From the NCBI GenBank assembly GCA_020632265.1, contig JACKFW010000001.1, forward strand, positions 855,272 to 919,271: 64,000 bases of DNA, given 5' to 3'. Both the position numbers and the translations under genes were made by a program. Below, in pieces: positions 1 through 64,000 of this stretch (positions within the stretch are counted from its first letter, which is position 1; each line of letters begins with the position of its first letter). The notes under the pieces are model-generated. The model searched no databases and was not told where the DNA came from. It saw nothing but the letters and a program-made list of their open reading frames with translations. The DNA comes from Pseudomonadales bacterium (GTDB lineage: Bacteria > Patescibacteriota > Microgenomatia > UBA1400 > PJMF01).

Positions 1-126
1 CTAGATTTAGATAATATGAGAGCACCTAATGATATAAAAGTTTTTCTTCAAGAAGTGTTCCTTCAGGAACAAGCTATTACACGTTTTAACTTACTTATGG
101 ACAAGGTTAGACAAGTCTTCCAATAA
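1..126 (+). CDS. 3' end of an upstream hypothetical gene (partial; enters from the left edge of the window)
   Basis: Frame 1 is open from position 1 to TAA at 124-126 (...NMRAPNDIKVFLQEVFLQEQAITRFNLLMDKVRQVFQ*). No start codon in the window. Same strand as the downstream cassette-like genes. Confidence 0.3.
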   Translation, partial: LDLDNMRAPNDIKVFLQEVFLQEQAITRFNLLMDKVRQVFQ

Positions 127-235
127 ATATTATTTAATTCCTGCAGGTTTGCGACATAATCGAATTTTATTGGAATTCTCTGATATAAGTATGCTTAAAG
201 ATTTTGTGTAACAAAAATACTTTTAATTCACATCT

Positions 236-403
236 ATGTCAGATCATTTTTCCTGGGAGATATACAAAAACGATATGGTTGGAATTGTACCTTTAGGCTA
301 TGTGTATGCTTCAACGTACAGGATTGGTAATATTCATCTAAAAAATAATTATGGACATGGAGTAGCAGAAGCTGATGTATTTATGGCAACTCCAAATTTA
401 TAA
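236..403 (+). CDS. small hypothetical ORF (55 aa) inside the first cassette-like unit
   Basis: ATG at 236 and an in-frame ATG at 275, TAA at 401-403. The stop abuts the first copy of the conserved repeat. No recognisable motif; below the size cutoff of the ORF track. Confidence 0.15.
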   Translation: MSDHFSWEIYKNDMVGIVPLGYVYASTYRIGNIHLKNNYGHGVAEADVFMATPNL

Positions 404-406
404 ATT

Positions 407-433
407 AGGTTCCAACATCCCTCACTAGTCCCC
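407..433 (+). repeat. copy 1 of the conserved intergenic repeat (AGGTTCCAACATCCCTCACTAGTCCCC)
   Basis: Direct comparison with the copies at 1307, 2435, 3347/3403 and 4939. It lies immediately after the stop of the small ORF and about 70 bp upstream of the AadA-like gene. Confidence 0.8.
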
Positions 434-505
434 ACGACATCCTATAGTAGTCAAATATTTTTCGATAGATCATCCGCTTGATATGTTATTTGCTATACTC
501 AAAGT

Positions 506-1279
506 ATGAGAGTTACAAAATATTCAGATATTAATAAAATACTTTCACTTTTAAAAGAGGGTTTGGGCGAAATTCTTGGAAAAAATCTTATTGGTTTGTA
601 TTTAACAGGCTCTCTAACTTATGGTGACTTTGATCGTGGTAGCAGCGATATTGATTTTTTTTCAGTTTTAGATGAAGAATTATCTCCAAAACAGCTTGAG
701 AAAGTAAAGAAACTTCACACCGACATTGGTGAACGATTCCCAGAGTGGCACAAGCGCATTGAGGGGTCTTATGTTACTCAAAAAATGCTGGATAGTACAA
801 AGCCACCTAAACGGCATCGACCATATATAAATGCTGGCAAAATGTGGAGTTTTCCATTTGGGAATGAATGGTTGTTGAATTTACATATATTATATGAGAG
901 TGGAGTGGCCTTGGTTGGAATAAATCCGAAACAACTTATAAGTCCAGTTGATATTATCTCGCTGAGAAAAGCATCTCAAGAAAATTTAATTCAAGAATGG
1001 AAACCAAAATTAACCAATCCAGCACCTTTTCAATCTGCTGATTATGATCGCAATCACCTTCAAGCTTATGCAATTTTAACAATGTGCCGCATTCTTTATA
1101 CTGCTAATAATAAAGATGTTGTTTCAAAAAAGGTTGCCGCTAATTGGGCGGTAAAAATGTATGGTGAGCAATGGAGTGCATTAATTAAAAAGGCTCAGAG
1201 CTGGCATCATGGTGAAAAACTTTTTCTAGAAAATGGAATAAAAAAGTTTATCCAATTTACCATAGATGAGGTGGGATAG
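506..1279 (+). CDS. aminoglycoside nucleotidyltransferase, ANT(3'')/ANT(9) AadA-like (nucleotidyltransferase domain plus a DUF4111-like C-terminal domain)
   Basis: N-terminal pol-beta-type NTase motif LYLTGSLTYGDFDRGSSDIDFFSVL matches AadA LYGSAVDGGLKPHSDIDLLV. Further AadA-like blocks GVALVGINPKQL and KKVAANWAVKMYGEQW (AadA: VALVGPAAEELF; KDVAADWAMERLPAQY). Length 257 aa. Confidence 0.7.
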   Translation: MRVTKYSDINKILSLLKEGLGEILGKNLIGLYLTGSLTYGDFDRGSSDIDFFSVLDEELSPKQLEKVKKLHTDIGERFPEWHKRIEGSYVTQKMLDSTKPPKRHRPYINAGKMWSFPFGNEWLLNLHILYESGVALVGINPKQLISPVDIISLRKASQENLIQEWKPKLTNPAPFQSADYDRNHLQAYAILTMCRILYTANNKDVVSKKVAANWAVKMYGEQWSALIKKAQSWHHGEKLFLENGIKKFIQFTIDEVG

Positions 1280-1306
1280 AGGAAAGTAACTAGGTTATAC
1301 AGAATA

Positions 1307-1375
1307 AGGTTCCAACATCTTTCACCAGTCCCTGGCAATCACCAACTTTTAACTATAAATCAACCTAAATTAAAT
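1307..1375 (+). repeat. copy 2 of the conserved repeat (core AGGTTCCAACATCTTTCACCAGTCCCT plus the extended block CAATCACCAACTTTTAACTATAAATCAACCTAAA)
   Basis: Core 26-mer shared with all copies. The ~40 nt extension is near-identical to copy 3. Confidence 0.8.
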
Positions 1376-1424
1376 ATGATCGAACATCGTCTACTAGTCT
1401 CTTTTTGTCTGATAGAATAATAAT

Positions 1425-1847
1425 ATGAAAAAATCCGTAGTGACTGGAATTTTAGTAAAAAAAGATAATAATGTTCTCCTCGTAAAAAAACCAGATAATG
1501 TAGGTCCATATGCTGGGACATATTTAACTCCTGGTGGAGGGGTAAATACTGGAGAAGCAATCGATGAAGCAGTATTGCGCGAATTGTATGAAGAGACGGG
1601 TGTAAAAGTTTCAAATCTCAAAAGAGTTTCTTTTGATGATGCAGTTACTGAAAATTGGAAAGGTGATGAAACTCACTATATTATGTTATTGTATGCTGCT
1701 GACTATTTATCAGGAGATCTTCAATCTACAGAGGGTGATGATGACAATCTAGAAGTTATTAAATGGTTTTCAGAAGATGAGATAAAAGGAATAAAATTAT
1801 CACCTCCTTTGAAAAAGTTTTTATTAAAGCTTGGTTATAAATTATAG
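1425..1847 (+). CDS. NUDIX hydrolase
   Basis: Nudix box GGGVNTGEAIDEAVLRELYEETGV (GX5EX7REUXEEXGU). Confidence 0.8.
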   Translation: MKKSVVTGILVKKDNNVLLVKKPDNVGPYAGTYLTPGGGVNTGEAIDEAVLRELYEETGVKVSNLKRVSFDDAVTENWKGDETHYIMLLYAADYLSGDLQSTEGDDDNLEVIKWFSEDEIKGIKLSPPLKKFLLKLGYKL

Positions 1848-1857
1848 GTATTAAATT

Positions 1858-2436
1858 ATGGATAAATACTCCAGAGTAGCTAATTTAGTAAAAGAAGTTT
1901 ACGAGAACTCAGAACAATGGTTTGGTCAATGGATGTGGAAACATCATGTTCCAGTTGTGGCAAAAAAAACTGAAGAGCTGTCTGAAAGATTTGGAGCTAA
2001 TCTTGACATAGCTGTGGCGGGAGCTTGGCTCCACGACTTTGGCGATGCTTTTGTTCATCGTAATTCTAAAGAACATCCTTTGGTTACTGAAGAGAAATCC
2101 AAGAAAGTGCTTGAGAAAGCAGGATACAGTACTGAAGAAATCAAAAAAGTACTTGAAGAAGTAATCGCTCCACACTCTTGTAGAGATGATTTTATCCCCA
2201 CTACTATTGAAGGTAAAGTAATGGCTTCAGCAGATGCTTTAGCACACTTTATGACAGATTTTTTTGTTCATTTTACTTGGATGCATCTTCCAGAAAATAA
2301 AACATTTGAAGAATATAGAGATTGGGTTGCAAAGAAAATTGATCACGATTTTCATAAAAAGATATTTTTTGATGAAGTGAGAGAAGAAGTTAGAGACAGA
2401 GTAGCTACGCTAAAAGAAGTATTTGGAGAAAAATAG
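1858..2436 (+). CDS. HD-domain phosphohydrolase
   Basis: H...HD motif (WLHDFGD) and downstream His and Asp residues. Starts 10 bp after the NUDIX gene, so likely co-transcribed with it. TAG stop overlaps the start of repeat copy 3. Confidence 0.6.
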   Translation: MDKYSRVANLVKEVYENSEQWFGQWMWKHHVPVVAKKTEELSERFGANLDIAVAGAWLHDFGDAFVHRNSKEHPLVTEEKSKKVLEKAGYSTEEIKKVLEEVIAPHSCRDDFIPTTIEGKVMASADALAHFMTDFFVHFTWMHLPENKTFEEYRDWVAKKIDHDFHKKIFFDEVREEVRDRVATLKEVFGEK

Positions 2437-2500
2437 GTTCTAACTTCCTTCACCAGTCCTTACAAATCACCAACTTTTACCTATAAATAAATCTAAACAA
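2435..2500 (+). repeat. copy 3 of the conserved repeat (AGGTTCTAACTTCCTTCACCAGTCCTT plus extension AAATCACCAACTTTTACCTATAAATAAATCTAAA)
   Basis: Shares both the core and the extension with copy 2. Confidence 0.8.
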
Positions 2501-2738
2501 CCACAATCACAAAATAATTCATTCGGCACTTAAAATACCGCCTGCGAAATTCCACGCCAACTATTTAGAAACGGTGTGCGAAAAAAGGGGTGCTTGACAG
2601 ATCATATATTCCTAAGAAACCACTTTTACATACAAAGCAACCTTCTGAGATCAGGCTTTATTACAATGCTGGTTAAATCCTGAAATAACATAAAAGACTT
2701 TAGAATAGTTTTTATATAATGTGTGATAATATGTTTCT

Positions 2739-3335
2739 ATGATATTTGAAGTTGGAGACATGAATGAAAAATTAATTGGTAAGTTTGAATTTGCAACAGG
2801 TAATGTTCCTGTGTTGACGCGAGCTCGTCTTATGGCGCAAGTTTTAACTGCAAATATGCAAGATAACGTAGCACAGGCTGTTCAAGCAAGTAGCAAGCTT
2901 ATCAAAGAAGATTTAGATAGGGCTAGTGAAATTCTCAAATATACTGATCCATATAAATTTTTTTCATGGATAGCATTAAACTTGGGAAAAGGTGACCCAA
3001 ATTGTGGCAATTGGATGACATGGTCAATTTTGGTTTTTTTTGGTAATGAAGAACAATTTATTAGGTCATTTGAATATTTAAGACCTATATTAGATAAATA
3101 CAATCCAAACATAGAACCAGTTCATCCAGACTTGCAGTCAATTTTAAATTCTACTGATTATACTGAGCACTTTACCGCAAGAAGAATCCCAAAAGTTCAG
3201 TTCAACGAAAATGAATTATGTTTCGAGCTTGAATGGCCAGGATTAAAAATTGACCTTGTTGGTAACGTCCCAAAAAAAGTTTATTTATCTGATAAAGATA
3301 AAGACACATTTATTTCTTTACAAGAAATCCAGTGA
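2739..3335 (+). CDS. hypothetical protein (198 aa)
   Basis: Intact ORF between two repeat copies. No recognisable motif. Confidence 0.4.
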   Translation: MIFEVGDMNEKLIGKFEFATGNVPVLTRARLMAQVLTANMQDNVAQAVQASSKLIKEDLDRASEILKYTDPYKFFSWIALNLGKGDPNCGNWMTWSILVFFGNEEQFIRSFEYLRPILDKYNPNIEPVHPDLQSILNSTDYTEHFTARRIPKVQFNENELCFELEWPGLKIDLVGNVPKKVYLSDKDKDTFISLQEIQ

Positions 3336-3346
3336 GTTTCAAAATT

Positions 3347-3417
3347 TTCCACTAGTCCCCGGAAATTTTTAAAATATAATCATAGACCAATCTAAATTAG
3401 CTAGGTTCGAACATCCC
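3347..3417 (+). repeat. copy 4 of the conserved repeat, with its two halves swapped and separated by a ~42 bp insert
   Basis: Half B (TTCCACTAGTCCCC) at 3347-3360 comes before half A (AGGTTCGAACATCCC) at 3403-3417. This is the reverse of the order in copies 1-3. Confidence 0.7.
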
Positions 3418-3451
3418 GTACTTGTCTCATTTTACTTGGTATAATTGAGAT

Positions 3452-4300
3452 ATGAAAAAATCAGAACAAAAAAAAGGCACAGACTATATAGGCGTAGGTG
3501 TTGGAGCACTCATTTTTAATGATGAGGGTTTATTATTACTTGCTCTTAGAGGAAAAAAGGCAAAAAACGAACGAGGTAAGTGGGAAATACCTGGCGGCGG
3601 TGTTGAATTTGGCGAAACTATTGAAGAAGCATTGAAGCGAGAAATCAAAGAAGAATTGGATATTGAAATTGAAGTGACAAAAATGCTCCAACTTTGCGAT
3701 CATATTATTGCCGATGAAAAACAACATTGGATTTCACCAACTTATATTTGCAAGAAAGTAAGTGGTGAGCCAAAAATATTGGAGCCAGAAAAGTGTGATC
3801 GCATTGGTTGGTTTAGCATTGAAGAGGCTGAGAAATTACCACTTTCTATTGTTACAAAACATGATATTTCTGTTTTGAAAAAAAGAGATCATCAAGAAAA
3901 TATCGGATGTGCTGTGATAGTTAAAAACAATCAAGATCAAGTTCTTTTAGGTAAAAGAAAAAATGCTTATAGATATGGTTTATATGGACTTCCAGGTGGT
4001 AGAATTGATAAAGACGAAAAAGTTTTGGTTGCTTCCAAAAGAGAGTTGTTGGAAGAAACTGGACTGAAAGCTAGCAATATGAAATATATTGGTGTCGTCA
4101 AAGAATGGCAAGATAGCTATAACTTCATTCACTTTATTCATCTGTGCACAGAGTGGAGAGGTGAGTTGGAGCTTATGGAGCCTGACAAATGTGAAGATTG
4201 GAAGTGGTTCGACTTAGACAATTTGCCTCAGGATATTTTGCCAGGACATTTGCAAGGTATTAAGCTGTTGCAAGATGGAATTGGAATAAGTGATATTTGA
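3452..4300 (+). CDS. tandem-NUDIX hydrolase (two Nudix domains)
   Basis: Two Nudix boxes: GGGVEFGETIEEALKREIKEELDI and PGGRIDKDEKVLVASKRELLEETGL. Confidence 0.75.
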   Translation: MKKSEQKKGTDYIGVGVGALIFNDEGLLLLALRGKKAKNERGKWEIPGGGVEFGETIEEALKREIKEELDIEIEVTKMLQLCDHIIADEKQHWISPTYICKKVSGEPKILEPEKCDRIGWFSIEEAEKLPLSIVTKHDISVLKKRDHQENIGCAVIVKNNQDQVLLGKRKNAYRYGLYGLPGGRIDKDEKVLVASKRELLEETGLKASNMKYIGVVKEWQDSYNFIHFIHLCTEWRGELELMEPDKCEDWKWFDLDNLPQDILPGHLQGIKLLQDGIGISDI

Positions 4301-4312
4301 GATAATTATTAT

Positions 4313-4825
4313 ATGACACAAAGATTATTCGATGAGTTTAACGTTTATCATTCTGAAAATGGTATTGGTCATTTTAGTGGCACCGGCGAGGTAATGGCCA
4401 AATTGTTGCAAGATTTCGAACCCGATAAAAAAACTCTTCAAGGACCAACTTTATCTCTCTATGCCGGAGAAGTTGGAGCAGAAAGGCTATTTGTGACTAT
4501 ATTACAGATTAGAAACAAGAAAATATTGGCAGTTGATCATAATCCACACTTGGTAAGTAAGGATGAAATGACAGATTATTTATTAGGATCAGTCACTGAT
4601 GTAATAGGTAAAATTGAAGCGAATAGTATAGGAATTATTACGATCTTCGGATCCGACGGATCGGTAAATAATGATGATTGGAAAATCATATGGCAAGAAG
4701 CACATAGAGTGTTAAAACCAAATGGACATTTAGTGATTTTTCCCACTGATAATATTTTAACTGTTCCGAGGGGTTTTTCTGTTTTGATTCAAGGTACAAA
4801 TTTCTTAATAGTTAAAAAATTATAA
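4313..4825 (+). CDS. hypothetical protein, possibly a degenerate SAM-methyltransferase fold
   Basis: Motif AHRVLKPNGHLVIF resembles the post-II/III motif of class I methyltransferases. Motif I is not clearly present. Confidence 0.3.
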   Translation: MTQRLFDEFNVYHSENGIGHFSGTGEVMAKLLQDFEPDKKTLQGPTLSLYAGEVGAERLFVTILQIRNKKILAVDHNPHLVSKDEMTDYLLGSVTDVIGKIEANSIGIITIFGSDGSVNNDDWKIIWQEAHRVLKPNGHLVIFPTDNILTVPRGFSVLIQGTNFLIVKKL

Positions 4826-4938
4826 GACTAAAAACTCTCCAAAATCGATTAAAAAATAGCTTCCAATTGTCTATGGCTTTTCTATGATTAATATAACATA
4901 TCAGTTTTTTGGGTAGTTTGGATATTGATACTAAAATA

Positions 4939-4960
4939 AGTTTGAACATCCTTCACTAGT
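4939..4960 (+). repeat. copy 5 of the conserved repeat (AGTTTGAACATCCTTCACTAGT)
   Basis: Degenerate copy that closes the same-strand gene block. The next gene is on the opposite strand. Confidence 0.65.
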
Positions 4961-4989
4961 ATGTTGCTAACATTCTTGAATTATGAAAT

Positions 4990-5664
4990 TTATTTATCTA
5001 AAACAATTCTTGAACCTGAAAAATTGGCAGTTTCGCTACTGCTAGACCTGATTTGAAGAGAGTAGGTGTTATTTCCAGGGTGAAGCTTAAACTTTGGAGA
5101 AGTTTTCCAAGTAGTATTGCTTGAAGAATGAGCAACTTCGGTAATTGCCATGATTGAACCGGTAGTTTTGTTTACTAATCTTGCTGAGGCTTCACCGCTC
5201 ACAATTGAAATTCCTACCTCAAAAACTGCATTAATATATGATGGATAATCATTGCTATCCAAATTGACTTCAACACCAGAGTCAGTCCAAACATTGTTAT
5301 TTGTGCTGGCAGATCCAATATAAATGCTTTGTTTTTGAAATATTTGATTAGCGGAAGTGTTAATTTTAGAATTTAATACTGTATTTTCTAACTCATCTAA
5401 CCTTTTCATAATTCCAGAGACACTTGTTTCAAGAAAGATAATTTTACTATTCAGATTTTTTATTTGAGCAGATAACGAGGCTTGGTTTTGATCAGAGAGG
5501 TTATTTATTATGTTTCCATTTTCGATCAAGATACTAGAATTGCTTTTGGCGCCGTTGATGTTTTCAAGTGAATTATTATTTTGAAATTGTAGAAAAAAAA
5601 GCATTACAATGCAAACAAACATGATAAACAATGACAATACAACAACTTTTCCAAATTTAGACAT
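4990..5664 (-). CDS. hypothetical membrane-anchored protein (N-terminal TM, N/Q-rich coiled region, C-terminal domain)
   Basis: Hydrophobic N-terminus VVVLSLFIMFVCIVMLFFL followed by low-complexity N/S/Q-rich stretches. Confidence 0.45.
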   Translation of the reverse strand: MSKFGKVVVLSLFIMFVCIVMLFFLQFQNNNSLENINGAKSNSSILIENGNIINNLSDQNQASLSAQIKNLNSKIIFLETSVSGIMKRLDELENTVLNSKINTSANQIFQKQSIYIGSASTNNNVWTDSGVEVNLDSNDYPSYINAVFEVGISIVSGEASARLVNKTTGSIMAITEVAHSSSNTTWKTSPKFKLHPGNNTYSLQIRSSSSETANFSGSRIVLDK

Positions 5665-5791
5665 TGGATATATTATAGTAAGAATACAGGTTGGTTAGCA
5701 AACGAGATATACAGTTGGGTTAGCAAAAATGAAAAATTTTTTATAGATATTATCTTATTTTTTTACTAACCGTTATTGTTTCTCCAAAAAT

Positions 5792-6427
5792 TTATTTTAT
5801 TTCATCACCAACCGTCGTTGTCTCTCCATGACCAGGATAGCAGACTGTATCTTTTGGGTAAGACAAAATTTTCCGCAGTGATTTTTCCATGTCCATTGGT
5901 CTTGAATATTTGAAATCTGTTCTTCCAACTGCATTTTTGAATAGAGTATCACCTGTGAAGATGATGTTTGTTTTTCCTTTTGAAACTAAAGCTATGCTTC
6001 CGGGAGTATGTCCGGGAGTTTCGACAATTTCAAGAATGCAGTTACCAAATTCTAGTAATTTTCCCTCATTGATGAATGACAGTTCTGATGGAACTGGCGC
6101 AATTTCATCTGATTTAAGCCAATATTTTGCACTTTCTTGAGCTTTTTTGGCTAAAAAAAGATCATTTTTATGTAAAAATATGGGCAAATCAAAATTTAAT
6201 CTTAATTCTAGTGATCCAAGTACATGATCGAAGTGGGCGTGAGTGAATACCATGCAAAGTGGTTTCAATTTAAGTTCGAGAATTTTTTCACTAATAAAAC
6301 TGCCTTCATCTGCAGGATCAATGATAATTGCTTCAAGGGTATTGGGGCACCATACTAAATAACAATTTGTGTCTAATTCCCCCAAAGTTAAAGTTAATAT
6401 TTCTGGATCAGAAATTTTTTGTATCAT
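5792..6427 (-). CDS. MBL-fold metallo-hydrolase (glyoxalase II-like)
   Basis: THxHxDH motif (FTHAHFDHVLG) and downstream conserved His and Asp residues (PGHTPGS, TGDTLF). Confidence 0.75.
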   Translation of the reverse strand: MIQKISDPEILTLTLGELDTNCYLVWCPNTLEAIIIDPADEGSFISEKILELKLKPLCMVFTHAHFDHVLGSLELRLNFDLPIFLHKNDLFLAKKAQESAKYWLKSDEIAPVPSELSFINEGKLLEFGNCILEIVETPGHTPGSIALVSKGKTNIIFTGDTLFKNAVGRTDFKYSRPMDMEKSLRKILSYPKDTVCYPGHGETTTVGDEIK

Positions 6428-6483
6428 GTTAATTTTGATTATTTTTTTCTTTTTTATTTTATTGAATATTTATTTTTCTTGGG

Positions 6484-7131
6484 TTAGATCATCCAAAGTA
6501 GTGAGAGAATGCCGACAATAAAGTCAATAATTGGAGAAATGAGGTGAGATATAGGAGATCCGGATCCTCCCCAAGGGAAAATTAGTCCAATGAGAACAAA
6601 AGTTCCATAGCGATGCATAAACTGTTCGTATTCTAGAGCAATGCTTTTTGGCAGAAGTGCCTGAGCAATTTTTGATCCATCCAGTGGATTGATTGGGATT
6701 AAATTAAAAATAGCTAACATGACATTAATGAAAATAATTGTGACTAAAATTGTGGCGATTCCACCATTAAGATTCAATAAACCAATAGCTAGAGAGAGGA
6801 TTGTTGCTAAAAATATATTTGATACTGGACCTGCCAAAGCAATTAAAGCGATATCTTTTTTTGGATCTTTTAGGTTGTATGGGTCAAACTGAACGGCTTT
6901 TCCCCAGCCAAAACCAATTAACAAAATGGCAATAGTACCCAATGGGTCTAGATGTGCGCGCGGATCAAGAGTTACTCTACCTTGATATCTTGGAGTAGGA
7001 TCACCTAATTTATCAGCAATGAATGCATGAGCAAATTCATGAATAGTTACAGAAATAATCAACCCAATTGCAATTACAACAAAAGATATTGGATCAGAAA
7101 ATAAAATAGAAAGTAGTCCGATTCTTGACAT
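6484..7131 (-). CDS. M50-family (site-2 protease-like) membrane zinc metalloprotease
   Basis: HExxH (HEFAHAF) inside a TM helix, polytopic membrane profile, and an LDG motif (PLDGSKI). Confidence 0.7.
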   Translation of the reverse strand: MSRIGLLSILFSDPISFVVIAIGLIISVTIHEFAHAFIADKLGDPTPRYQGRVTLDPRAHLDPLGTIAILLIGFGWGKAVQFDPYNLKDPKKDIALIALAGPVSNIFLATILSLAIGLLNLNGGIATILVTIIFINVMLAIFNLIPINPLDGSKIAQALLPKSIALEYEQFMHRYGTFVLIGLIFPWGGSGSPISHLISPIIDFIVGILSLLWMI

Positions 7132-7236
7132 ATAACTAGATTATAAACTATACATTATAATTGTCAGAATTGAAAGTTTCGTATTTGCTAAACTTTAGTC
7201 ATGATAGTATAATCACAACCTGATCGGAAATATATT

Positions 7237-7449
7237 ATGTCAAGTTTTTCTTTTAAACATCGTAGTACAGCTCATATTGGTAATAAAGTTTCTCACGCCA
7301 AAAACAGAAGCAAAAGACCTTTTAAATTTAACTTACACACTGTAACCGTATTCATGAATGGCCAAAAACAGAAATTAAGAGTTCCATCCAAAGTTTTAAA
7401 AGTGCTTAAGAAAACCGGTTTAACCACTCATTGGAAAAAACCTGAATAA
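7237..7449 (+). CDS. rpmB: 50S ribosomal protein L28
   Basis: GNKVSHAKNRSKRPFKFNLH matches the L28 core ([20 protein letters not shown]). Size 70 aa. Confidence 0.7.
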   Translation: MSSFSFKHRSTAHIGNKVSHAKNRSKRPFKFNLHTVTVFMNGQKQKLRVPSKVLKVLKKTGLTTHWKKPE

Positions 7450-7459
7450 ATTTAGATAT

Positions 7460-8434
7460 TTACTCCTTAATTGAGTTTTTTGTTTCAACCCATTTACTGG
7501 GTTTTTTACCTTCAAACTGAATTTTATGAATAATTAATTTTTGAGTTTCTGTTTCAATAGATAAATTGAGTAGTTTCATACGTTTTTCACCTTTAGAAGT
7601 TGGGACGATTGTCCAAAGTTGTGGCCAAGGATTAAAAGCTTTACTGGCTCTTTCTAGAGTAAGTGTGAAAGAATGATTGTGGTTGAGCGCATTAACTAAT
7701 AAATCTGATAAGTGATATCTTTTAATATCACTCTTGGTTGGTTTTTCTCCATTCATTGCCTTTTTTATTAAGATCCAATTAACAAATGCTTGTTTTTTAT
7801 TAAGCATCTTTGCTGTGATTGTTTCTGATTTTTCAGGTTGTGGAGTAGTAATATTTTGATTAGTTGCATATTCAAAAATTTTGTTAGTTAGGTTTTGGCA
7901 GATTAAGTTGAAAGCATGATTATAATAATCTTGACTTGTCCATTCTTGGTTAACTTCAAAATTTTCTTGATAAATTATTTCTCCTTGATCTAAATTTTCG
8001 TTGATGGTCATCAAGGAAATTGCAGAATGTTTATCATTAAATAATATCGAGTATTGGCCCGGTGAACTACCTCTCCATCTTGGAAGTTTCGAAGGGTGAA
8101 CATTTAGAGGAGCAATTTTTGGAAAATCTAATAACCATTTTGGAATTATATACCCAAAATCTACAACTAATAAAAAGTCAGGTTTAATAACCTCATGTAA
8201 TATTTTTTCTTTAATTTGCTCATTAATTTTTTTATCTACATGTATAGTTTGCAAATTATTCTTTTTTGCAAATAAATCTAATGGGTTAGGAATAATCTTT
8301 TGATCTCTGCCAACTGGTTTTGGAGTTGGTGTTAAAATCCAGACCAGTTCGAATTGGTTGTTACTTAATAGAGTTTGTGCACATAGAACAGTTTTCTCAG
8401 TTGTACCCGCAATTGCGACTTTAAATTTATTCAT
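7460..8434 (-). CDS. fmt: methionyl-tRNA formyltransferase
   Basis: Formyltransferase core ...LNVHPSKLPRWRGSSP (Fmt: NVHASLLPRWRGAAP). Sits downstream of def in the usual def-fmt arrangement. Confidence 0.85.
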   Translation of the reverse strand: MNKFKVAIAGTTEKTVLCAQTLLSNNQFELVWILTPTPKPVGRDQKIIPNPLDLFAKKNNLQTIHVDKKINEQIKEKILHEVIKPDFLLVVDFGYIIPKWLLDFPKIAPLNVHPSKLPRWRGSSPGQYSILFNDKHSAISLMTINENLDQGEIIYQENFEVNQEWTSQDYYNHAFNLICQNLTNKIFEYATNQNITTPQPEKSETITAKMLNKKQAFVNWILIKKAMNGEKPTKSDIKRYHLSDLLVNALNHNHSFTLTLERASKAFNPWPQLWTIVPTSKGEKRMKLLNLSIETETQKLIIHKIQFEGKKPSKWVETKNSIKE

Positions 8435-8462
8435 AATTTATTGTGTATTATTTGAATCTTTA

Positions 8463-9011
8463 TTAAAAAAGCTCCAAAAGAGTGGGATCAATCTCTTCGT
8501 ATTTATTATTTGAAAGCTCTTTGTATACAGGAAGATTATATTCTAAAGAATAGTCTGTAAATAATATTCCATCAAGATGATCTATTTCATGTTGAAACAC
8601 TCTTGCATAAAAATTTTCTAATCTTACCTTTTTTTCAGAAAACTTATCTCCATCTATATATTGATACTCGATATCTACCCAAGTATGCCTAGGAATAGGA
8701 CCATAAAGTTCTGGCATTGAAAGACAACCCTCAAGTATGGGGTCATTTTCGTCAGGTCCAAAAGTAAGTTGATTACTTTTTTTAACGATTCTGGGATTAA
8801 TATACGATTGAATTTTATCTATATTTATTGTAAAAATTCTCCAAAGTTTATCAACTTGAGGAGCTGCGAGGCCAACGCCGCGAGGATTTCTTTTACTATT
8901 GAGAGTTTTTTCGAGTTCTGAAATAAAGGACTTTAGCTTTTTATCAACATGAGTGACGAGCCTTGCCTCTTTTCTTAAAGTTGGATGTGGAATAATAATT
9001 ATCTCTTTCAC
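8463..9011 (-). CDS. def: peptide deformylase
   Basis: Three PDF motifs: GVGLAAPQV, EGCLS and HEIDHLDG. Confidence 0.85.
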   Translation of the reverse strand: MKEIIIIPHPTLRKEARLVTHVDKKLKSFISELEKTLNSKRNPRGVGLAAPQVDKLWRIFTINIDKIQSYINPRIVKKSNQLTFGPDENDPILEGCLSMPELYGPIPRHTWVDIEYQYIDGDKFSEKKVRLENFYARVFQHEIDHLDGILFTDYSLEYNLPVYKELSNNKYEEIDPTLLELF

Positions 9012-9018
9012 TTGATTA

Positions 9019-11193
9019 TTATAACATTTCTAACTCAAGAATTTTATTTTGAGCCTCAGTATTATTTGGAGTGATATTTTCGAGAATATATTCTAGCTCA
9101 TTAATTGCTTTTTGAGTCTCACCATTTTCTTCGTACATTGTAGCCAATCTCCATCTTGCTCTCTCATAATTTGGCTTAAGCTGCAAGGCCTTTTCTAACA
9201 ATTTTTGACCTTCTTCTTGATTGCCAGTACTTAAGTTAATTACTGCTTGAGTGTAGTAAAGCTTGGGGTCTGTAGGTGACAATTTAATTGCTTGTTCGAG
9301 AGTATTTTGAGCATCTACCAAAAATTTTTCATCAAGTTGAGCAAGAGTGACAAACATTCTTGATCTAGTTTTATAAAAATTTAAATGCCTGTTATTAAGC
9401 TTCATGGCTTCGTCACTAAGTCTGATTGCTTCGTTTACAAGTGCTGCTGATGAGGTGGCTTGATCTATTTTTGCTAATTCAATGGCTAAGGTTGCATAAT
9501 TATCCGAGAGGGTATCATAATAAAGTGCTTCTCGAGGTGATTTTTTAATTGCTTCAATTTGTTTTTCAATTCCTAGATTAAATTCTCCTGATAAAAAGTA
9601 TGTTTTTCCTTGAGAATATAATTTATCAGCATCCCAGTAATTGTAAATTTTAATAATAATTATCATTAAGGCAATTCCAAGTATGCTTAAAAGCACATAT
9701 TGATCTGTTCCATTTATGGCATTGATTTTTGTGTTATTTGTTTTTTTGGAATTTATTTTTTTGGTTGCTATGCTTGAAAGGTTTTTTGGAGATTGATAGT
9801 TAATAATTACAAATATTCCAAAGAATATATAGGTTAAAACATTAACGGTAACAGTAGAAAAGCCAAAAAAGTTTGAAACAAATAGTCCAGTGATTCCAGC
9901 TAGAATTGCTATTGAAACCAATTTAATACTACTATCTTTGTTTGAGAGGATTGTTTTTAAAACTAATATTCCGAAAATGATCAAGATTAATAAGTAAGTG
10001 GCTAGACCAAAAAAACCTGAGTTTGCTAGGAGATTAATTAATTCATTGTGGGCTTTGTTATATAAAAAATCCCACTCAGAAACATCGTTGTGCTCTCTGG
10101 GTCTATCTAGATAGTAACTATAAGCGAAAGTTTCAACTCCCGATCCAATAATTGGGTATCTTTTCCAAATATTTAGTCCACCCTCCCAAACTATTTTTCT
10201 AATTTCTCCAGAATCTGTTCCACCAATCTCAAGTCTATTAGTAAGTTCTGGGCTAATTTCTGTAGATTCAGTATTATTGCTTTTGTCATCATTTTTGATC
10301 AGCAAATCATTAATTGATGGACTAAGTACGGTTCCAAATATTCCAGAAAGTAATATTAAAGAGGAGAGTATTATGACAACAAATTTGAAGTCTATGTTGA
10401 AATTTGATATTTTCTTATTCTTGATATAAATCAAAATAAATCCAACAAATAATGTTATTAATCCAATCACTAAGCCAATCATTCCAGACCTAGATCTGGT
10501 GAAAATTAATACTGCGAAAAGTAATATAGTTGATAGAGAAAAGAATAACTTTTGCATCAACTTATACTTATTCTGAATTGCTAGAATTCCACTAAGAGGC
10601 AAAAGAGTGATAACATATGCGGCCAACCAGTTTGGTTGTCCAAATGTTGCGAAAACTCTAGTTTTGACGTCCTGTTTCCAGCAACTAGCACTAAAATCTT
10701 TCAATCCTGGCGCAAATAAGCAACTAATTGAGTGACCAAAGTGTTCTAAAATTCCGTAAATTGATACTAAAATTCCAGATGTAAATGTGCTAACTAACAA
10801 TCCTGGCAAATCCTTTTTTTTGACATTGCTTATAAATGCATAATATAGAAGTATGTAGCAGATCATCGAAAGTAAGCCACCATTAAATCTAGAGTAATAG
10901 CCCAGCAATGAAGTTCTTGGGTGAATCGAAAAGATTGTTGAAATAAGTTGGGATACTATAAATAAGATTAAAGGAATATCAAGAGGAGTCTTTTTGATAA
11001 TAATTCTTTTTTCTTGAATCATTCTTAGCAACCAACCAGAAACAATTAAAGTGGTCATTAAATAGACCAAGATCATTTTATTGAATTCAAATAATTCTTC
11101 ATTGATGACGCGAAAGTAAAGAGGTACAGCCAAGAGTAGAAAATTAAATAAGCTTACGATGATATTTCTACTCTGAATTTTCTTTTGGTTCAT
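9019..11193 (-). CDS. polytopic membrane protein with an O-antigen-ligase/Wzy-like domain and a C-terminal TPR repeat region
   Basis: At least 10 predicted TM helices in the N-terminal 470 aa. The C-terminal 250 aa carry TPR-like repeats (..AIKLSPTDPKLYYTQAV.., ..ALQLKPNYERARWRLATMY..). Confidence 0.55.
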   Translation of the reverse strand: MNQKKIQSRNIIVSLFNFLLLAVPLYFRVINEELFEFNKMILVYLMTTLIVSGWLLRMIQEKRIIIKKTPLDIPLILFIVSQLISTIFSIHPRTSLLGYYSRFNGGLLSMICYILLYYAFISNVKKKDLPGLLVSTFTSGILVSIYGILEHFGHSISCLFAPGLKDFSASCWKQDVKTRVFATFGQPNWLAAYVITLLPLSGILAIQNKYKLMQKLFFSLSTILLFAVLIFTRSRSGMIGLVIGLITLFVGFILIYIKNKKISNFNIDFKFVVIILSSLILLSGIFGTVLSPSINDLLIKNDDKSNNTESTEISPELTNRLEIGGTDSGEIRKIVWEGGLNIWKRYPIIGSGVETFAYSYYLDRPREHNDVSEWDFLYNKAHNELINLLANSGFFGLATYLLILIIFGILVLKTILSNKDSSIKLVSIAILAGITGLFVSNFFGFSTVTVNVLTYIFFGIFVIINYQSPKNLSSIATKKINSKKTNNTKINAINGTDQYVLLSILGIALMIIIIKIYNYWDADKLYSQGKTYFLSGEFNLGIEKQIEAIKKSPREALYYDTLSDNYATLAIELAKIDQATSSAALVNEAIRLSDEAMKLNNRHLNFYKTRSRMFVTLAQLDEKFLVDAQNTLEQAIKLSPTDPKLYYTQAVINLSTGNQEEGQKLLEKALQLKPNYERARWRLATMYEENGETQKAINELEYILENITPNNTEAQNKILELEML

Positions 11194-11270
11194 AAGTATT
11201 CCTAATAATATCAGAAATTTGAGTATTCCAACCTATTGTAAATTACTGCTATAATTATTATAATCAAAAT

Positions 11271-11873
11271 ATGAATGATAATCCTAACTACAACGATCAA
11301 AATCAACAGGTTTCAGATTCCTACGTTGATAACTATACTCCTCCAAGAACCATGAGCGTGAGCGATCCTCATGATCCAGCTGAAAATCCACAGCCGGTTG
11401 CGTCAAATGATCAGAAAGTGAGTGAGGCACTAGGGGATCAAAACATATTTTCTATGCTTGGGGTGGACGATGGCAATGAAGAATTAAGGGAAAACTTTTT
11501 AAATGAGCTTCAAACTGTAATTTGGGATGACTTTTTGGAAAATGATGTCAATTTATTATTAACTTCCCAAGAAAAAGATAAGTTTGATGATTTAATGGCC
11601 AAAAGAGAAGAAGTTATTAATGACAGTAAAAGTGATGAAATTGAGGATGAGCTAATTGAGTATCTAGAAACTCTTATTCCAGATTTAGAAGAAATTATGT
11701 TGGAGAAGGCACTTGATCTGAAAGCAGATCTATTTGTTGAAAGATTGAATGGAATGAGAGATTTTAATGCAAACAACTCTCAGAATTTGATCATTATCGA
11801 TAATGTTGAGAAATTGATGACTGAAGAAAAGTGGCATTCAGCAGCTGAACTACTTAACTCAATAAATTCGTAA
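11271..11873 (+). CDS. hypothetical acidic protein (D/E-rich)
   Basis: Intact 200-aa ORF directly upstream of mreB. Low-complexity acidic composition. Confidence 0.35.
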   Translation: MNDNPNYNDQNQQVSDSYVDNYTPPRTMSVSDPHDPAENPQPVASNDQKVSEALGDQNIFSMLGVDDGNEELRENFLNELQTVIWDDFLENDVNLLLTSQEKDKFDDLMAKREEVINDSKSDEIEDELIEYLETLIPDLEEIMLEKALDLKADLFVERLNGMRDFNANNSQNLIIIDNVEKLMTEEKWHSAAELLNSINS

Positions 11874-11916
11874 GGATTGCATTTTTATTTTTCTGGAAGT
11901 CTTATATACTAAGCCC

Positions 11917-12930
11917 ATGAATGCCATGGATTTTAACATTAGAAATCTTTTTTCTAAAAAATCAAACACAAGAGAGTTGTTTTTGGATGTTGGATCTTCA
12001 AATACCAGAATATATTTGAATGATAAAGAAATTTTTTGTGAACCTACATGCATTGCCTATCATAAGAACACCGAATCGGTTGTAAGTGTGGGCAAAAAAG
12101 CCTTAATGTTATTAGGTAAAGCTCCAAAATCAATTGAGGTGGCATTTCCAGTTCAACATGGTGCAGTTTCCAATACTAAATACCTTGAATTATATTTAAA
12201 GACTATTTTAGATGATTTATTAATAGACCTTAAGTTCAGAAGATTAATTTTTGGATTAAGTGGTAAGTTTGCTGTGATGAGCACTTTATCTCCAGCAAAA
12301 AAAAAGCTGACCAAAAACTTACTGAAAAAGGTTGGTTTTTCGAAAATTGATCTAGTTGATAGTTCCTACTTAGCTGCTTTATCAGTTTCAAGTGGAGATA
12401 AAAAACAGCTCAACAATATTTGCATTATTGATTTTGGTGCGCAAAAAACTGAAATTGCAGTTTTTTCTATGGGAGAACTAGTTAGCTCCAAAAGCTTTAA
12501 GCGCGGTGGCATTCAATTAACTGAAATATTGCAAAAAGTTTCAAGAGTGAAACATAAATGCGTTGTTGGTTGGCATTTGGCTGAAGAAGCCAAAAAACAA
12601 GTAGGAGCAGTTGATAGTTCCAGAAACAAGTTTGCTTTGCGAGGAAAAGACATTGTGAGTCAAGCCAGTAAAACTGTGGTATTTAGTTCTGACGATGTTA
12701 GAGAAGAGTTTAGCGAATTCATTAATGATTTGTTGGATAATATTCAATATTTTATTTCAACTCTTCCATCTGAAACAGCAATAAGTGTTTTAGATAAAGG
12801 AATTTTCTTGACTGGAGGAGCTAGTTTATTAAGTGGTCTAGATGTCGCTATTATTAAAAGATTGAAATGTGACGTGTTCTTATCGACGAATCCAAAAAGG
12901 GATATTTTGAATGGCTTACTACTATTATGA
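11917..12930 (+). CDS. mreB: rod-shape-determining actin homolog MreB (divergent)
   Basis: Actin-fold phosphate-1 motif LFLDVGSSNTRIY, and EPTCIAY...VSVGKKALMLLGKAPKSIEVAFPVQHGAVSN parallels the MreB N-terminal region. Followed by mreC and mreD. Confidence 0.7.
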   Translation: MNAMDFNIRNLFSKKSNTRELFLDVGSSNTRIYLNDKEIFCEPTCIAYHKNTESVVSVGKKALMLLGKAPKSIEVAFPVQHGAVSNTKYLELYLKTILDDLLIDLKFRRLIFGLSGKFAVMSTLSPAKKKLTKNLLKKVGFSKIDLVDSSYLAALSVSSGDKKQLNNICIIDFGAQKTEIAVFSMGELVSSKSFKRGGIQLTEILQKVSRVKHKCVVGWHLAEEAKKQVGAVDSSRNKFALRGKDIVSQASKTVVFSSDDVREEFSEFINDLLDNIQYFISTLPSETAISVLDKGIFLTGGASLLSGLDVAIIKRLKCDVFLSTNPKRDILNGLLLL

Positions 12931-13709
12931 AATCTCAATCCTTGAGCAACAAAAAAAATTTATTTGAATTAATATCTTTAATTATATTAGTATTTATGTT
13001 TTCTCTTTTTGAATATGTGGGATGGTTTGAAAGTCTGAAAAATTATGTTGAAAAGTTAGTTATTCCGATTTATCAGGTAGAGATTTCAATACTTCAAAAA
13101 GCAAAAACACCATATAATTTTATTTTGTTTTCACTGAGTAAATTCAAATATATGAAACAAATTGAAACACGCTATGTTCTAGCCTTATCTGAACTTAGTG
13201 AATTAGACAAGTTGAGAGAGGAAAACAATGAACTAAGAAAGCTAGTTGAAAATAGAGATATTTTAATTGAAAAAACTATAATAACTGCTCCGATTGTGTC
13301 CTTAGCATATCCGGCAGTGGGAGTTGGTAGTGTTCATGGTGTAGAAATTAATAATATGGTTTTGTTTAACGGAATGTTAATTGGAACAATAGGAGAGGTT
13401 GATAATTATCAATCTAAAGTGTTGTTGCTTTCAAAGTCAAGAAAAAATAAGGTTTTGGCCAAAACTGAATCTGGAGTTGAAGGTGTCGTCGATGGAGATG
13501 GCAAGAATATTTTGATGACTCAGATACCCAACAATGCTGAGTTGGTTGATGGTGAAAGAGTCGTGGCAATTGGTCAAGAAGGCATTGCTAGAAATACTTT
13601 TATTGGTATTTTAAAAGTAATTGAGAATAATCCTTCTTCACCTACAAAAACAGCAATTATTAAACAGAATGTGTCTTTTTATGACGTAGTTTTGTTGGAG
13701 GTAAAATAG
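12927..13709 (+). CDS. mreC: rod-shape-determining protein MreC
   Basis: N-terminal TM, then a coiled coil (LSELDKLREENNELRKLVENRD), then a beta-rich C-terminal domain. Sits between mreB and mreD. Confidence 0.6.
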   Translation: MKSQSLSNKKNLFELISLIILVFMFSLFEYVGWFESLKNYVEKLVIPIYQVEISILQKAKTPYNFILFSLSKFKYMKQIETRYVLALSELSELDKLREENNELRKLVENRDILIEKTIITAPIVSLAYPAVGVGSVHGVEINNMVLFNGMLIGTIGEVDNYQSKVLLLSKSRKNKVLAKTESGVEGVVDGDGKNILMTQIPNNAELVDGERVVAIGQEGIARNTFIGILKVIENNPSSPTKTAIIKQNVSFYDVVLLEVK

Positions 13710-14182
13710 TGATAATTATAAGAAATTTTATATTATTCATTTTTAAAATTTTAATTTTATTACTTGTAGTAACTTTTGAAAAAATAGTAGGTCTCCCAGT
13801 AATATTTATAACTCTACAATTAGTATTTTATCTTAATGAAAACAGTTTTTATAAGTATCTCTATCTTATATTGTCGGCAATATTCTTAGGTTTGGTCTAT
13901 GAAATATCATTTTCTATTTCATTATTTTTAATTATTTGCATAATTTTGGCAATTAATTATGGTGCAAACTTTATTAGAAATGATATCTATAGAGTCTTGG
14001 TTTTAATCTATGGTTTGATTGTAGTTATTGCAATGATGTCTAAAATTGTTCTCAGTTTTAGTGTGATTGGATATTTTGTTATCAGTGTATTTTTAATGAT
14101 TTTAATTTTAATGAGAACTCTTTTTTCAAGACATGGTCTGGCGGAAAAAATAGCTGGAAAAAGAAGCAATTTTTTTAGGTAG
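13709..14182 (+). CDS. mreD: rod-shape-determining protein MreD (small polytopic membrane protein)
   Basis: About 5 TM helices, size 157 aa, and position between mreC and PBP2. Confidence 0.5.
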   Translation: MIIIRNFILFIFKILILLLVVTFEKIVGLPVIFITLQLVFYLNENSFYKYLYLILSAIFLGLVYEISFSISLFLIICIILAINYGANFIRNDIYRVLVLIYGLIVVIAMMSKIVLSFSVIGYFVISVFLMILILMRTLFSRHGLAEKIAGKRSNFFR

Positions 14183-14188
14183 TGACTT

Positions 14189-16129
14189 ATGAATACTAAA
14201 TTTGAATATCGAAACAAGTCATTAATTCTTATTGGTTTGATAATGTTTGTATTTTCAATGCTTTTTTTAAGGTTAGTTGATATTCAGCTTATCAATGGAT
14301 CTATTTTTGAAAAACTTGCTTTTGATAATAAGACTTATAGAATTGTTTCTCCAGAAGAAAGAGGCGTGTTTCTTGATAGATATAGTCAACCACTCGTTTT
14401 TAATAAACCAATCTATTATAAAGTCAATTCTGGTGATTCCTTATATAGCGATGAAACTAGAATTTCTCATGACGAAGCACTCCAAATAATGGCGCAAGAT
14501 TCAGATCTGATTCGAATGAAGTTGGAGAGAATGTATCTTTATCCAAAATCATTGTCTCAAGTTCTTGGATATGTTGGCAGTGTAAGTACTCAAGATTTGA
14601 TAAATGATTCAGGGCTAGGAATTAGTGATAAGATTGGAAAGTTTGGACTAGAAAAAGAGTACCAAAATTATTTAAGAGGTAACAAAGGTTCAAAAGTATA
14701 TGAAATTAACGCAATGGGTGAAAAGCAACATCTGATAGCTGAAGAAGCTGGAACTTCAGGAATGAATGTTCCAACCACAATTGATCCTCAACTTTCTCAA
14801 GTTGCTTTGAGAGCTATGGGGGATAATAAAGGCTCAGTTTTAATATTAGATGCTTCAAATTCAGAGGTGCTGACTTTAATTAGTACGCCATCTTTTGATA
14901 GCTCGATACTAAGTGAAACTTTTAAAAGTGATGAAGAGGAAAGAAAAAGAGCAATTGCTATTCAAGATTCTTTTTCTAATCCACAAAACTTATTTTTTAA
15001 TCGAGCAGTGAGCGGATTATATCCACCGGGATCGATATTCAAACTAATAACTGCTCTTGCAGGATTGGAAGGGAAAAAGATTGATGAATCTACATCTGTT
15101 TTAGATGAAGGAATATTAAAAGTTGGAGATTATTCTTACTCTAACTGGTACTTTACTCAATTTGGTGGCAAGGAAGGAGAAATTAGTTTGATCGAAGCAA
15201 TTTCCAGAAGCAATGACATATACTTTTACAAGGTTGCGGAATGGGTGGGTCCAACAAAGTTGAAAGAAATGGCGTCGCTTTTTTCATTGGGTGAACAAAC
15301 TGGTATTCAGTTACAGGCAGAGGCGTCTGGTCTTATTCCTGATCCCGAGTGGAAGCAAAGAGTGCTCGCAGAGAGATGGTTTTTGGGTAATACTTATCAT
15401 ATGGGCATAGGCCAGGGAGATATTCTAGTTTCACCAATTCAAATTGCTCAAATGATTCAATCAATAGCAAATAATGGCAATCTTTGCAACGCAACTTTAG
15501 TCAAGAATTCCTTTCAAGAAGGCGGATTGTTTGTAAAAAACAGATGTAGGGAGGTTGGAGTAATGGAAGAAAACATCAATCTATTATTAAGAGGAATGAT
15601 CAATGCGTGTAGTCCAAATGGAACGGCTTTTCCATTTTTCAATCATAATGCTCAAATTCTTGAGGAATTAAATGAATCTATTGATGTTTTAAAACCAAAA
15701 GAGCTCATTGATGCAGGTATGGTAGCTTGTAAAACTGGTACATCTGAATTTGGAGAAACTGATTGGAGAAATTACAGAAAAACTCACGCTTGGTTTGCCT
15801 CAATTATTGGCACAAAAACTTTAATTAAGGATGCGCTAGAAGATCGAAGCAAAAGCGTAAAATTGGTTCAAGGTGAATCAGAGTTGGTAGTTGTCGATAC
15901 AGAAAATTCAGGCGAAATTGAGCAAGATAATGAAAAGAGCGATGACATAAAAGTAAACAGAGATCTTTGGCTAGATGGGGTAGAGAAGTATGGATTTCCT
16001 GAAGAAATTGTTATTGTTGTTTTTATAGAAAGTGATGAAATAAATCCATATAAAGAAGGATCTAAAGATGCAGCTCCTGTGGCTAAAGAAATATTTGATT
16101 GGATTCACAATGGTGATCCAGTTAAATAG
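14189..16129 (+). CDS. mrdA: penicillin-binding protein 2 (class B transpeptidase)
   Basis: SxxK (GSIFK), SxN (SNDIYFY) and KTG (CKTGT) motifs, plus an N-terminal TM anchor. Confidence 0.8.
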   Translation: MNTKFEYRNKSLILIGLIMFVFSMLFLRLVDIQLINGSIFEKLAFDNKTYRIVSPEERGVFLDRYSQPLVFNKPIYYKVNSGDSLYSDETRISHDEALQIMAQDSDLIRMKLERMYLYPKSLSQVLGYVGSVSTQDLINDSGLGISDKIGKFGLEKEYQNYLRGNKGSKVYEINAMGEKQHLIAEEAGTSGMNVPTTIDPQLSQVALRAMGDNKGSVLILDASNSEVLTLISTPSFDSSILSETFKSDEEERKRAIAIQDSFSNPQNLFFNRAVSGLYPPGSIFKLITALAGLEGKKIDESTSVLDEGILKVGDYSYSNWYFTQFGGKEGEISLIEAISRSNDIYFYKVAEWVGPTKLKEMASLFSLGEQTGIQLQAEASGLIPDPEWKQRVLAERWFLGNTYHMGIGQGDILVSPIQIAQMIQSIANNGNLCNATLVKNSFQEGGLFVKNRCREVGVMEENINLLLRGMINACSPNGTAFPFFNHNAQILEELNESIDVLKPKELIDAGMVACKTGTSEFGETDWRNYRKTHAWFASIIGTKTLIKDALEDRSKSVKLVQGESELVVVDTENSGEIEQDNEKSDDIKVNRDLWLDGVEKYGFPEEIVIVVFIESDEINPYKEGSKDAAPVAKEIFDWIHNGDPVK

Positions 16130-16219
16130 GTGGGTTTAGGAATTATTGAACCTCAATAAAATTTTAGAGCTTTTTTATCTACGCTTTTTGCAATGTAGAT
16201 CTATTAGACTTGGCTTGTA

Positions 16220-17440
16220 ATGAAAATTGAAGCCGGACTTAAAAATACTAGTAAAAACTTTACTCTTGAAGATAAAAAATTTGTACTATCATTATTACAA
16301 GTTGAAGGAGTGGGGAGAAAAACTGCAAAAAGAATTATTTTTTTCCTAATTAAACACGAAATGATTTTTAGTTCATTTTGGGTAAATAAAAAAAACATTT
16401 GGCAGAAATGCTATCTTTCAGAAAAATCTATAAAAAGCACTAAAAGTGTTTATAGAGAGCAAAAAAACTGTTCAATATACGATCGATTAATTAAGCAAAA
16501 TATTCGGGTAATAGCATTTTGGGAAAATGAATATCCAATACTACTTAAACATTGTGATGATTTTCCACTAATTTTATTTTTAAAGGGAAATATTAGCTGC
16601 TTGCAAAACGAGTCAATTGCTGTGGTAGGTACGAGAAGAATGACAGAATATGGAATCATGGCTACAAAAAAAATTGTCGAAGAATTAGTTTTAGAGGGGT
16701 TTGCAATTGTTTCTGGGTTTATGTATGGAATAGATTTATGTGCACACCTGGAAACTATTAACAATAATGGACTGACCGTTGCAGTTTTAGGATTTGGTTT
16801 TGATCATATGTACCCCAGAGGAAATCGAAAATATTTTGACCAAATTATTAACCACTCGGGTTGTTTTATAACTGAGTATTTACCAGAAGTTGGGCCAAAT
16901 GTAGGTAATTTTCCTAATAGAAATAGAATTGTAGCTGGCTTATGTAAAGGAGTTATTGTTGTAGAAGCTGGAATTAAGAGTGGCAGTCACATTACAGCAG
17001 AATGTGCGCTTAATGAGGGGAGGGAAGTTTTTGCAGTTCCTGGGCCCATTAACAATCCATTTTCTGAAGGAACTAAGTGGCTAATTAATCAAGGTGCTAT
17101 TATGATTACGTCTGGATATGATGTAGTTTCTCAGTTAAGAGAAAATGCTAGAGGAAATAGGCAGATAAGTAATCAGGGAACAAGTGTTAATGAAGTAAGC
17201 AAGATAAATATAAATAATCAAAAGGTAAGTCAGATAGAAAGGTATTATGTAAATAATGAGGTTGTATTGAGTCAAATTCAGAAATTTATTATTGCAGAAC
17301 TACAAGCAGGAGCAAAATCATTTGATTATTTTACAGAAAAAATTAACAGTAAAACATCAAAGATTATTCAAGAAGTTACATTGTTAGAAATCAATGATAT
17401 CGTTACTGTTGAAGGTAATACTTTGAGTTTAAAATTATGA
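16220..17440 (+). CDS. dprA: DNA-processing protein DprA/Smf
   Basis: N-terminal SAM-like HhH region (VEGVGRKTAKRI) and Rossmann-like DprA core (VVGTRRMTEYG...VVEAGIKSGSHITAECALNEGREVFAVPGPI). Confidence 0.75.
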   Translation: MKIEAGLKNTSKNFTLEDKKFVLSLLQVEGVGRKTAKRIIFFLIKHEMIFSSFWVNKKNIWQKCYLSEKSIKSTKSVYREQKNCSIYDRLIKQNIRVIAFWENEYPILLKHCDDFPLILFLKGNISCLQNESIAVVGTRRMTEYGIMATKKIVEELVLEGFAIVSGFMYGIDLCAHLETINNNGLTVAVLGFGFDHMYPRGNRKYFDQIINHSGCFITEYLPEVGPNVGNFPNRNRIVAGLCKGVIVVEAGIKSGSHITAECALNEGREVFAVPGPINNPFSEGTKWLINQGAIMITSGYDVVSQLRENARGNRQISNQGTSVNEVSKININNQKVSQIERYYVNNEVVLSQIQKFIIAELQAGAKSFDYFTEKINSKTSKIIQEVTLLEINDIVTVEGNTLSLKL

Positions 17441-17520
17441 ATTTATGTTCACTTGCATTATAGTGTTATCATATTCAGATTGAATAAATGAATTATAAAT
17501 TATAAATATTGAGATAAATT

Positions 17521-19965
17521 ATGAACTTAGTAATTGTTGAATCACCTACGAAAGCTAGAAAATTAACGAAATACTTGGGTAGTGAGTATACAGTCGAAGC
17601 TTCAGTGGGTCATATTAGAGATCTTCCTAAATCGGGACTAAGTGTTGATGTTGAGCATGATTTTGAACCAACTTATGAAATTTCAAAAGACAAAATAAAA
17701 GTTGTCAGTAGATTAAGAGCATTAGCTAGTAAAGCTGAAAAAATTTATTTAGCAACTGATCCTGACCGTGAGGGAGAGGCTATTGGTTGGCATATTAAAT
17801 ATTTATTAGAGTCAGCTAAAGGTAAAAATAAAACCTCAGCAAAGTTTTTTAGAGCAACATTTCATGAAATTACCCAAAGTGCTGTTTTAAAAGCAATTGA
17901 AAACCCCGGTGAGTTAAATATTAATCTAATTGACGCTCAACAAGCTCGTAGAGTTGTGGATAGATTAGTTGGCTATAAATTATCTCCAGTTTTATGGAAA
18001 AAGGTTCGCCGAGGTCTTTCGGCAGGAAGAGTTCAATCTGTAGCGCTACGCTTAATTGTCGATCGTGAACGAGAGATTGAGGTTTTTATTCCAGAGGAGT
18101 ATTGGGAAATAGATGTTGCTATGAGCAAATTAAAACTTGGTAGCTCAAAAGTGTTTGATAAGGATCTAAAAGTTACGGAAAACCTGAATGATGAAATATT
18201 TATTGCAAGAGTTGTTGAAGTTGATGGCAATAAATATGATCCAAAAGTTGAAAAAGATGTTACTCCATTGGTGTCAATATTGCCAACAGCTGACTATGTA
18301 GTTGATTCAATAGAAAAGAAGGAGCGAAAACGCTCTAGTCAACCTCCGTTTACTACTTCAACAATGCAACAAAAAGCTGCAACTATGTTTGGTTATAGTG
18401 GCAAACAAACAATGAGATTAGCTCAGCAATTATATGAAGAGGGTTTAATCACTTATCATCGTACTGACTCTTTTAACCTTTCCAATTCTGCTGTTAGCAT
18501 GGCGAGAGATTTTATCTCAAAGGAATATGGAAATAAGTATCTACCATCAAAGCCAGTATTATTCTCAAATAAAAGCAAGAATGCTCAAGAAGCTCATGAA
18601 GCTATTCGTGTAACCCAAATTGAAATCCGAGCTAAAGATTTGCTGGCTAAAAGTGCAAAATTTAGTCCACAACATGTTAAGTTGTATGACCTAATATGGA
18701 GAAGATTTGTTGCGAGTCAAATGACCAATGGATTATATGATCAAACATCAGTAAAAATTAATTTTGTTAGTAATAAAAAGACCAGCGAAGTAAAAAAAGG
18801 AGTTCTTAAAACTTCTGGATCTGTATTAAAGTTTGATGGTTGGATGAAGTTATTCCCAAATAGGGAAGATTCATTGTTACCCGAACTTGCTGAAAAACAA
18901 GATTTGAATTATCTAGACCAAGCAGCTGCTCAAAAATTTACTCAACCTCCTGCCAGATATAACGATGCTTCATTAATAAAAGAGCTTGAGAAAAGAGGAG
19001 TTGGAAGACCAAGCACTTATGCCTCTATTATTTCTGTTATTATCGATCGGGGTTATATTGAGAGAATACAAAAAAAGTTTTTTGCATCAAATGTCGGTAT
19101 GACTGTAAGTGACTTTTTATTACAACATTTTCCTCAAGTAATGGATTATGAATTCACGGCAGAAATGGAGGAAGATTTAGATAGAATTTCTAGAGGTGAA
19201 AAACAATGGAGAAAAGTTGTTGGTGATTTTTATAAACCTCTAGAAAAGAAGATTGAGAATGTAACTGAGAAGGCTGAGAGAACTCAAATTCCTGTAGAAA
19301 AGACTGGAGAAAAATGTCCAGATTGTTCTGCTGAACATGGTGGTGAAATTGTTATTAGGTCTGGAAAATTTGGCAAGTTTATGAGTTGCAATCGTTTTCC
19401 AGAATGTAAATATACCAAAAACATTGTGGAAACAGTTGAAGATGTTGTTTGTCCTTTATGCCAAAAAGGCGAAGTTACAATGAAGAATACCAGATGGGGA
19501 AAGCCATTTTTCGGTTGTGGAAATTATCCAAAATGCAATTGGGCATCTTGGAAGAAGCCTGAAAAGGGCGAGGTAATGACAAAAGAAGAATGGAAAGTTC
19601 TTCAAGAGGCAAGAGAAGAGAGAAAGAAAAAATGGGCCGAAAGGAAAAGTGGAAAATCCACCACCGCGCTGTCAAAAAAAGCAATTAAACAGCCTAAAAA
19701 ACCCGCCAAATTTGTAAATAAACTTGCCGAAGTCGCAAACAAACCTGCTAAAGTCGCAAACAAACCTGCTAAAATTGCAAACAAACCTGCCAAAGATACG
19801 AAAGAACCTGATGGCGAAGTTGTAAAAATGCCGACTAAAGTCAAGAAAAGATCAACAAAAATTAAGAAAAAACCTACCAAAGTCGCAAACAAACCTGCTA
19901 AAGATATAAAAGAATCTGCTGGCGAAGTTGTAAAAAAAACTAAAACTAAGGCTACTAAAAAGTAA
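17521..19965 (+). CDS. topA: DNA topoisomerase I with C-terminal zinc-ribbon domains and a Lys-rich repetitive tail
   Basis: Toprim N-terminus (LVIVESPTKARKL, DPDREGE), catalytic-Tyr region (YHRTDS), several Cys4 ribbons (CPDC...C..C; CPLC...C..C), and a tail with KPAKVANKPAK repeats. Confidence 0.9.
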   Translation: MNLVIVESPTKARKLTKYLGSEYTVEASVGHIRDLPKSGLSVDVEHDFEPTYEISKDKIKVVSRLRALASKAEKIYLATDPDREGEAIGWHIKYLLESAKGKNKTSAKFFRATFHEITQSAVLKAIENPGELNINLIDAQQARRVVDRLVGYKLSPVLWKKVRRGLSAGRVQSVALRLIVDREREIEVFIPEEYWEIDVAMSKLKLGSSKVFDKDLKVTENLNDEIFIARVVEVDGNKYDPKVEKDVTPLVSILPTADYVVDSIEKKERKRSSQPPFTTSTMQQKAATMFGYSGKQTMRLAQQLYEEGLITYHRTDSFNLSNSAVSMARDFISKEYGNKYLPSKPVLFSNKSKNAQEAHEAIRVTQIEIRAKDLLAKSAKFSPQHVKLYDLIWRRFVASQMTNGLYDQTSVKINFVSNKKTSEVKKGVLKTSGSVLKFDGWMKLFPNREDSLLPELAEKQDLNYLDQAAAQKFTQPPARYNDASLIKELEKRGVGRPSTYASIISVIIDRGYIERIQKKFFASNVGMTVSDFLLQHFPQVMDYEFTAEMEEDLDRISRGEKQWRKVVGDFYKPLEKKIENVTEKAERTQIPVEKTGEKCPDCSAEHGGEIVIRSGKFGKFMSCNRFPECKYTKNIVETVEDVVCPLCQKGEVTMKNTRWGKPFFGCGNYPKCNWASWKKPEKGEVMTKEEWKVLQEAREERKKKWAERKSGKSTTALSKKAIKQPKKPAKFVNKLAEVANKPAKVANKPAKIANKPAKDTKEPDGEVVKMPTKVKKRSTKIKKKPTKVANKPAKDIKESAGEVVKKTKTKATKK
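19700..19945 (+). repeat. coding tandem repeat: 21-bp AAACCTGCTAAAGTCGCAAAC units plus a ~50-bp duplication, encoding the Lys/Ala/Pro-rich tail of TopA
   Basis: Direct repeats are visible in the nucleotide sequence at 19720-19800 and 19870-19940. Confidence 0.7.
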
Positions 19966-20013
19966 GTTTGCTAAGAATATTATAAGAAATTGTCAAAAAG
20001 TGGAAAAATTTTT

Positions 20014-20580
20014 ATGAATATTGCAATTTTTGGAGGCGCTTTTGATCCTCCACATCTTGGTCATAAATTCGTCGCAGATTCATTGATTGAAAAAAAAATT
20101 GTTGATGAAGTATGGTTTGTGCCAGTTTTTAAGCATCCTTGGGCCAATAGATATAATAAAAAACAGTTAGCACCTTACGATTCAAGAGTAGCAATGATAG
20201 GAATGTTTATTTCTGATCATCAAAAGATTGCTCATTTTAAAGACGTTAGCTTTACTTACGACACGCTCATATATTTTCAAAAAAAATTTCCTCAACATAC
20301 TTTTTCATGGGTGATGGGTACCGAATATCTTGGCCGTTTTGATGATTTTTTGGCAGGACATCCAAAACTTCTTGATTTTCATTTTTATATTTATCCAAGA
20401 GCAGGCTATCCTTTTGAAGAAAAATTGTTAAAGAAAAATATGACTTTTTTGGTAAATATGAAGGAAATAAGAGCATCTTCGACAGATATTAAAGCAAAGC
20501 TAAATGACGGCACCAACATTGAAAATTTAGTTTCCGCTGGAGTAAATCAATATATAAAAGCTAATAAATTATATATTTAG
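20014..20580 (+). CDS. nadD: nicotinate-nucleotide adenylyltransferase
   Basis: IAIFGGAFDPPHLGH (HxGH nucleotidyltransferase motif near the N-terminus). The ATG at 20014 gives the canonical NadD N-terminus. An in-frame ATG at 19990 would add 8 aa. Confidence 0.8.
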   Translation: MNIAIFGGAFDPPHLGHKFVADSLIEKKIVDEVWFVPVFKHPWANRYNKKQLAPYDSRVAMIGMFISDHQKIAHFKDVSFTYDTLIYFQKKFPQHTFSWVMGTEYLGRFDDFLAGHPKLLDFHFYIYPRAGYPFEEKLLKKNMTFLVNMKEIRASSTDIKAKLNDGTNIENLVSAGVNQYIKANKLYI

Positions 20581-20603
20581 ACATTTTATGTTAGAATTTT
20601 TTT

Positions 20604-21479
20604 ATGAAAAAAACAATTGATTCGCAATACAAAAGATTACTTAAAGAAATTCTTGAAAATGGAGTTTTGACTAAGACCCAACAAGAAGTTGACGCTTTAA
20701 CTTTGATGGCCCCTCAGCCTTTAAAGTTTAAACTTAAAAATGGTTTCCCAATTATTACAGAAAGAAAAATTAGTAAAAAAATTTGGGGACAGGCTATTGG
20801 TGAAATAATTGGTTTCATTAATGGTGCCAGAACACAAGATGAATTGTCAAAATATGGTTGTAGATGGTGGAATTCTTGGGTTACTGAATCCAAGTGTAAA
20901 AAAAGAGGTTTGGAAACGGGAGATATGGGTCCAGGTAGTTATGGAGCAGCATTTCATGATTTTCCAACGTCAGAAGGTCCAACTTACAATCAATTTAAAA
21001 ATATTATTGAGCAAATTAAGGAAAAGCCACACTTGAGAACTCATTTTATTTCTCCTTGGATTCCTCAGTACACGATAAGGGGCAAGGGGAAGCAACAACA
21101 AGTAGTCGTATGTCCATGCCATGGTTGGGTTCATATTCGAATTATCGATAATAAACTTACATTACACATGTTTCAAAGAAGTAGTGACACTCCAATCGGA
21201 TTGCCAGCAAACTTAGCTCAGTATGCAGCTCTGACTATGATGATTGCGCAGGCGACTGGTTATGAAGCATATGAATACATTCATAGTTTTTCTGATGCGC
21301 ATATTTATGTTGATCAAATAGAACATGTAAAAACCATCTTGAAAAGGGCAGACAAAACTTTGCCCACAATGAAGTTGAATTCAGCAAATCAAGATATTTT
21401 TAAATTTAGGGTAGATGATTTTGAGCTCACAGATTATGATCCACATCCAGGTATATGGGATATTCCGGTAGCAATATAG
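20604..21479 (+). CDS. thyA: thymidylate synthase (ThyA family)
   Basis: Catalytic-Cys region VCPCHGWVHIRI (ThyA: APCHAFFQFYV). QRSSDTPIGLPANLAQYAALTMMIAQ matches [26 protein letters not shown]. C-terminus YDPHPGIWDIPVAI matches YDPHPGIKAPVAI. Confidence 0.85.
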   Translation: MKKTIDSQYKRLLKEILENGVLTKTQQEVDALTLMAPQPLKFKLKNGFPIITERKISKKIWGQAIGEIIGFINGARTQDELSKYGCRWWNSWVTESKCKKRGLETGDMGPGSYGAAFHDFPTSEGPTYNQFKNIIEQIKEKPHLRTHFISPWIPQYTIRGKGKQQQVVVCPCHGWVHIRIIDNKLTLHMFQRSSDTPIGLPANLAQYAALTMMIAQATGYEAYEYIHSFSDAHIYVDQIEHVKTILKRADKTLPTMKLNSANQDIFKFRVDDFELTDYDPHPGIWDIPVAI

Positions 21480-21498
21480 ATTTGAAAATATATCTATT

Positions 21499-21957
21499 AT
21501 GAGAAGAAAAACAATGTCTAATTATGTAGATATCGATAACACTAGAGAAGATGAGCAAAAAAAGGTTATGGAAGAGATTATCCTCGCAGATCACTGTCCT
21601 TTTTGTGAGGAAAATCTAAGTAAATATCATAAAAATCGATTCATTAAGGAAGGTAAACACTGGATTTTAACTAAGAATCGGTGGCCTTATGAACATACGA
21701 AAGTTCATTTGCTTTTAATTTATAAAAAACATGCGACTCATCTAAATGAATTGGATTCTAAGGCTGGTAAGGAATTATTAGATTTTGTTAAATGGGCCGA
21801 ACAAAAATATCATATTGCTGGCGGTGGTTGGGCTATGCGTTTTGGAGACACAAATTATTCAGCCGGAACAGTAAATCATATTCATGTGCAGTTTATACAG
21901 CCTGACCTTAATTCCCCAAATTACAAACCAGTTAGAATTAAATTAGGCAAAGGTTGA
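21499..21957 (+). CDS. HIT-superfamily protein of the GalT-like branch (HxHxQ, CxxC zinc motif), putative nucleotidyl transferase/phosphorylase
   Basis: CPFCEEN near the N-terminus and HIHVQFI (an HxHxQ triad variant). Confidence 0.55.
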   Translation: MRRKTMSNYVDIDNTREDEQKKVMEEIILADHCPFCEENLSKYHKNRFIKEGKHWILTKNRWPYEHTKVHLLLIYKKHATHLNELDSKAGKELLDFVKWAEQKYHIAGGGWAMRFGDTNYSAGTVNHIHVQFIQPDLNSPNYKPVRIKLGKG

Positions 21958-22100
21958 TCGAAAGTAAACAAGTCCACTTGGTTAGAATTAAACTAGGCAA
22001 AGGTTGATCGAAAGTAAACAAGTCCACTTGGTTAGAATTAAACTAGGCAAAGGTTGATCGAAAGTAAACAAGTCCACTTGGTTAGAATTAAACTAGGCCG
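21931..22100 (+). repeat. 50-bp tandem repeat, about 3.4 copies, beginning inside the 3' end of the HIT gene and re-copying its TGA stop
   Basis: GTTAGAATTAAAYTAGGCAAAGGTTGATCGAAAGTAAACAAGTCCACTTG recurs at 21931, 21981 and 22031, with a partial copy at 22081. Confidence 0.9.
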
Positions 22101-22197
22101 CTTAGAATGGAATTAAGTTAGGGTCGATAGAGAAATTATGATAACTTTGGTTAAAATTAAGTCGATAATTGGTTATCAGAGTTAATTTCAATTAAGA

Positions 22198-23094
22198 TTA
22201 AGTAGTAATTTTGATAATTTCGACACCAGATTTCTTAAGCAATTCTTCTCCATCAGTCATTGAGTAACCTTCGTAGTAGAATAATTTTGAGATACCACTG
22301 CATGCGACTAATTTTGCGCAAGGTGGACAGGGAAAAGTTGTGACATAAATTTCTGATTTATTTAAGGTTATGCCATTTTTTGCTGCGTTTGCAATTAAAG
22401 CAGCTTCAGCGTGTATCGCGGTAGATATCTCAATATTTTTTCCTTTATGAAAGCTATTTCTAGGATCACTATCGATATAAGGTGTGTAAGGAGAGGGTAG
22501 ATGTGTATTGTGGGCAATGGAAATAATTTTATTATCTTTAAGCAAAACTGCTCCCACTTGACGCCACCAATCAGAGCTTAGTTCTGCTTGTGTTTTTGCA
22601 ATCGAGATAATTCTTTTGGAAAATCCAGCTAAAGAAAGTGATTCAGATGGAACAATCTTTTGTTTCTCAACACTGTTAAATCGATTCCATCTTAAAAAAG
22701 TTCGATCAAATTTTATATTTTCATTTGATAAATATTTTTCAGCAAGCCAGAAAAAAATATCTTCTTTTGGAAGCACGAATTTGACGTTTTTTTTATTCAT
22801 TTTGATCAATTTGTTTAATGAAAGAAGTTTAATTTCCCTTTTGGGTAAAATTGCTTTGAGTGCAAGGTTTGCTTGTTTAGGACTAAGAGAGCGAATTTCT
22901 TTTCTTAAATAGTCGAACTCTTTGTCAATGACATTTATTAATGAAGTATTTATGATGAAAATTTCACTCGATGGGTATTTGTTTAAAAATTTAAAATATC
23001 CTTTATGAATTACGGGTAAATAGATAAGGATTTTTGATTTCATAATAATACATCTATTTTTTATTAGTTTTATATTTGATTGTTTGAAATTCAA
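22198..23094 (-). CDS. dCMP/cytidine deaminase-family protein with an N-terminal extension of about 150 aa
   Basis: Zinc-binding deaminase motifs HAEAALIANA and PCPPCAKLV in the C-terminal half. Confidence 0.7.
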   Translation of the reverse strand: MNFKQSNIKLIKNRCIIMKSKILIYLPVIHKGYFKFLNKYPSSEIFIINTSLINVIDKEFDYLRKEIRSLSPKQANLALKAILPKREIKLLSLNKLIKMNKKNVKFVLPKEDIFFWLAEKYLSNENIKFDRTFLRWNRFNSVEKQKIVPSESLSLAGFSKRIISIAKTQAELSSDWWRQVGAVLLKDNKIISIAHNTHLPSPYTPYIDSDPRNSFHKGKNIEISTAIHAEAALIANAAKNGITLNKSEIYVTTFPCPPCAKLVACSGISKLFYYEGYSMTDGEELLKKSGVEIIKITT

Positions 23095-23099
23095 GAATA

Positions 23100-23654
23100 T
23101 TATTCTTTTAGTTCATCTAATATTTTTTCCATGGTATGAATTAATCTATTTGATATGGTTTTGGTGATTCTTTTTTCGGCACCAATTTGTACCAATCTGA
23201 TTTTGGCACTTGTTGATGTGGTAGCTTTTCTTTCTAATATTTCTACTTTGCCACAATATTTAGCTAGTTTTTCAAGCTGTTCTTGATTATATGTTTCTTT
23301 AATTGCTATCAAAACGTCTGGTCTAATAAGTTTGATTAGTTTCCATTTAGGCAGGTTCAGTTCTTTAATAATTACATGATCTACATCTTCAATATAGGTT
23401 AGCATTTCAAGACGTTCATTTTCAGGCACAACAGGTCTGTCTGGTCCTTTTCTTTTTCTAATTTTTTTATCACTATCAATACCAACGATTAGTATGTCAC
23501 CAAATTTTTTAGCTTCACAAAGATAGCGACAATGTCCTATATGCAACATGTCAAAAGATCCTGAAGTTAAAACAATTTTTTTACCAGCATTTTTATACTT
23601 TTTTACCAAAGATTCAATTGCCTCATAAGTAGTAATTTTGTATCCATTTTTCAT
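23100..23654 (-). CDS. cytidylyltransferase-like (HxGH) nucleotidyltransferase
   Basis: LTSGSFDMLHIGH close to the N-terminus (class-I-like HIGH fold, as in TagD, RfaE-II and FMN adenylyltransferase). Size 184 aa. Confidence 0.6.
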   Translation of the reverse strand: MKNGYKITTYEAIESLVKKYKNAGKKIVLTSGSFDMLHIGHCRYLCEAKKFGDILIVGIDSDKKIRKRKGPDRPVVPENERLEMLTYIEDVDHVIIKELNLPKWKLIKLIRPDVLIAIKETYNQEQLEKLAKYCGKVEILERKATTSTSAKIRLVQIGAEKRITKTISNRLIHTMEKILDELKE

Positions 23655-23707
23655 TTCTATAGCATCCTACTATATGTTTGTGTGTTGTGCTACTATGGTT
23701 GCAAGAT

Positions 23708-24214
23708 ATGAAAGTAATTCTAATGGCAGCTATAACAGTTGATGGTTACATCGGATTAACCGATAATCATCTTTCAACAAAATGGACATCCAAAGAGGAC
23801 GCTATTTTTTTTAGATCATTTTCGCGTGAGGTAGGTAATTTAGTTGTTGGCTCTAAAACTTTTAAGACTTTTAATAGAAAAATTGAAGGTAGAAAATTTT
23901 TTGTCTATTCAAATCAAGATTCAATTGAGAATTTATTTGATAATGAAATCGAGGTTGTTCATGAATCTCCAGTAGATTTAGTGAATAGATTGGAATCTCA
24001 GGGTTTTGAGAAAATTTTGATTGCAGGTGGAACAAGTGTTTATACTCAATTTATGCAGGCTAAAGTAGTAAATGAATTGTATATTACTGTTGAGCCTCAG
24101 GTATTTGGCAACGGGCAGAAACTATTTAATGCTAGTATAGAACAAAAACTGCTTCTAATTGAAATAATCAATTTATCAGATCAAACCAAAGTGTTGCATT
24201 ATAAAGTTATTTAG
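23708..24214 (+). CDS. dihydrofolate reductase-family protein (DHFR / RibD C-terminal fold)
   Basis: MKVILMAAITVDGYIG...SKEDAIFFRSF...GSKTF parallels the DHFR N-terminal beta-alpha-beta (MISLIAAL..VIG...DLAWFKRNT..GRHTW). A start at 23708 is preferred over the upstream in-frame ATG at 23678. Confidence 0.6.
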   Translation: MKVILMAAITVDGYIGLTDNHLSTKWTSKEDAIFFRSFSREVGNLVVGSKTFKTFNRKIEGRKFFVYSNQDSIENLFDNEIEVVHESPVDLVNRLESQGFEKILIAGGTSVYTQFMQAKVVNELYITVEPQVFGNGQKLFNASIEQKLLLIEIINLSDQTKVLHYKVI

Positions 24215-24302
24215 ATTATTTAGCTAACTTTATTATAATATAAGTTTTGAGCTCAAATTTAATCCAAATTATGATAAAAAAATTTAATCATTAAAAATAA
24301 AC

Positions 24303-24749
24303 ATGTCTGAAAATAAAATAAAATTAGTAATGAAGCTCTTCGATAAATCTTTGCCAAAGCCAGAGTATAAAACTAAGGGAGCAGCGGCAATCGATTTGTA
24401 TGCCAGAGTTGAAACAAAAGTACCAAAAAAAGCCATCGGATATATTCCGCTAAATATTGCGTTGCAGTTGCCAGAAAATCATTGGGCACTTTTATCAGCA
24501 AGAAGTTCGTTACACAAGAGGGGGTTGATGCTTGCAAATGGAATTGGAGTAGGTGATTATGATTATCGTGGTCCAAATGATGAATATCTAGCAGCTGTTT
24601 ACAATTTTACTGACGAAGATGTAATAATTGAAAAAGCGGAGCGGGTGATACAACTAATCGTCATGCATCGCGAACCTGTTAGGGTAATTATTACAGATAA
24701 TTTTGAAGATCCCGACAGAGGTGGTTTTGGTTCAACTGGGAAAAAATAA
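24303..24749 (+). CDS. dut: dUTP diphosphatase
   Basis: dUTPase motifs AAAIDLYA, ARSSL...GL and GVGDYDYRG. Size 148 aa. Confidence 0.8.
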   Translation: MSENKIKLVMKLFDKSLPKPEYKTKGAAAIDLYARVETKVPKKAIGYIPLNIALQLPENHWALLSARSSLHKRGLMLANGIGVGDYDYRGPNDEYLAAVYNFTDEDVIIEKAERVIQLIVMHREPVRVIITDNFEDPDRGGFGSTGKK

Positions 24750-24976
24750 TAATCAAATTTATTTTAACTGTTGCTTTTTTGTAAAACTTTTGCAATTCAT
24801 TAGCAATCATTTTTTACTCAGTTTCACTAATTCAATTAATATGTCAGTTTGAAAGTAATTTACATATTTTTTTTATATACACGATGTTGATTTTTACCTA
24901 TTGCATGTACACAATATATTGTGTTTTAGTTAAGTTTGTTGTGTTAAGAAATACGAATTCTTAATTTAGGAAAAAA

Positions 24977-25960
24977 ATGAGTGAAACTTCTTCAGTCGAG
25001 ATTAGTGATTTTATAAGAATTGAAGGTTGTAAAAATCCTCAACCTCTTTCAACTAAGAATTTAGAATTCTGGAATTATAATCCACCCGATCAAGTTGTTT
25101 TTGCAACTGGTAGCATTAGAAAAGCAATAATGCTTATTTGTCAAATTAATAATTTTTCTTTTGATGTTATAAAAAATGGGAAATTAATAAGTATAACTAA
25201 TCCTTTAGAATTACTCGGATATTTTAATGAGAATGTATACAATGGAAATGGCTCGGTAAAAAAGAAAACATTTTTAGGATATTTATTTGGAGTAGAATTA
25301 TATATACATCCTGGAGATGGAGAATCTGATTCAAATGTATCACCGGCTGATGAGGCTAAAAAAAAGGCCTTATTTTTGTACCAAGATCCAGAATTAGGAT
25401 ATCAGGGCCAAAACATTCTAATTTTTGGTTCAGATACTGTTGATTTACCGTCTTCGGCTGAAGAACCAATGGGAAAGCCAGAAAATGAAAAGGGTAACAA
25501 TCATCCATTTCCGCAATCACAAGATTTTGATAATGATGCTGATTATCAATCTGCAATAAGATTATACCTAGAAGAATGGAAAATGAGATTTTATACTTTT
25601 AGTGAGGTAATTATACACACAAATGCAATTGCAATTTTAGACTCACTTACTGGAGTTTTTATGGATTTGGAAGATAAAGCAAATTTGATATTAACATTAT
25701 TTGTAGATAGCCAAAAAATGAAAAATGCAATCCCTTATCAGGATATGGCAGGAGGTGGTATATTTCAACAATTAATTGACTGGGGAGACATTGATGCTAT
25801 TAAAGCATATTTTGATGACGCATCGTATAAATTAATTGAAAACCAGTCAAACGAGATTATTGCAATGGCACTTATGTGTCAAATCATGGGATGTCCTCAT
25901 GCTATTATTGAGTTACTTAGAATTGCAAATATAATGAGAAATACAAAAGAAGAAGTATAA
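24977..25960 (+). CDS. hypothetical protein whose N-terminal region is weakly Maf/ITPase-like (nucleotide pyrophosphatase fold)
   Basis: VVFATGSIRKAIML resembles the (S/T)GSxR(R/K) N-terminal motif of Maf/Ham1. ILIFGSDTVDL resembles Maf GADTIV. The C-terminal ~130 aa is unassigned. Confidence 0.35.
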   Translation: MSETSSVEISDFIRIEGCKNPQPLSTKNLEFWNYNPPDQVVFATGSIRKAIMLICQINNFSFDVIKNGKLISITNPLELLGYFNENVYNGNGSVKKKTFLGYLFGVELYIHPGDGESDSNVSPADEAKKKALFLYQDPELGYQGQNILIFGSDTVDLPSSAEEPMGKPENEKGNNHPFPQSQDFDNDADYQSAIRLYLEEWKMRFYTFSEVIIHTNAIAILDSLTGVFMDLEDKANLILTLFVDSQKMKNAIPYQDMAGGGIFQQLIDWGDIDAIKAYFDDASYKLIENQSNEIIAMALMCQIMGCPHAIIELLRIANIMRNTKEEV

Positions 25961-26200
25961 TTCAAAGTTGATAGAGCAGAAGTAAAACCACAAATTTTAC
26001 GAACAAACAGAAGATCTCCTAATTAATTATATTAATCAACATCGCTTCGCTCGTTCGTTAATGAGTCGCAACTAAAGTTGTTGTATTCCTATTCGTTTCA
26101 CAATATCATTTAATAGCAACTATACAAAAATGTACTTTTAAAAAAATGTTTTCTGTCGTACACTTCGTATAGAACGCAGCCCATTGGAAAGTAGACAAAT

Positions 26201-26836
26201 ATGACAGAAAATAAAGGTTTCTTAATTACACTTGAGGGCGGTGAGGGTGGTGGTAAAACTACTCAAATAGTGAGGTTACAAAACCGATTGCATAAAGCTG
26301 GGAAAGACATTGTGGTTTTAAGAGAACCCGGTGGCACAGTAATTAGCGAACAAATTCGCGAAGTTGTTTTGTCTGCCAAAAATGTTGGAATTTCATTTAC
26401 TACTGAAGTTCTACTATTTCAGGCCGCAAGAGCCCAGATTTATAGAGAAATTGTTTTGCCTTCACTAGAGGCTGGAAAAGTTGTTGTTATGGATCGGTCA
26501 AGAGATAGCTCAGTTGTTTATCAAGGTATGGTGAGGGGTTTCGGTGTAGACATGATCGAAAAACTAAATGAAATTTCTACCAAAAATACTTATCCGGATT
26601 TGACATTTTTACTAGATATTTCTGTAGATAAAGGTTTGAAGAGAAGAGAAGATTCAGGCTCGGTAAATCGAATTGATATGGAAGCTACTAATTTTCACAC
26701 CAAGGTTAGAGAAGCATACTTGAAACTTGCAAAAGAAGATCAGTCTGATCGCTGGCAAGTGATTGATGCTTCAAAAACTATCGAAGAAGTTGAAAATTCT
26801 ATGTGGGAGATTATTTCGAAAAAACTTGGAATTTAG
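26201..26836 (+). CDS. tmk: thymidylate kinase
   Basis: P-loop LITLEGGEGGGKTTQ, DR(S) motif and the typical lid region. Size 211 aa. Confidence 0.85.
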   Translation: MTENKGFLITLEGGEGGGKTTQIVRLQNRLHKAGKDIVVLREPGGTVISEQIREVVLSAKNVGISFTTEVLLFQAARAQIYREIVLPSLEAGKVVVMDRSRDSSVVYQGMVRGFGVDMIEKLNEISTKNTYPDLTFLLDISVDKGLKRREDSGSVNRIDMEATNFHTKVREAYLKLAKEDQSDRWQVIDASKTIEEVENSMWEIISKKLGI

Positions 26837-26900
26837 TTTAGAATTTATCCTGAATTTAGTTTTTTCATTCAAAAATTGAAAAATACACACCGATATTCAT

Positions 26901-27911
26901 TTATTCAAATCTAGGTTTTGTAGAGTCGAGTGGGTCTGTTGCAATTATTGTGCTGGGGCCATCCTTATCTGAGCGAGAAAGTTGAGTTTTATCATCTACT
27001 TTAGTTTCACCAATTTCTATTGTAGATTGAGCAAATGTTTGATAAAGTGTTCGAGCAAGAAGTCCATCTGCGACGTTTCTCTTAGAAAGATTAAACTCAG
27101 CTTTTAACATTGTTAGCCTACTTATAAGCACTTGGTTACATAATATATTTACTAAGGCAGCAAAGTTCGATGCAGTTTTCTTTGTTAATTGAGGGATTTG
27201 GTCGCTTGTAAGCATTTCAACAATTAATTGGTTTTCTTTTTCAAAGTCATTCTTTCCGCCATTTTTAAACATTCTGTGATGATATTTTGCTATGGCAACT
27301 GCCATTGCTTGTTCATGTGTGTAGCCAAGAGATATAGCTAATTGATTAAACCATAGAATATATGTTTCTTTAAAATCGGGGTCGGTTTCAGTTAGCTGAA
27401 TTAAATTATAAAAAACATCAGCAATTTCTGATATTACTTTTGCAATAGCTGCATTGTCTTCGTTAGTCTTACCATCTGTATAATCTGAGATGGCACCGAT
27501 CACCTCATCTCTTTCAGGAGGTTTGAAATATTCGGCGGGCTTAGTACGAACCGGATCGCCTGTGAATTGAAAGATAAATCTCAAATCATTAGTCTTACCA
27601 TCACCTGAAAGAAAAAGGATCTTGGTTTCAGCTCGAAATGGTAACTTTGTTCCATATAGTTTAGCTTCTTCTTGCAGAAATTCAGTTGTCAGTAATCTCC
27701 ATCCAATTTTTTCATTTGGCTTAAGATTTAACTCTTGTGAGTCATTAGTGAGAACAATTTCAATAACTCTTTGCGTTGATTGTGCTTTAATTAAGCGAGT
27801 TGTTTCTATTCCTGCGGCATGAAAAGTATCTAGGGCCTTTTGTAAAGTCATCATTGTGGTAGCAGCTAATAAGTGCTCCAAACTTATATTTAGTGTATCT
27901 TCATTTACCAT
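26901..27911 (-). CDS. hypothetical protein with a C-terminal MazG-like all-alpha NTP-pyrophosphohydrolase-like region
   Basis: EDNAAIAKVISEIADVFYNLIQL...FKETYILWFNQLAISLGYTHEQAMAVAIAKYHHR resembles the MazG EExGD..fyL..LA..GxdlE core. The N-terminal 150 aa is unassigned. Confidence 0.35.
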   Translation of the reverse strand: MVNEDTLNISLEHLLAATTMMTLQKALDTFHAAGIETTRLIKAQSTQRVIEIVLTNDSQELNLKPNEKIGWRLLTTEFLQEEAKLYGTKLPFRAETKILFLSGDGKTNDLRFIFQFTGDPVRTKPAEYFKPPERDEVIGAISDYTDGKTNEDNAAIAKVISEIADVFYNLIQLTETDPDFKETYILWFNQLAISLGYTHEQAMAVAIAKYHHRMFKNGGKNDFEKENQLIVEMLTSDQIPQLTKKTASNFAALVNILCNQVLISRLTMLKAEFNLSKRNVADGLLARTLYQTFAQSTIEIGETKVDDKTQLSRSDKDGPSTIIATDPLDSTKPRFE

Positions 27912-28041
27912 ATATTTAATTATAGGATATTAAAATCATTTAGTCAATAGTTTGATATCTTTATAATTGTTTCTAACTAGTCTGACTTGCGTAAAATAGA
28001 AAATCTTTGTACGATGGGACTCTGATAAATTAAAGATATAT

Positions 28042-28650
28042 ATGAAATTACCAAGAGCTGTACAAAATTTAATTGAAAAGTTTGAAAAACTGCCTGGAGT
28101 AGGTCCAAAATCTGCTCAAAGATTGGTATTTTATTTACTTCACAATCCCGATCATGAATTGGAGGATTTTGCCCAAAAATTGCTTTTACTCAAAAAAAAT
28201 ACATTCCTGTGTGATATCTGTCACAATGTTAGTGAAACTAATCCATGTTCAGTTTGTGATGATCCCACTAGAGATGAAAATATATTGTGTGTAGTCGAGC
28301 ATCCTTTGGATGTTTTGGCATTAGAAAGATCTAATTCTTATAAAGGTAAATATCATGTTTTACATGGTAGTATTGCTCCTTTAAATAACATTGGCCCTGA
28401 TCAATTATTTTTACACGATATTTCAAAGAGATTTAATGGTGTGAAAGAATTAATTATTGCTACTAATCCAACTATGGAAGGAGAAGCTACCGCTTTATAT
28501 ATTACCGAGTATCTTACTCAACAAAAAGGTTTTGATGTTGAAAATATTATAATTTCAAGAATTGGCCATGGCCTACCAATTGGTGCAGATATCGAATATG
28601 CTGATGGAGTAACTTTATCTCGAGCTCTAGAGGGCAGGAGAAAGATTTGA
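28042..28650 (+). CDS. recR: recombination protein RecR
   Basis: N-terminal HhH (LPGVGPKSAQRL), C4 zinc finger (CDICHNVSETNPCSVC) and Toprim domain. Confidence 0.85.
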   Translation: MKLPRAVQNLIEKFEKLPGVGPKSAQRLVFYLLHNPDHELEDFAQKLLLLKKNTFLCDICHNVSETNPCSVCDDPTRDENILCVVEHPLDVLALERSNSYKGKYHVLHGSIAPLNNIGPDQLFLHDISKRFNGVKELIIATNPTMEGEATALYITEYLTQQKGFDVENIIISRIGHGLPIGADIEYADGVTLSRALEGRRKI

Positions 28651-28736
28651 TATTAAAATGTATTTCTCTAAGTTATTGCTTGTTTTGTATCTCGCGTGTT
28701 ATGATCTAATAAGATGGTTAAATTAATATTGAAAAT

Positions 28737-28778
28737 AAACCACTCAAATTCTTAACAAAAGAATTGGGTGGTTTTTTG
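28737..28778 (+). terminator. putative Rho-independent terminator after recR
   Basis: AAACCACTCAA...TTGGGTGGTTTTTTGT: an imperfect ~9-bp stem followed by a T-run. Confidence 0.45.
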
Positions 28779-28913
28779 TATTTAAAAAATGGAGGTTCCA
28801 AAATCAGCAAAATCTCAGAAATAATTGAGAATATTAAATGAAAAACTTTTTTGAAGTATAAATAAAAGCTTAATGAAGTATAAATAAAAGCCTAATACGG
28901 CAGGAGGATTTAT

Positions 28914-29243
28914 ATGACAGTAATAGTTGAGTCAAAGAAGATGAGGGTAACCAACGCAATCAGGTTATTTGCTGAAAAACAAGCACTTAAAATTAGTAAA
29001 TTGGGTAAGAGTGTTTTGGAAATTAAAATCCATCTAGAAAAAATTCGTAAAAAGAAAATGGATGAAAACTCAAATATTGTCACATATTTTGTATCAACTC
29101 CAGGAAAAAATATTATTGTGAAGAGTAAATCAGCTGATATGTATAAAGCAATTATTGAAGCTACATCTAGCGCAGTGAGAAAACTAAGAAAAATAAATGA
29201 GAAGCGCAAAACAATAAAAAGATCATCAAAAATATTCCAATAG
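28914..29243 (+). CDS. hpf: ribosome hibernation-promoting factor / RaiA family protein
   Basis: RaiA fold signature: ITGKN..E..A.R..V..K..KL (here VTNAIRLFAEKQALKISKL) and C-terminal DMYAAID-like DMYKAIIEA. Strong AGGAGG ribosome-binding site 8 nt upstream. Confidence 0.6.
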   Translation: MTVIVESKKMRVTNAIRLFAEKQALKISKLGKSVLEIKIHLEKIRKKKMDENSNIVTYFVSTPGKNIIVKSKSADMYKAIIEATSSAVRKLRKINEKRKTIKRSSKIFQ

Positions 29244-29353
29244 ATAATTAGATAATTAAATTAGTATATTATTATGATTGATATTAAATTAATTTTGATA
29301 ATTGAGCTTACCATCTTGTATCGTATAGCTGAGTAATTTACAATATAGTTTAT

Positions 29354-29719
29354 ATGTCGGATGATAAAAAAAATCCTTTAGACGTTCTAGAAGAATTATT
29401 GAAAGATACTGGTAATGGGGCAGTTTCAGGATCTGGAAGTAATAATTCTGATCCTAGCAAGCCAGTGGAAAAAACTAAAGAGGAACTCGAGCGTGAACTT
29501 GAACAAAAGAGAATTGAGTTTGAACAAAGTCAAGAAGAACAAAAAAGAATCGATGATCAAAAACTTATAAAACAAAGGCAGGCAATTAGTGGTATTCAGG
29601 ATTCACAAGAGTATAAGGCAAGAGTGCAGCAAGATTCTGCAAAAAAGGATGATGAGGAAAAACAGACTGTTGCATCAGATGGTTTTGAAATTGATCAATT
29701 AGGTCATAAAAAGGTTTAA
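29354..29719 (+). CDS. hypothetical low-complexity (E/K/Q-rich) protein
   Basis: Intact ORF with charged, coiled-coil-like composition. Confidence 0.35.
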   Translation: MSDDKKNPLDVLEELLKDTGNGAVSGSGSNNSDPSKPVEKTKEELERELEQKRIEFEQSQEEQKRIDDQKLIKQRQAISGIQDSQEYKARVQQDSAKKDDEEKQTVASDGFEIDQLGHKKV

Positions 29720-30358
29720 ATGTTTGGTACAGTTCCAGGCTCTGGTGGTCCACAAGGTGGGGGAGCTTCACTTTCTAATTTTGGCGAGTCTTTTCAAGAT
29801 GGAAATTCATTGATGCAGAATGTAAAAAATCAAAGTTCTTCTAAAGGTAATAATTCTAGTGGTACTAATCAGAATAACCTTGGTAATAGTTTACATTCGT
29901 CAGCTTCTTCACAAAATCCAGTTCCCCAAAAACCTCAGATAGAACCTCGTGAAGTAGGTAGTTTGGCAGATGAAGCAAAAAGAGGAGTTGAAGATGTTTG
30001 GACTGAAGTTAAACAATTTTTTTCTATTAATACTTGGTTGGGAATCGATCCTGAAAATATGAATCCTCAACAACAGGCCGAAGCAAAAGAGATTCATGCA
30101 AGATATACACAACTTGATCAAAAGCAACAAGCAATTGCTAAACAGATGTACGAAGAAAGAATGCAAAAAAAGAAACTTATCGAACAAGAGGAACAGCAAC
30201 GAAAGCAAATTGAAGCTCAAAAGCAACAAGAGCAAGCTTATTCGATACCTTCGGGACCTCAAAAGGGGGCGGGCGCACAAAAAGGCAATAAAAAACAACA
30301 GATGATTCATAAGATTAAGCAAGACAGAACAACTTTAAATAATACTCAAGGAGAGTAG
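29720..30358 (+). CDS. hypothetical low-complexity (G/S/N/Q-rich N-terminus, Q/E/K-rich C-terminus) protein
   Basis: Intact ORF that starts at the stop of the previous ORF. Confidence 0.35.
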   Translation: MFGTVPGSGGPQGGGASLSNFGESFQDGNSLMQNVKNQSSSKGNNSSGTNQNNLGNSLHSSASSQNPVPQKPQIEPREVGSLADEAKRGVEDVWTEVKQFFSINTWLGIDPENMNPQQQAEAKEIHARYTQLDQKQQAIAKQMYEERMQKKKLIEQEEQQRKQIEAQKQQEQAYSIPSGPQKGAGAQKGNKKQQMIHKIKQDRTTLNNTQGE

Positions 30359-30441
30359 TATTTTAATAGATATAATATTTTCCACAATTTAGTTGGGGTG
30401 TTCGTGATAAAATTAAAGGGAAGAATTAGTCAGATACAATC

Positions 30442-31989
30442 ATGAAACTTTATAATACACTTTCAAAAAAGATCGAAGAGTTTGAGTCAATTAAACCAAA
30501 TAAAGTTGGTTTATATGCTTGCGGTTTCACTGTCTATGATTTCACTCATCTAGGTCACCTTCGCAAATACACCATGGATGATATTTTAATAAGAACTCTT
30601 AAATATTTAAAATATGATGTTAATTTTGTTCAAAATATTACTGATGTGGGACATTTATCTTCAGATGCAGACACTGGTGAAGATAAGCTTGAAAAAGGCG
30701 CAAAAAAATATGGAAAATCAGCTTGGGATATTGCTGCGCAGTTTGAAAAATATTTTTTTAGAAGTATGGATTTAATGGGGAATTTACGTCCAAGTGTAAG
30801 TGCGAGAGCAACAGATCATATAGAAGAACAGATAGATATGGTAAAACAACTTGAAAAAAAGGGTTTTACATATGTCATAGAAAATGATGGAATTTATTTT
30901 GATACCAGTAAATTTTCGGATTATGGCAAAATGGCTAAGTTAAATCTCAATGATCAAAAAGAGGGTTTCAGAATTGATGCAGTTAAAGGTAAAAGAAATC
31001 CAGCTGATTTTGTATTATGGAAATTTGAGCGAGAAGGAGAAAACAGAGCTATGACTTGGGAAAGTCCATGGCACAAGCGAGGTTTTCCAGGATGGCACAT
31101 TGAATGTAGTGCAATGGCTATTAAATACTTGGGTAATCAATTTGATATTCATACTGGAGGTATTGATCATATACCAGTGCACCATACTAATGAAATTGCC
31201 CAAGCCGAAGCCGCAACTGGCAAAACTCCTTTTGTTAAGTATTGGGTTCATCATAATTTTCTTAGAGTTGATGGCATCAAAATGAGTAAATCTCTTAATA
31301 ATTTTTTTACTATAGATGATCTATTAGAACGAGGCTTTCACCCTTTGGCATTGAGACTATTATTTTTGACTGCTCATTATCAATCTGAAATGAATTTTAC
31401 TTGGGAAAATTTGGCAGGAGCACAAAAAAGTTATCAAAAATTAATTAAAACAGTTTTAGAATTAAAGGATTTAGCTAGTTCTACAACTGAAGTAAATTCT
31501 CAAAATTTTAACGAATTACAACCAAAAAATACTACTAAAATTAATGAATCTAATAAAAATAATCAAACAGAGCAAGTTAATCAAGAGGATTATTATAGGA
31601 TTAAATTTTTTGGTTATTTGACTGACAATTTGAATACACCTCGGGCAGTTGCTTTAATGTGGGAGATGATTAAGTCTGATTTAGATTCTCAAGTAAAATT
31701 AAGACTATTACTTGAGTTTGATCAAATATTTAATTTGGGGATTTCGAAAGCATCAAAAATTCAAAATGAGTTTAGTAAAAATGAATTTAATAAAAACACT
31801 TTTACCAAAAACGACTTATTTTTAGATGATGAACAATTATCAAAAGAAATAAAGAGCGTCTTACTTCAAAGAGAGGAAGCAAGACTTTCTAGTGATTGGA
31901 AAAAAGCTGATGAATTGAGAGATGTATTATTAGGTAAGGGATTCAGGGTTGTAGATTCAATTGATGGACAGAAACTAGAAAGAATTTAA
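30442..31989 (+). CDS. cysS: cysteinyl-tRNA synthetase
   Basis: HIGH (HLGHLRKY) and KMSKS (KMSKSLNN) motifs and the zinc-binding Cys residues of CysRS (CGFTVYD; HIEC). Confidence 0.9.
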   Translation: MKLYNTLSKKIEEFESIKPNKVGLYACGFTVYDFTHLGHLRKYTMDDILIRTLKYLKYDVNFVQNITDVGHLSSDADTGEDKLEKGAKKYGKSAWDIAAQFEKYFFRSMDLMGNLRPSVSARATDHIEEQIDMVKQLEKKGFTYVIENDGIYFDTSKFSDYGKMAKLNLNDQKEGFRIDAVKGKRNPADFVLWKFEREGENRAMTWESPWHKRGFPGWHIECSAMAIKYLGNQFDIHTGGIDHIPVHHTNEIAQAEAATGKTPFVKYWVHHNFLRVDGIKMSKSLNNFFTIDDLLERGFHPLALRLLFLTAHYQSEMNFTWENLAGAQKSYQKLIKTVLELKDLASSTTEVNSQNFNELQPKNTTKINESNKNNQTEQVNQEDYYRIKFFGYLTDNLNTPRAVALMWEMIKSDLDSQVKLRLLLEFDQIFNLGISKASKIQNEFSKNEFNKNTFTKNDLFLDDEQLSKEIKSVLLQREEARLSSDWKKADELRDVLLGKGFRVVDSIDGQKLERI

Positions 31990-32142
31990 ATGTTTAGGCA
32001 TTTAGATATTTATATATTTAGATATTATTTCTATATTTAGGTATTTAAAAGTTACTTAAATTTATAATTTTCCAATTTTTTCATATTAAGCAATAATTAA
32101 TGGGTTTACTAAGCTCAATGAAGTATGCTAAATTAGTACTAT

Positions 32143-35112
32143 ATGTTTTCTTTTCATAAAAATAACACTCCCAACTTTTCAAGTGATGATGATAATTTTC
32201 AGTTGATCAATAAAACTTCAGATCATGTTGATGATTTGCAGTTTCATGATAAATCTAATACTAAATCTAAAATCAAATCTAGTAAAAAACAAATGGTGGT
32301 TTTTTTGAGTATTTTTGTTTTTTCATTAATGAGTTTGGCAGTATTGGTAGCATTTAATCGTCAACAATATAATTATGATTCTAGAAAAGAAGCTGCATGT
32401 AATCTTTCAGTTTCAAAGTGGATGCCTATAGAAATAAGTTTCTCGGGTCCTGAACTTAGTGAAACATCTACATCGCCCAATAATCCTTTTCTTGACTATC
32501 GATTAAATGTTAAATTTATAAGTCCAACTGGCAAAGAAATCAATGTTCCAGGTTTTTTTGATGGAGATGGATCTGGTTCTGGAGTTGGCAACAAATGGAA
32601 GGTTCGCTTTTCTCCAAGCGAAGAGGGTTCTTGGACGTATGTGGCCGATCTTAGAAGTGGGAGTAATATTGCAGTTGATACAAATTTATCAAGTGGAAAT
32701 TCTCAATCAATTGTTCCAGATTGTCAAAATTCTTTTTCTGTTGGTGCATTAAATTCATCCGCTCCAGGATTCTTCAAGTGGGGAAGACTAGAATATGTTG
32801 GAAAACATTATCCAAAATTTGCTAATGGTCCTTACTTTATTAAGATTGGAACTGATTCTCCAGAAAATATGTTGGGTTTTGTAGGATTTGATAATACAGT
32901 TGATCAAGGTGGCTTAGTACCTAACTTTCTTCACACTTTCGCACCTCACGCTGAAGATTGGCAACAAGGTAATCCAACATTTGGCAGTAATCCCGAATTG
33001 TCAAAAAATATCATTGGAGCACTAAACTATTTGAGTAACAGTGGTATTAATTCAATCTACTTTTTACCAATGAATCTTGGAGGAGATGGTCAGGATACTT
33101 ATCCTTTTGTTGACGCGAATATTGCAAATAATAAAAATTACGATGTTAGTAAGCTTAATCAATGGAACATTGTTTTACAACACGCTCAAAAGAAAGGAAT
33201 TGCGCTTAACGTTGTTCTTTCAGAAACAGAGGATCAAAATACTGATTGGTTGGGAGGAATTTCTTCTCTCACAATTGAGAGAAAATTATATTTAAGAGAA
33301 TTGATTGCTCGATTTGGATATTTGCCTGCAATTCAGTGGAATATTGGCGAAGAAAGTAAATTTCCACAAAGTACTACTGAAGCCATTGCTGATTACCTCA
33401 CCGCGTTGGATTGGCAAAATCACCAAATTACATATCATACTCCTAAAGATGGTATTGGAGTATACAACTGGGCTTATGGTAATCCAAAATTTGATGCTAC
33501 TTCCGTTCAATATACATTCTTAGAAGGTATTAAAAATAGCGAATTTGTTGAAATTCTTCGAGCAAATAGTGCTCAAGCCAATCGTCCTTGGATTGTCAAT
33601 ATGGATGAAAATTTTGGTGGATTAGTTCATAACCCAGGTCATTATCGACTTAGTCGATTGTATGACATTTTATTTTCTGGAGGAGGAGTTGAGTGGTATT
33701 TTGGATGCACCAGTCCTTGTGAAGATGTTACTGCCGAAAATTTCGACACTCCTGAATTAAGAGAACTTTGGGCATATAACAAAGTGGCGCATGACTTTAT
33801 GCAAAACAATCTTCCTTTTTGGGATATGATTCCTCTCGACGATGTGGTGGGAGGTGAACTTGAACATGAAACTTATGGTGGTGCTGAAGTATTTGCTCTT
33901 CCTGGTCAAGTTTATGCAATTTATTTTGCCTCATCCAATACAACTGGAACAATTGATTTAAGAAATGTTAGTGGTCAATTTACTAAGCAATGGTTTAATC
34001 CCGTTAATGGTCAGACAGTAGGACCTCAAGAAATTGTAAATGCAGGTGCTTATGTTAATAATGGCACTGCTCCCAATCCTTTAGCAGATTGGATATTGTT
34101 GTACAAAAAAACTGATTTTACTTTGCCTCCTCCTATTAGCACTAATACTGATCCAGTCTGCAATCAACTTTGTGATGCTTCACAAACCTGTGAGCAAGGA
34201 TTGGAATGCAAGCCATTGTCATGGGTTTGGCAATACTTGAGCACAGAAGAAGAACTTTTTTCAGGAATTTCAATTGCAGGCAAAGAAATTAAATCATTTG
34301 ATGTTTATTATCATAATCGAGACAATGAAATTCGTCAGAATGCAATTATTGATTCGACGGTTTATTATCGCACCAATCGAGATTGGATTTGGAGATCAAT
34401 TGGATCTGTCGATCAAGTTTTTGCAGGAGCAGGTTCTGGAGAAGTTACGCTCTTTGATGTAGCCTATTACCGAGAAGCTAATCAAGTTATTCAGCATATT
34501 ATAAGATCAAATCGTTTATACAAAAGAACCTCTTTAGATTGGAATACCTGGGAAGATTTGGGTAATATCAATGATATTTTCCCTGGATCAGGTCCTCTTG
34601 AAGGATTTGACACCTTCCAACATCCTAATGGAGAAATACGTCAGCATGTAATCAGGGGTAATAGAGCGTATCGCAGAACTCTTCCGGGAAATAACTGGGA
34701 AGACCTAGGAGATTATAACGAAGTCTTTAGAGGTACTGGAAACGGTGAAATTATATCTTTCGATGTTCACAGTCCTAGCGGAAATTCTGAAGTGATTCAG
34801 CAAGTATTACGTGGTGGTTTGGTATGGAAAAGAAATAGTAAAGAAGAATCCCGATGCAGATTACCTTCACAACCTGCAACAACAAATTGTTTACCGATAC
34901 CAAATGGTGGCCAAACTATGAATCCTCAAAATAATAACAATAACGCCGTTGCTTCACCAGCTACTGCAACACCAACGCCTACGGTAAATGCTAAACCTGC
35001 TTCACCAGCTACTGCAACACCAACGCCTACGGTAAATGCTAAACCTGCTTCACCAGCTACTGCAACACCAACGCCTACGCCGGTTATTAGTCAAGACAGA
35101 ATGAGTCTATAA
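32143..35112 (+). CDS. large surface/secreted protein: N-terminal TM anchor, glycoside-hydrolase-like (DUF4038/GH5-clan-like) domain, four ~48-aa lectin/propeller-like repeats, Pro/Thr-rich repetitive tail
   Basis: TM VVFLSIFVFSLMSLAVLVAF. Four repeats of the form EIRQNAIIDSTVYYRTNRDWIWRSIGSVDQVFAGAGSGEVTLFDV. C-terminal ASPATATPTPTVNAKP appears three times. Confidence 0.55.
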   Translation: MFSFHKNNTPNFSSDDDNFQLINKTSDHVDDLQFHDKSNTKSKIKSSKKQMVVFLSIFVFSLMSLAVLVAFNRQQYNYDSRKEAACNLSVSKWMPIEISFSGPELSETSTSPNNPFLDYRLNVKFISPTGKEINVPGFFDGDGSGSGVGNKWKVRFSPSEEGSWTYVADLRSGSNIAVDTNLSSGNSQSIVPDCQNSFSVGALNSSAPGFFKWGRLEYVGKHYPKFANGPYFIKIGTDSPENMLGFVGFDNTVDQGGLVPNFLHTFAPHAEDWQQGNPTFGSNPELSKNIIGALNYLSNSGINSIYFLPMNLGGDGQDTYPFVDANIANNKNYDVSKLNQWNIVLQHAQKKGIALNVVLSETEDQNTDWLGGISSLTIERKLYLRELIARFGYLPAIQWNIGEESKFPQSTTEAIADYLTALDWQNHQITYHTPKDGIGVYNWAYGNPKFDATSVQYTFLEGIKNSEFVEILRANSAQANRPWIVNMDENFGGLVHNPGHYRLSRLYDILFSGGGVEWYFGCTSPCEDVTAENFDTPELRELWAYNKVAHDFMQNNLPFWDMIPLDDVVGGELEHETYGGAEVFALPGQVYAIYFASSNTTGTIDLRNVSGQFTKQWFNPVNGQTVGPQEIVNAGAYVNNGTAPNPLADWILLYKKTDFTLPPPISTNTDPVCNQLCDASQTCEQGLECKPLSWVWQYLSTEEELFSGISIAGKEIKSFDVYYHNRDNEIRQNAIIDSTVYYRTNRDWIWRSIGSVDQVFAGAGSGEVTLFDVAYYREANQVIQHIIRSNRLYKRTSLDWNTWEDLGNINDIFPGSGPLEGFDTFQHPNGEIRQHVIRGNRAYRRTLPGNNWEDLGDYNEVFRGTGNGEIISFDVHSPSGNSEVIQQVLRGGLVWKRNSKEESRCRLPSQPATTNCLPIPNGGQTMNPQNNNNNAVASPATATPTPTVNAKPASPATATPTPTVNAKPASPATATPTPTPVISQDRMSL
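34945..35095 (+). repeat. 48-bp coding tandem repeat (3 copies) encoding the A/T/P-rich linker
   Basis: GCTTCACCAGCTACTGCAACACCAACGCCTACGGTAAATGCTAAACCT appears three times. Confidence 0.85.
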
Positions 35113-35278
35113 TAATTTTTTAGACTTTAGATAATTTATCTGATATAATATTCTTTCTAAGACCGTTTTTTTGAGTGATTTTTTTCAAATTTCAAAATAA
35201 TGATAGATGGGAAGGGTGAAAGCACATAGCAAATGTGCTCACTTTTATTGGTAAAATTAATTTGTTCTAGAAAAGTAT

Positions 35279-37003
35279 ATGTTTAAAGTATATAAAAAAT
35301 ACTATCAGTTTTTGTTTAAATATGGATGGCAATTTATTGTATTCATAGTTTTTTTAGTGGGTTTAAGCATCATAGAAAGTATTCATCCTTATTTTTACAA
35401 ACTATTTATTGAAGAATTACCTTCAGGTAATTTTCAAATGTTATTTAATATATTGTTTGCTTATTCAGGAATTAGAGTTTTACAACTAATTTTAGATATC
35501 TTAACCTATTTCTTTGGTGACTCAGTTTTATTACCAGCTGCAAAAGACGCAAGATTGGCGGTTTTTAAAAAAATTCAAGATTTGGACTTTGCTTTTAGTT
35601 TATCTAGAAGTACTGGTTCATTGATCTCCACGATGAAAAGGGGCGATACAGCCTTTTTTGATCTACATCATTCAATAAATATTAAGATGGTTAGAATCAT
35701 TATTAATTTTCTGGTAATAATGTGGTTTTTTGTTCAAATTAAGCTTGAAATAGCTTTGGTTATGATTATCTCAATGATTCTCAATATGATCTTTGCTTAC
35801 TTTTTAATACGCATAAATATTAATGCAAGAAAAAAGTTTAATGATGAAGAAGATAACATTTCTAACGTGATAGTAGATAATTTAATCAATTTTGAAACAG
35901 TAAAATTATTTGCAAAAGAGGACGAAGAATATAAGAAACTAAAGAGACAATTTTTACCCTGGTTAACTGAATTATGGGGGTACGCCAATTCTTTTAGAAA
36001 GATAGATATTATTGTAGGAACTCTTGGTGAGATAAGCATGTTTCTTGTTTTATTCGTAGGCTTGCAACAAGTAGTAGACTTAAGTTTGAGTGCTGGAGAA
36101 TACGTGATGATTTTGGGCTTTGTTAGTTCTTTTTATCCAAGATTCTTCGAATTGATTTTTGAATTGAGAAATATTGGCAAACACAATGTTGATATTAAAA
36201 AATATTTTGATGTCTTCAATTTTGATACGATTGTCAAAGATATAGAAAATCCAGTAAAAAAAGAATATGCGAAAGGTGAGATTGTTTTTGATAATGTGAA
36301 CTTTTCTTATCCTGAAGGTAGGGATGATGCCTTAAAAAATATAAATTTAAGAATTAGAGAAGGACAATCAATTGCATTCGTAGGTTATTCTGGAGCGGGA
36401 AAAACTACCATTACAAAATTATTAATGAGATTTTACGATCCAGATTCAGGAAAAATTACTATTGACGGAGTAAACATTGCTCATTTAACTAAAACCAATT
36501 TACGTTCTTTTATGGGTGTTGTGCCTCAAGAGCCAATTTTATTTAATGATTCCATTGCTTACAATATTGGTTATGGAGCAGGTACCACTAATTTACATGA
36601 AATTATTGCAGCTTCAAAAATGGCGAATTTACATGATTTTATAAGTGAACTTTCTGACGGATACGACACTATGGTAGGTGAGCGCGGGGTCAGACTGTCT
36701 GGTGGTCAAAAACAAAGATTAGCTATCGCTAGAATGATTCTTTCTAACCCTGACATAATTATATTTGATGAAGCAACTAGCCAGCTAGATAGTGAGTCAG
36801 AAAAATTGATTCAAGACGCATTTTGGAAGGCTTCTAAAAACAAAACTACAATTATTATTGCTCACAGACTATCGTCAATAACTAAAGCAGATAAAATTAT
36901 CGTGATGGATGATGGTGAAATTGTTGAGGTAGGAACCCATAAACAATTGCTTAAAATGAGTGGACAATATAATAATTTCTGGAAATTACAGACAGAAGTT
37001 TAA
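35279..37003 (+). CDS. ABC transporter, fused permease/ATPase exporter (MsbA/lipid-A-exporter-like)
   Basis: Six N-terminal TM helices, Walker A GYSGAGKTT, ABC signature LSGGQKQRLAIAR and Walker B IIIFDEATS. Confidence 0.85.
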   Translation: MFKVYKKYYQFLFKYGWQFIVFIVFLVGLSIIESIHPYFYKLFIEELPSGNFQMLFNILFAYSGIRVLQLILDILTYFFGDSVLLPAAKDARLAVFKKIQDLDFAFSLSRSTGSLISTMKRGDTAFFDLHHSINIKMVRIIINFLVIMWFFVQIKLEIALVMIISMILNMIFAYFLIRININARKKFNDEEDNISNVIVDNLINFETVKLFAKEDEEYKKLKRQFLPWLTELWGYANSFRKIDIIVGTLGEISMFLVLFVGLQQVVDLSLSAGEYVMILGFVSSFYPRFFELIFELRNIGKHNVDIKKYFDVFNFDTIVKDIENPVKKEYAKGEIVFDNVNFSYPEGRDDALKNINLRIREGQSIAFVGYSGAGKTTITKLLMRFYDPDSGKITIDGVNIAHLTKTNLRSFMGVVPQEPILFNDSIAYNIGYGAGTTNLHEIIAASKMANLHDFISELSDGYDTMVGERGVRLSGGQKQRLAIARMILSNPDIIIFDEATSQLDSESEKLIQDAFWKASKNKTTIIIAHRLSSITKADKIIVMDDGEIVEVGTHKQLLKMSGQYNNFWKLQTEV

Positions 37004-37169
37004 AATTTCAGATTCTTGTTGAATCTTGATTTTTCTTAAAAAATTAGATGCTGAATATTTTACAATTTCATGAGAATATATTTTTAGATCGTAATTTTTG
37101 TTAGTTAATTTTTTAGTAAATTTTGACAGTTAATTTTTTCAAAATTACTAGTTCTATTGCATAGGGATC

Positions 37170-38435
37170 ATGAATATGGGATATGATTTGTGGCTTTTAA
37201 CTTTTCAATTTGGATTTTTCTATATTTTGTATCTTTTAATTCTTAATAATAAGCTGGCTCAAAATTTGGTTCTAAAATTTGAAAATTTTAAGTTGCTTAT
37301 TCTTGGAATTTTAATTTTGCAATTATTTGCAATTTTTTTGATCAAGTACAATGTTGTTGATGTTTTTATAAACTCAGATGCTGGCAAAAATTTGTTAGAA
37401 AAAGTGGATATTTATTGGATTGATGCAGATCATGGCAAATATCCATTCTTTCCGTTTTTGATTTTTTTGCACGCAGCATTAGTTTCTATTTGGCAGAAAT
37501 TTGGTTATTTAAGTTATAATTTTTATTTTAAGCTGGTTTCTTTATCATTTTTTTATTTTTTTGCTTTACAACTTTATAAGAGTTGGAAGAAGGAAAATTT
37601 AAAAACGGTCAAGCTAAATCTTTTGGCATTTTTATTGTCACCAATTACATATGCAATTCTTTTGTATCATGGTCAGTTTGATATTATTCTGATAACTTTT
37701 TTGTATTTGGCGATAAAAGCATTTCAAAAGAATTCATTTATTTCGAAAATGATTATTTCTGCTCCTTTATTTGCAATCTCAATTGCCACTAAAACATGGT
37801 CGATCATCATGTTGCCAATTTTTGCTATTCCATTGATAAAAAATTTTTCAATTAAAGAGTTTATTAAGTTCTTCGCCTTTGTTTTAATTACTGTGGGCTT
37901 ATTGTTAATCAATATCAAATTTTATACTTTGCAAGTATTTGGATCTAGTACTAGAACAGTCTTAAATGCAGTAATTCACCCCGGTGGTCCAACAGAAATT
38001 TGGGGGCTAGGACTATTGTTGAAGCCTTTTGTAGAGAACTCGCTTGGTTTTTTAAGCCTACTACAGTTATTGGCATTTGCAATTTTCTGGTTATATATTT
38101 ACTATCAAATAAAAATCTCTAAATTTAAATACAACAATTTCTTTTTAGTCTTCATGACGATTCTAATTTTTTATATTTTTACTCCAAGATGGGGCATACA
38201 ATATATTTTTTGGCATTTTCCTTTTATGTTTTTGCTTTTTGGAACGAAGTTCTTAAGAAATTGGATTTACCAATTAGTTATTCCAATCTATTTATTTTTG
38301 AATTACTGCAATATTACGGCACAGACTGAAGTTATTCCGCTTTGGATAATTTGGTTTTTGGGACTGATAATATATTTTAACTTCATAAAAATGGTCATAA
38401 ATTTATTAAGAAATCCTCAAGTTAATAAATTTTGA
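37170..38435 (+). CDS. polytopic membrane protein, possible GT-C-type glycosyltransferase (DUF2029/GT87-like)
   Basis: At least 10 hydrophobic helices and no soluble domain. Assignment rests on topology only. Confidence 0.4.
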   Translation: MNMGYDLWLLTFQFGFFYILYLLILNNKLAQNLVLKFENFKLLILGILILQLFAIFLIKYNVVDVFINSDAGKNLLEKVDIYWIDADHGKYPFFPFLIFLHAALVSIWQKFGYLSYNFYFKLVSLSFFYFFALQLYKSWKKENLKTVKLNLLAFLLSPITYAILLYHGQFDIILITFLYLAIKAFQKNSFISKMIISAPLFAISIATKTWSIIMLPIFAIPLIKNFSIKEFIKFFAFVLITVGLLLINIKFYTLQVFGSSTRTVLNAVIHPGGPTEIWGLGLLLKPFVENSLGFLSLLQLLAFAIFWLYIYYQIKISKFKYNNFFLVFMTILIFYIFTPRWGIQYIFWHFPFMFLLFGTKFLRNWIYQLVIPIYLFLNYCNITAQTEVIPLWIIWFLGLIIYFNFIKMVINLLRNPQVNKF

Positions 38436-38525
38436 GTTTTGAAGCCTATACTTTGACGCTTAAACTTCGATACCGTTTATACCTCACCTGCTGATTTTAA
38501 ATAAACCTGGTAAAATACAGATCAT

Positions 38526-39626
38526 ATGTCATTATCTGTTGGAATAGTTGGTTTGCCAAATGTAGGAAAGTCTACTTTATTTAATGCGCTTCTAAAGCGT
38601 CAAGCAGCTTTGGCCGCTAATTATCCTTTTGCAACCATTGATCCTAATATAGGCATAGTTCCTGTTCCTGATTATCGTTTGGAAGTTTTGGGTGAGATTG
38701 TTTCTGCAAAAGCTATTAAGCCTGCGGTAGTTGAGTTTGTGGACATTGCAGGGTTGGTGGCGGGCGCAAGTAAAGGTGAAGGTTTAGGAAACAAATTTTT
38801 AGCCAATATTAGAGAAACAGATTTAATTTGCCATGTTATCAGAGGATTTAGCGATAACTCAATTCTTAGAGAGGGTAGCATTGATCCAAAATCTGATCGC
38901 GAAATCATTGAAATGGAGTTACTTTTTGCGGATATTGCTACTTTGGAAAAACAAAAATTTCCTAAAGCAACTAAGGACAAAGAATTATTGTTTAAATGGG
39001 ACGTGACTGTAAAAATGTTAGAAGCAGCGATGGAAGGTAAGATGGTCTCAAGTGTTTTGGGGACTGGTTCTTTCCAGAATGCGCAAGCCGAACAAAAAGT
39101 TGCTCGTGAGCTTGGACTTTTGACAGCCAAGAAAATGATTTATGTAATTAATGTTGATGAAGACGTCGTTGGACAGCAGGATGAACAGTCACAGAAATAT
39201 GCTGACCTTTTGCAAGTTGATCTTGAACAAATCGTGATTATTAGTGCCAGAATTGAAAGCGAAGTTGCCTCACTTGGCGATGAAGATGCCACTTTGTTTT
39301 TGGAGGAGCTAGGTTTGAAAAAGAGTGGCTTAGAGAGATTAATTCAAAAAGCCTATGATAGATTGGGATTACAAACCTATCTTACGGCAGGAGAAATTGA
39401 AGTGAGAGCTTGGACAATAACAAAAGGCATGCTGGCGCCACAGGCCGCGGGAGTAATTCATACAGATTTTGAAAAAAAATTTATCAAAGCAAAGATTGTT
39501 TCTTATCAAGACTTTATTGATTTCGGCGGTTGGAAGGGAACAAAAGAAAAAGGAAAACAGAGGATTGAAGGTAAAGATTACGTGATGAAAAGCGATGACG
39601 TAGTGGAATTTATGATTGGGAGTTGA
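38526..39626 (+). CDS. ychF: ribosome-binding ATPase YchF (Obg-family GTPase)
   Basis: G1 GIVGLPNVGKSTLFNAL, conserved NxxE and a C-terminal TGS domain. Size 366 aa. Confidence 0.85.
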   Translation: MSLSVGIVGLPNVGKSTLFNALLKRQAALAANYPFATIDPNIGIVPVPDYRLEVLGEIVSAKAIKPAVVEFVDIAGLVAGASKGEGLGNKFLANIRETDLICHVIRGFSDNSILREGSIDPKSDREIIEMELLFADIATLEKQKFPKATKDKELLFKWDVTVKMLEAAMEGKMVSSVLGTGSFQNAQAEQKVARELGLLTAKKMIYVINVDEDVVGQQDEQSQKYADLLQVDLEQIVIISARIESEVASLGDEDATLFLEELGLKKSGLERLIQKAYDRLGLQTYLTAGEIEVRAWTITKGMLAPQAAGVIHTDFEKKFIKAKIVSYQDFIDFGGWKGTKEKGKQRIEGKDYVMKSDDVVEFMIGS

Positions 39627-39788
39627 TAATACGGGGAAAATTTGTGTTATAATATTGATATCAATTTAGGGATTTTCCCTATAAGAAGTAATAATTAAGT
39701 TTTGTCCATTTGTGTCGGGGAAGTAGTAAAGCGAAAACCTTTCACAAATACCGAGTGCACCTTAGGACAAGACAGAGAGGAGCAGATC

Positions 39789-40148
39789 ATGATGGAAATT
39801 TTGGCATCACCTAGAGTTCGTCAATATGAATTGACATATCTAGTGCCGGGTTCACTTTCATCTAGTGAAGTTTCAAAAACAAACGAAGCAGTTGAAAAGC
39901 TTTTAAAAAAACATAAAATTAAAGTAATTTCTCAAGAAGATTGGGGAAAAAAGAAATTGGCTTATCCAATTAAATATAAAAGCGTCAAAAACTATGAAGC
40001 TTTTTATACTCATATGGTTCTTGAATCCGATTCTTTAAAAATTGGAAATTTTGAAAAGGGTATTTACTTGCTTCAAGATATTATTAGACATTTGATTGTT
40101 CTGGCAGAAAAAGAAACATCAAGTGTGGAAGATTTAAGGACTGAGTAA
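39789..40148 (+). CDS. rpsF: 30S ribosomal protein S6
   Basis: YELTYLV...EDWGKKKLAYPI matches S6 (YEIVFMV...EDWGRRQLAYPI). Start at 39789 is preferred (GAGAGGAG ribosome-binding site). The ORF track's 39702 start adds 29 non-conserved residues. Confidence 0.7.
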   Translation: MMEILASPRVRQYELTYLVPGSLSSSEVSKTNEAVEKLLKKHKIKVISQEDWGKKKLAYPIKYKSVKNYEAFYTHMVLESDSLKIGNFEKGIYLLQDIIRHLIVLAEKETSSVEDLRTE

Positions 40149-40242
40149 TGCTTGCACAATCAACAGTTTATGTAAGAATTGTAAATATAATATATGTTTA
40201 ATATAAGTCCCGACATTTTAGTCTGGGAGTTGAAAGGAAAAT

Positions 40243-40728
40243 ATGTCAGTTAGATCGTTAAATAAGGTTATGCTTATTGGTAATCTTACAAGAGATCCAA
40301 ATTTACGTTTTACACCAAGCAATACTGCAGTTTGTTCTTTTGGTATAGCAACCAACAGATCTTGGGCACCAAGTGACGGTGGTGAGAAACAAGAAAGGGT
40401 TGAATATCATAATATTGTTGCATGGTCCAAACTAGCTGATATTTGTGGTCAGCTACTTCATAAAGGTGACAAAATTTATGTTGAAGGTAGATTGCAAACC
40501 AGAGACTGGAAAGGCGAGGATGGTACAGAGAGAAAAACAACAGAAATTGTAATTGATAACATGATTCTTTTACGTTCTGCTTCTGGACAAGGAGCTTCGT
40601 ATCAGTCAGATGATGATGATTTAGCAAGCCCAAAAGGCAAGAAAAAAGCTGTTAAAGACGAAGACTTTGGAGATGATCAAGACGATCTTCCGAATGTAGA
40701 AGATGTATCAGATGATGTTCCGTTTTAA
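40243..40728 (+). CDS. ssb: single-stranded DNA-binding protein
   Basis: OB-fold N-terminus (NKVMLIGNLTRDPNLRFTPS), Gly/acidic tail ending DDVPF. Sits between rpsF and rpsR. Confidence 0.85.
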   Translation: MSVRSLNKVMLIGNLTRDPNLRFTPSNTAVCSFGIATNRSWAPSDGGEKQERVEYHNIVAWSKLADICGQLLHKGDKIYVEGRLQTRDWKGEDGTERKTTEIVIDNMILLRSASGQGASYQSDDDDLASPKGKKKAVKDEDFGDDQDDLPNVEDVSDDVPF

Positions 40729-40766
40729 TAAACGGAAAGAATAAATATATACTTAAGGGGAAATAA

Positions 40767-40991
40767 ATGAAAAGAAAAAAGATTAAGCGTTTTAAACGTG
40801 CAATGAAAGTGGACAAGAATGTTACATTTTCATATAAAAAAGTAGATGTCCTATCAAGATTTGTGAATGAACAAGGTTCAATTCTAGCAAGAGAAGAAAG
40901 TGGGCTGACTCAAAAGCAACAAAGAAATCTTGCAAGATCTGTAAAAAGAGCAAGACATTTGGCATTATTGCCATTTACTCAAGTTCTTTAA
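40767..40991 (+). CDS. rpsR: 30S ribosomal protein S18
   Basis: [25 protein letters not shown] matches the S18 C-terminal core. Confidence 0.8.
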
Positions 40992-41069
40992 AGATTGAAT
41001 TAGATTATTTTCAACTTTGAAAACAATCTCAAACAATGTTTAATTGAATAAACTAGATTAATATTTGAA

Positions 41070-41098
41070 AAAGGCAGTAATTATCAGCTGCCTTTTTT
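41070..41098 (+). terminator. Rho-independent terminator after the rpsF-ssb-rpsR operon
   Basis: AAAAGGCAGTAATTATCAGCTGCCTTTTTT: GGCAG/CTGCC stem flanked by an A-run and a T-run. Confidence 0.6.
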
Positions 41099-41209
41099 AA
41101 TAGTTGGATAGTAAACAAAGATATTTTACCAATAAACCATATATAATAACTTTTTGAAATGATTATGGTAGTTTAATTATACGACGAGACTTAGTAGAAT
41201 AAGGTTCTT

Positions 41210-42475
41210 ATGATCAAAAAATTACAAGCTAGTGATTTCCGTAAAGTATTTGCCATATTATTTGTTTTATTTTTGGGTGCCTTTGGTGAATATAAATTTC
41301 AGTATTTGGCAAAATATGCGCGAACAAACCAAGGGGCAGTCAATAGCGGATCTGGCGAAACTCAATTGGCAAGAATTATGAATGCCGTAACGCCCGATCA
41401 AAGAGAGGATGTTGACTTTGGTATATTTTGGGAAGTATGGTCAATCTTAGAGAGAGATTATATTGATCCTGAAAAAATTGAGAGCAGTAAAATGGTAGAT
41501 GGTGCAATCAGTGGCATGACAGCCTCGCTAGAGGACCCATACACAGTTTATCTCTCACCAAAAGATAATGAAAGAAGTGGCCAAGATTTAGCAGGATCTT
41601 TTTATGGAGTAGGAATTGAGCTTGGATATATTGATGGATTTTTAGCTGCAGTTGCTCCTTTAGATGGTAGCCCAGCCGAATTAGCTGGTGTAAAAGCTGG
41701 AGATTTTATTGTTAGGGTAAAAGATGAGGCAAAAGACTTGGATGAAGATAGCTCAAAATGGTCTCTCAATAAAGCTGTTGATAATATCAGAGGACCAATA
41801 GACACTCCCGTAACTTTGACTTTAGTGAGAAAAGAGGTTGACCAACCAATTGAAATTACCATTAATCGTGGAGAAATTATTGTTAAATCTGCAACACTCG
41901 AATTTGTTGATCATGCAGGCAAGAGAGTGGCTCATATTAAGTTGTCAAAGTTTGGCGAAAGAACCAATGGAGAATGGGATAGTATAGTTAATGAAATTTT
42001 AGCTCAAAAAGATTCTCTAGATGGAGTTGTCTTAGATGTGAGAAATAACCCGGGTGGATTTTTTGATGGTGCTATCGATATTGCAAGTGAATTTATTGAA
42101 GAAGGAACAGTTGTAAGTCAAAAAGATAGATTGCTAAATCAAAACTTTTCGGCCAGAGGCCAAGCAAGATTAAAGGACATTCAGTTAGAGGTTTTGATTA
42201 ATAGAGGTAGTGCATCGGCATCAGAAATAGTAGCTGGGGCAGTTCGAGATAGATTGGGCGCAAAATTAATCGGTGAAAATAGTTTTGGCAAAGGTACTGT
42301 TCAGGATAGAAGGAGCTTGTCAAATGGTGGAGGATTACATGTGACAGTTGCCAAATGGTTACTTCCAGCTGGCTCTTGGATACATGAAACAGGGATTCCA
42401 GCAGATATTGAAGTAGAAGATAATCCAGAGACACCTGAGGACGAGCAATTACTTAGAGCTATCGAAGAGATTTAA
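41210..42475 (+). CDS. ctpA: C-terminal processing peptidase (S41 family, Prc/CtpA-like) with a PDZ domain
   Basis: PDZ (GVGIELGY...GSPAELAGVKAGDFIV) and S41 catalytic region (DVRNNPGG...LINRGSASASEIVAGA). Confidence 0.8.
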   Translation: MIKKLQASDFRKVFAILFVLFLGAFGEYKFQYLAKYARTNQGAVNSGSGETQLARIMNAVTPDQREDVDFGIFWEVWSILERDYIDPEKIESSKMVDGAISGMTASLEDPYTVYLSPKDNERSGQDLAGSFYGVGIELGYIDGFLAAVAPLDGSPAELAGVKAGDFIVRVKDEAKDLDEDSSKWSLNKAVDNIRGPIDTPVTLTLVRKEVDQPIEITINRGEIIVKSATLEFVDHAGKRVAHIKLSKFGERTNGEWDSIVNEILAQKDSLDGVVLDVRNNPGGFFDGAIDIASEFIEEGTVVSQKDRLLNQNFSARGQARLKDIQLEVLINRGSASASEIVAGAVRDRLGAKLIGENSFGKGTVQDRRSLSNGGGLHVTVAKWLLPAGSWIHETGIPADIEVEDNPETPEDEQLLRAIEEI

Positions 42476-42520
42476 TTGTTTTTACTAGATGGAGCGAAAA
42501 TATTCTAAATATTTTAAAAT

Positions 42521-43564
42521 TTATTCTGCGTTATTATCGTTTTTATTAACTTCTTGATTGTTCTGGTTTATTTCTTTTTCGCTTTGATCTACAGCGTAAA
42601 TTTCATTCATAACTGGGTGGAGTTCAATCATCATTTTGCTTAAATCTCCGTCGAGTGCGAGAGGCAAGTTATGCCAAGATTGCTTAGATCTATGATCGGT
42701 AATTCTATTTTGAGGATAATTGTAAGTTCTGATTTTTTCGGCACGCTGTGCACGTCCAATGGCACTTCTAGCTGCACCAATCTTGATATTTTTTGCTTCT
42801 TCTTCAATTTCCCACAACTGAGATCTAAGTAATTCTAAGGCAATTTTTCGATTTTGCTCTTGTTTCTTTTCTTGTTTTGAAACAATCATAATGCCACTTG
42901 GTTTATGAAATAGTCTAGCAGCACTACTGGTTTTGTTGACACTTTGGCCACCAGCACCACTAGCTCTAATAAATTGCCATTCTAAATCTTCAGTTTTAAT
43001 CTCTATTTCTTTTGAATGAATTTCAGGTAGTACAGCTACTGACGCTGTTGAAGTATGAATTCTTCCTTGAGCTTCAGTAGTAGGAACTCTTTGAACTCGA
43101 TGGACACCAAGTTCATATTTAAAAATTTGGTATGCGGTGAGGTAATCTTTGTCTTTGGGGTGAATTTCATTCAGACTTCTGGTTTTACCTAAGACTTTTA
43201 TGACCGAATCATCTATATATTCAATTTTTAAATTGAGAATTTCACAAAATCTAATATACATCCTTAATAGGTCATTTGCCCAGATTTTTGCTTCATCACC
43301 TCCAGCGCCCGATCTAATTTCAATGATGCAGTTTACTTTTTCAGTTGTAACTTCCTCAGGAGCATTTTGACCTTGCACGTAAATTTGGGAGGCATTTTCT
43401 AATTGTTCTTTTTGAATTTTTAAATTATCAATATCTGCTTGGGCAAGATCTTTCATTTCGTCATCAGATAAAAGAAAGGTAGATTCCTCAATTTTTTTTT
43501 CAAGTTCGTCGATTTGTTCTTGGTAGGGGTTTGTCATATTATTGGTTTGATTATAACGGACCAA
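42521..43564 (-). CDS. prfA: peptide chain release factor 1
   Basis: GGQ motif (SGAGGQSVNKT) and the PxT tripeptide of RF1 (RVPTTEAQGRIHTS; RF2 would have SPF). Confidence 0.85.
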   Translation of the reverse strand: MVRYNQTNNMTNPYQEQIDELEKKIEESTFLLSDDEMKDLAQADIDNLKIQKEQLENASQIYVQGQNAPEEVTTEKVNCIIEIRSGAGGDEAKIWANDLLRMYIRFCEILNLKIEYIDDSVIKVLGKTRSLNEIHPKDKDYLTAYQIFKYELGVHRVQRVPTTEAQGRIHTSTASVAVLPEIHSKEIEIKTEDLEWQFIRASGAGGQSVNKTSSAARLFHKPSGIMIVSKQEKKQEQNRKIALELLRSQLWEIEEEAKNIKIGAARSAIGRAQRAEKIRTYNYPQNRITDHRSKQSWHNLPLALDGDLSKMMIELHPVMNEIYAVDQSEKEINQNNQEVNKNDNNAE

Positions 43565-43602
43565 AGGACCGTAGTATACAAAAGGTATGGACTTTAATGG
43601 AG

Positions 43603-43986
43603 TTAGGCTTCTGCCGGAGTTTTTTCTTCTGGAGATTTTTCTTCAGAAGATTTTTGGTTTCTATTTTTACCAACTTGTTTTAGAACTGTTTGTTGCTGTC
43701 TTAAAACATCTTTATAGGATTTAGCTTCTTGAGTAGGATTTTTGTCAGCAGAAACTTTCTTGATTGACTTAGATTTAATATCTTCTGCTTTTTTAACTTT
43801 TTTCATAAATTTATCGACACGACCTTGTCTATCAACAAACTTCATTTCACCAGTAAAAAATGGGTGACATTTATTGCAAATATCAACCTGAATTACATCA
43901 GAAGTTGAGCCAACTGTGAATTTATTTCCACAACTACATGTTACTTGAGCTTGATGTGTCCAGTTAGGATGTATGCCTTTTTTCAT
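43603..43986 (-). CDS. rpmE: 50S ribosomal protein L31 with a Lys-rich C-terminal extension
   Basis: MKKGIHPNW...CSCGNKF...[10 protein letters not shown] (L31 Cys motif and HPFYTG-like motif). Confidence 0.8.
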
Positions 43987-44490
43987 AAGAGAAATATTGT
44001 ATCACAAATATTGATCAATTATAGAGTAAAAAGTATTATTTTAATGAAGTAATTGACCACATAATTAATTAAGGTAGGATTAACATAGGTATTATTAACA
44101 GAAAGGCATAAATATAAAAATAAAAAGTATGAGCGTGTGGCCCTAATTTGAGAGATATAATTTAGATTTTTCATCAGAATCTTATCAAGAAGGGAGACGA
44201 GGAAGGGGGATGTTTGTTTTGAAGATTTTCTTTAAGATAAACGATCGAACCGAGGTAAAATATTGATAATAAATATTAGCGCATAACTATTTATTAACAA
44301 ATAAATTAATTATTAACGCATAATTCACGAATTATTAACGCAACCTCGAGTATCTACGGAGACCCTCTGGGCATTTGATAGTCCAATTAACATTTTTTGT
44401 TAATGCAAAATAGTAATATTTTGAGCAGAGCAATTAATGACATCATGAATTTTCATAAATTCGAGTGAATTATAAAAACAAGGAGTTATT

Positions 44491-46272
44491 ATGTGTGGTA
44501 TCTACGCAAGCTACAGTAAAAATGCAGCTAAAAAAGTATTATTGGGTTTAAAAAGAATTGAATATAGGGGTTATGATTCTTGGGGAATTGCATCCTTGAA
44601 ATCTGGAAATATTTCAGTTAGGAAACAAATAGGGAAGTTAAGCAACTTGAAGGATATTGTTTTTGAGCAAGTTGATTTATCACTTGGTCATACTCGTTGG
44701 GCGACGCATGGTGGAGTCACTAAGATAAACGCTCATCCTCATTTAGCTAAAAATAAGTCCTTTGCTTTAGTTCAAAATGGAGTGGTCGAAAATTATCAGG
44801 ATTTAAAGGAAAAATTAATCAGTGCTGGCTACGAGTTTGTTTCAGAAACAGACACAGAAATAATTGTAGGACTTTTAGAGCAAGAAATGGAGAAAAAAGC
44901 TGAAAAAACCCTAAATCCAGAAATATTTGCGAAAGTTTTTCAAAATCTTTCTGGTAGAAACACTATTGCTGTGATAACAAATGATGGCCGATTGATGGCC
45001 ATTAGACACGGATCACCGCTATTGGTAGGAAAAAATTCTCGAAGAGACTATTGTTTTTCTTCAGACATTCTCTCAATGAGTGATGATATGGAAGAATATA
45101 TCATTGTTGATTCTGGTGAAATGGTTTCATTTAATTGCGCAACTAAAGAATTTGTTGTTACAAATATTGAAACCAAAATGGTTATTGTTAAAAAGTTTGC
45201 TCCAATTGACCACCGGGCTGAGGTAAGTGAAAAAAATGAGTTCGGAAGCTACATGCTTAAGGAAATACACGAGCAGGCAACTGTTCTTCCAAGGGTAGTT
45301 AGTGGTTTGGAAAAAAACTTTTTGCTTGCTACCAAAATGCTAAAGGATGCAGATCAAATTTTTACTCTTGCCTGTGGATCCGCAAGTTTCGCCACTGGGA
45401 ACACTGCATATTTACTTAGAAAAGCTGGTTATAAAGCATCTGCTATTGAAGCCTATGAAGCTGATTCATATCTCAACCTGTTTAATAAGTATTCAGTTTG
45501 TATTGTTTACAGTCAAAGTGGGGAAACAGCTGATACTAATGAAATTGTTGAGTTGATGAAGAAAAAGGGTGCCAAAATTATTAGTGTAGTTAACATGCCG
45601 GGAAGCACATTAACTCAAATGTCAGACCTATCTTTCATGCTTCGGGTCGGACCTGAATTAGCTGTCGCCAGTACCAAAGCTTTCTTCGGTCAAGTGCTGT
45701 GGGGAACGACAATTTATGATATTTTAACCGGATTAAAATTTAATGATATAGAAATAAAAATCAATGAATTTGAACACAAGTTGAAGGAATGGTTTTCAAA
45801 TAATGAAATTCAAAAAAAGATTGAAAATCTTGCAAAAGATTTAACGAAACATGAACATCTATTTGTGCTTGGAAGAGGTGATTTGTACTATGCAAGTTTG
45901 GAGAGTGCGTTGAAGTTAAAAGAGATTTCTTATATTCACGCCGAAGGTTTTTCGGGAGGAGAATTAAAGCATGGTGTGATTGCACTAATTACCAAGAATA
46001 CTCCAGTTTTATGTTTGGTGGCTGAGGATAAGAATAAAGCTAATATGTTGAATGCTATTTCAGAGGTGAGAGCTAGAGGAGGCAGGACGATTGTGATAGC
46101 AAAACAAGATAATGATCTTTATAGCGATTGGATTCAGTTACCTGATACCAGAGATTATATTTTTCTCTCAAGTATCATACCTTCTCAGTTAATGACTTGT
46201 TATATGGCAATGGTTAAAGGATATGATGTTGATAAACCAAGAAACCTGGCAAAGAGTGTGACGGTAAAGTAA
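44491..46272 (+). CDS. glmS: glutamine--fructose-6-phosphate aminotransferase
   Basis: N-terminal nucleophile MCGI, two SIS domains (GSASFA; SQSGETADT), size 593 aa. Confidence 0.9.
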   Translation: MCGIYASYSKNAAKKVLLGLKRIEYRGYDSWGIASLKSGNISVRKQIGKLSNLKDIVFEQVDLSLGHTRWATHGGVTKINAHPHLAKNKSFALVQNGVVENYQDLKEKLISAGYEFVSETDTEIIVGLLEQEMEKKAEKTLNPEIFAKVFQNLSGRNTIAVITNDGRLMAIRHGSPLLVGKNSRRDYCFSSDILSMSDDMEEYIIVDSGEMVSFNCATKEFVVTNIETKMVIVKKFAPIDHRAEVSEKNEFGSYMLKEIHEQATVLPRVVSGLEKNFLLATKMLKDADQIFTLACGSASFATGNTAYLLRKAGYKASAIEAYEADSYLNLFNKYSVCIVYSQSGETADTNEIVELMKKKGAKIISVVNMPGSTLTQMSDLSFMLRVGPELAVASTKAFFGQVLWGTTIYDILTGLKFNDIEIKINEFEHKLKEWFSNNEIQKKIENLAKDLTKHEHLFVLGRGDLYYASLESALKLKEISYIHAEGFSGGELKHGVIALITKNTPVLCLVAEDKNKANMLNAISEVRARGGRTIVIAKQDNDLYSDWIQLPDTRDYIFLSSIIPSQLMTCYMAMVKGYDVDKPRNLAKSVTVK

Positions 46273-46330
46273 ATTAATAAAAATGTGTAATTAGCTATTT
46301 GATCAAATTGTTTGATAAATCGTTCAACTC

Positions 46331-47560
46331 TTAATTGTTGAGAAACTTTGCAGACAATTTATTTCTGACTTTGTATTGGATACTGAAGAAAACGGCAACT
46401 AGCATGACTACTCCAACTAGAAAATAAAAAGATTGGACTAGTTGTCGTTCAATCATAAATCCAAAAAACATTGCCACCAAAACATACGGTAACTGTATAA
46501 AAAATTGCAGGGTTGAGATGACAGTTGATCGATATTTTGAGTCGATATGTTTATTAATGATTGTTGATCTCCAAGGTTCCGATAATTCTCCGGTGACGAT
46601 TAATAATAGAAAAATAATAGCTCCGATGATAAGTGATTCACTAAAAAATCCAGCCAATAACCATCCAAATGAACCAAGGACTGTAAGTAAAATTATGCCT
46701 TTATTATCACCCAAGAGCATTTTGATTTTATCTAGATAAAAAATTGAGATTGAGCTCACAATCATAACCCCACTCACGAGATAACTGAGTGTTTCACCAT
46801 TATAAGAAAATTGTTCTCCCATAAAAATTCTCACAATACCTGTGCTCCACATATAGAAAGAAGCCAGAATGGCGATCAGTACCGGTAAATATTTTTTAAT
46901 TTCTGGGTGTAAAAGCTCTCTTAAGCCGGTTTTATTTTGTTTGATGAACTGTTGCCAAGAAAATTTGAAAGTATCCACTGTTGGTTCGGTAAATTGGAAA
47001 CTTAAAATTAATGCAATCAACATAAATATTGTAGTTGCTAGCCAGGGCAAGTAAATATTGTAGCGCCATAAGAATCCTCCGATTAGGGCAGAACCAATTG
47101 TAACGGCTGGAAATATCGAGCCAGTTCTTGCCGCAACAAGATCGTAATATTTTTCAGTTTTTGTTTCTACCATCGAGTCATAAGCCAAGGCTTCAAATGA
47201 TCCCGAAATCATTGCAAAGCCTGCAACACTAATGATATTTCCAAAAATAATAAACCAAGTTGAGATTGGGGTTAACATAAAACTACCAATTCCCACAGTT
47301 TGCATCAGTAAGCCAATTTGCACTGTAATTTTTTTCCCTAGCAAATCTGCGATTGCACCAGATGGAATTTCAAGTAGCATGCCAATTCCAAATGAAACTG
47401 ATTCTAAAATACCCATTTGTGCTGGTGAAATAAATTCAAGTACAAAAAAAAGCCAGTTGGCGATTATAAAAAAAGCTAGCGAGAATATTTTAACCCAGTA
47501 GTAAACAGCTATATTTTTTACTCCAAAACTGGGAAAAATATTATTAAATAATTTTGACAT
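46331..47560 (-). CDS. MFS-family transporter
   Basis: Twelve predicted TM helices and the MFS loop motif (GAIADLLGKK). Confidence 0.7.
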   Translation of the reverse strand: MSKLFNNIFPSFGVKNIAVYYWVKIFSLAFFIIANWLFFVLEFISPAQMGILESVSFGIGMLLEIPSGAIADLLGKKITVQIGLLMQTVGIGSFMLTPISTWFIIFGNIISVAGFAMISGSFEALAYDSMVETKTEKYYDLVAARTGSIFPAVTIGSALIGGFLWRYNIYLPWLATTIFMLIALILSFQFTEPTVDTFKFSWQQFIKQNKTGLRELLHPEIKKYLPVLIAILASFYMWSTGIVRIFMGEQFSYNGETLSYLVSGVMIVSSISIFYLDKIKMLLGDNKGIILLTVLGSFGWLLAGFFSESLIIGAIIFLLLIVTGELSEPWRSTIINKHIDSKYRSTVISTLQFFIQLPYVLVAMFFGFMIERQLVQSFYFLVGVVMLVAVFFSIQYKVRNKLSAKFLNN

Positions 47561-47685
47561 CAGAAAGCAATTATATCAGGAATAAGATTTAATTAAATTA
47601 ATTAATGTATTTTAATTTTTGAAATATTATGGTTTTTATGAAGAATGAGTTCGGGATCAATCGCAGAAATTCACAAAGGAGACTT

Positions 47686-48630
47686 TTAACGCCTCTTTTT
47701 AACTCTAATTTCGGCAACATAAACTCCCAGAAAAATTAATCCCAATGCCACAAATTGTAGATAATGTATGTCTTCTTTTAATAGAATGATTCCGAGGGGT
47801 ACGTAAATAAGAGGTGAAAGGTAATTAAAAAGGCTGGCTTCAGAAGCTTCGATACCATCTTGACCCTTAATGTAAGCGGTCAGACCAATAATTGATCCAA
47901 AGATTGCCATATAAAGTACAGCTATCCAGACATAAGTGTTGGAGAAGTCTATTTGAATGGCGCTGGCCAACTTAGAGATTGAAAAGTTGAGTTCCCACAA
48001 ACTTAAGAAGAAAAATGAAATGATTCCGACATAGAAGCTGATTGCCGTGACAAATAGTTTTGGTAATTTTTTATAATGTTTTTTGGCTAATATTAAGTAG
48101 GTTGCTGTTGCAATATTTTGTCCAATAATTAGTAAATTACCTTTGAGAGAAAGTCCATGAATAGAGTTGCCGTTTAAAATAATTGGTAAAGCGGTTAATA
48201 GGGCGGTACCTAGAAAAGCAATGCATAAGCCAATCCATTCATGTTTTTCTTCTTTTTCTTTTAAAAATATAATTCCACCTAGAACAATGAAAATTGGTGT
48301 AGTTGTAGTAATGAAACTTGCTTCAATAGCGCTTGTTATTTCCAAACCAGTATATAGAAGAAAAAGAGCGAGAGAGGTGCCGATTAGCTCCAGGGTTGAG
48401 ATTGCTATAATCGTTCCAAGTTTATTTTTAACTTTTGGCCAATAGTGAAAGAGAAGGGGTAAAGAAAAAATGGCAGCAAAGAAAAATCGATAGAGTAAAT
48501 ATCTCGATGGAGTGGTGAAATCAAAGATGGGTTTTACAATTATCAAAGCGGCACCCCAGACCAAAACATTAACACTGAGAAAAAAGTATGATTTTATTCG
48601 AGAATTCTTTTTTGAAATGATTTTGAGCAT
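47686..48630 (-). CDS. DMT/EamA-family transporter
   Basis: Ten TM helices arranged as a tandem 5+5 duplication. Size 314 aa. Confidence 0.65.
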   Translation of the reverse strand: MLKIISKKNSRIKSYFFLSVNVLVWGAALIIVKPIFDFTTPSRYLLYRFFFAAIFSLPLLFHYWPKVKNKLGTIIAISTLELIGTSLALFLLYTGLEITSAIEASFITTTTPIFIVLGGIIFLKEKEEKHEWIGLCIAFLGTALLTALPIILNGNSIHGLSLKGNLLIIGQNIATATYLILAKKHYKKLPKLFVTAISFYVGIISFFFLSLWELNFSISKLASAIQIDFSNTYVWIAVLYMAIFGSIIGLTAYIKGQDGIEASEASLFNYLSPLIYVPLGIILLKEDIHYLQFVALGLIFLGVYVAEIRVKKRR

Positions 48631-48700
48631 TGATTAAGATTATCACAAATTCATCACTATCTGCTATGATTGCAATCATAATATTTAGTAAATTTAGCTT

Positions 48701-49663
48701 ATGAGTAAAACTGCCATAATAATTAAACGAGTTGCAGATGAGCTTGGTTTAACATCAAGATTTATAGATGATTACAAACTTGTTTTAGTGATTGATTTTG
48801 GGAATAAATCTCACACTTTTATTGCTAATAATATTGGTATCAATGATGAAGCAGTTAGAAAAATTTGTAATGACAAGTTTTACACTTATCTTTTATTAAA
48901 GAATGTTATCAATTTACCAAAAACACTAAGTTTTGTAGACCCAAATGCAGAAGATATATATCTTAATCAAGGTAAATTGAGTTTGAACAAGATAGAAGAA
49001 AAGATTATAACAACTCATACTTACCCAATTTTGATCAAAGCTAATAGTCTTTCTAGAGGAATAAATGTTTTCAAGTGTCTTGACAGAGATCAAGTTAAAA
49101 AAGCAATAAAAAATATTTATAACCAAAAATCTAAAAATTATGATCATGTTTTAATTTCTCAAGATTATATCGATAGTGTCGCTGAATACAGAGTGGTGGT
49201 TTATGATCAAAAAGTTCAGTTTGTGTATCAAAAAGATAATAATATTAATTTAGATTTGAGTAAAAGTTTGCAAGAAGCCAAAAGTATTCAAGGGGATGTA
49301 AATATTCAAGAAGCCAGAGATTTGCATGAAAGCAGAAGTATTCAAGCCGGCAAAAAGACTCAAGTTAGAAAATCTCCAAAATTTGTTGGAAATTTAAGTC
49401 CGTTGCATTGGGAAAATTCTAAATCAGTCTTAATTGATGACAAAAATTTCCTTACTAAAATGTCAGCTTTTATTAAACCTGTTTTTTCAAAAATAGATTT
49501 AAAATATGCTGGTTTAGACATCATTGAAGATAAGTTAGGAAAGTTATGGTTAATTGAAATAAACTCACAACCTGGCTTTACCTATTTTATTAGAGATAAT
49601 TCAGATAAAGAAATCATAAAAATGTATCGGAAAATACTTTTGGATTTGAGGAACCAGATATAA
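48701..49663 (+). CDS. ATP-grasp-fold protein (RimK/glutathione-synthetase-like ligase) with an internal low-complexity insert
   Basis: Central YPILIKANSLSRGINVF and C-terminal KLWLIEINSQPGF (ATP-grasp Mg/ATP-binding E-x-N). Insert with SIQ repeats. Confidence 0.5.
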   Translation: MSKTAIIIKRVADELGLTSRFIDDYKLVLVIDFGNKSHTFIANNIGINDEAVRKICNDKFYTYLLLKNVINLPKTLSFVDPNAEDIYLNQGKLSLNKIEEKIITTHTYPILIKANSLSRGINVFKCLDRDQVKKAIKNIYNQKSKNYDHVLISQDYIDSVAEYRVVVYDQKVQFVYQKDNNINLDLSKSLQEAKSIQGDVNIQEARDLHESRSIQAGKKTQVRKSPKFVGNLSPLHWENSKSVLIDDKNFLTKMSAFIKPVFSKIDLKYAGLDIIEDKLGKLWLIEINSQPGFTYFIRDNSDKEIIKMYRKILLDLRNQI

Positions 49664-49755
49664 GGGTAAAAAGAAACAGATATAAAGGTAAAAAAGAACC
49701 AGATATAAAGGTAAAAAGAACCAGATATAAAGGTAAAAAGGACCGGACAAAAAAA
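49651..49755 (+). repeat. 22-23-bp tandem repeat, about 4.5 copies, starting in the last codons of the ATP-grasp gene and re-copying its TAA stop
   Basis: GAACCAGATATAARGGTAAAAA recurs at 49651, 49673, 49696 and 49718, with a partial copy at 49741. Confidence 0.85.
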
Positions 49756-49810
49756 TTAGTAAAAAAACTAAAAAATAATTGACGATGATTAAAAATATTC
49801 TTGAGCAGAA

Positions 49811-51058
49811 TTAAGTTAATCTTGTGACTATTTCTTCAATATTCAACATTTCCTGATCTCTTGTTTGAAGGTTTTTAAGCGAAACTTTATTTTGCGTCAT
49901 TTCCTCTTCACCAATAACTATTGCGTATGGAATCTTTTTTTTGTTTGCATATTTAAATTGTTTAGCAATTTTGTCTGTATGATCAGGATAAAGTTCGGTT
50001 TTGATATTTGCCTGACGAAGTTTTTTGGCAATTTTTAACGTTTGACTTTGATACATTTTATTGAAAGTTGTTATTAGTACTTTTGAAGAATATGATTGAG
50101 GAATCAACCCAAGTTGATCGGCAGCTTCGACAGTACGATCAAATCCAAAAGCAATTCCTGTGGCTGGTATGTCAAGATTGGTGATTCTTTTCATCATTGA
50201 GTCATAGCGTTCACCACCGCCAACTGAGCCAACTTCATAATCCTCAATGACTATTTCCCAAATTGGTCCTTCGGAGTAACTAAATGATCTGGCAAGAGTA
50301 GGCTCGAAGCGATAGAATCCTTTGTCAAATCCTGAATTTTCTAAATAAGTAATGATTGTTTTGATTGTTTCGTCTGGTTTGATATTCATAACTTGTTGAA
50401 AATATGTTTCAGCTTGAGTTTTGTTGATACCTTTTTTAATCATATCTTTAATCACGCCATCACGACCAATTTTTTTTAATTTATCAATCGCTACAATTGC
50501 TTCATATGGAATGTTTTTCATCAGTTCGCGACTATTAAAGACAATGACAGGTTTTTTAAAACCGAGATTAACATATGTTTCTAGATTTTCAGCAATTACT
50601 TCGGCGTCGGCTTCGGCTCCTTTAACTCCAAAAATATCTAGATCGAATTGGGTAAATTCACGATATCTACCTTTTTGAGGTTTTTCTGCTCTAAAAACTG
50701 ATTGAATTTGATATCTTCTAAATGGAAATGTGAGATTTTCATAATTGGCTGCTACATAACGACAGGTGGGAACGGTTTGATCATAGCGCATGATTACTTC
50801 GCGACCACCATTGTCAGTAAATTTATAGAAAAGTTTTTCGTCTTCACCAATTTCTCCTTCAAATAGCTCAAATGGCTCTAGAGTAGGAGTTTCAATTGGT
50901 TCATAGCCCCATTTTTCTGCTGTTTTAATCATGACGTCTCGGACCCATTGGCGCTTTCTAGCATCAATTGGTAAAATGTCTCTAAAACCTTTTAGTGTTT
51001 GTGTGTTGTTATTTTTCATAAGTTTTATTGTAACATCTTGTAGATTATTTAGATTCAA
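49811..51058 (-). CDS. hisS: histidyl-tRNA synthetase
   Basis: Class II motifs 1-3 (...FRAEKPQKGRYREFTQ..., GGGERYD) and HisRS-specific regions. Size 415 aa. Confidence 0.85.
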   Translation of the reverse strand: MNLNNLQDVTIKLMKNNNTQTLKGFRDILPIDARKRQWVRDVMIKTAEKWGYEPIETPTLEPFELFEGEIGEDEKLFYKFTDNGGREVIMRYDQTVPTCRYVAANYENLTFPFRRYQIQSVFRAEKPQKGRYREFTQFDLDIFGVKGAEADAEVIAENLETYVNLGFKKPVIVFNSRELMKNIPYEAIVAIDKLKKIGRDGVIKDMIKKGINKTQAETYFQQVMNIKPDETIKTIITYLENSGFDKGFYRFEPTLARSFSYSEGPIWEIVIEDYEVGSVGGGERYDSMMKRITNLDIPATGIAFGFDRTVEAADQLGLIPQSYSSKVLITTFNKMYQSQTLKIAKKLRQANIKTELYPDHTDKIAKQFKYANKKKIPYAIVIGEEEMTQNKVSLKNLQTRDQEMLNIEEIVTRLT

Positions 51059-52130
51059 AGGTTAATTCTTTAGTACCGTCTTTAGTAACTAAAACCGTAT
51101 TTTCATATCGATAGCCAAATTCATCATTTAAATATATTCCAGGCTCAATTGTGATGATCATATTAGGCTCAATATTTGTTTGATTGCTCCAACTTATTGA
51201 TGGTGGTTCATGTATTGAAAGTCCTAATCCATGTCCGGTGGTATGAATAAATTGATTGCCATAACCTTTGCTTACGATATAAGTTCTAGCCGCATTATCT
51301 AAGTCATTTGCCTTAATACTTGTTTTTCTATCATCCATTTTATTTATAACTTCTTTATATGCTTGAAGAACAATCGATTCAATTTCGATAAATCTTTCTG
51401 ATTTTTGCTTGCCAAACCAAATTGTTCTAGTCATATCAGCACAATAATCCGAAACTTTAGCACCAATATCAATTAATACAGTCATATTATTTTGAAGAAT
51501 TTTTTCTCCTGGTTGGTGGTGGGGCAGAGCTGAATTTGGACCAAATGCAACAATAATTGGAAAAGCTAGATCTAGAATGTTATTTAATTCAAACAAATTG
51601 CTAATTCTTTTTTTAACCTCGATTTCAGTAATACCTTCTTTTAGTTCGTCAATAATATCAGTCATAACTTTAGCCGTAATTGAGCAGGCTAAGGAAATTT
51701 TTTCTATTTCTTCAATGTCTTTAATTGATCTTAAGTCTTGGATCAGAGATTTTGGATAGTTATTGATGGCGACTTCTAACTTTTTTTCTTTAATTGCCTC
51801 AAGTTCCCTAACAAACAAAGTTTCTGGATCAATTAATAAATTTTTGATATTTTCTTTTTCAATAATAAGCTTGAGGTGGTTTGCAAGTTCTTCTGGGAAA
51901 CTTCCTTTTAAATAATTTATAAATTTCAAATTATTTATGGGAGCAAAGCTAGTGTGTATCAGGTTGAAAGAGTTTTTCGTTACAAAAATAAATGCTTCTC
52001 TTTCTTCTGGAACCAAAAATTTAAAATTACTCAAATAAGCAATATCTCCGATTGCAGAAATTAATATGGATTGAGATTCTTGAAGTTTTTCTTGAAGTAT
52101 TTGAGCTCGATTTTTGAGATTTTTATTCAT
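51045..52130 (-). CDS. Xaa-Pro aminopeptidase / M24-family metallopeptidase
   Basis: M24 metal ligands within DIGAKVSDYCADMTRT, HGLGLSIHE and EPGIY. Confidence 0.8.
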   Translation of the reverse strand: MNKNLKNRAQILQEKLQESQSILISAIGDIAYLSNFKFLVPEEREAFIFVTKNSFNLIHTSFAPINNLKFINYLKGSFPEELANHLKLIIEKENIKNLLIDPETLFVRELEAIKEKKLEVAINNYPKSLIQDLRSIKDIEEIEKISLACSITAKVMTDIIDELKEGITEIEVKKRISNLFELNNILDLAFPIIVAFGPNSALPHHQPGEKILQNNMTVLIDIGAKVSDYCADMTRTIWFGKQKSERFIEIESIVLQAYKEVINKMDDRKTSIKANDLDNAARTYIVSKGYGNQFIHTTGHGLGLSIHEPPSISWSNQTNIEPNMIITIEPGIYLNDEFGYRYENTVLVTKDGTKELTFESK

Positions 52131-52884
52131 CAGATAAAGGTGCTAACGATCTTAGAGTTAACAAAGTGGAGTCTTTTTCATTATTATAGCCCGTGACCAA
52201 AACATTGATATCTTTAGTAAAATTGCCTAATAAAACACTTTCACCATTAGAGTCTTGAAACTTAGATTCTTTAGAGATTAAAAAAATTTTTTCACTATCT
52301 CCCGACCTAGGAAGTATTGCAACTTCGGTTTTTGATACTGAGGTAATGATTCCAATCATAATTTCTTGATTTTTGGGTCTTAAAGTACTGGAGAATACTT
52401 TAATGATACTTGGTGAAAAATTATCATCTTTCAATCTACCCAGAACCATAATCCAATTTTCAACTTCAATGTTATTGATGTCAATTTCTTCATTACCCTT
52501 TAGTATTTTTGGGTTCTCGTCTAAAGCTAAGATTCTTGTTCCTAAACGATTTTTTATTGTAATTGTTTCATCAGTAATCCTAGAAACTTCACCAATTATG
52601 GCGATTTTTCGATTGATTAAATTATCGATTGCTCCTTTAACTTTACTATTCTCAATGTTTTCTTTAATGATTTTTTTTATATCTTGAATCGATTCAGAAG
52701 TTGTTGATGAACTTGTACTCTCCACAGAATCTTGGTTTTTTTGTTGATTTGAATTTTGCGAAGTTGGTGTTTGAGCTTGGATTGAATTGATTGGAGTTGA
52801 TAAGAAGATTAAACCTAGTAAAAATAAAACAATTAGACTTTGTCTCGATTTTCTTTGCATATTTTTACAATTTAATTTGATCAT
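52123..52884 (-). CDS. hypothetical secreted protein (signal peptide, S/T/Q-rich linker)
   Basis: N-terminal signal LIVLFLLGLIFLSTPINSIQA followed by low-complexity STS-rich sequence. Confidence 0.4.
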   Translation of the reverse strand: MIKLNCKNMQRKSRQSLIVLFLLGLIFLSTPINSIQAQTPTSQNSNQQKNQDSVESTSSSTTSESIQDIKKIIKENIENSKVKGAIDNLINRKIAIIGEVSRITDETITIKNRLGTRILALDENPKILKGNEEIDINNIEVENWIMVLGRLKDDNFSPSIIKVFSSTLRPKNQEIMIGIITSVSKTEVAILPRSGDSEKIFLISKESKFQDSNGESVLLGNFTKDINVLVTGYNNEKDSTLLTLRSLAPLSDE

Positions 52885-52923
52885 AACAATTTCTCAATTT
52901 TACACTATTTTTTGCTTTTTTAA

Positions 52924-53412
52924 CTAGTTTGCTGATGGGGTAGCATCGCTATCTTTTGTTTCTGTGGTTAAATCTAATGCTTGGTTTTCAGCTTTCTCAA
53001 GTTCGTCAGATACAACCACCAATCTTTCTTCAACCGTGGTTTCGCCACTTTCATCTAAAACATGAATTCTTAATATATTAGGACCATCATTAAGCTCTAT
53101 TTTAAAGGAAAAATTTCCAGAATCATCGGTGTTTGAAATGAAATCTTCATCATTTACAAATAGTACAATAAATGAATTTGGAGTTGTGGTGCCTGTAACA
53201 GTCAATTCATTTTCTGTTTGAATTAAGCCATCTTCAGGACTGTGAAGAGCTAGCATCGTTGGTTTGGCTGTTTCCAATCCAGTGGTAATATCTTGAGTTA
53301 AGTCTGTAGTAGGAGTATCTGTGATTGAAGTTCTAACCCTATAAAAACCGAACGTTATGATAAGACCCATGCTTAATCCAACAAAAATTGCAATGAGTAC
53401 TTCCTTCTTCAT
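52924..53412 (-). CDS. hypothetical membrane-anchored protein with a beta-rich (Ig-like?) domain
   Basis: N-terminal TM VLIAIFVGLSMGLIITFGF followed by a T-rich extracellular part. Confidence 0.4.
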   Translation of the reverse strand: MKKEVLIAIFVGLSMGLIITFGFYRVRTSITDTPTTDLTQDITTGLETAKPTMLALHSPEDGLIQTENELTVTGTTTPNSFIVLFVNDEDFISNTDDSGNFSFKIELNDGPNILRIHVLDESGETTVEERLVVVSDELEKAENQALDLTTETKDSDATPSAN

Positions 53413-53489
53413 ATTAGTGTATTATACAACTGCTTTATTGTATGCGAAAGCAATGATATCATAAGGCTGAATTAACGAAAGAAAAAATT

Positions 53490-54155
53490 ATGATAATTAC
53501 CTATCACGGACATTCAACATTTAAGATCAAAGGCAAAAAAGGAACAGTTATTACTGATCCATACGATGATTATATTGGATTGAGTTTACCAAGGCTGAGT
53601 GGAGACATCGTGACTGTTTCTCATGATCATAAAGATCATAATGCTTTTAAAAAAGTAGTGGGAACATCGAGAAGGGAAAATCCATTCATTGTTGAAAAAG
53701 CTGGTGAGTATGAAGTTGGAGGGATTTCAGTTTTTGGAGTCAACTCATTTCATGATGCAAATGGTGGAGTCGAAAGAGGACCAAATATTATCTATACATC
53801 ATTAGTTGATGGGATACGAATTTGCCATTTAGGTGATCTCGGTCATGAATTGACTCCTCAACAAGTTGAGGAAATTGGATCAGTTGACGTTTTATTATGT
53901 CCAGTTGGTGGAATATATACTATTGATCCAGAATTAGCAGTGGAAACTATTAGAGCAATTGAGCCTGGAATTGCAATTCCAATGCACTACAGAACTCCTC
54001 AGCACAATCAAGATGTGTTTGGAGACTTAAAAACTCTTGAAGATTTTCTTAAAGTTTATGGAGTTTCTCCAGAACTTACACCAAAGCTCGAAATTGAAAA
54101 TAAATCTAGAATTTCAGAAGAAACTGATCTTGTAGTTTTAAGTCCAATTTTTTAA
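53490..54155 (+). CDS. MBL-fold metal-dependent hydrolase (UPF0173-like)
   Basis: HxHxDH (VSHDHKDH) and downstream His/Asp ligands (HLGDLGH; PMHY). Confidence 0.65.
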   Translation: MIITYHGHSTFKIKGKKGTVITDPYDDYIGLSLPRLSGDIVTVSHDHKDHNAFKKVVGTSRRENPFIVEKAGEYEVGGISVFGVNSFHDANGGVERGPNIIYTSLVDGIRICHLGDLGHELTPQQVEEIGSVDVLLCPVGGIYTIDPELAVETIRAIEPGIAIPMHYRTPQHNQDVFGDLKTLEDFLKVYGVSPELTPKLEIENKSRISEETDLVVLSPIF

Positions 54156-54177
54156 TTTTTATTTAGAGGCTAAAAAG

Positions 54178-55500
54178 ATGGCGAACGAATCTATCGGTAG
54201 ACTGCCACCACAAAACTTAGATGCTGAGAGGTCAGTATTAGGTTCAATTCTTATTGATTCTGATGCAATTGTTATTGTTGCAGATATTTTAGTTCCTGAA
54301 AGTTTTTATCAGGTAGCTCATCAGCAAATTTATGCTGCAATGGAGATTCTTTATGAAAAAAGACAACCAATTGATGTCGTTACTTTGAATAATCAAGTAA
54401 AAAAAATGAAAAACCTCAAATCAGTTGGGGGAACAGCTGCGCTAGCAGAACTTTCAAATGTGGTTTCAACTTCTGCAAATGTTAAGCATTATGCTGATTT
54501 AGTAGCGGAAGCATATGTAAAAAGGAGAATGATTTCTCTTTCTGGAGAATTGAGCCAACTTGCATTTGATGTCGGAAAAGATGTTACCGATATTATAGAC
54601 TTAGCCGAACAAAGAGTGTTTGCACTATCTCAATCGCAAAATAAAAAAGCTTTCCAACCTATTAAAGATACTTTGGTTGAATCTTTTGAAAGATTGGACG
54701 AACTTCAGAAGAACGGAGGAGAGCTTAGAGGAGTGCCAACAGGGTTTGCTGATTTGGATAGAGTCTTGGCTGGTTTTCAAAAATCAAATTTAATTGTGCT
54801 AGCTGCAAGACCTGGTACTGGTAAAACAGCTTTTGCTTTGAATATGGCTCACCACATGAGCGTTGTTTCCAAAAAGAAAGTTGGGTTTTTCTCTCTCGAA
54901 ATGAGTAGAGAAGAGTTGGTGGATCGTTTGTTAGTTTCCCAAGCAGATATTGATGCCTGGAAGCTAAAAACTGGTCGGTTGGATCAACAGGACTTTTTGA
55001 AATTATCTGATGCTATGGGAGTTTTGGCAGATGCTAACATTTTTATTGATGACACGCCAGCTTTAACTATTTTTGAAATGAGAACTAGAGCCAGAAGATT
55101 AAAAACTGAATTTAATATTGATATGTTAGTCGTTGACTATTTGCAACTAGCACATGGAAGGACCAGAGATAATCGTGTAACGGAAGTTGCAGAAATTTCT
55201 CAGGGTCTTAAAAATATTGCTAGAGAATTAAAGATTCCAGTTTTAGCCCTTTCTCAATTATCTCGTGCCATTGAGAGTAGAGCTGAGAAAACTCCTCAAC
55301 TTTCTGATCTAAGAGAGTCAGGCTCTATTGAACAGGATGCAGACGTTGTAATGTTTCTATATCGAAAAGATGAAGATATCAGAGAGGCTGTTAATCTAAG
55401 AATTTCTAAACATCGAAATGGTGGCATGGGCGATATCGATCTGTACTTTAGAGGTGATAGAGTTAAGTTCTACGGTATGGAGAGTCATCGAAATCAATAA
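54178..55500 (+). CDS. dnaB: replicative DNA helicase DnaB
   Basis: N-terminal DnaB domain (PPQNLDAERSVLGSIL), Walker A ARPGTGKT, Walker B LVVDYLQL, and Arg finger. Size 440 aa. Confidence 0.9.
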   Translation: MANESIGRLPPQNLDAERSVLGSILIDSDAIVIVADILVPESFYQVAHQQIYAAMEILYEKRQPIDVVTLNNQVKKMKNLKSVGGTAALAELSNVVSTSANVKHYADLVAEAYVKRRMISLSGELSQLAFDVGKDVTDIIDLAEQRVFALSQSQNKKAFQPIKDTLVESFERLDELQKNGGELRGVPTGFADLDRVLAGFQKSNLIVLAARPGTGKTAFALNMAHHMSVVSKKKVGFFSLEMSREELVDRLLVSQADIDAWKLKTGRLDQQDFLKLSDAMGVLADANIFIDDTPALTIFEMRTRARRLKTEFNIDMLVVDYLQLAHGRTRDNRVTEVAEISQGLKNIARELKIPVLALSQLSRAIESRAEKTPQLSDLRESGSIEQDADVVMFLYRKDEDIREAVNLRISKHRNGGMGDIDLYFRGDRVKFYGMESHRNQ

Positions 55501-55597
55501 TCCCGGTGATTTATCAGCCAATATCAATATTTTGCAGGGTTATTATCAAATTCCAATTATTTATTTAGAAATCTAAAGATTGAAGAAGCTAGTTTTT

Positions 55598-55870
55598 TTA
55601 GACCGCCTGATAACCAAAAAGTAAATAGATCAGTCCTCCTGAGAGAACCATAAACATCGCAAAAAAACCTAAGTTAGATTTTAGGTATTTAAGTGATTTG
55701 TCTGAATCTGGATTATCGACACTAATAATGATTATAGTGGCGACCACAAACCAGATTAAACCTCTAACGATTACTGACCAAATGCTGTCAAGTCGAAACA
55801 TCGACGCGAAGATATTACTTAAAATTTCCATACAAATGCCTTTGCAAACATAAATAATACACCAAACCAA
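55598..55870 (-). CDS. small hypothetical membrane protein (90 aa, 2-3 TM)
   Basis: Hydrophobic helices only. Confidence 0.3.
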   Translation of the reverse strand: MVWCIIYVCKGICMEILSNIFASMFRLDSIWSVIVRGLIWFVVATIIIISVDNPDSDKSLKYLKSNLGFFAMFMVLSGGLIYLLFGYQAV

Positions 55871-55982
55871 ATTTGCAGGCTACTGTTAACTATGCAATAT
55901 CTCTATGAAAAAAGCAAGTAACTTGATATACTACGGGTTCTACTGACTGTAGAATTAAAGAGATAATTTTGCAGTTTTGCAT

Positions 55983-56068
55983 GCCGAGGTGGCGGAACGG
56001 TAGACGCGTGGGTCTCAAAAACCCATGAGGGTAACCTCGTGAGGGTTCGATTCCCTCTCTCGGCACCA
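55983..56068 (+). tRNA. tRNA-Leu (anticodon CAA), type II with a long variable arm and encoded CCA
   Basis: Acceptor stem GCCGAGG/CTCTCGGC. D-arm GGCGGAACGGTAGACGC. Anticodon stem-loop TGGGT-CTCAAAA-ACCCA. Variable arm TGAGGGTAACCTCGTG. T-arm GAGGGTTCGATTCCCTC. Discriminator A followed by CCA. Confidence 0.85.
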
Positions 56069-56236
56069 TATAGCTTTGACAAATTTTACAAGAAATTATT
56101 ACACAGGAATTTAGTTGCACCAAAACATCTTACCGAGTTATTTACTGGATATAAGTACGAATTTACCAATGGTCCATTGGTAAAATCTTTGGATCAAATT
56201 GAGCAAGACGGGCTTAACTGTCAGCTTCTAGTGCAT

Positions 56237-56659
56237 ATGGCACTTGAGGAACTTGGGTTTAGTCTGCCAAAGTGGATGCGTTCCAGCGAGCTGTTTGAAG
56301 ACGAAGTCTTTTTAGAGACAGTTTTGAAACAACAAATTTCTTCTAGAAAATTGGCACATATGGAGTTACCAGATTCGAGGGTGGGGGACATTTGGTTTTT
56401 TAGCAACAATGGTACTAAATCAGACAATAGTGATTCCAAATTTTTCCATTTGGCGGTGGTTTCTCAAGTAAGTCAAGATGGTATGCCAATTTTATTACAT
56501 GCAAGGAAAGAAAAGGGTCAAGATGCGGTTGTAGAGTGGGGGATTGATGAATTTAAGTCAAGTGAATTATATCGTGTTTTTCAAGGAATTAAGAGGCCTC
56601 GAAGGGAGGCAGTGTGTTTGAGTGAATCTGAAGAGCAATTTGGATATGAGATACTTTGA
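56237..56659 (+). CDS. hypothetical protein immediately downstream of tRNA-Leu; start uncertain
   Basis: The ORF is open from 56039 and overlaps the tRNA. 56237 is the first ATG past the tRNA. Contains a Cys...His pair (LNCQLLVH), so a papain-like/NlpC fold cannot be excluded. Confidence 0.35.
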   Translation: MALEELGFSLPKWMRSSELFEDEVFLETVLKQQISSRKLAHMELPDSRVGDIWFFSNNGTKSDNSDSKFFHLAVVSQVSQDGMPILLHARKEKGQDAVVEWGIDEFKSSELYRVFQGIKRPRREAVCLSESEEQFGYEIL

Positions 56660-56831
56660 TCTAAAAACTTTAGTTATATAGATAGTATGAATATTGTTAT
56701 TATGGAAATTTAGCCTGTAAAAGTATCCTGCTATTGAAAATATAGGATTATGTATAAATATTATGGGGAAATTATAATTATTAAGTGAGTTGAATTGTGC
56801 AAAGTTTATTGAATCTTTGAATTTGGAAAAT

Positions 56832-57308
56832 TTATCTCAAAAACCAAATCGCCACTAAAACCAAAAATTGAGGTAATAACCCTACAATTATATTGTGAGT
56901 AGAGTGGTGAAATGATCCGTGCAGTTTGTTGAAAGGCTTAAAAAACCAAGGCTCCCATTTGAGGAAATTTCTTGGTGACTCGATCAAATCTGGTACTATT
57001 CCAAAAAGAGCACCCATCCAAATATGGGGCACTAAATTACTATCACTGCCTCGAAAAAAATAATATATTAGACCTACGCAAATCACTAGTTCAACCAATT
57101 CCAGCATAATTGCGGTACTTCTTTTGCGTTTTCCTGATGAAAGGCCTGTGCCAACGTCCCAATGAGGTATCCAGTCTTCCAAGTAATGCATGCCAATTGT
57201 TAGGGGGATATAAAGTGCTGGATGCGGCAGTTTACTGGCAATAAATGCGCCAGTGATAGCATGAGGTATTGATAACATGTCAATAAGTATACTAATTAGC
57301 CAAAGCAT
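56832..57308 (-). CDS. hypothetical integral membrane protein (YdjM-like membrane hydrolase fold possible)
   Basis: Four to five TM helices with conserved His/Asp in helices (HAITGAF; HYLEDWIPHWD). Confidence 0.4.
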   Translation of the reverse strand: MLWLISILIDMLSIPHAITGAFIASKLPHPALYIPLTIGMHYLEDWIPHWDVGTGLSSGKRKRSTAIMLELVELVICVGLIYYFFRGSDSNLVPHIWMGALFGIVPDLIESPRNFLKWEPWFFKPFNKLHGSFHHSTHNIIVGLLPQFLVLVAIWFLR

Positions 57309-57323
57309 TGTACAATTTGAAAT

Positions 57324-58157
57324 ATGTTTCCAGTATTATTTTCCATTGGTCCAGTGACGCTTAGAACAATGAGTTTATTTGTTATTTTGAGTTTTTTCGT
57401 CAGCAGTTTTATATTTTGGAGAAAAGGCAGAGAAGAGCATTACAAAATAATTGAATTGTTTGACAGCTTTATTTTATCAACAGTTGTGGGCTTATCTTTG
57501 GCAAGGCTGGCACACATATTGTTGAATTTTGATCAGTTTGGTCTGGATATTCTAAAATGGTTTGATTTTATAAATTTTTCTGGCATTAATTTAATTGTTG
57601 GAATTGTAGCGGCAAGCATCTATATTTATCAATTTTCACTTAAAAAAAAGTGGGATGCTTTTGAAGTTTTAGATTTTTGGGTAACTAGTATTTCATTGGG
57701 AATTTCAGTTAATTTTGTGGGTTTATTTTTTGAAGGTGTTGGGTATGGTAATGCAACTCAGTTGCCATGGGGAGTGGTTTTTCCTCAGCTAATTGATCCA
57801 CATCATCCCGCTCAGCTTTATTCAGCAATATTTTATCTATTATTGTATTTTTATCTCTCGAGAATTGAGTATAGTTATAGGACTATTTCTTGGTATCGAC
57901 ATGGAAAAAAAACAGCCCAAACTGGATTTTTAGTTTCAACTTTTCTCATTATCACTGCAATTTATAATTTTTTGATAATTTTTTTGAGACCAACAAACTT
58001 GGCATTCTTTGGTATAAATTTTGATCTAGTTATTAGTGTAGCTTTATTTATATTTGGTTTGTCAATTTTATTTTATCGATCTGGAAGATCATTTCCAATT
58101 TCATTTAATAAGAAACCAAAACCAGTTAGAACTAAAATAGAAAACCTTAGTGAATAA
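57324..58157 (+). CDS. lgt: prolipoprotein diacylglyceryl transferase
   Basis: FPVLFSIGPVTL (Lgt N-terminal motif DPVIFSIGPVAL) and HPAQLY (Lgt HPSQLY). Polytopic membrane protein. Confidence 0.8.
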   Translation: MFPVLFSIGPVTLRTMSLFVILSFFVSSFIFWRKGREEHYKIIELFDSFILSTVVGLSLARLAHILLNFDQFGLDILKWFDFINFSGINLIVGIVAASIYIYQFSLKKKWDAFEVLDFWVTSISLGISVNFVGLFFEGVGYGNATQLPWGVVFPQLIDPHHPAQLYSAIFYLLLYFYLSRIEYSYRTISWYRHGKKTAQTGFLVSTFLIITAIYNFLIIFLRPTNLAFFGINFDLVISVALFIFGLSILFYRSGRSFPISFNKKPKPVRTKIENLSE

Positions 58158-58554
58158 TAAATATTTTTTTTTCTCATTAATAATCATTGATCAAACGTCA
58201 AAGTTTTTTGCAAAATTTCTTGGTTTTCCGGTTGCGTTAAACTTTGGAATTTCGCTCAATCTCTTAAGTTTTTTACCTACAAGTATGATGACATTATTTT
58301 TGGTCTTTGCAATTTTTTTTATTTTTTACTTTTTCAAAAAGGATTGGGTTAAAAACCTTTTGGTTGCAAGTCTTTTTTTTGCTGGAGCAATTTCGAATAT
58401 CATAGATAGAATCATTTTTGGGGGAGTGAGAGATTGGCTTAAAATGCCTTTTTTCAATATTCATAATAATCTAGCTGATTGGTTTATTTTTATAGGTTTG
58501 GGGCTATTTCTATTTACTTTGTTTCATGAAGAAATGGATGGTAAAATCAACTAA
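58150..58554 (+). CDS. lspA: lipoprotein signal peptidase II
   Basis: NFGISLNLL (NxGxAF) and GGAISNIIDRIIFGGVRDWL (GGxxGNxxDR..G.VvDf). Four TM helices. Overlaps the lgt stop by 8 bp. Confidence 0.7.
   Translation: MNNKYFFFSLIIIDQTSKFFAKFLGFPVALNFGISLNLLSFLPTSMMTLFLVFAIFFIFYFFKKDWVKNLLVASLFFAGAISNIIDRIIFGGVRDWLKMPFFNIHNNLADWFIFIGLGLFLFTLFHEEMDGKIN
58481..58550 (+). repeat. left copy of a 70-bp direct repeat (the 3' end of lspA)
   Basis: GGTTTATTTTTATAGGTTTGGGGCTATTTCTATTTACTTTGTTTCATGAAGAAATGGATGGTAAAATCAA is identical to 59568-59637. Confidence 0.9.
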
Positions 58555-58640
58555 CTTAGTCATGGGGTAGTGCGAAATAAAATTATAAAGTGGAAGTAAA
58601 CATTGGGCATATTTGGAACTATATTTAATAGACAAGATTT

Positions 58641-59582
58641 ATGATTTCATTATCTAAAATTAGAAATAAGAATATCTTAATTACGGGTATTACAGGTTTT
58701 ATTGGTTTAAATTTATCGAAAAAATTAAAGGAAATGGGAGCAAATGTTTTTGGTATATCAAGAACAAGTCAAGTTGATAATATATATAAAATAAATCTAG
58801 ATGACTTTGATTCTTTAGATGATTTTATTAAAGCTAAAAAGATTTCAATTTGTTTTCATTTAGCGGGCGAGTCCCTTGTTGAATCAGGATATGAAGATCC
58901 ATTGAATACATTTAAAACAAATATAACAAAAACGCTTAATGTATTAGAGTCTGCTAGAAAGAATCATCTTGATAAAATTATTATTTCTTCTACAGCACAT
59001 GTTTATGGCGCCCTCAGTTCTCCTTGCACAGAAAATGATAATCCACGGCCATCAAGACCCTATGAAACATCTAAATTGTGCACAGATTTAATTAGTCAAT
59101 CGTATGCAAATACGTTTGGTTTGCCAATTTTTGTACCGAGATTGGTAAATATTTATGGTCCTGGTGATAATAATTTTAGAAGATTGATCCCTAATACAAT
59201 TAGAAATATACTTTTAGATAAAAATCCTCAGATGTGGGGAGGCAAAGCAATTAGAGATTATTTATTCATCGATGACGCTGTAAACGCATATGTTTCGTTG
59301 GCACTTGCAAATAATTCAGTTGTTCAAAAAGGAATTATTTTTAACTTTGGATCAAATAACATTATTTCAGTTGAAGACTTAATATTGAAATTAATTAAAA
59401 TTTCTAAAAAAGATCTAAAAATAATAAACATTCCTTTTGAGAGAGATAACGAAATAGCTGAACAATTTCTAAATTTTTCAAAGGCAAAAAAACTCTTAGA
59501 ATGGAATCCGACAGTAAATATTGATGAGGGATTAAAAAGAACTTATAAATGGTATGAAAAAAAAGCCGGTTTATTTTTATAG
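58641..59582 (+). CDS. NAD-dependent epimerase/dehydratase (extended SDR; UDP-sugar 4-epimerase or 4,6-dehydratase-like)
   Basis: Rossmann motif ILITGITGFIGLNL and catalytic YETSK (YxxxK). The last 5 codons and the TAG stop come from the duplicated lspA 3' segment. Confidence 0.75.
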   Translation: MISLSKIRNKNILITGITGFIGLNLSKKLKEMGANVFGISRTSQVDNIYKINLDDFDSLDDFIKAKKISICFHLAGESLVESGYEDPLNTFKTNITKTLNVLESARKNHLDKIIISSTAHVYGALSSPCTENDNPRPSRPYETSKLCTDLISQSYANTFGLPIFVPRLVNIYGPGDNNFRRLIPNTIRNILLDKNPQMWGGKAIRDYLFIDDAVNAYVSLALANNSVVQKGIIFNFGSNNIISVEDLILKLIKISKKDLKIINIPFERDNEIAEQFLNFSKAKKLLEWNPTVNIDEGLKRTYKWYEKKAGLFL

Positions 59583-59637
59583 GTTTGGGGCTATTTCTAT
59601 TTACTTTGTTTCATGAAGAAATGGATGGTAAAATCAA
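59568..59637 (+). repeat. right copy of the 70-bp direct repeat
   Basis: See 58481-58550. It diverges only at the distal end (..AAAATCAAGCTAA here against ..AAAATCAACTAA). Confidence 0.9.
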
Positions 59638-59781
59638 GCTAAAGAAATAAAGTGTGTTTTCGAAATTTAATTGCACCTTAAGGTTGTGCGAAGTTTAAAT
59701 TTTAAAATTAATTGATGCAAACGTGAGGTTGTGCGAAACTAAAATTTAAAAGGGGATGAGACAAATAATTAAAAAAAACAT

Positions 59782-60651
59782 ATGAAAATAGTTGGAAAAA
59801 AAATCAAAATTGAAATAGTCCATGAGGATGAGGATTTGCTAGTGATTAATAAACCACCGGGGTTGGTGGTAAATAGAGCAGAAACAATTAAGACCGAAAC
59901 GCTTCAAGACTGGCTTGAAAATAATTTAAGTGAGATTAAAAATCGCGAATTCCCTAAAAATTGGCAGGCTCAGATCCCGGCAGAATTTAAGAGCGAATAT
60001 GGAACTCCTGAGGAAATTTTTGAATCTCGCACTGGTCTAGCTCATCGACTCGACAAGGATACAAGCGGAGTGATGCTAATTGCTAAGCACCCTGGATCAT
60101 TGGTTAATTTACTCAGACAGTTCAGGCTTAGAGAGGTCCAAAAAATGTACACCTGTTTGACTCATGGAAAGTTTGCATTTCAAAAAGGTGAAGTAAATTT
60201 GCCCCTTGGAAGAAAACAAGCTGATAGAAAATTATTTGCAGTCGTTCCTGATGGCAGGCCCGCTCTAACGAAATACGAAGTTGAGAGTCTTTTTACAATT
60301 TTCAACCTACAAAAATTAATTTCAGATTTTGAGAAAAGTCATGGAACTGATCATAATTTAAAGAAGAAACGTTTTTCATTGTATGATGGTTTTTCTCTAG
60401 TAAATTGTTGGCCAAAGACAGGCAGAACACACCAGATTAGAGTGCATATGGCCTATTTAAAGCACCCAATTGTAGGAGATGTGCAATATATTGGTAAAAA
60501 AAGATCTAAATTGGATAATTTGTGGTGTCATAGACAGTTTTTACATGCAAGACAAATTGAGTTCACTCATCCTAAAACCGGTGTAAAAGTTCAATATTCT
60601 ACAGATTTAACCGATGACCTATTATCCACATTGACCTATGTCTCATTTTAA
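59782..60651 (+). CDS. RluA-family pseudouridine synthase
   Basis: Catalytic-Asp motif HRLDKDTSGVML and the downstream RluA-family block (GRTHQIRVH). Confidence 0.8.
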   Translation: MKIVGKKIKIEIVHEDEDLLVINKPPGLVVNRAETIKTETLQDWLENNLSEIKNREFPKNWQAQIPAEFKSEYGTPEEIFESRTGLAHRLDKDTSGVMLIAKHPGSLVNLLRQFRLREVQKMYTCLTHGKFAFQKGEVNLPLGRKQADRKLFAVVPDGRPALTKYEVESLFTIFNLQKLISDFEKSHGTDHNLKKKRFSLYDGFSLVNCWPKTGRTHQIRVHMAYLKHPIVGDVQYIGKKRSKLDNLWCHRQFLHARQIEFTHPKTGVKVQYSTDLTDDLLSTLTYVSF

Positions 60652-60812
60652 ATGTATCTTATTGTAAGGATATAATAAATATAAAAGAAAAAGATCTACT
60701 AATTTTTTATGATAAATTTTCTTAGGAATTAAATGGAGTACAAAAAATTCAAGACCAGTATAAAGAAAAATATTTTGTTTATTCATTAGGAAAAATTATT
60801 GATCTTCACTAC

Positions 60813-60841
60813 TTGATAAATGAATAATAAATGTGTATAAT
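60813..60841 (+). promoter_or_regulatory. near-consensus sigma70-type promoter (TTGATA, 17-nt spacer, TGTG-extended TATAAT) with no ORF downstream
   Basis: TTGATA at 60813-60818, TGTG extension at 60832-60835 and TATAAT at 60836-60841. Confidence 0.5.
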
Positions 60842-60848
60842 GGCAGGT

Positions 60849-60998
60849 AGGTTTAGAGAAACATTCGCGAAAGACACCTTTAATTAGGCTTTCGCTCCCA
60901 AGATACATAAGTCTTGTGAACAAAGTAGGGACTATAGAGTTTTACTTAACAAGATCGAAACCAAGAAGAGCGGGAGGCTTAATATCAGGTGTTTTTTT
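60849..60998 (+). ncRNA. candidate small non-coding RNA (~150 nt), class unknown
   Basis: Starts about 7 nt after the -10 element. Contains no ATG and has no ORF partner. Segments 60875-60889 and 60977-60991 can pair 12 of 15 to close the molecule, and the second segment runs into a U7 tract at 60992-60998. Confidence 0.3.
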
Positions 60999-61201
60999 AT
61001 TCAAGATTAAATTTTTATTTTTTTAAGTAGAAGTTTTAGCTGATAAAAAAACATTTTGTGCAATTTTTATAAAATTTGATTTTCTGTAGAGAGAGTAGAT
61101 TAGGTAAAAAATGACCATACAAAAACAAACAAATATTACCATCTTTATCCAGAGAGTAATCTTCTTAATTTGGGGGATTTAAATAATCGTCTCGCGCTTC
61201 A

Positions 61202-61963
61202 TCACGCGAGATTTTTTGTAGGCATATTTGCTTTATACAAGCTCGTTCTTTTTTTAGCCAATTGTAGAGCAATTTTTTTTGCTTCTTGATGAATAAATTT
61301 TGGCAGACGTCTTTTTTCAAATCTATTTTTCATAAATTCTAAATTGTCTTTTTGAGAAAATTTTTGAGTAGATTTATTAATATCTAACATTCCTAATGTA
61401 TCAGCTTCCATTAGCAGTAACTCATCTTCGTCAACTAATTTTTTTATTTCATCATGAAATAAAACAAGATGAGAAACTCTTAATATTTGCTTTTGACTAA
61501 AATAATTACCCAATCTTTGATGGAGTAATTGTTCAATTAGGAAGGAGCCTCTATTCATATGTATTTTTTTCATAACAGTAATATCTTTGAGTGAATTTGA
61601 ATTTAGTTGGGAAAATAATCCAGAATATCCCCAATCATGTGCGTAGGCCGCAGTGATTAATACTTGAGGATCAATAGTTTTCTGATGTATAGATACAGCT
61701 GACTTTTGTAGAGAGCCAGATGAATTTTGAAGAACAACGGAAGAATACTGATGGGTAGCAGATGACTGAGGAATGTTTGAGCCTAGACTCACTCCATTAA
61801 TTTTTGGTTTCAAAGATTCAATGTTTGTGAGTAAATATTTCATCCATTTTACAACTGCTTCTGTATGAGGTTTATCAAATGCTTTTCTTCCTTTATTTAA
61901 ATCTTTTAGGATAATTTGTTTTAAGACTTTCTCAATTTGGGGTTTGATTAAATTATATTTCAC
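61202..61963 (-). CDS. HD-domain-containing hypothetical protein
   Basis: H...HD signature (KPHTEAV ... AYAHDWGY) and later His/Asp residues. Confidence 0.45.
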   Translation of the reverse strand: MKYNLIKPQIEKVLKQIILKDLNKGRKAFDKPHTEAVVKWMKYLLTNIESLKPKINGVSLGSNIPQSSATHQYSSVVLQNSSGSLQKSAVSIHQKTIDPQVLITAAYAHDWGYSGLFSQLNSNSLKDITVMKKIHMNRGSFLIEQLLHQRLGNYFSQKQILRVSHLVLFHDEIKKLVDEDELLLMEADTLGMLDINKSTQKFSQKDNLEFMKNRFEKRRLPKFIHQEAKKIALQLAKKRTSLYKANMPTKNLA

Positions 61964-62212
61964 AAGAGATCATTACTTTAGTGTTTTTTATAGTTTATTT
62001 AGTTAAAAACATTCTACTACACTTGTGGTAGGATATTATCATTATGATTAAATCACAATTACACTACCGCATTTCAGACTCAACTTTATAGCTTTCTTAT
62101 CTAATTTTTAAGTAAAGATTGCTTGAGTTATCGTGATACTAAATAGAGTTAATGTATTTATTATCAAGATAAATAAAATGTAATTAAAATATTAAATAAA
62201 TAAGGATTTAAA

Positions 62213-63526
62213 ATGAAAGATAAAGTTTTTAAAATAATTGAAAAGGAACTTGAACGACAAACAGAAATGATTGGTTTGATTCCCTCAGAAAACATTGTTT
62301 CTCCATATGTTTCTGAAGTTTTATCAAGTTGTTTGTCAAACAAATATTCTGAAGGTTTTTCCGATAGACGCTATTATGAAGGAAACCAATTTATTGATGA
62401 AATTGAGCTTTTAGCGATTGATCGAATCAAAAAATTGTTTGGGGTGCCTTATGCTAATGTTCAACCATATTCAGGTTCTCCAGCAAATTTGGCTATTTAT
62501 TTTGCTTTAATTAAGCCAGGTGATACCATCATGGGTCTTAAGTTGGCAATGGGAGGGCACTTGACTCACGGTCACCCAAAAGTTACAGCTTCAGGCACTT
62601 TTTATAAGTCAGTGCAGTATGGTTTAGGCAAAGATTCAAGAATTGATTTCGCTGAAGTTCGTGCTCTTGCCAAAAAACACAGACCAAAAATAATTGTGGC
62701 TGGTAATACGGCTTATCCATTTGAACTAGATTTCAAAAAATTTAGAAAAATTGCTGACGAAGTCGGGGCATGGTTGATGGCTGATATTTCTCATGTTACT
62801 GGTCTAGTAGTTGCGGGGGAACATATGTCACCAGTTCCATATGCAGATGTAATTATGTCTACTACTCACAAAACTTTTAGAGGACCAAGAGGTGCGATGA
62901 TAATGGCTACAAATCGAGGTATGAAGAAAGATCCAAAGCTTGGAACTAAAATTGATTCTGCAATAATTCCCGGCCTTCAAGGCGGACCACACAATGCAAC
63001 GACAGCTGCTATTGCTATTGCGGCAGGGGAAGCTATGAAGCCAAAATTTATTAAATATGCTAAACAGATTAAAAAAAATGCAACAGCTTTGGCAAATGAA
63101 CTCAAGAAAAAAGGTTTTGCATTAGTGGGAGATGGAACTGATACTCATCTCATATTAATTGATCTAACAAATTATGGAGTCAGTTTTGGGACACAGGCAG
63201 CATTTGCTATGGACGTAGCTGGAATTTATGCAAATAGAAATACAGTTCCTACTGAAAAAGGTTCGCCATTTTATCCGTCTGGACTTAGAATTGGTACTCC
63301 ATTGATCACCACTAGAGGTATGAAAGAAAAAGATATGGAAAAGATTGCTGATTGGATTTACAGAGCAATCGATGAGGTTAAAGATTATCAATTGCCAGAG
63401 GATAATGCTGAACGTAAACTCTTTATTAAAAAGTTTAGGAAAGAAGCACTGGCAAATAAAGATTTATTGAAACTTAGAAAAGAAGTCACGAGTTTTACAA
63501 AAAAATTCCCACTTTTTTCTTGGTAA
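62213..63526 (+). CDS. glyA: serine hydroxymethyltransferase
   Basis: PLP-lysine motif THKTFRGPRG, plus VQPYSGSPANLA and GGHLTHGH. Confidence 0.9.
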   Translation: MKDKVFKIIEKELERQTEMIGLIPSENIVSPYVSEVLSSCLSNKYSEGFSDRRYYEGNQFIDEIELLAIDRIKKLFGVPYANVQPYSGSPANLAIYFALIKPGDTIMGLKLAMGGHLTHGHPKVTASGTFYKSVQYGLGKDSRIDFAEVRALAKKHRPKIIVAGNTAYPFELDFKKFRKIADEVGAWLMADISHVTGLVVAGEHMSPVPYADVIMSTTHKTFRGPRGAMIMATNRGMKKDPKLGTKIDSAIIPGLQGGPHNATTAAIAIAAGEAMKPKFIKYAKQIKKNATALANELKKKGFALVGDGTDTHLILIDLTNYGVSFGTQAAFAMDVAGIYANRNTVPTEKGSPFYPSGLRIGTPLITTRGMKEKDMEKIADWIYRAIDEVKDYQLPEDNAERKLFIKKFRKEALANKDLLKLRKEVTSFTKKFPLFSW

Positions 63527-63589
63527 TCTATTAATCTATTAATTGAGTAAAGTTAAAAAATAATTTCATCAAATACATGCGTACTTTAT

Positions 63590-64000
63590 TTATTTTTTTG
63601 CTGCAATAACTAGTATCAAGCCTTTAGCTTTGGATAATTGAATTTGAGATGTACCTTTAAATAGTTCAACCTTGTGAGTATTCTCTAGGATTTCTATGAG
63701 TTTTTTGAGCGATTGGCTTTTGTGAGAATGAAACTCTATAGCCATTTTTTTAATCAGAGGAAGACTCCCGGCAGATGAAATAAGGACTTTTTGCTCAAAG
63801 CCTTCAATATCCATCTTGAGAAAGTCAATGGGTTGGGTAACAAATTCACTAAGCGTATGTGTTTGAACATCTACACTTGTTGATTTTTGAGAACCGACCC
63901 ATGAGCCTTGATGAAATCCTGAGGTTGAGTACCACTTCTCAATTGTTTTATCAAAAAATAGTTTATTAATACCTGAGCGATCTGAGAGAGCAGCTTGAAC
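63590..64000 (-). CDS. FkbM-family methyltransferase, C-terminal part (5' end lies beyond the window)
   Basis: The reverse frame is open to the window edge. ...TLSEFVTQPIDFLKMDIEGFEQKVL matches the FkbM (Methyltransf_21) IDxLKIDxEGxE motif. Confidence 0.55.
   Translation of the reverse strand, partial: VQAALSDRSGINKLFFDKTIEKWYSTSGFHQGSWVGSQKSTSVDVQTHTLSEFVTQPIDFLKMDIEGFEQKVLISSAGSLPLIKKMAIEFHSHKSQSLKKLIEILENTHKVELFKGTSQIQLSKAKGLILVIAAKK

What the first reader, a model, noticed from the sequence alone, without database searches (positions are those of the whole stretch)
1..4975. Cassette-like array: same-strand accessory genes each bounded by a conserved 26-70 bp repeat
Five copies of AGGTTCCAACATCCYTCACYAGTCCC sit at 407, 1307, 2435, 3347/3403 and 4939. 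Copies 2 and 3 also share about 40 more bp (CAATCACCAACTTTTAMCTATAAAT..CTAAA).

Every copy lies within a few bp of a gene's stop codon, and the HD gene's TAG stop overlaps the first bases of copy 3. The copies partition the region into units of one or two promoter-less-looking small genes: a 55-aa ORF; the AadA-like ANT gene; the NUDIX + HD pair; a hypothetical; and the tandem-NUDIX + hypothetical pair.

Copy 4 is a composite. Its two half-sites are in swapped order around a ~42-bp insert, which is how a recombination junction between two sites would look. All units are on the + strand. The array stops where the first minus-strand core gene begins, and it starts at the window edge, so it probably continues upstream.

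The architecture (repeat-delimited, orientation-uniform, AadA/NUDIX cargo) is that of an integron gene-cassette array. However, the repeat does not fit the canonical attC R''(RYYYAAC)/R'(GTTRRRY) consensus, and no recombinase is visible in the window. This could be a divergent integron or an undescribed site-specific cassette system in a CPR-like genome.
Basis: partly seen in the sequence, partly recalled or inferred. Interest (0 to 1): 0.8.

Follow-up and report, generated by a model that had tools for sequence, protein, structure and literature searches.

The report
Serine-integrase cassette array at tRNA-Trp
The repeats are real and mark the far half of a roughly 10-kb row of small gene units stacked behind a tRNA-Trp gene in a candidate-phyla-radiation (CPR) bacterium; each unit ends in a 35-bp attachment-site scar of the type left by large serine integrases, so it behaves like a gene-cassette platform but is not an integron.

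Summary
The motif occurs only at window 402-4960, always on the + strand. An identical contig (L002) carries more copies for 5.3 kb upstream and begins in the 3' end of a tRNA-Trp gene.

The same 35-nt block (AAATAGGTTCnAACATCCTTCACTAGTCCCTGCAA) forms co-oriented arrays directly after tRNA-Trp(CCA) in many Patescibacteria assemblies. Cassette sets differ between species, and shared cassettes end at the repeats.

It is not an integron:
- neither strand forms a hairpin;
- the attC core sites are absent;
- no IntI was found.

The repeat is a copy of the tRNA-Trp 3' end with exactly 5 extra bp between GTTCRA and CTGC (17 nt against 12 nt). That is the known offset between attP and attB half-sites of large serine recombinases (LSRs).

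In 4 of 4 related genomes examined, a 513-521-aa LSR gene abuts tRNA-Trp and its 5.8-7.9-kb element ends in a repeat copy.

Best reading: a tandem accretion array of integrase-less, att-bounded mini-islands, comparable to Dehalococcoides ssrA islands or pseudo-SCC elements. The window holds the older, decayed, tRNA-distal part. No recombinase is in the window and current mobility is untested. I class it as a new variant of a known kind.

The parts
1..126 (+). 3' end of a 504-aa cassette ORF of unknown function; the full gene is L002 3933-5447
   Evidence: no Pfam or NCBIfam match
236..403 (+). 55-aa ORF; a C-terminal remnant of a 285-aa cassette gene that is intact in other arrays
   Evidence: L002 5522-5753 matches L009 3407-3640 at 82% nt identity, i.e. 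the C-terminus of the 285-aa ORF plus its repeat
402..436 (+). Repeat copy 1 (P-type att half-site). Its core is mutated: CCCCACG in place of CCCTGCA
   Evidence: (39.9 bits)
491..499 (+). Extended -10-like box TGCTATACT, ending 6 nt before the ANT start codon
   Evidence: inferred promoter, since the generic scan shows no enrichment
506..1279 (+). Cassette gene: nucleotidyltransferase with an AadA_C domain (257 aa)
   Evidence: PF13427 at 2.1e-13, PF01909
1302..1336 (+). Repeat copy 2
   Evidence: (41.4 bits)
1337..1401 (+). Vestigial, gene-less cassette: about 35 nt of a conserved cassette 5' region, then a degenerate second repeat at 1372-1401
   Evidence: (D1, D2). In L009 the same 5' region is followed by a 103-aa ORF before the equivalent degenerate repeat
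1410..1418 (+). Extended -10-like box TGATAGAAT, ending 6 nt before the NUDIX start codon
   Evidence: sequence; inferred
1425..1847 (+). Cassette gene: NUDIX hydrolase (140 aa)
1858..2436 (+). Cassette gene: HD-domain protein (192 aa). Together with its downstream repeat it recurs in L016 behind a different upstream partner
   Evidence: (77% nt identity to L016 6352-5738)
2430..2464 (+). Repeat copy 3; it contains the HD stop codon and its core is mutated (CCTTACA)
   Evidence: (42.3 bits)
2739..3335 (+). Cassette gene: hypothetical protein (198 aa)
   Evidence: no family match
3330..3364 (+). Degenerate repeat (copy 4a)
   Evidence: 11.5 bits
3399..3428 (+). Degenerate second repeat (copy 4b), 69 nt after copy 4a; the same layout as 1302/1372
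   Evidence: D2: 127 nt, 71% identity; 12.3 bits
3437..3445 (+). Extended -10-like box TGGTATAAT, ending 6 nt before the start codon
   Evidence: inferred
3452..4300 (+). Cassette gene: tandem NUDIX protein (282 aa)
4313..4825 (+). Cassette gene: methyltransferase-like protein (170 aa)
   Evidence: PF08241 at 3.2e-5
4934..4960 (+). Last repeat copy. It is truncated after CACTAGT and marks the distal end of the array
   Evidence: (18.9 bits)
4990..5664 (-). Conserved flanking gene (224 aa, hypothetical). Homologues also lie near the arrays in L006 and L007; in L007 one lies just beyond the distal end
   Evidence: 50-53% aa identity

Best explanation
Window 1-4975 is the tRNA-distal, older half of a roughly 10-kb tandem array of small integrase-less gene units, stacked downstream of the tRNA-Trp(CCA) gene of a Microgenomates-type CPR bacterium.

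**What the repeat is.** Each unit ends in a 35-bp site. That site is the element-side (P-type) half of a large-serine-recombinase attachment site, joined to the short crossover core it shares with the tRNA 3' end (CCTGCA). The tRNA-Trp T-arm and acceptor end form the host-side (B-type) half-site.

**How the array forms (inferred).**
1. 6-8-kb elements carrying a large serine recombinase (LSR) integrate at tRNA-Trp.
2. They can excise alone or together with neighbouring att-bounded units (accretion-mobilisation).
3. Passenger cassettes are left behind with boundaries exactly at the crossover.
4. Repetition builds a co-oriented array with the newest units nearest the tRNA.

**Cargo.** Cassettes carry accessory functions: a nucleotidyltransferase, NUDIX, HD and methyltransferase proteins here, and RelB/ParE-like pairs and Fic proteins elsewhere. 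They probably have their own promoters.

**State of the window's copies.** Their crossover cores are mutated, so these units are probably now fixed.

**Shown versus inferred.**
- Shown: the array anatomy, the tRNA anchor, cassette sharing with repeat-defined boundaries, the 5-bp offset, and the LSR elements bounded by tRNA-Trp and a repeat.
- Inferred: that the LSR acts on these sites, the position of the crossover, and trans- or co-mobilisation of the cassettes.
For: **Localisation and anchor.**
- Copies are confined to one locus and one strand.
- The array continues to a tRNA-Trp 3' end in the identical contig L002.
- Arrays sit directly downstream of tRNA-Trp on the same strand in L005, L007, L010, L014, L015, L020, L027, L029 and L031.

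**Array statistics (17 non-redundant arrays).**
- All repeats within an array are co-oriented.
- 77 of 86 ORFs are co-oriented with the repeats.
- Median repeat spacing is 786 bp.

**The site.** The conserved block is 35 nt long with sharp edges.

**Cassettes behave as units.**
- Cassettes shared between genomes end at the repeats and sit at different array positions.
- The tRNA 3' end and a repeat are interchangeable as the left boundary of the same cassette: the L005/L014 tRNA flank matches sequence after L011 repeats, and the L002 tRNA flank matches sequence after the L009 repeat at 2651.

**Match to LSR attachment-site geometry.**
- The repeat equals the tRNA-Trp 3' end plus 5 inserted nt (alignment score 32 against 11.5 +/- 2.3 for shuffles).
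- GTTCRA-to-CTGC spacing is 12 nt in 11 of 11 distinct tRNA-Trp genes and 17 nt in 56 of the 59 repeats in which it could be measured.
- In LSRs the zinc-ribbon-domain motif is shifted 5 bp between attB and attP, and the attP half-site is 25 bp (PMC3783163).

**A recombinase in the right place.**
- In 4 of 4 genomes examined, an LSR gene abuts tRNA-Trp, reads into it antisense, and its element ends in a repeat copy: L036, L045, L046, L048.
- L045 has the same flank synteny as the window (Wzy_C, def, fmt, L28, M50).
- The catalytic residues Y10, R12 and S14 are invariant in the LSR family.
Against: - No LSR, or any other recombinase, was found in the window, in L002, or in any multi-cassette array.
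- The right half of the site (the start of each cassette) is not conserved, and the reconstructed attP shows no significant dyad symmetry. The crossover position is therefore inferred only from where homology breaks.
- Canonical LSRs do not integrate into attL- or attP-type sites, so array growth needs the accretion route or a permissive enzyme.
- No presence/absence polymorphism of cassettes was seen among near-identical strains: the window matches L001-L003, L009 matches L023 and L028, and L015 matches L027 and L031.
- The repeat variant on the LSR elements differs from the array consensus at about 5 of 29 positions.
- The motif and the LSR family are both absent from the viral contig collection.
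Confidence: 0.7

Rival explanations
1. Fossil scars only. The repeats are attR remnants of past integrations by serine-integrase elements whose modules decayed. The units are now fixed chromosomal genes, and no cassette moves as such.
For: - The crossover cores of all five window copies are mutated.
- Repeat scores fall towards the distal end of the array.
- No strain-level polymorphism was seen.
- No LSR lies in multi-cassette arrays.
Against: - Homologous cassettes at 77-92% nt identity occur in different species, at different array positions, with both ends exactly at the repeats.
- The left boundaries sit within a few nt of the core. Random decay of integration modules would not give such boundaries.
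- The 35-nt block is far better conserved than its flanks across species whose core DNA is only 65-75% identical.
Confidence: 0.17
2. Exchange by homologous recombination. The repeats serve mainly as short portable homology. Cassettes would then be swapped after DNA uptake by RecA-type recombination between repeats, as in the minimal mobile elements of Neisseria, with no dedicated recombinase.
For: - The window encodes DprA (16220-17440; PF02481).
- The arrays lack recombinases.
- The repeats are about 35 nt of near-identity.
Against: - This does not explain why the block keeps a tRNA-derived sequence with a precise 5-bp offset.
- It does not explain why LSR elements end in the same block.
- 35 nt is marginal for efficient RecA exchange (own knowledge).
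- Conservation stops sharply at the core rather than tapering.
Confidence: 0.08
3. A divergent integron or CALIN. The repeats would be attC-like sites recombined as folded single strands by an IntI-type tyrosine recombinase encoded elsewhere.
For: The architecture resembles an integron: 1-2 co-oriented genes per unit, the site at the 3' end of each unit, and toxin-antitoxin cassettes in other arrays.
Against: - Neither strand forms a hairpin; folding z-scores are +0.5 to +1.6, i.e. less structure than shuffles.
- The paired copies are direct repeats, not inverted.
- The RYYYAAC/GTTRRRY core sites are absent.
- No Phage_integrase domain was found in the arrays or in the window ORFs tested.
- The array starts at a tRNA gene, not at an attI site next to intI.
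Confidence: 0.02
4. An RNA-level or REP-like element. The block would be a 3'-UTR signal (terminator, processing site or tRNA-like tag), or a dispersed intergenic repeat.
For: The block sits at gene 3' ends, often includes the stop codon (26 of 67 repeats), and resembles a tRNA 3' end.
Against: - It has no secondary structure.
- It gives no Rfam match even at a permissive threshold.
- No terminator-like sites lie at the copies.
- It is absent from the other 59 kb of the window.
- The acceptor 5' strand needed for a tRNA-like minihelix is missing.
Confidence: 0.03

Closest known systems
Dehalococcoides ssrA genomic islands (McMurdie et al. 2011, PMC3146451)
   Same: - Multiple tandem islands lie downstream of a single t(m)RNA gene.
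- Each island is bounded by a direct repeat of the gene's 3' end, plus an adjacent conserved motif that does not match the gene.
- The integrase is a large serine recombinase (CcrB-like) placed next to attL.
- About half of the islands lack an integration module and were proposed to be cis-mobilisable by accretion.
   Different: - The target here is tRNA-Trp in CPR bacteria.
- Units are 0.2-4.4 kb (median about 0.8 kb), usually one or two genes, against multi-gene islands.
- None of the roughly 50 units in multi-cassette arrays carries an integrase.
- The conserved site is a 35-bp P-type half-site rather than a 20-bp repeat.
SCCmec, pseudo-SCC and composite SCC arrays at rlmH (orfX) in staphylococci (own knowledge)
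   Same: Large serine recombinases (CcrAB/CcrC) integrate elements at the 3' end of a conserved gene. Tandem arrays are delimited by short direct repeats, and ccr-less pseudo-SCC units can be mobilised in trans.
   Different: SCC units are 10-60 kb and target a protein-coding gene. No single-gene cassettes or conserved 35-bp site arrays are described. Membership was not tested here.
Cis-mobilisable elements (CIMEs) and accretion-mobilisation in streptococcal ICEs (cited in PMC3146451; ICEberg 2.0, PMC6323972, came up in the search but was not read)
   Same: Units are flanked by functional att sites but encode no recombination genes. They would move together with a neighbouring integrase-bearing element that shares the same site.
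   Different: Known CIMEs are decayed ICEs that use tyrosine integrases, and typically only one or two occur per site, not arrays of 5-10 mini-cassettes.
Tycheposons and tRNA-anchored islands of Prochlorococcus (Hackl et al., bioRxiv 10.1101/2020.12.28.424599)
   Same: Flexible-gene islands lie next to specific tRNA genes. Repeated integration pushes older elements further from the tRNA, and partial-tRNA repeats are scattered through the island.
   Different: There the repeats are faithful partial tRNAs. The elements carry integrase and replication modules and several kb of cargo. No uniform single-gene cassette array is described.
Integron cassette arrays and CALINs
   Same: At the functional level: a co-oriented row of small cassettes, each with a recombination site at its 3' end; a shared short core between the platform site and the cassette site; toxin-antitoxin cassettes; and greater decay with distance from the platform site in this array.
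   Different: There is no IntI, no folded attC, no R''/R' core sites, the anchor is a tRNA gene, a serine recombinase is associated, and cassettes probably carry their own promoters.

Membership tests
Integron / attC cassette array | attC site: imperfect inverted repeats (R''-L'' / L'-R') that fold into a hairpin on the bottom strand | tested here: not met
   DNA folding of the consensus and of three window copies on both strands gave minimum free energies from 0 to -4 kcal/mol and z-scores from +0.5 to +1.6 against shuffles. Paired copies are direct repeats.
Integron / attC cassette array | Core sites RYYYAAC and GTTRRRY at the ends of the site | tested here: not met
   The consensus AAATAGGTTCnAACATCCTTCACTAGTCCCTGCAA contains no inverted core pair.
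Integron / attC cassette array | An IntI tyrosine recombinase with attI and Pc next to the first cassette | tested here: not met
   Arrays start at tRNA-Trp. The neighbouring gene in L005, L010 and L029 (a family with 947 homologues) is a conserved hypothetical protein of roughly 435-455 aa with only a weak DUF6938 match. No Phage_integrase domain appears in the arrays or in the window ORFs tested.
Integron / attC cassette array | Cassettes mostly lack a promoter | tested here: inconclusive
   Extended -10-like boxes end 6-8 nt before three cassette start codons, and TTGACA...TAnAAT boxes follow the repeats of toxin-antitoxin cassettes. The generic promoter scan is not enriched.
Tandem t(m)RNA-anchored integrative islands / CIME-type accretion arrays | The array begins at the 3' end of a tRNA or tmRNA gene and is co-oriented with it | tested here: met
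   tRNA-Trp(CCA) lies immediately upstream of arrays in nine loci. L002, identical to the window, starts with the last 18 nt of tRNA-Trp.
Tandem t(m)RNA-anchored integrative islands / CIME-type accretion arrays | Units are bounded by direct repeats derived from the 3' end of the target gene | tested here: met
   The repeat aligns to the tRNA-Trp 3' end with 24 of 25 matches plus 5 inserted nt. The tRNA end and the repeat are interchangeable left boundaries of the same cassette.
Tandem t(m)RNA-anchored integrative islands / CIME-type accretion arrays | A site-specific recombinase gene lies next to the target gene in at least some occupants | tested here: met
   A 513-521-aa LSR abuts tRNA-Trp in L036, L045, L046 and L048, and each element ends in a repeat copy. 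This is not met in the window's own locus.
Tandem t(m)RNA-anchored integrative islands / CIME-type accretion arrays | Demonstrated excision or integration (circular forms, empty sites) | not testable with these tools
   No read-level data are available. Assemblies of the same strains show no polymorphism.
Large serine recombinase attachment sites | P-type half-site of about 25 bp and B-type half-site of about 20 bp, sharing a motif shifted by 5 bp | tested here: met
   GTTCRA-to-CTGC spacing is 12 nt in 11 of 11 tRNA-Trp genes and 17 nt in 56 of 59 measurable repeats. If the crossover is the TG of CCTGCA, GG lies 25 bp from it in the repeat. The reference geometry comes from PMC3783163.
Large serine recombinase attachment sites | Pseudo-palindromic attP with a central crossover dinucleotide | tested here: inconclusive
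   Reconstructed attP sites (the repeat plus the LSR-side flank) give 7-8 of 20 symmetric matches at several axes. The right half is not conserved in cassettes.
REP/BIME-like dispersed repeats or intrinsic terminators | Genome-wide dispersal; palindromic or GC-rich stem plus a T-run | tested here: not met
   There are no copies in window 5000-64000, no stem, and no terminator-like hit at any copy. Other genomes were sampled only around hits.

The most novel reading that the evidence does not exclude
Microgenomates-type CPR bacteria may possess an integron-like gene-capture platform built on serine-integrase chemistry. In this reading, single-gene, promoter-bearing cassettes that carry only a 25-bp P-type half-site plus the core are captured, stacked and exchanged between species at the tRNA-Trp gene. 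A family of tRNA-targeting large serine recombinases would act in trans, or as shuttles that take neighbouring cassettes along. That would be a second, independently evolved cassette system, and a natural example of LSRs acting on half-degenerate sites.
Probability: 0.35. Interest if true: 0.78.

Novelty: new variant of a known kind. Interest (0 to 1): 0.62.

Why it matters
CPR bacteria have tiny genomes and few recognised mobile elements, so how they acquire accessory genes is poorly understood.

- **A recurrent hotspot.** The same sequence-defined site behind tRNA-Trp holds toxin-antitoxin pairs, Fic, NUDIX, HD and nucleotidyltransferase genes, and cassettes are shared across species. This gives a concrete, searchable locus for studying gene flux in these uncultivated lineages.
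- **Directly testable sites.** The 35-bp site and its 5-bp offset from the tRNA give predicted attP and attB pairs for a large, untapped family of serine integrases. At least 580 relatives were found, and subfamilies can be read off from antisense-tRNA tails such as ..FWR.. for tRNA-Trp and ..LQR.. for tRNA-Gln. Such enzymes are in demand as genome-engineering tools.
- **A new route to cassette arrays.** If cassettes that carry only one good half-site are really mobilised, integron-like arrays can arise from serine-recombinase systems.

Tried and rejected
- **Rfam.** Gathering thresholds on the window and 11 loci gave only tRNAs, and a permissive scan of L009 gave nothing at the repeats.
- **ssDNA folding.** Neither strand folds.
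- **An apparent upstream extension.** The conserved sequence CCTCCCAACTCGAGGAAAAATAG before several copies looked like a tRNA anticodon arm. It is the coding C-terminus (..SQLEEK*) of a small cassette ORF family, with third-codon-position variation.
- **The gene next to tRNA-Trp as a candidate 'IntI'.** The divergent gene of roughly 435-455 aa has only a weak DUF6938 match, no NCBIfam hit and no relative in the Protein Data Bank. It is a highly conserved core gene with 947 homologues at about 55-65% identity.
- **Viral contigs.** Neither the motif nor the LSR family is present.
- **Dyad symmetry of the reconstructed attP.** Not significant.
- **Cassette polymorphism between assemblies of the same strain.** None found. 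The short HD-only contigs are just fragments of the same context.
- **A pseudo-tRNA-Gln repeat at the far end of the tRNA-Gln LSR element in L047.** Not found within 10 kb.
- **Recombinase search in the window.** Ten ORFs of integrase-like size plus precomputed Pfam annotation for about 20 kb were checked and no recombinase was found, but not every ORF was scanned.
- **Base composition.** The array is 33.9% GC, no different from the rest of the window.

Full report
**1. The observation**

None is expected in 100 dinucleotide-preserving shuffles.

A profile built from five good copies also recovers 4934-4960, 3336-3366, 3402-3425 and 1372-1401. It finds nothing credible in the remaining 59 kb. 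All copies are on the + strand.

The repeat finder shows that 'copy 4' is not two swapped half-sites. The stretch 1309-1435 and the stretch 3336-3462 are one 127-nt layout (71% identity): a repeat, about 35 nt, then a second degenerate repeat 69 nt after the first, then an extended -10-like box and an ATG.

The stop codon lies inside the repeat block for three units. It is 22 nt upstream of the repeat for the ANT gene and 108 nt upstream for the last gene.

**2. The array is twice as long and starts at tRNA-Trp**

A Logan contig (L002) found through the 55-aa ORF is 100% identical to the window over 10,403 nt and extends 5,321 nt upstream.

- It carries two more strong copies, at L002 990-1035 and 3004-3048, and more + strand genes, including another NUDIX.
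- Its first bases, GATTCCCTCTGGCCCTGC, are identical to the last 18 nt of tRNA-Trp(CCA) genes of related genomes. The contig ends there, so the full gene could not be seen.
- The window's 55-aa ORF is the C-terminal remnant of a 285-aa cassette gene that is intact in L009 (82% nt identity).

**3. The same site forms arrays behind tRNA-Trp in many CPR genomes**

One scan each of the species-representative genomes and of JGI metagenomes, using AGGTTNNAACATCNNTNNCYAGTCCC, returned 13 + 13 stretches. By record title, those from the genome collection are mostly Patescibacteria (Pacebacteria, Woesebacteria).

- The profile finds 113 copies, 85 of them non-redundant.
- The conserved block is 35 nt, AAATAGGTTCnAACATCCTTCACTAGTCCCTGCAA, and information content drops sharply on both sides.
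- In L005, L007, L010, L014, L015, L020, L027, L029 and L031 a tRNA-Trp(CCA) gene lies immediately upstream on the same strand.
- Across 17 non-redundant arrays, all repeats within an array are co-oriented, 77 of 86 ORFs are co-oriented with them, and the median spacing is 786 bp (range 222-4395).
- 26 of 67 repeats contain the stop codon of the upstream ORF.

Cargo includes:
- an AadA_C-type nucleotidyltransferase;
- several NUDIX proteins;
- HD and methyltransferase-like proteins;
- RelB/ParE-like pairs;
- Fic proteins;
- YCII and DUF1905 proteins;
- an alpha-amylase.

The array's GC content equals that of the rest of the window.

**4. Cassettes behave as discrete units bounded by the repeats**

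DNA comparisons between loci give homology blocks that run from repeat to repeat:
- L007 2820-3469 with L009 4271-3611, 85% identity;
- L009 3605-4271 with L010 4879-5544, 89% identity;
- L007 3435-4102 with L015 1646-976, 79% identity.

The same toxin-antitoxin cassette is the fourth after the tRNA in L010 and the last in L007.

The window's HD gene plus its repeat recurs in L016 (77% nt identity), but behind a RelB/ParE pair instead of a NUDIX gene.

The distal flank is conserved. Homologues of the window's 224-aa minus-strand gene (50-53% aa identity) also lie near the arrays in L006 and L007, and in L007 the homologue sits just beyond the distal end of the array. L045 has the window's Wzy_C, def, fmt, L28, M50 synteny on one side and tRNA-Trp on the other.

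The left boundary of a cassette can be either a repeat or the tRNA itself:
- The terminator-containing sequence that follows tRNA-Trp in L005 and L014 follows two repeats in L011.
- The sequence after the tRNA end in L002 follows a repeat in L009.
- In both cases homology starts at CCCTGCAA.

This places the exchange point in or next to that shared core.

**5. It is not an integron and not an RNA or REP element**

- Neither strand of the consensus or of the window copies folds. Minimum free energies range from 0 to -4 kcal/mol, which is less structure than shuffled sequences.
- The paired copies are direct repeats, and the attC core sites are absent.
- Rfam gives nothing, and no terminator-like site coincides with a copy.
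- No tyrosine recombinase is present in the arrays or among the window ORFs checked.
- The generic promoter scan is uninformative in this AT-rich DNA (21 sites found against 21.5 expected).
- Extended -10-like boxes end 6-8 nt before the start codons of ANT, NUDIX and the tandem-NUDIX gene. The same arrangement precedes many core genes of the window. The cassettes therefore probably have their own promoters; this is inferred, not shown.

**6. What the repeat is**

Aligned to tRNA-Trp, the repeat is the T-loop, T-stem and acceptor 3' end with five extra nucleotides:

- repeat: GGTTCGAACATCCTTCACTAGTCCCTGCAA
- L020 tRNA: GGTTCGA--ATCCTTCCC--G-CCCTGCAA

The alignment scores 32, against 11.5 +/- 2.3 for shuffles.

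The spacing between GTTCRA and CTGC is 12 nt in 11 of 11 distinct tRNA-Trp genes. It is 17 nt in 56 of the 59 repeats in which it could be measured.

For large serine recombinases, Rutherford et al. (PMC3783163) showed two things. The attP half-site spans 25 bp, and the zinc-ribbon-domain motif sits 5 bp closer to the centre in attB than in attP. If the crossover is the TG of CCTGCA, the repeat runs exactly 25 bp from GG to the centre and the tRNA arm runs 20 bp. The repeat therefore has the geometry of a P-type half-site and the tRNA that of the matching B-type half-site.

**7. A recombinase in the right place**

The conserved gene of roughly 435-455 aa next to tRNA-Trp is not a recombinase. 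Its contigs nevertheless led to a Pacebacteria genome (L035-L044) with a telling arrangement:

- tRNA-Trp is followed directly by a convergent 515-aa large serine recombinase (Resolvase, Recombinase and Zn_ribbon_recom domains).
- The last ~20 codons of that gene are the antisense of the tRNA (..QDRRDSNPHELFWRQSCYH).
- Its 7.6-kb element (LexA/S24-like, HTH_3 and other genes) ends in a repeat copy, AGTAAGTTCCAACATATTCAACTAGTCCCTGCAAA.
- A 153-aa cassette and another repeat follow.

The family has at least 580 members in CPR lineages. Many have antisense-tRNA tails. Tails containing ..FWR.. mark tRNA-Trp, and tails containing ..LQR.. mark tRNA-Gln. The latter was verified for P0126.

All four tRNA-Trp-type members whose loci I fetched show the same layout, tRNA-Trp | LSR element of 5.8-7.9 kb | repeat: L036, L045, L046 and L048. 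The four elements share a module: the LSR, two small ORFs, an ORF of about 200 aa, HTH_3 and LexA-like genes. The catalytic residues Y10, R12 and S14 are invariant.

No LSR homologue occurs in the window, in L002 or in the multi-cassette arrays.

**8. Mechanism**

Shown:
- a tRNA-anchored array;
- units with repeat-defined ends that are shared between species;
- LSR-type site geometry;
- LSR elements occupying the tRNA-proximal slot and ending in the same site.

Inferred sequence of events:
1. LSR elements integrate at tRNA-Trp by attP x attB recombination.
2. Every downstream repeat is an attR-like site (P arm, core, then whatever follows). Excision can therefore use the element's own repeat or a more distal one, carrying neighbouring units along.
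3. After integration elsewhere, excision of the LSR element alone leaves the passengers behind, joined to the tRNA exactly at the core.
4. Repetition builds an array with the newest units nearest the tRNA.

This is the accretion/cis-mobilisable-element logic proposed for Dehalococcoides ssrA islands, and it needs only canonical LSR reactions.

In the window itself the cores are mutated (CCCCACG, CCCTGGC, CCTTACA, CCCCGGA, and one truncated), whereas the two tRNA-proximal copies in L002 keep CCCTGCAA. The window therefore holds the older, probably immobilised part of the array.

Weak points:
- The right half of the site is not conserved.
- Dyad symmetry is not detectable.
- No strain-level polymorphism was seen.
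- No LSR could be tied to the window's own genome.

**9. Comparison and novelty**

The closest described systems are listed below.

| System | Source |
|---|---|
| Dehalococcoides ssrA islands | PMC3146451 |
| SCCmec / pseudo-SCC arrays | own knowledge |
| CIMEs | cited in PMC3146451 |
| Prochlorococcus tycheposon islands | bioRxiv 10.1101/2020.12.28.424599 |

Full-text searches found no paper linking CPR or Patescibacteria with cassette arrays at tRNA genes.

What is new:
- the scale, mostly one- or two-gene units with 3-8 strong repeat copies (about 2-7 repeat-bounded units) in each 8-15-kb stretch examined;
- the complete absence of integration modules from the stacked units;
- the strongly conserved 35-bp P-type half-site;
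- the lineage.

I rate it a new variant of a known kind. It resembles an integron in function, and membership in the integron family is tested and rejected.

Noticed in passing
L036 6835-8382; proteins P0121-P0240: Many members of a CPR large-serine-recombinase family have C-terminal tails that are antisense translations of the tRNA gene they abut (..RDSNP..). Tails containing ..FWR.. mark tRNA-Trp and tails containing ..LQR..SYH mark tRNA-Gln, so the target tRNA can be read from the protein sequence. JGI gene calls omit the ORF where it overlaps the tRNA.
   Followed up: partly
L047 1-11548 (GCA_002305675.1, DBQA01000006.1): Behind the tRNA-Gln-type LSR lies a defence-rich island: a type I restriction-modification system (HsdR/S/M), a CBASS-like pair (CD-NTase plus Cap15) and a tyrosine integrase. 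Its distal att site was not found within 10 kb.
   Followed up: partly
L005 2883-4193, L010 1734-3101, L029 275-1633, L045 11661-12968: A highly conserved hypothetical protein of roughly 435-455 aa lies next to tRNA-Trp, between the tRNA-Thr/Tyr/Thr cluster and tRNA-Trp, where tuf often sits in other bacteria (own knowledge). It has 947 homologues at about 55-65% identity and only a weak DUF6938 match. Its function is unknown.
   Followed up: partly
window 491-499, 3437-3445, 11247-11255, 35249-35257, 38508-38516, 43996-44004(-), 47570-47578(-): Extended -10-like boxes (TGnTAnAAT) commonly end about 6 to 20 nt upstream of start codons, with no obvious Shine-Dalgarno sequence in between. This suggests frequent leaderless or short-leader mRNAs in this organism. 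The total count is not above chance.
   Followed up: no
L004, L008, L013; proteins P0033, P0103: Contigs and proteins that carry this CPR-type array, or the CPR-specific ~440-aa gene, are labelled Gammaproteobacteria or Pseudomonadales in their records. This is probably mis-binning or mislabelling of the assemblies.
   Followed up: no
window 5684-5727: Two tandem 19-nt direct repeats (ATACAGGTTGGTTAGCAAA and ATACAGTTGGGTTAGCAAA, 25 nt apart) lie just upstream of the start of the 224-aa flanking gene. Their meaning is unknown.
   Followed up: no
window 2465-2738: A 270-nt non-coding stretch lies between repeat copy 3 and the 198-aa ORF. It appears richer in G+C by eye (not measured) and contains a TTGACA box at about 2594. 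It is unusually long for this array.
   Followed up: no
L041 464-1456; L020 2943-3911: An IS30-like transposase (HTH_38 plus a faint rve match), 79% identical between two genomes, lies at or near the distal end of the tRNA-Trp arrays.
   Followed up: no
L030 4095-5858: A RecQ helicase gene lies on the opposite strand between two repeats, inside an otherwise co-oriented array. It is unclear whether it is a cassette or a core gene that splits two arrays.
   Followed up: no
L046 452-1024; L016 5769-6344; window 1858-2436: The same HD-domain gene family (61-78% aa identity) recurs in the tRNA-Trp variable region of three different genomes, each time behind a different upstream gene (TfoX_N, ParE-like, NUDIX) with no repeat in between. 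It looks like a cassette repeatedly fused to its neighbour.
   Followed up: partly

Follow-up and report, generated by a model that had tools for sequence, protein, structure and literature searches.

An AadA-fold nucleotidyltransferase gene outside the ANT(3'') and ANT(9) classes, in a probable non-integron cassette array of a CPR genome

Near the start of the 64,000-nucleotide stretch of DNA analyzed here (the window) lies a gene for a nucleotidyltransferase with the AadA fold. The coding sequence occupies positions 506..1279 of the plus strand, runs from an ATG start to a TAG stop, and encodes 257 amino acids. A first-pass annotation, made by a reader who saw only the letters, had placed the open reading frame at exactly these coordinates and had picked out three blocks of likeness to AadA, LYLTGSLTYGDFDRGSSDIDFF, VALVG, and AANWA; all three are in the translation, the last two in the contexts GVALVG and VAANWAV. 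The product is identical to MCB9813555.1, encoded on a 1.08-Mb contig; this protein was already annotated in NCBI as a 'DUF4111 domain-containing protein' and is a member of a large uncharacterized clade. Two Pfam domains exceed their gathering thresholds, an N-terminal nucleotidyltransferase followed by a C-terminal AadA_C domain. NTP_transf_2 covers residues 17-76 (E=5.2e-6; 27.2 bits against a cut-off of 21), and AadA_C, also known as DUF4111, covers residues 184-238 (E=2.1e-13; 50.8 bits against a cut-off of 22.2). The core of the latter, defined by Pfam and by alignments, lies at 1055..1219 (+) and includes H184, Y188, R195, and K208.

The assembly carries the NCBI label Pseudomonadales, which is wrong: the DnaB encoded in the window is closest to Woesebacteria and other Patescibacteria: it is 89% identical to that of Candidatus Woesebacteria, 87% identical to one from a "Patescibacteria group bacterium," and 74% identical to that of Pacebacteria. 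The host genome belongs to the CPR and is Woesebacteria-like. The window has a GC content of 33% and housekeeping genes typical of small genomes, and the "CPR-like genome" of the first-pass annotation is thus borne out. Shine-Dalgarno sequences were found at only 12 of the 61 genes in the window, and leaderless starts are common in the genome.

The relationship to AadA is easiest to see in the structure. An AlphaFold (AF2) model built from a 44-sequence alignment of relatives reached a mean pLDDT of 95.4 and a pTM of 0.89, and Foldseek matched it to AadA (5g4a) with a TM score of 0.80. AadA/ANT(3'')(9) structures as a group scored 0.74-0.80 and ANT(9) structures scored 0.72-0.73, while the next fold, ANT(4'), reached only 0.49. 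Proteins of the AadA/ANT(3'')(9) type (Salmonella enterica; integron AadA1; 4cs6, 5g4a, and 7uy4) have the same two domains, at TM scores of 0.76-0.80. Sequence identity in the Foldseek matches to solved ANT structures was 18-22%. A family profile searched against the PDB found ANT(9) (6sxj; E=3.6e-14) and an AadA-type enzyme (7uy4; E=2.2e-11), and hhalign of the family against four ANT sequences gave a probability of 99.3% (E=1.4e-20). Given the Pfam domains and the Foldseek, PDB-profile, and hhalign matches, the resemblance to AadA is far beyond chance, and membership in the superfamily is secure. The AadA-like architecture first proposed by eye, NTP_transf_2 followed by DUF4111, is therefore confirmed by profile search and by fold. 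The competing placement raised with it, among GlnE-like or MNT-type nucleotidyltransferases with no DUF4111 domain, is not what was found: AadA_C scores above its cut-off, and the fold is that of AadA.

Membership in a resistance class is a separate matter, and by no curated threshold is the protein an ANT(3'') or an ANT(9). It scored 61.9 bits with the NCBIfam ANT(9) model NF012212 (cut-off, 340), 31.9 bits with the ANT(3'')-I/AadA model NF012157 (cut-off, 375), 33.8 bits with the ANT(3'')-II model NF033220 (cut-off, 400), and 43 bits with PRK13746 (cut-off, 193). The gene had been titled an ANT(3'')/(9) aminoglycoside nucleotidyltransferase; that title fails the NCBIfam cut-offs used with AMRFinder, and the segment bearing Trp-112 is deleted, as described below. 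The accompanying caveat, that the function was open, was right. Among characterized enzymes, mutual identity is no lower than 38% within ANT(9) and 43% within ANT(3'')(9) (PMC6065190). According to the same work, proteins in which just the N-terminal ATP/Mg residues are retained "may perform a different function"; it also described a 'third class' of NTP_transf_2 plus DUF4111 proteins (e.g., Campylobacter jejuni Q4VR96) without ANT(3'') or ANT(9) activity (Stern et al. 2018, PMC6065190). The protein described here can be set alongside that third class by its published description, as both keep the N-terminal ATP/Mg residues only and both are without Trp-112. Judged by sequence, the gene should not be counted as aadA and represents a separate, uncharacterized sister clade of ANT(3'') and ANT(9).

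Residues were compared by three alignments (HMMER, MAFFT, and hhalign), and the numbering of the reference sequences was checked. The nucleotidyltransferase motif G35-S36...S47-D48-I49-D50, encoded at 608..655 (+), aligns with Ser-36, Ser-46, Asp-47, and Asp-49 of AadA, which are ligands of the ATP phosphates and Mg2+ (PMC6065190). Glu-86, encoded at 761..763 (+) and invariant in the family, aligns with the catalytic base, which is Glu-87 in AadA and carries the identical number, 86, in ANT(9). Altogether, S36, S47, D48, D50, E86, E121, R195, and K208 align with AadA S36, S46, D47, D49, E87, D130, R192, and K205; the set is kept in all three alignments and is invariant or nearly so across the 44 relatives. 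R195 and K208 correspond to Arg-192 and Lys-205, which bind the ATP phosphate in AadA. Features in common with AadA include the GS...DxD motif, the catalytic Glu, the acidic residue that binds ribose, and the Arg/Lys pair of the C-terminal domain; a Trp also aligns with Trp-173. ANT(9) of Enterococcus faecalis (6sxj and 6xxq) and Spw, the top sequence match among solved structures, likewise shares the ATP ligands.

Of the drug contacts of AadA, the key tryptophan is lacking and the others are doubtful. Trp-112 of AadA (Trp-111 in ANT(9)) stacks on the modified ring of the drug (PMC6065190), and an ANT(9)-spectinomycin structure confirms the roles of Trp-111, Glu-86, Asp-180, and Asn-183. The seven-residue E-x-Q-F-G-E-W segment that bears Trp-112 is deleted in the family according to HMMER, MAFFT, and hhalign alike, and the ANT(9) Trp-111, which stacks on the A ring of spectinomycin, has no counterpart in the protein. 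Where the segment is missing, residues 105-116 of the AF2 model form a beta-hairpin; W114, which lies nearby, is present in 20 of 44 relatives. AadA Asp-182 stands opposite Ala or Leu, and the three methods differ around AadA residues 178-185. MAFFT sets Asp-182 and His-185 opposite L185 and Y188, with an ungapped helix alignment that agrees with the predicted helix at 182-201; hhalign sets them opposite A178 and D181, and HMMER opposite position 178 and H184. For ANT(9), the alignment that agrees with the helix pairs Asp-180 with Leu-185 and Asn-183 with Tyr-188. No alignment reproduces both Asp-182 and His-185, and because each method gives different partner residues, neither is securely conserved, although H184 may be the equivalent of His-185. 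AadA Y231 falls opposite H234, a variable position in the family.

Streptomycin activity additionally needs Trp-173 and a two-residue insertion at 177-178 (PMC6065190). The invariant W165 aligns with Trp-173 and is followed by an 11-residue insertion that has no AadA counterpart. The alpha5-alpha6 loop exceeds that of AadA by 11 residues. The protein is also basic, with a pI of 9.15, compared to a family median of 6.1 and values of 4.5-5.5 for the four ANTs. The family has an invariant, largely aromatic set of its own (W81, Y89, R105, Y107, W122, W165, H184, Y188, and W233). These pocket residues mark the clade beside the third class, and they suggest that a single acceptor may be conserved across the family.

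The clade is large and widely scattered. A word-index search returned 611 relatives, the best of them 63% identical and most 48-60% identical, and an exhaustive profile search returned 425 clusters (at 50% identity) at E<1e-30 and 2145 at E<1e-10. Family members scored 165-380 bits with the profile and ANT structures only 30-56 bits, which sets the clade apart as distinct. Among GTDB species representatives, relatives that share 35-53% identity come from Patescibacteria/Saccharibacteria, Chloroflexota, Legionellales/Coxiellaceae, other Proteobacteria, Verrucomicrobia, Parachlamydiales, and Paenibacillus; at about 50% identity they span at least six phyla, with a patchy distribution. A search of the viral contigs in IMG/VR found no relative, and carriage by phage was rejected on this basis. 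Within the limited set of literature searched, nothing relevant to DUF4111 function was found.

No partner gene is universal over 80 homolog loci, and the partners that do recur are specific to sub-clades. In seven Chloroflexota loci, a gene for a ribosomal-protection ABC-F protein (412-413 bits on NF000355; cut-off, 380) precedes the homolog on its own strand and is its immediate neighbor in at least four of them (L058, L063, L072, and L074); the family members linked to ABC-F belong to another phylum and are only 35-37% identical to the protein in the window. MsbA-like exporters flank the homolog at locus L031 and on a conjugative plasmid of Legionella pneumophila, where two GNAT genes also follow downstream. 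Class-C beta-lactamase-like hydrolases lie downstream of the homolog in six loci and an AAA_18 gene in two (L107 and L108), while an MNT-HepT pair sits just upstream at L105. Other homologs have ordinary surroundings; the one at L101, 62% identical, is placed among core genes, with gltX on one side and era on the other and no array. Fusions add to this list: one family member is joined to an APH(6)/hydroxyurea-kinase-like domain, two are joined to GNAT domains, and others are joined to AAA_18, an MBL-fold domain, NUDIX, or a tyrosine-phosphatase-like domain.

In the window itself the gene is one of five units split by a direct repeat. The repeat, with core GGTTCNAACATCNNTCACYAGTC, is present in six to seven copies that start at 403, 1303, 1372, 2431, 3330, 3399, and 4934, all on the plus strand and all confined to 403-4963; the remaining 59 kb have none, and shuffled sequences never reached the copy number of the window. 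The repeat-delimited array reported from the first inspection is therefore real. The upstream copy (AATTAGGTTCCAACATCCCTCACTAGTCCCCACGACA; 403..439, +) forms the left boundary of the AadA-like cassette and starts at the stop codon of an open reading frame remnant (236-403), itself a unit, which corresponds to the C-terminal end of a 285-aa protein found whole at locus L095. The downstream copy (1303..1339, +), 87% identical to the one at 403, begins 24 nucleotides past the stop codon and forms the right boundary. A degenerate second copy (1372..1401, +) ends 11 nucleotides before the -10 hexamer of the cassette that comes right after, which carries NUDIX and HD genes (first gene at 1425, +). 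Further plus-strand copies at 2431-2460, 3330-3359, 3399-3428, and 4934-4963 bound the remaining units, a 198-aa hypothetical protein (first gene at 2739) and a double-NUDIX gene with a methyltransferase (first gene at 3452), and the array ends at 4963.

Each complete unit seems to bring its own promoter. Ahead of the AadA-like gene, a putative extended -10 element, TGCTATACT (491..499, +), ends 6 nucleotides before the ATG, and the pattern TGnTAnnnT ends at this same distance before the first gene of all four complete units (506, 1425, 2739, and 3452); second genes are without it. Boxes of the -10 type 6-8 nucleotides before an ATG are common genome-wide, and a scan for two-hexamer sigma-70 promoters found positions 1-5200 unenriched and picked out no TG-extended -10 ahead of the cassette starts. 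Since the -10 element ends so close to the start codon, a leaderless transcript is implied, and the cassette is probably self-promoted and translated with no Shine-Dalgarno sequence.

The repeat is not peculiar to this genome. An exact-pattern scan of JGI metagenomes recovered it in 14 contigs, with copies always co-oriented and as many as nine in 7.4 kb; the TAG within the 36-nucleotide consensus, AAATAGGTTCNAACATCCTTCACTAGTCCCTGCAAA, very often serves to end the reading frame upstream. A two-gene toxin-antitoxin (TA)-like cassette is common to three of these arrays (L094, L097, and L095) amid different neighbors, and its homology runs from the upstream repeat to just past the downstream repeat. 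Fic/DOC genes are also carried in the related metagenome arrays. On a Saccharibacteria contig (L003), the homolog is flanked by a 60-nucleotide repeat with at least nine copies, its fellow cassettes encode GNAT, epimerase, M23, and HAD proteins, and an IS1595 transposase adjoins. Homologs at L044, L102, L105, and L107, from other CPR lineages, are likewise flanked by direct repeats, that of L107 belonging to the same sequence family as the repeat in the window. In a permutation test of repeats at homolog loci, 5 of 65 lay above the null maximum. Boundaries of this kind would be explained by site-specific recombination at the repeat or by homologous recombination between repeats. A search of a limited set of literature found nothing relevant on cassette arrays in CPR bacteria or Saccharibacteria.

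Two other readings of the repeat were considered and rejected. A general terminator or promoter would be expected throughout the window, yet the other 59 kb, with 55 genes, have no copy of the repeat, and terminator and sigma-70 scans showed no enrichment. A remnant of a tRNA or tmRNA 3' end would have a T-arm and acceptor layout, which the repeat does not; the sole ARAGORN or Rfam match in the window is a tRNA-Leu at 55983.

Integron cassettes are bounded by attC sites, are mobilized by IntI, and usually have no promoter of their own; attI and Pc adjoin the integrase. As aadA genes are archetypal cargo of such cassettes, the gene had at first been likened to one. Like an integron, the array is unidirectional, is made of short accessory units of one or two genes, has a recurring site that often overlaps a stop codon, and carries TA-like cassettes, and some cassettes are common to several arrays with homology bounded by the repeats. 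Unlike the site of an integron, the 36-nucleotide repeat is direct and non-palindromic, with neither R''/R' cores nor a stable hairpin, and the cassettes appear from sequence to have their own promoters. Pairs of RYYYAAC and GTTRRRY 35-130 nucleotides apart are absent from both strands of positions 1-5000, so the AadA-like gene is without an attC site, and the three intergenic regions, folded on both strands, fold no better than shuffled ones (z of -1.45 to +1.25). No integrase or other tyrosine-recombinase motif occurs in open reading frames of the window, including the 59 kb downstream of the array, or in those of 14 related loci (drawn from L087-L102, L003, and L044), and Pfam scans of the neighbors found transposases only of the IS1595 and IS30 types; a recombinase may yet lie upstream of the window. 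The comparison with integron cassettes thus gave way on attC cores, hairpin, promoterless cassettes, and integrase motif, and a canonical integron reading was rejected.

Acquisition from elsewhere was the other half of the original proposal, and here the evidence divides. The suggested comparison of GC content and codon usage with other genes revealed no difference: GC (0.351), GC3 (0.256), and codon score (0.175) of the gene gave z values of 0.55, 0.37, and -0.59 relative to 55 open reading frames outside the array, all within ±0.6 standard deviations. Its composition, being equal to that of the host, therefore offers no evidence of recent foreign origin. Genomes with DnaB 85-91% identical to that of the window are well sampled, yet the closest homolog of the gene is only 63% identical, and for this reason the gene appears to be accessory and absent from sampled close relatives. 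The case for horizontal acquisition accordingly rests on cassette modularity and patchy distribution, which stand, while composition is silent and the integron analogy fails. Taken together, the data support a view of the gene as probable accessory cargo in a repeat-bounded, non-integron cassette array.

As an overall explanation, we consider it probable that the gene encodes a small-molecule nucleotidyltransferase of the AadA superfamily, with an acceptor other than streptomycin or spectinomycin, and that it is carried in a non-integron cassette. According to this model, the open reading frame would yield an active, monomer-sized, two-domain enzyme that binds ATP-Mg2+ between its domains. Glu-86 would serve as the catalytic base in transferring AMP or another NMP to a hydroxyl group of a small molecule, held in an acceptor pocket that would be built differently from those of ANT(3'') and ANT(9). 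A distinct clade with a pocket of different construction argues for an acceptor that is neither streptomycin nor spectinomycin, most likely an antibiotic or xenobiotic; a ribosome-targeting compound would be plausible, because relatives are partnered with ABC-F, exporter, GNAT, and kinase functions. From the fusions and neighbors of relatives we infer that O-nucleotidylylation of an antibiotic or xenobiotic small molecule is the best-supported function, with a chance we put a little above even. The gene itself would make up a self-contained cassette of one gene, with a leaderless transcript driven by an extended -10 promoter of its own, and the 36-nucleotide direct repeats would delimit cassettes that can be exchanged among related genomes.

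In the main rival explanation, the nucleotidyltransferase serves housekeeping or metabolism, with an endogenous metabolite, a cofactor, a protein, or an RNA end as its acceptor and no role in resistance. The homolog between gltX and era, 62% identical, is what such an enzyme would lead one to expect, as are the family fusions to NUDIX and tyrosine-phosphatase-like domains, the NUDIX and HD hydrolase cassettes that adjoin in the window, the basic protein, and the lack of any compositional anomaly. This reading is nonetheless unlikely, because the gene is very patchily distributed and missing from the close relatives that were sampled; the array, with Fic/DOC, TA-like, and other accessory genes in its circle, and the recurrence of family members beside ribosomal-protection ABC-F, exporter, GNAT, and beta-lactamase-like genes also speak against it. 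Some of the same observations bear on the antibiotic reading from the other side. The NUDIX and tyrosine phosphatase fusions and the pI of 9.15 would be compatible, too, with an acceptor that is a nucleotide metabolite or a macromolecule, and the ABC-F-linked relatives are distant (35-37%), no neighbor is universal in the 80 loci, and the L101 homolog stands in a core context.

A genuine but divergent ANT(9) or ANT(3'')(9), which adenylylates spectinomycin and/or streptomycin and confers resistance, would account for AadA and ANT(9) being the top structural and sequence matches, for the retained catalytic base and ATP ligands, and for the alignment of W165 with AadA Trp-173; HMMER also sets the invariant H184 opposite His-185, and one member of the family carries an APH(6)-family (streptomycin-kinase-like) domain as a fusion. 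We regard this as improbable, given scores of 61.9 rather than 340 bits for ANT(9) and 31.9 rather than 375 bits for ANT(3'')-I, and an identity to solved ANTs of 18-22%, where characterized classes hold to at least 38% and 43% (PMC6065190). The Trp-112 segment is gone in three alignments, Asp-182 faces Ala or Leu, 11 extra residues lengthen the alpha5-alpha6 loop, and the pI of 9.15 is far from the 4.5-5.5 of the ANTs; the residues that are kept are the N-terminal ATP/Mg residues only, those of the class that 'may perform a different function' (PMC6065190). Least probable is an MNT-type antitoxin or anti-phage nucleotidyltransferase (MNT-HEPN or Hailong/CBASS-like). The N-terminal 70 residues do match PADLOC PDC-S09 (E=1.9e-7), Pfam AbiEii (E=0.006), and Polbeta weakly, the Foldseek list includes MNT and HalB structures at low rank, and TA modules occur in related arrays, with an MNT-HepT pair just upstream of one homolog (L105). 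Those matches cover only the generic nucleotidyltransferase core and fall under curated cut-offs, and the protein has an AadA_C domain, 257 residues rather than the 100-140 or so of a minimal nucleotidyltransferase, and TM scores of 0.26-0.40 to MNT and HalB compared to 0.80 to AadA. Because the PADLOC match is weak and N-terminal and the gene has no HEPN/HepT partner, its neighbors being the open reading frame remnant and a NUDIX gene, such a role is hard to sustain.

Homology-based surveys of resistomes would be tempted to tally this gene as an aadA-like resistance determinant in the CPR, and the evidence assembled here says that they should not. The partners found across the clade, ABC-F proteins, exporters, and GNAT and kinase fusions, point to a drug-modifying activity worth testing in the small-molecule nucleotidyltransferase that we favor. 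In our view the context outweighs the gene, as modular, repeat-bounded accessory arrays are found again in several CPR lineages, where the repeats differ. A tentative and more ambitious possibility, which we hold to be appreciably less probable than our general explanation, joins two proposals: that the CPR harbor an undescribed, attC-independent, integron-like cassette system and that the protein represents a new class of antibiotic nucleotidyltransferase. In such a system, lineage-specific repeats of 36-60 nucleotides, often supplying the stop codon, may bound self-promoted leaderless cassettes that may be shuffled between genomes by a putative recombinase, and the enzyme may take as its substrate a drug that targets the ribosome and is neither streptomycin nor spectinomycin. 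Classical mobile elements are considered scarce in CPR genomes; repeat-bounded arrays would be a route of gene exchange in these ultra-small bacteria.

The 5' end of the window (1-4963) is a cassette array whose units are bounded by copies of a 36-nt direct repeat, AAATAGGTTCNAACATCCTTCACTAGTCCCTGCAAA. The units hold one or two genes each and are predicted to be self-promoted and mostly leaderless. This repeat also builds arrays, with as many as nine copies, in 14 JGI metagenome contigs (L087-L100), and the stop codon of the upstream open reading frame is often the TAG of the repeat itself. More than one array shares a toxin-antitoxin-like cassette, in which homology ends at the repeats. No attC features were found in the repeat-bounded array by a core-site scan of window positions 1-5000 or by intergenic folding, and a tyrosine-recombinase motif search across the open reading frames of the window and related loci found no recombinase for the array.

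Upstream of the AadA-like nucleotidyltransferase gene, a 55-aa open reading frame (236-403) retains only the C-terminal part of a 285-aa protein, which marks the first visible cassette as degraded. Intact versions of the protein occur in two of the metagenome contigs, L095 and L090 (66% identity). Two NUDIX cassettes of the window, at 1425-1847 and 3452-4300, match PDC-S07, a PADLOC candidate defence family (E=1.6e-12 and 1.8e-35). One of the two is a tandem double NUDIX, and an AadA-like family member, P0185, carries a fused NUDIX domain.

In contigs from other CPR/Saccharibacteria, AadA-like homologs likewise sit within analogous arrays or are flanked by direct repeats (L003, 4789-11014; L044, 5943-6807; L102, 408-1333; L105, 1117-4057; L107, 2147-2912). 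The repeat sequences around them differ and are lineage-specific. That of L003 is 60 nt long, is present in at least nine copies, and adjoins an IS1595 transposase; that of L107, AAGTTCCAACATCGTCTC, is similar to the 36-nt repeat of the window.

Seven Chloroflexota loci (L058, L063, L072, L073, L074, L075, and L081) have a same-strand gene for a ribosomal-protection-type ABC-F ATPase upstream of the family gene, and in at least L058, L063, L072, and L074 the two genes are immediate neighbours. The ABC-F protein scored above the NF000355 cut-off of 380 bits in L058 and L063, the loci scanned. In L063, 89 nt of the ABC-F gene's 3' end are duplicated, and the duplication flanks the family gene; the L073 nucleotidyltransferase is a tandem-duplicated fusion. 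A homolog with 31% identity is found on a Legionella pneumophila conjugative plasmid (L086, NZ_CP011106.1 55040-61780), where a same-strand run comprises two ABC transporter genes, the nucleotidyltransferase, a GrpB/GNAT gene, and a GNAT gene.

The window DnaB (54178-55500) shares 89% identity with Candidatus Woesebacteria proteins and 87% with Patescibacteria proteins, matches at odds with the NCBI name of the source MAG, "Pseudomonadales bacterium"; the taxonomic label of the record is apparently wrong. Within the 3' part of topA (17521-19965), a 21-nt tandem repeat (19675-19941) gives a repetitive Lys/Ala/Pro-rich C-terminal tail. Many window genes (e.g., 8463-9011, 26901-27911, and 46331-47560) have a -10-like box 6-8 nt before the start codon, and a Shine-Dalgarno-like motif is present at just 12 of 61 genes. 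This box spacing and the scarcity of Shine-Dalgarno-like motifs suggest that transcription in this genome is predominantly leaderless.

Follow-up and report, generated by a model that had tools for sequence, protein, structure and literature searches.

A conserved thymidylate-synthesis gene module in Patescibacteria that pairs an unusual thymidylate synthase with nucleotidyl-transfer-type proteins

Thymidylate synthase (TS) and dihydrofolate reductase (DHFR) are physically coupled in thyA-folA operons and in the bifunctional DHFR-TS of protozoa and plants, in which DHF is recycled. DHFR is required only where DHF is made. ThyA-family enzymes also lie beside nucleotide-handling enzymes in phage clusters for pyrimidine hypermodification. 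Cytidylyltransferase-family enzymes (PF01467) convert an NTP and a phospho-acceptor to an NMP-P-acceptor and PPi; NMP-P-X compounds are formed by CCT, ECT, TagD, RibL, PPAT, and NMNAT and are cleaved or transferred by Fhit, Apa, and GalT. Among dCMP deaminases, the canonical allosteric motif is G(Y/W)N(A/G) (PMC12088426). A natural TS of the Vibrio "VAAP-clade" in which R127' is replaced by G is active, and mutagenesis cited in the same study indicates that the equivalent position tolerates substitution (PMC6005164). The transfer of thyA into Patescibacteria has also been reported (PMC12455944).

The window analyzed in the present study is a stretch of 64,000 nucleotides from contig JACKFW010000001.1 (assembly GCA_020632265.1). 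The source MAG belongs to Patescibacteria (CPR, Microgenomates-like), and its Pseudomonadales label is wrong. Positions 20604-27911 (7.3 kb) are filled by nine ORFs (Table 1). A preliminary description of this locus as a nine-gene cluster for dTMP synthesis and nucleotide sanitation was confirmed by the ORFs and by Pfam and NCBIfam searches, which gave clear calls for thyA, the dCMP-deaminase domain, the HxGH nucleotidyltransferase (NT), DHFR, dut, and tmk. Profile searches of the five remaining or accessory parts were less uniform: NT and the HIT protein obtained Pfam matches, whereas the deaminase N-terminal domain (N-domain) and the 327- and 336-aa proteins obtained none.

Table 1. Features of the thymidylate locus (positions in the window)
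Feature	Position	Strand	Description
ThyA	20604..21479	+	291 aa; PF00303, E 4e-66; above the TIGR03284 cut-off
HIT-family protein, divergent	21499..21957	+	152 aa; weak PF01230 match (E 2e-4)
dCMP deaminase with N-terminal domain, whole gene	22198-23043	-	product MCB9813578.1, 281 aa
dCMP-deaminase domain	22198..22638	-	PF00383; HAE and PCxxC zinc motifs
Deaminase N-terminal domain, ~135 aa	22639..23043	-	Rossmann-like AF2 model; no Pfam match
NT, cytidylyltransferase-family (CTP_transf_like) nucleotidyltransferase	23100..23654	-	184 aa; PF01467; HIGH motif
DHFR (RibD_C/DHFR_1-like)	23708..24214	+	168 aa; divergent from NT; Pfam and NCBIfam matches; PGAP name dihydrofolate reductase
dut, trimeric-type dUTPase	24303..24749	+	PF00692; NCBIfam dut 88.7 bits, below the cut-off of 102.55
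327-aa protein, tentative remote Maf/ITPase-like NTP pyrophosphatase	24977..25960	+	motifs; no Pfam match
tmk, dTMP kinase	26201..26836	+	TIGR00041, 170 bits, above the cut-off
336-aa protein, tentative MazG-type	26901..27911	-	ExxE/ExxD signature; no Pfam match

We aligned 35 ThyA sequences of the clade, including that of the window, with E. coli ThyA and additionally used a PDB alignment to 6auj. C146, H147, E58, W80, W83, Y94, Q165, R166, S167, D169, N177, D205, and H207 were kept in 35/35 sequences. Position Y209 was Y or F, and the C-terminus read PVA(I/V), with I in 29 and V in 6. Shared with known ThyA (EC 2.1.1.45) are the fold, the family, the catalytic Cys, R126', the C-terminal PVAI, and, from the residues listed above, N177, E58, Y94, W80/W83, R166, and H207. 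N177 is the uracil-specificity residue, and the C-terminus shuts the active site for the hydride-transfer step. The proteins form a Patescibacteria-specific ThyA clade that retains the residue set needed for reductive methylation.

However, of the four arginines that bind the dUMP phosphate, R21 and R127' were missing from every module-linked ThyA (35 aligned sequences, and the motifs in 80 further loci). In VAAP TS, R127' has likewise been lost in nature with activity kept, but that enzyme lacks one phosphate arginine rather than two (PMC6005164). The ThyA of the window has Q in place of R21 and T in place of R127', with QQEVDAL for RTGTGT and LRT for SRR; the atypical features noted in the preliminary description, including the absent RTGTGT loop, are thus real. 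Two clade-specific insertions were also found, namely, TESKCKKRGLE after W83 and IPQYTIRGKGKQQQ before CPCH. They are conserved in the clade as TExKCKKRGLE and IPQYTIRGKGKQQK, unlike in known ThyA, and YGAAFHDF stands in place of YGKQWRAW. With these arginines missing, the enzyme may in reality act on something other than free dUMP.

The preliminary description had also raised the possibility that the ThyA homologue is a dUMP/dCMP hydroxymethylase, with HIT and NT decorating the hydroxymethyl base. The phosphate loop is atypical, and the gene inventory superficially resembles phage clusters of a ThyA-family enzyme and transferases. However, the comparison of active sites revealed a TS rather than a hydroxymethylase signature, with C146, N177 (not Asp), E58, Y94, W80, R166, and the C-terminal PVAI all kept. 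The nearest homologues listed are also TSs: among the 122 PDB sequences matched, the 60 distinct ones listed all bear the name thymidylate synthase, as do the four matching PHROG families, while the phage "pyrimidine hmase" is only 26% identical. Searches of phage records did not yield any ThyA homologue above 37% identity, and, unlike the phage clusters, the module is carried on cellular chromosomes throughout the clade. Pfam and NCBIfam did not reveal a glycosyltransferase or other group transferase, an amidotransferase, or a hydroxymethyl-nucleotide kinase among the nine genes. Furthermore, DHFR is inherited together with the module and is even fused to HIT, which argues against a hydroxymethylase, as a reaction that yields no DHF would have no need of DHFR. 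We consider base modification to be very unlikely.

The core of the locus has the order thyA, HIT, and, on the opposite strand, the N-domain-dCMP deaminase gene preceded by NT. HIT starts 19 bp downstream of thyA, and NT lies directly upstream of the deaminase gene in the same orientation. Order and orientation were identical in all 110 related loci that carry the four genes, among which ThyA identity to that of the window fell to ~42-53%. With agreement in 110/110 loci, the genes are clustered far more tightly than chance would produce; every related locus of sufficient length carries the core, a fixed module of four to five genes. Of 66 ThyA-centered loci, 63 carried HIT, 61 dcd, and 60 NT, and the exceptions were mostly contig ends. 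Centering on the N-domain gave thyA and HIT in 36/36 loci with enough downstream DNA and NT in 64/64 with upstream DNA. In contrast, the flanking genes varied, with dprA, topA, and others kept in only 23/66 ThyA-centered loci. A genome labelled TM6 also carries the block, and its ThyA is 76% identical.

DHFR was present in 97/116 related loci, as one of two types (FolA-like or RibD_C-like) that occupy different positions according to lineage. It lies inside the module in most loci, as in thyA-folA and DHFR-TS systems; however, its fusion partner, in five loci with an in-frame fusion, is HIT and not TS. A second HIT paralogue was found inside the module in 18 loci, and one database protein (P0249) joins NT, the N-domain, and the deaminase. 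The other genes were linked less consistently: dut was located within 10 kb of thyA in 33/66 loci, tmk was found in 25/66, the 327-aa family in 13/66, and the 336-aa family in only 4/66. HIT, NT, and the N-domain are tied to ThyA much more tightly than had been apparent from the window. Such clustering had been called unusual, which holds for bacteria in general, but not for Patescibacteria, in which the arrangement is the rule.

An alternative is that the accessory genes have housekeeping roles with no functional connection to thyA and dcd, next to which they would stay only through shared ancestry or a horizontally transferred cassette; NT may then make an envelope or cofactor precursor in CDP- or ADP-activated form, and HIT may be a general Hint/Ap4A hydrolase. 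HIT proteins are housekeeping enzymes found everywhere, and NT resembles RfaE-II, ECT, and TagD of envelope pathways. The TM6-labelled genome with its 76% identical ThyA and the reported transfer of thyA into Patescibacteria (PMC12455944) are also consistent with a cassette. However, the invariant order and orientation persist despite low ThyA identity and decaying surrounding synteny, conditional linkage is reciprocal at 100%, DHFR-HIT fusions recur alongside the NT-deaminase fusion, and the N-domain, in the best 150 of 604 matches, is found only on proteins of deaminase length or shorter. We regard this alternative as unlikely.

NT carries the motifs GSFDMLHIGH, RKGPDRP, and TTSTSAKIR, with invariant alignment columns and a complete set of catalytic motifs. 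It shares the fold and the HxGH, RKGP-type, and (T/S)TS..IR motifs with RfaE/HldE domain II, ECT/CCT, TagD, and archaeal RibL/PPAT, and its PDB profile matches were ECT (3elb), HldC (5x9q), and TagD (1coz). However, it scored below every NCBIfam equivalog cut-off (117 bits against rfaE_dom_II), and its genomic partners (the deaminase, ThyA, and HIT) are unlike those of any characterized PF01467 member. The HIT protein, previously described as GalT-like, is a divergent member that is not specifically so. The CPFC motif is invariant in its orthologues, preceded by a conserved N-terminal helix, N-x-R-x-x-x-Q-x-x-x-M. As in the HIT superfamily (Hint, Fhit, Ap4A phosphorylase/ATP adenylyltransferase, and GalT), there is a CxxC and a histidine triad with invariant first and second His, in the form HxHx(Q/H). 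Unlike in that superfamily, the third position of the triad is either Q (30/60 orthologues) or H (30/60), and the protein is fused to DHFR in some genomes and duplicated in others. Similarity to solved members is very weak (Hint/Fhit, best E 2e-5 with a profile), and homologues in JGI bear the KO-based names ATP adenylyltransferase or Ap4A hydrolase.

The deaminase shares the zinc HxE and PCxxC core with T4 Cd, S-TIM5, S. mutans ComEB-type, and human DCTD enzymes and is closest to phage and bacterial dCMP deaminases. Its PDB profile matches (4p9c, 1vq2, and 2hvv) and Foldseek matches (dCMP deaminases) agree. Unlike in known dCMP deaminases, the allosteric motif position reads AHNT (family consensus AHNx). 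A defensive role in nucleotide depletion, by a dCTP-deaminase-type enzyme with accessory NTPases, is suggested by matches of this domain to the NCBIfam "anti-phage dCTP deaminase" and PADLOC dCTPase models. However, these matches span only ~75-80 residues of the shared deaminase core in models of 437 and 630 positions, with a score of 74 against a cut-off of 400 bits. The protein lacks the defense enzyme's kinase-like N-terminal domain, PADLOC did not match other module proteins, and the module is a housekeeping trait universal to the clade rather than a variable island. Defense is extremely unlikely.

The N-terminal extension noted previously is a genuine extra domain, of ~135 rather than 150 aa in the annotated 281-aa product; TTG at 23094, which would give 298 aa, is probably not the start. 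Its AF2 model is confident (pLDDT 88) and Rossmann-like. P10, H13, G15, K48, R51, F116, L117, and R118 are invariant and Y8, V11, Y16, E94, D95, and W119 nearly so, forming the motifs YxPVxHxGY and FLRW. The family has 604 representatives at E <= 0.001; among the best 150, most are 260-330 aa, the fused form, and ~50 are shorter. The domain did not have a Pfam match or a significant PDB or viral fold match. It is possibly a degenerate HxGH nucleotidyltransferase-like nucleotide-binding domain, a similarity that is statistically non-significant: its viral fold neighbors by best TM are cytidylyltransferase-like, and hhalign placed VLHxGY on the HIGH motif of NT at a probability below 1%. Vertebrate CDADC1 likewise combines an extra N-terminal domain with a degenerate or unused canonical allosteric site; however, the N-domain is Rossmann-like and not a second deaminase domain.

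The 327-aa protein belongs to a small Patescibacteria-only family (17 homologues, all hypothetical) and did not match Pfam or PDB. Its earlier description as Maf-like derives solely from its motifs (ATGSxRK, GETxxN..EAxxKA, DTVD, and LGKP), on which hhalign placed RdgB (9%) and Maf (5%) at low probability; we tentatively regard it as a remote Maf/ITPase-like NTP pyrophosphatase. The MazG-like call for the 336-aa protein likewise derives from one signature, the invariant E132-x-x-E135...E161-x-x-D164 (ExxE-25-ExxD), which fits the MazG-type ExxE(12-28)ExxD. Its first ExxE aligned with LEETYEV of E. coli MazG (hhalign probability below 1%), and it may be an N-terminally extended, all-alpha NTP pyrophosphohydrolase.

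We lean, by a modest degree, towards canonical dCMP-dUMP-dTMP-dTDP synthesis with an embedded, uncharacterized nucleotidyl-transfer sub-module. The gene identities and the kept ThyA residues support the synthesis and sanitation reading. The zinc deaminase would convert dCMP to dUMP, which ThyA would reductively methylate to dTMP in a folate-dependent reaction; DHFR would return DHF to THF, and Tmk would form dTDP. Dut, probably with the Maf/ITPase-like and MazG-like proteins, would exclude dUTP and unwanted NTPs from the pool. In the non-canonical part, HIT would act as a nucleotide hydrolase or phosphorylase and NT as an NTP:phospho-acceptor nucleotidyltransferase, while the N-domain may be derived from NT. 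We propose that these parts serve the supply of nucleotides to the pathway, NT and HIT by making and then cleaving an NMP-phosphoanhydride, for example, to obtain dCMP from (d)CTP, and the N-domain as a nucleotide-binding sensor or regulator that replaces the degenerate canonical allosteric site. However, this two-step feed is not parsimonious because a single MazG- or Maf-type pyrophosphatase would be sufficient for dCTP to dCMP.

Alternatively, the module may act on a 5'-conjugated deoxypyrimidine nucleotide instead of free dCMP or dUMP. NT would use (d)CTP, or dCMP together with ATP, and a phospho-acceptor to make dCMP-P-X; the deaminase would form dUMP-P-X, with the N-domain gripping X or the nucleotide handle; ThyA, with its remodelled phosphate pocket, would form dTMP-P-X; and HIT would free dTMP by hydrolysis or dTDP by phosphorolysis, regenerating the carrier. 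The chemistries of NT and HIT both center on NMP-phosphoanhydrides, every linked ThyA lacks both arginines and has two conserved basic insertions, and the deaminase always bears an extra, possibly nucleotide-binding domain; the strict four-gene co-occurrence, the fusions, and the second HIT paralogue are also consistent with this pathway. However, neither TS nor dCMP deaminase is known to use conjugated nucleotides. The loss of R127' alone fits ordinary TS activity at a position that tolerates substitution (PMC6005164), and the insertions may simply replace the lost arginines. Tmk and Dut adjoin the module in many genomes and, therefore, imply free dTMP and dUTP. This pathway is wholly derived from gene content, and we consider it to be quite improbable.

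The locus is a chromosomal island for thymidine-nucleotide synthesis in a Patescibacteria genome; in its core, an unusual thymidylate synthase is accompanied by HIT, NT, and the N-domain, all three of the nucleotidyl-transfer type. The favored reading is canonical synthesis with an embedded sub-module. If synthesis instead proceeded on conjugated nucleotides, uracil deoxynucleotides would be shielded from kinases and DNA polymerase.

In the present study, the cluster was found to comprise nine ORFs separated by short spacers, as in the preliminary description. Six of these were clearly assigned by Pfam and NCBIfam: ThyA, a deaminase domain, a nucleotidyltransferase of the cytidylyltransferase family (NT), a DHFR/RibD_C-like reductase, dUTPase, and dTMP kinase. 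In a 281-aa protein, the zinc dCMP/CMP-deaminase domain (Pfam, NCBIfam) makes up the C-terminal half and is preceded by an extra N-terminal domain (N-domain). The other members are a HIT protein and two proteins designated gene 7 and gene 9. The deaminase would convert dCMP to dUMP and ThyA would convert dUMP to dTMP, with DHFR recycling DHF; Tmk would then form dTDP, and Dut would clear dUTP. The gene identities support this previously proposed route with its DHF recycling and dUTP clearance, and the predicted canonical steps from dCMP to dTDP are well supported. The coordinates of the features discussed are listed in the table.

Coordinates of the features discussed, in the window and in two of the related loci compared with it (L handles)
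Feature	Sequence	Positions	Strand	Remark
topA	window	17521-19965	+	
Lysine-rich C-terminal tail of TopA	window	19400-19965		
nadD	window	19990-20580	+	
Nine-gene cluster	window	20604-27911		thyA to gene 9
NT	window	23100-23654	-	
Gene 7	window	24977-25960	+	327 aa
Gene 9	window	26901-27911	-	336 aa
ORF downstream of recR	window	28914-29243		109 aa
Q/E/K/S-rich ORF pair	window	29354-30358	+	121 and 212 aa
DUF5060 protein	window	32143-35112	+	989 aa
tRNA-Leu(CAA)	window	55983-56068	+	
Second HIT paralogue (example)	L017	11366-12129		
DHFR-HIT fusion ORF (example)	L062	10864-11835		

The conservation of the cluster in relatives is strongest in a four-gene core. A search centred on ThyA, covering one genome for each GTDB species, yielded 66 loci. 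In tblastn searches with the window proteins, 63 of these contained HIT, 61 the deaminase, and 60 NT, and the missing cases mostly fell at contig ends. DHFR (37/66), dut (33/66), and tmk (25/66) were less frequent, followed by flanking dprA and topA (23/66), gene 7 (13/66), and gene 9 (4/66). In the reverse test, the deaminase N-domain was used to seed a scan of metagenomes, which yielded 80 loci. Where the downstream sequence reached at least 3.5 kb (36 loci), thyA and HIT were both invariably present, and where the upstream sequence reached at least 700 bp (64 loci), so was NT. Furthermore, the order and orientation thyA> HIT> <deaminase <NT were identical in 110 of the 110 loci carrying all four genes, and the flanks were variable. 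The constant tie of this clade of ThyA to HIT, NT, and the N-domain deaminase is, together with the fusions described below, the new point of the present study.

DHFR is nearly universal within the module (97 of 116 related loci) and occurs in two forms. The first, to which the window gene belongs, is RibD_C-like and lies beyond NT. The second is of the FolA type and lies between thyA and HIT in 26 loci, as a separate gene in 21 of them. In the remaining five (L062, L082, L110, L113, and L118), this DHFR and HIT form a single in-frame fusion immediately after thyA; in the ORF of L062, both DHFR_1 and HIT were matched by Pfam. A 469-aa sequence of the protein library, P0249, carries CTP_transf_like (NT), the N-domain, and dCMP deaminase on one polypeptide. 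Either a genuine fusion or an artefact of gene calling, P0249 is the sole example; among the 136 loci that contain NT together with the deaminase, none showed an in-frame fusion of the two. These fusions would tie HIT to DHFR and, through the possibly artefactual P0249, NT to the deaminase. The main conservative alternative explanation of the linkage is that unrelated housekeeping genes hitch-hike with thyA. However, the invariant order and the fusions make this less likely, and we consider it to be improbable.

The ThyA protein matched PF00303 (E 4e-66, 223 bits) and exceeded the TIGR03284 cut-off (190 vs. 108 bits); the narrower PRK01827 equivalogs were not reached. We aligned it with 34 clade members and E. 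coli ThyA. The E. coli reference has a consistent numbering (264 aa; C146 and the remaining key sites fall where expected), and residues are numbered accordingly. Catalytic C146-H147 of the PCH motif are retained as C172/H173 within CPCH and are invariant in 35/35 clade ThyAs. E58, W80, W83, Y94, Q165, R166, S167, D169, D205, and H207 are also retained in these 35 sequences, K48 is replaced by R, and position 209 is Y or F. Among them, E58, W80, W83, Y94, and D169 serve the folate side and hydride transfer. Asn177 confers uracil specificity, whereas dCMP hydroxymethylase (T4 gp42) has Asp at this position. Asn is invariant in the clade alignment (N203 in the window) and was present in all those of the 80 metagenome loci in which the position was covered. 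The free C-terminus of thymidylate synthase (TS), ...PVA(I/V), closes the active site; this ending is found across the clade, and the window protein ends in ...DIPVAI.

In contrast to this catalytic set, the phosphate site is atypical, as had been noted previously. At the position of the RTGTGT loop, the clade has a conserved SQQ(E/G)VDA(L/I)T instead. The dUMP phosphate is bound in TS by four arginines, R21, R126', R127', and R166 (PMC6005164). In the clade, R166 is invariant and R126' is R or K; however, R21 is Q in 32/35 and R127' is T in 35/35. Two conserved insertions were also found: TExKCKKRGLE after W83, and IPQYTIRGKGKQQK ahead of the CPCH motif. These features persist at identities down to 42% in the 80 further loci, all of which have LRT or LKT and lack RTGTGT. 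A natural replacement of R127' by Gly is found in the Vibrio 'VAAP' TS, which is active with a raised Km and was described as the first natural loss among the four arginines; mutagenesis cited in the same study indicates that the R127' position tolerates substitution (PMC6005164). Since the TS catalytic set is retained, the best matches listed are TS, and the VAAP enzyme provides a precedent, we conclude that the window ThyA is very probably a genuine TS of the reductive kind, whose phosphate site is remodelled in an unusual way.

The preliminary description had also raised a pyrimidine-modification pathway, in which ThyA may act as a dUMP/dCMP hydroxymethylase. However, the best 60 distinct PDB sequences among the matches listed were named thymidylate synthase or were viral ORF70 chains, and all four matched PHROG families were TS. 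Phage records contained no ThyA homologue above 37% identity, with a 'pyrimidine hmase' match at 26% only. DHFR is co-inherited with ThyA. The hydroxymethylase candidate was rejected on these grounds. Four observations leave the hypermodification reading without support: the protein has a TS signature, DHFR is linked to it, none of the nine genes was found to encode a decorating enzyme, and no phage connection was seen.

The deaminase carries the zinc/catalytic motifs HAE and PCPPC, with H211, E213, C239, and C242 invariant, and its profile matched 4p9c, 1vq2, and 2hvv in the PDB (E 1e-20 to 1e-23). The canonical allosteric motif for dCTP and dTTP is G(Y/W)N(A/G) (PMC12088426); the aligned positions in the window-type family are AHNx. 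An AF2 model of the deaminase with its N-domain (56-sequence alignment) was confident (pLDDT 89). The model places a five-stranded, Rossmann-like N-domain ahead of the deaminase, and the isolated domain was modelled with the same fold. The N-domain had no Pfam match even at E <= 10 and no PDB sequence match. Foldseek searches with the full model returned deaminase-domain matches only, and those with the isolated domain against the PDB returned nothing significant (best E 0.036; methyltransferases, eIF2B). The best-superposing models of the viral library BFVD were 'cytidyltransferase-like' (TMq 0.47-0.55), but were not significant (E 0.04-0.3). Similarly, in hhalign the invariant PV(L/I)HxGY of the N-domain falls on the HIGH motif of the NT family, but the probability was negligible (0.7%). 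When 1.84 billion representatives were searched exhaustively with a profile, 604 family members were obtained at E <= 0.001. Among the best 150 of these, most were 260-330 aa and deaminase-fused, and approximately 50 were shorter.

An anti-phage dCTP deaminase was considered and rejected, since a full-length match including the N-terminal kinase-like domain was not found. The NF041025 match covered model positions 320-401 of 437 only (74 bits vs. a cut-off of 400), and the PADLOC dCTPase match covered positions 430-504 of 630 only. PADLOC assigned the cluster to no defence system.

NT shares all catalytic motifs of the CCT/ECT/TagD/RfaE-II family (LHIGH, RKGPDRP, and TTSTSAKIR; PF01467, E 8e-18), and its invariant columns are H37, G39, H40, R67, K68, G69, T145, T147, and R152. 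However, it was below every NCBIfam equivalog cut-off. RfaE domain II/HldC (heptose-1-P adenylyltransferase) was rejected on a TIGR02199 score of 116.8 bits vs. a cut-off of 181.5. The HIT protein (152 aa) showed a weak HIT-family match (Pfam, 22.2 bits vs. 21.5). The triad of the superfamily is HxHxH/Q, its second His being the nucleophile, and the GalT branch of nucleotidyl transferases conserves HxHxQ. CPFC and triad residues H127 and H129 are invariant, and position 131 is Q in 30 sequences and H in 30. The GalT-like label previously given to this protein is unjustified because Q and H are equally frequent as the third triad residue. Moreover, HIT is a single 150-aa domain, in contrast to the two half-domains of GalT, and GalT chains were matched only at E 0.4. 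JGI names for its homologues are ATP adenylyltransferase or Ap4A hydrolase. A second HIT paralogue (approximately 190-210 aa; CxxC and HxHx(N/H)) lies between HIT and the deaminase in 18 genome loci (L017-L023, L027-L033, L043-L047, L051-L054, and L066). The window lacks this paralogue and has a 240-bp spacer between HIT and the deaminase.

Genes 7 and 9 are peripheral and lineage-restricted. The motifs of gene 7, previously called Maf-like (ATGSxRK, GETxxN..EAxxKA, DTVD, and LGKP), align with the RdgB and Maf signatures of the Maf/ITPase (HAM1) NTP pyrophosphatases, but with low hhalign probabilities (9% and 5%). It had no Pfam match even at E 10 and no match in the PDB profile search; a protein search returned 17 matches, all hypothetical proteins. 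The signature of MazG-type all-alpha NTP pyrophosphohydrolases is an acidic ExxE(12-28)ExxD. Gene 9, previously called MazG-like, has an invariant E132xxE135-25-E161xxD164 in 5/5 sequences; however, its hhalign probability to MazG was below 1%, and no Pfam match was found even at E 10. Among the additional proteins of the preliminary description, NT and HIT were placed in families by the profile searches, and the N-domain and genes 7 and 9 were not.

The cluster lies in an ordinary chromosome. MreB/MreC/PBP2, DprA, TopA, and NadD are encoded upstream, and RecR, CysS, GlmS, YchF, and a formyltransferase elsewhere in the window; GC is uniform (29%-36%). A promoter and terminator scan revealed no enrichment over shuffles, and the cluster contains no RNA element recognised by Rfam; tRNA-Leu(CAA) was the sole Rfam or ARAGORN match in the 64 kb. 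Identical proteins are deposited as MCB9813576-83 on a 1,082,363-bp contig labelled 'Pseudomonadales bacterium'. This label is wrong, since every one of the closest relatives belongs to Patescibacteria (Pacebacteria, Woesebacteria, and Paceibacterota among them), and the gene content likewise indicates Patescibacteria (Microgenomates-like). Many related TPA assemblies are labelled 'uncultured Pseudomonadales/Saccharibacteria'. The module is also carried by L013 (CP011212.1, the complete genome of 'candidate division TM6 bacterium GW2011_GWF2_28_16'), with a ThyA 76% identical and neighbours resembling those of the window (dprA, topA, nadD, dhfr, dut, tmk, and recR). This reflects either a taxonomic label issue or the horizontal transfer of a large block.

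We noted several other features in the window. Directly upstream of thyA is nadD, another HxGH nucleotidyltransferase, which was found within 10 kb of thyA in 20/66 genome loci (tblastn) and was not detected there in L001-L004, the loci with the most similar ThyA; it is outside the invariant core. The lysine-rich C-terminal tail of TopA, with repeated (V/I)ANKPAK units, differs from canonical TopA C-termini. Two adjoining low-complexity Q/E/K/S-rich ORFs lie between the 109-aa ORF and cysS; the shorter and longer were recognisable in 9/66 and 13/66 related loci, respectively. The sole Pfam match of the 989-aa protein was DUF5060 (residues 90-168).

From the linkage and the fusions, we infer that HIT, NT, and the N-domain may constitute a sub-module for nucleotidyl transfer, which would feed or regulate the conversion of deoxycytidine to thymidine nucleotides. 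A more far-reaching possibility is that the module synthesizes thymidylate on a nucleotidyl- or phospho-conjugated (5'-conjugated) deoxypyrimidine, with NT making the conjugate and HIT freeing the product. This would explain the loss of two phosphate-binding arginines by ThyA and the gain of a nucleotide-binding-type domain by the deaminase; nevertheless, we regard it as a long shot. If true, it would represent a new, carrier-linked way of making dTMP or dTDP in which uracil deoxynucleotides are kept sequestered. Literature searches on the module, CPR thymidylate metabolism, and HIT-DHFR links found no description of the module in the journals covered, which were those outside subscription.

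Few pathways are as conserved or as thoroughly studied as thymidylate synthesis, and ThyA itself ranks with the most conserved enzymes. The module is a conserved, uncharacterised extension of this textbook pathway. Patescibacteria/CPR represent a large part of bacterial diversity, and their ThyA combines a remodelled substrate-phosphate site with a fixed association to three components of nucleotidyl-transfer type that are uncharacterised; fusions of DHFR to HIT recur. Since all components are small soluble proteins, the question is directly testable in vitro. At minimum, the present results provide new testable protein families (the deaminase N-domain, a HIT subfamily, and an NT subfamily), and the module can serve as a genomic marker of CPR nucleotide metabolism. 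In the strongest reading, the module may represent a new way in which deoxypyrimidine conversion is fed, regulated, or channelled in organisms relying on scavenged nucleotides.
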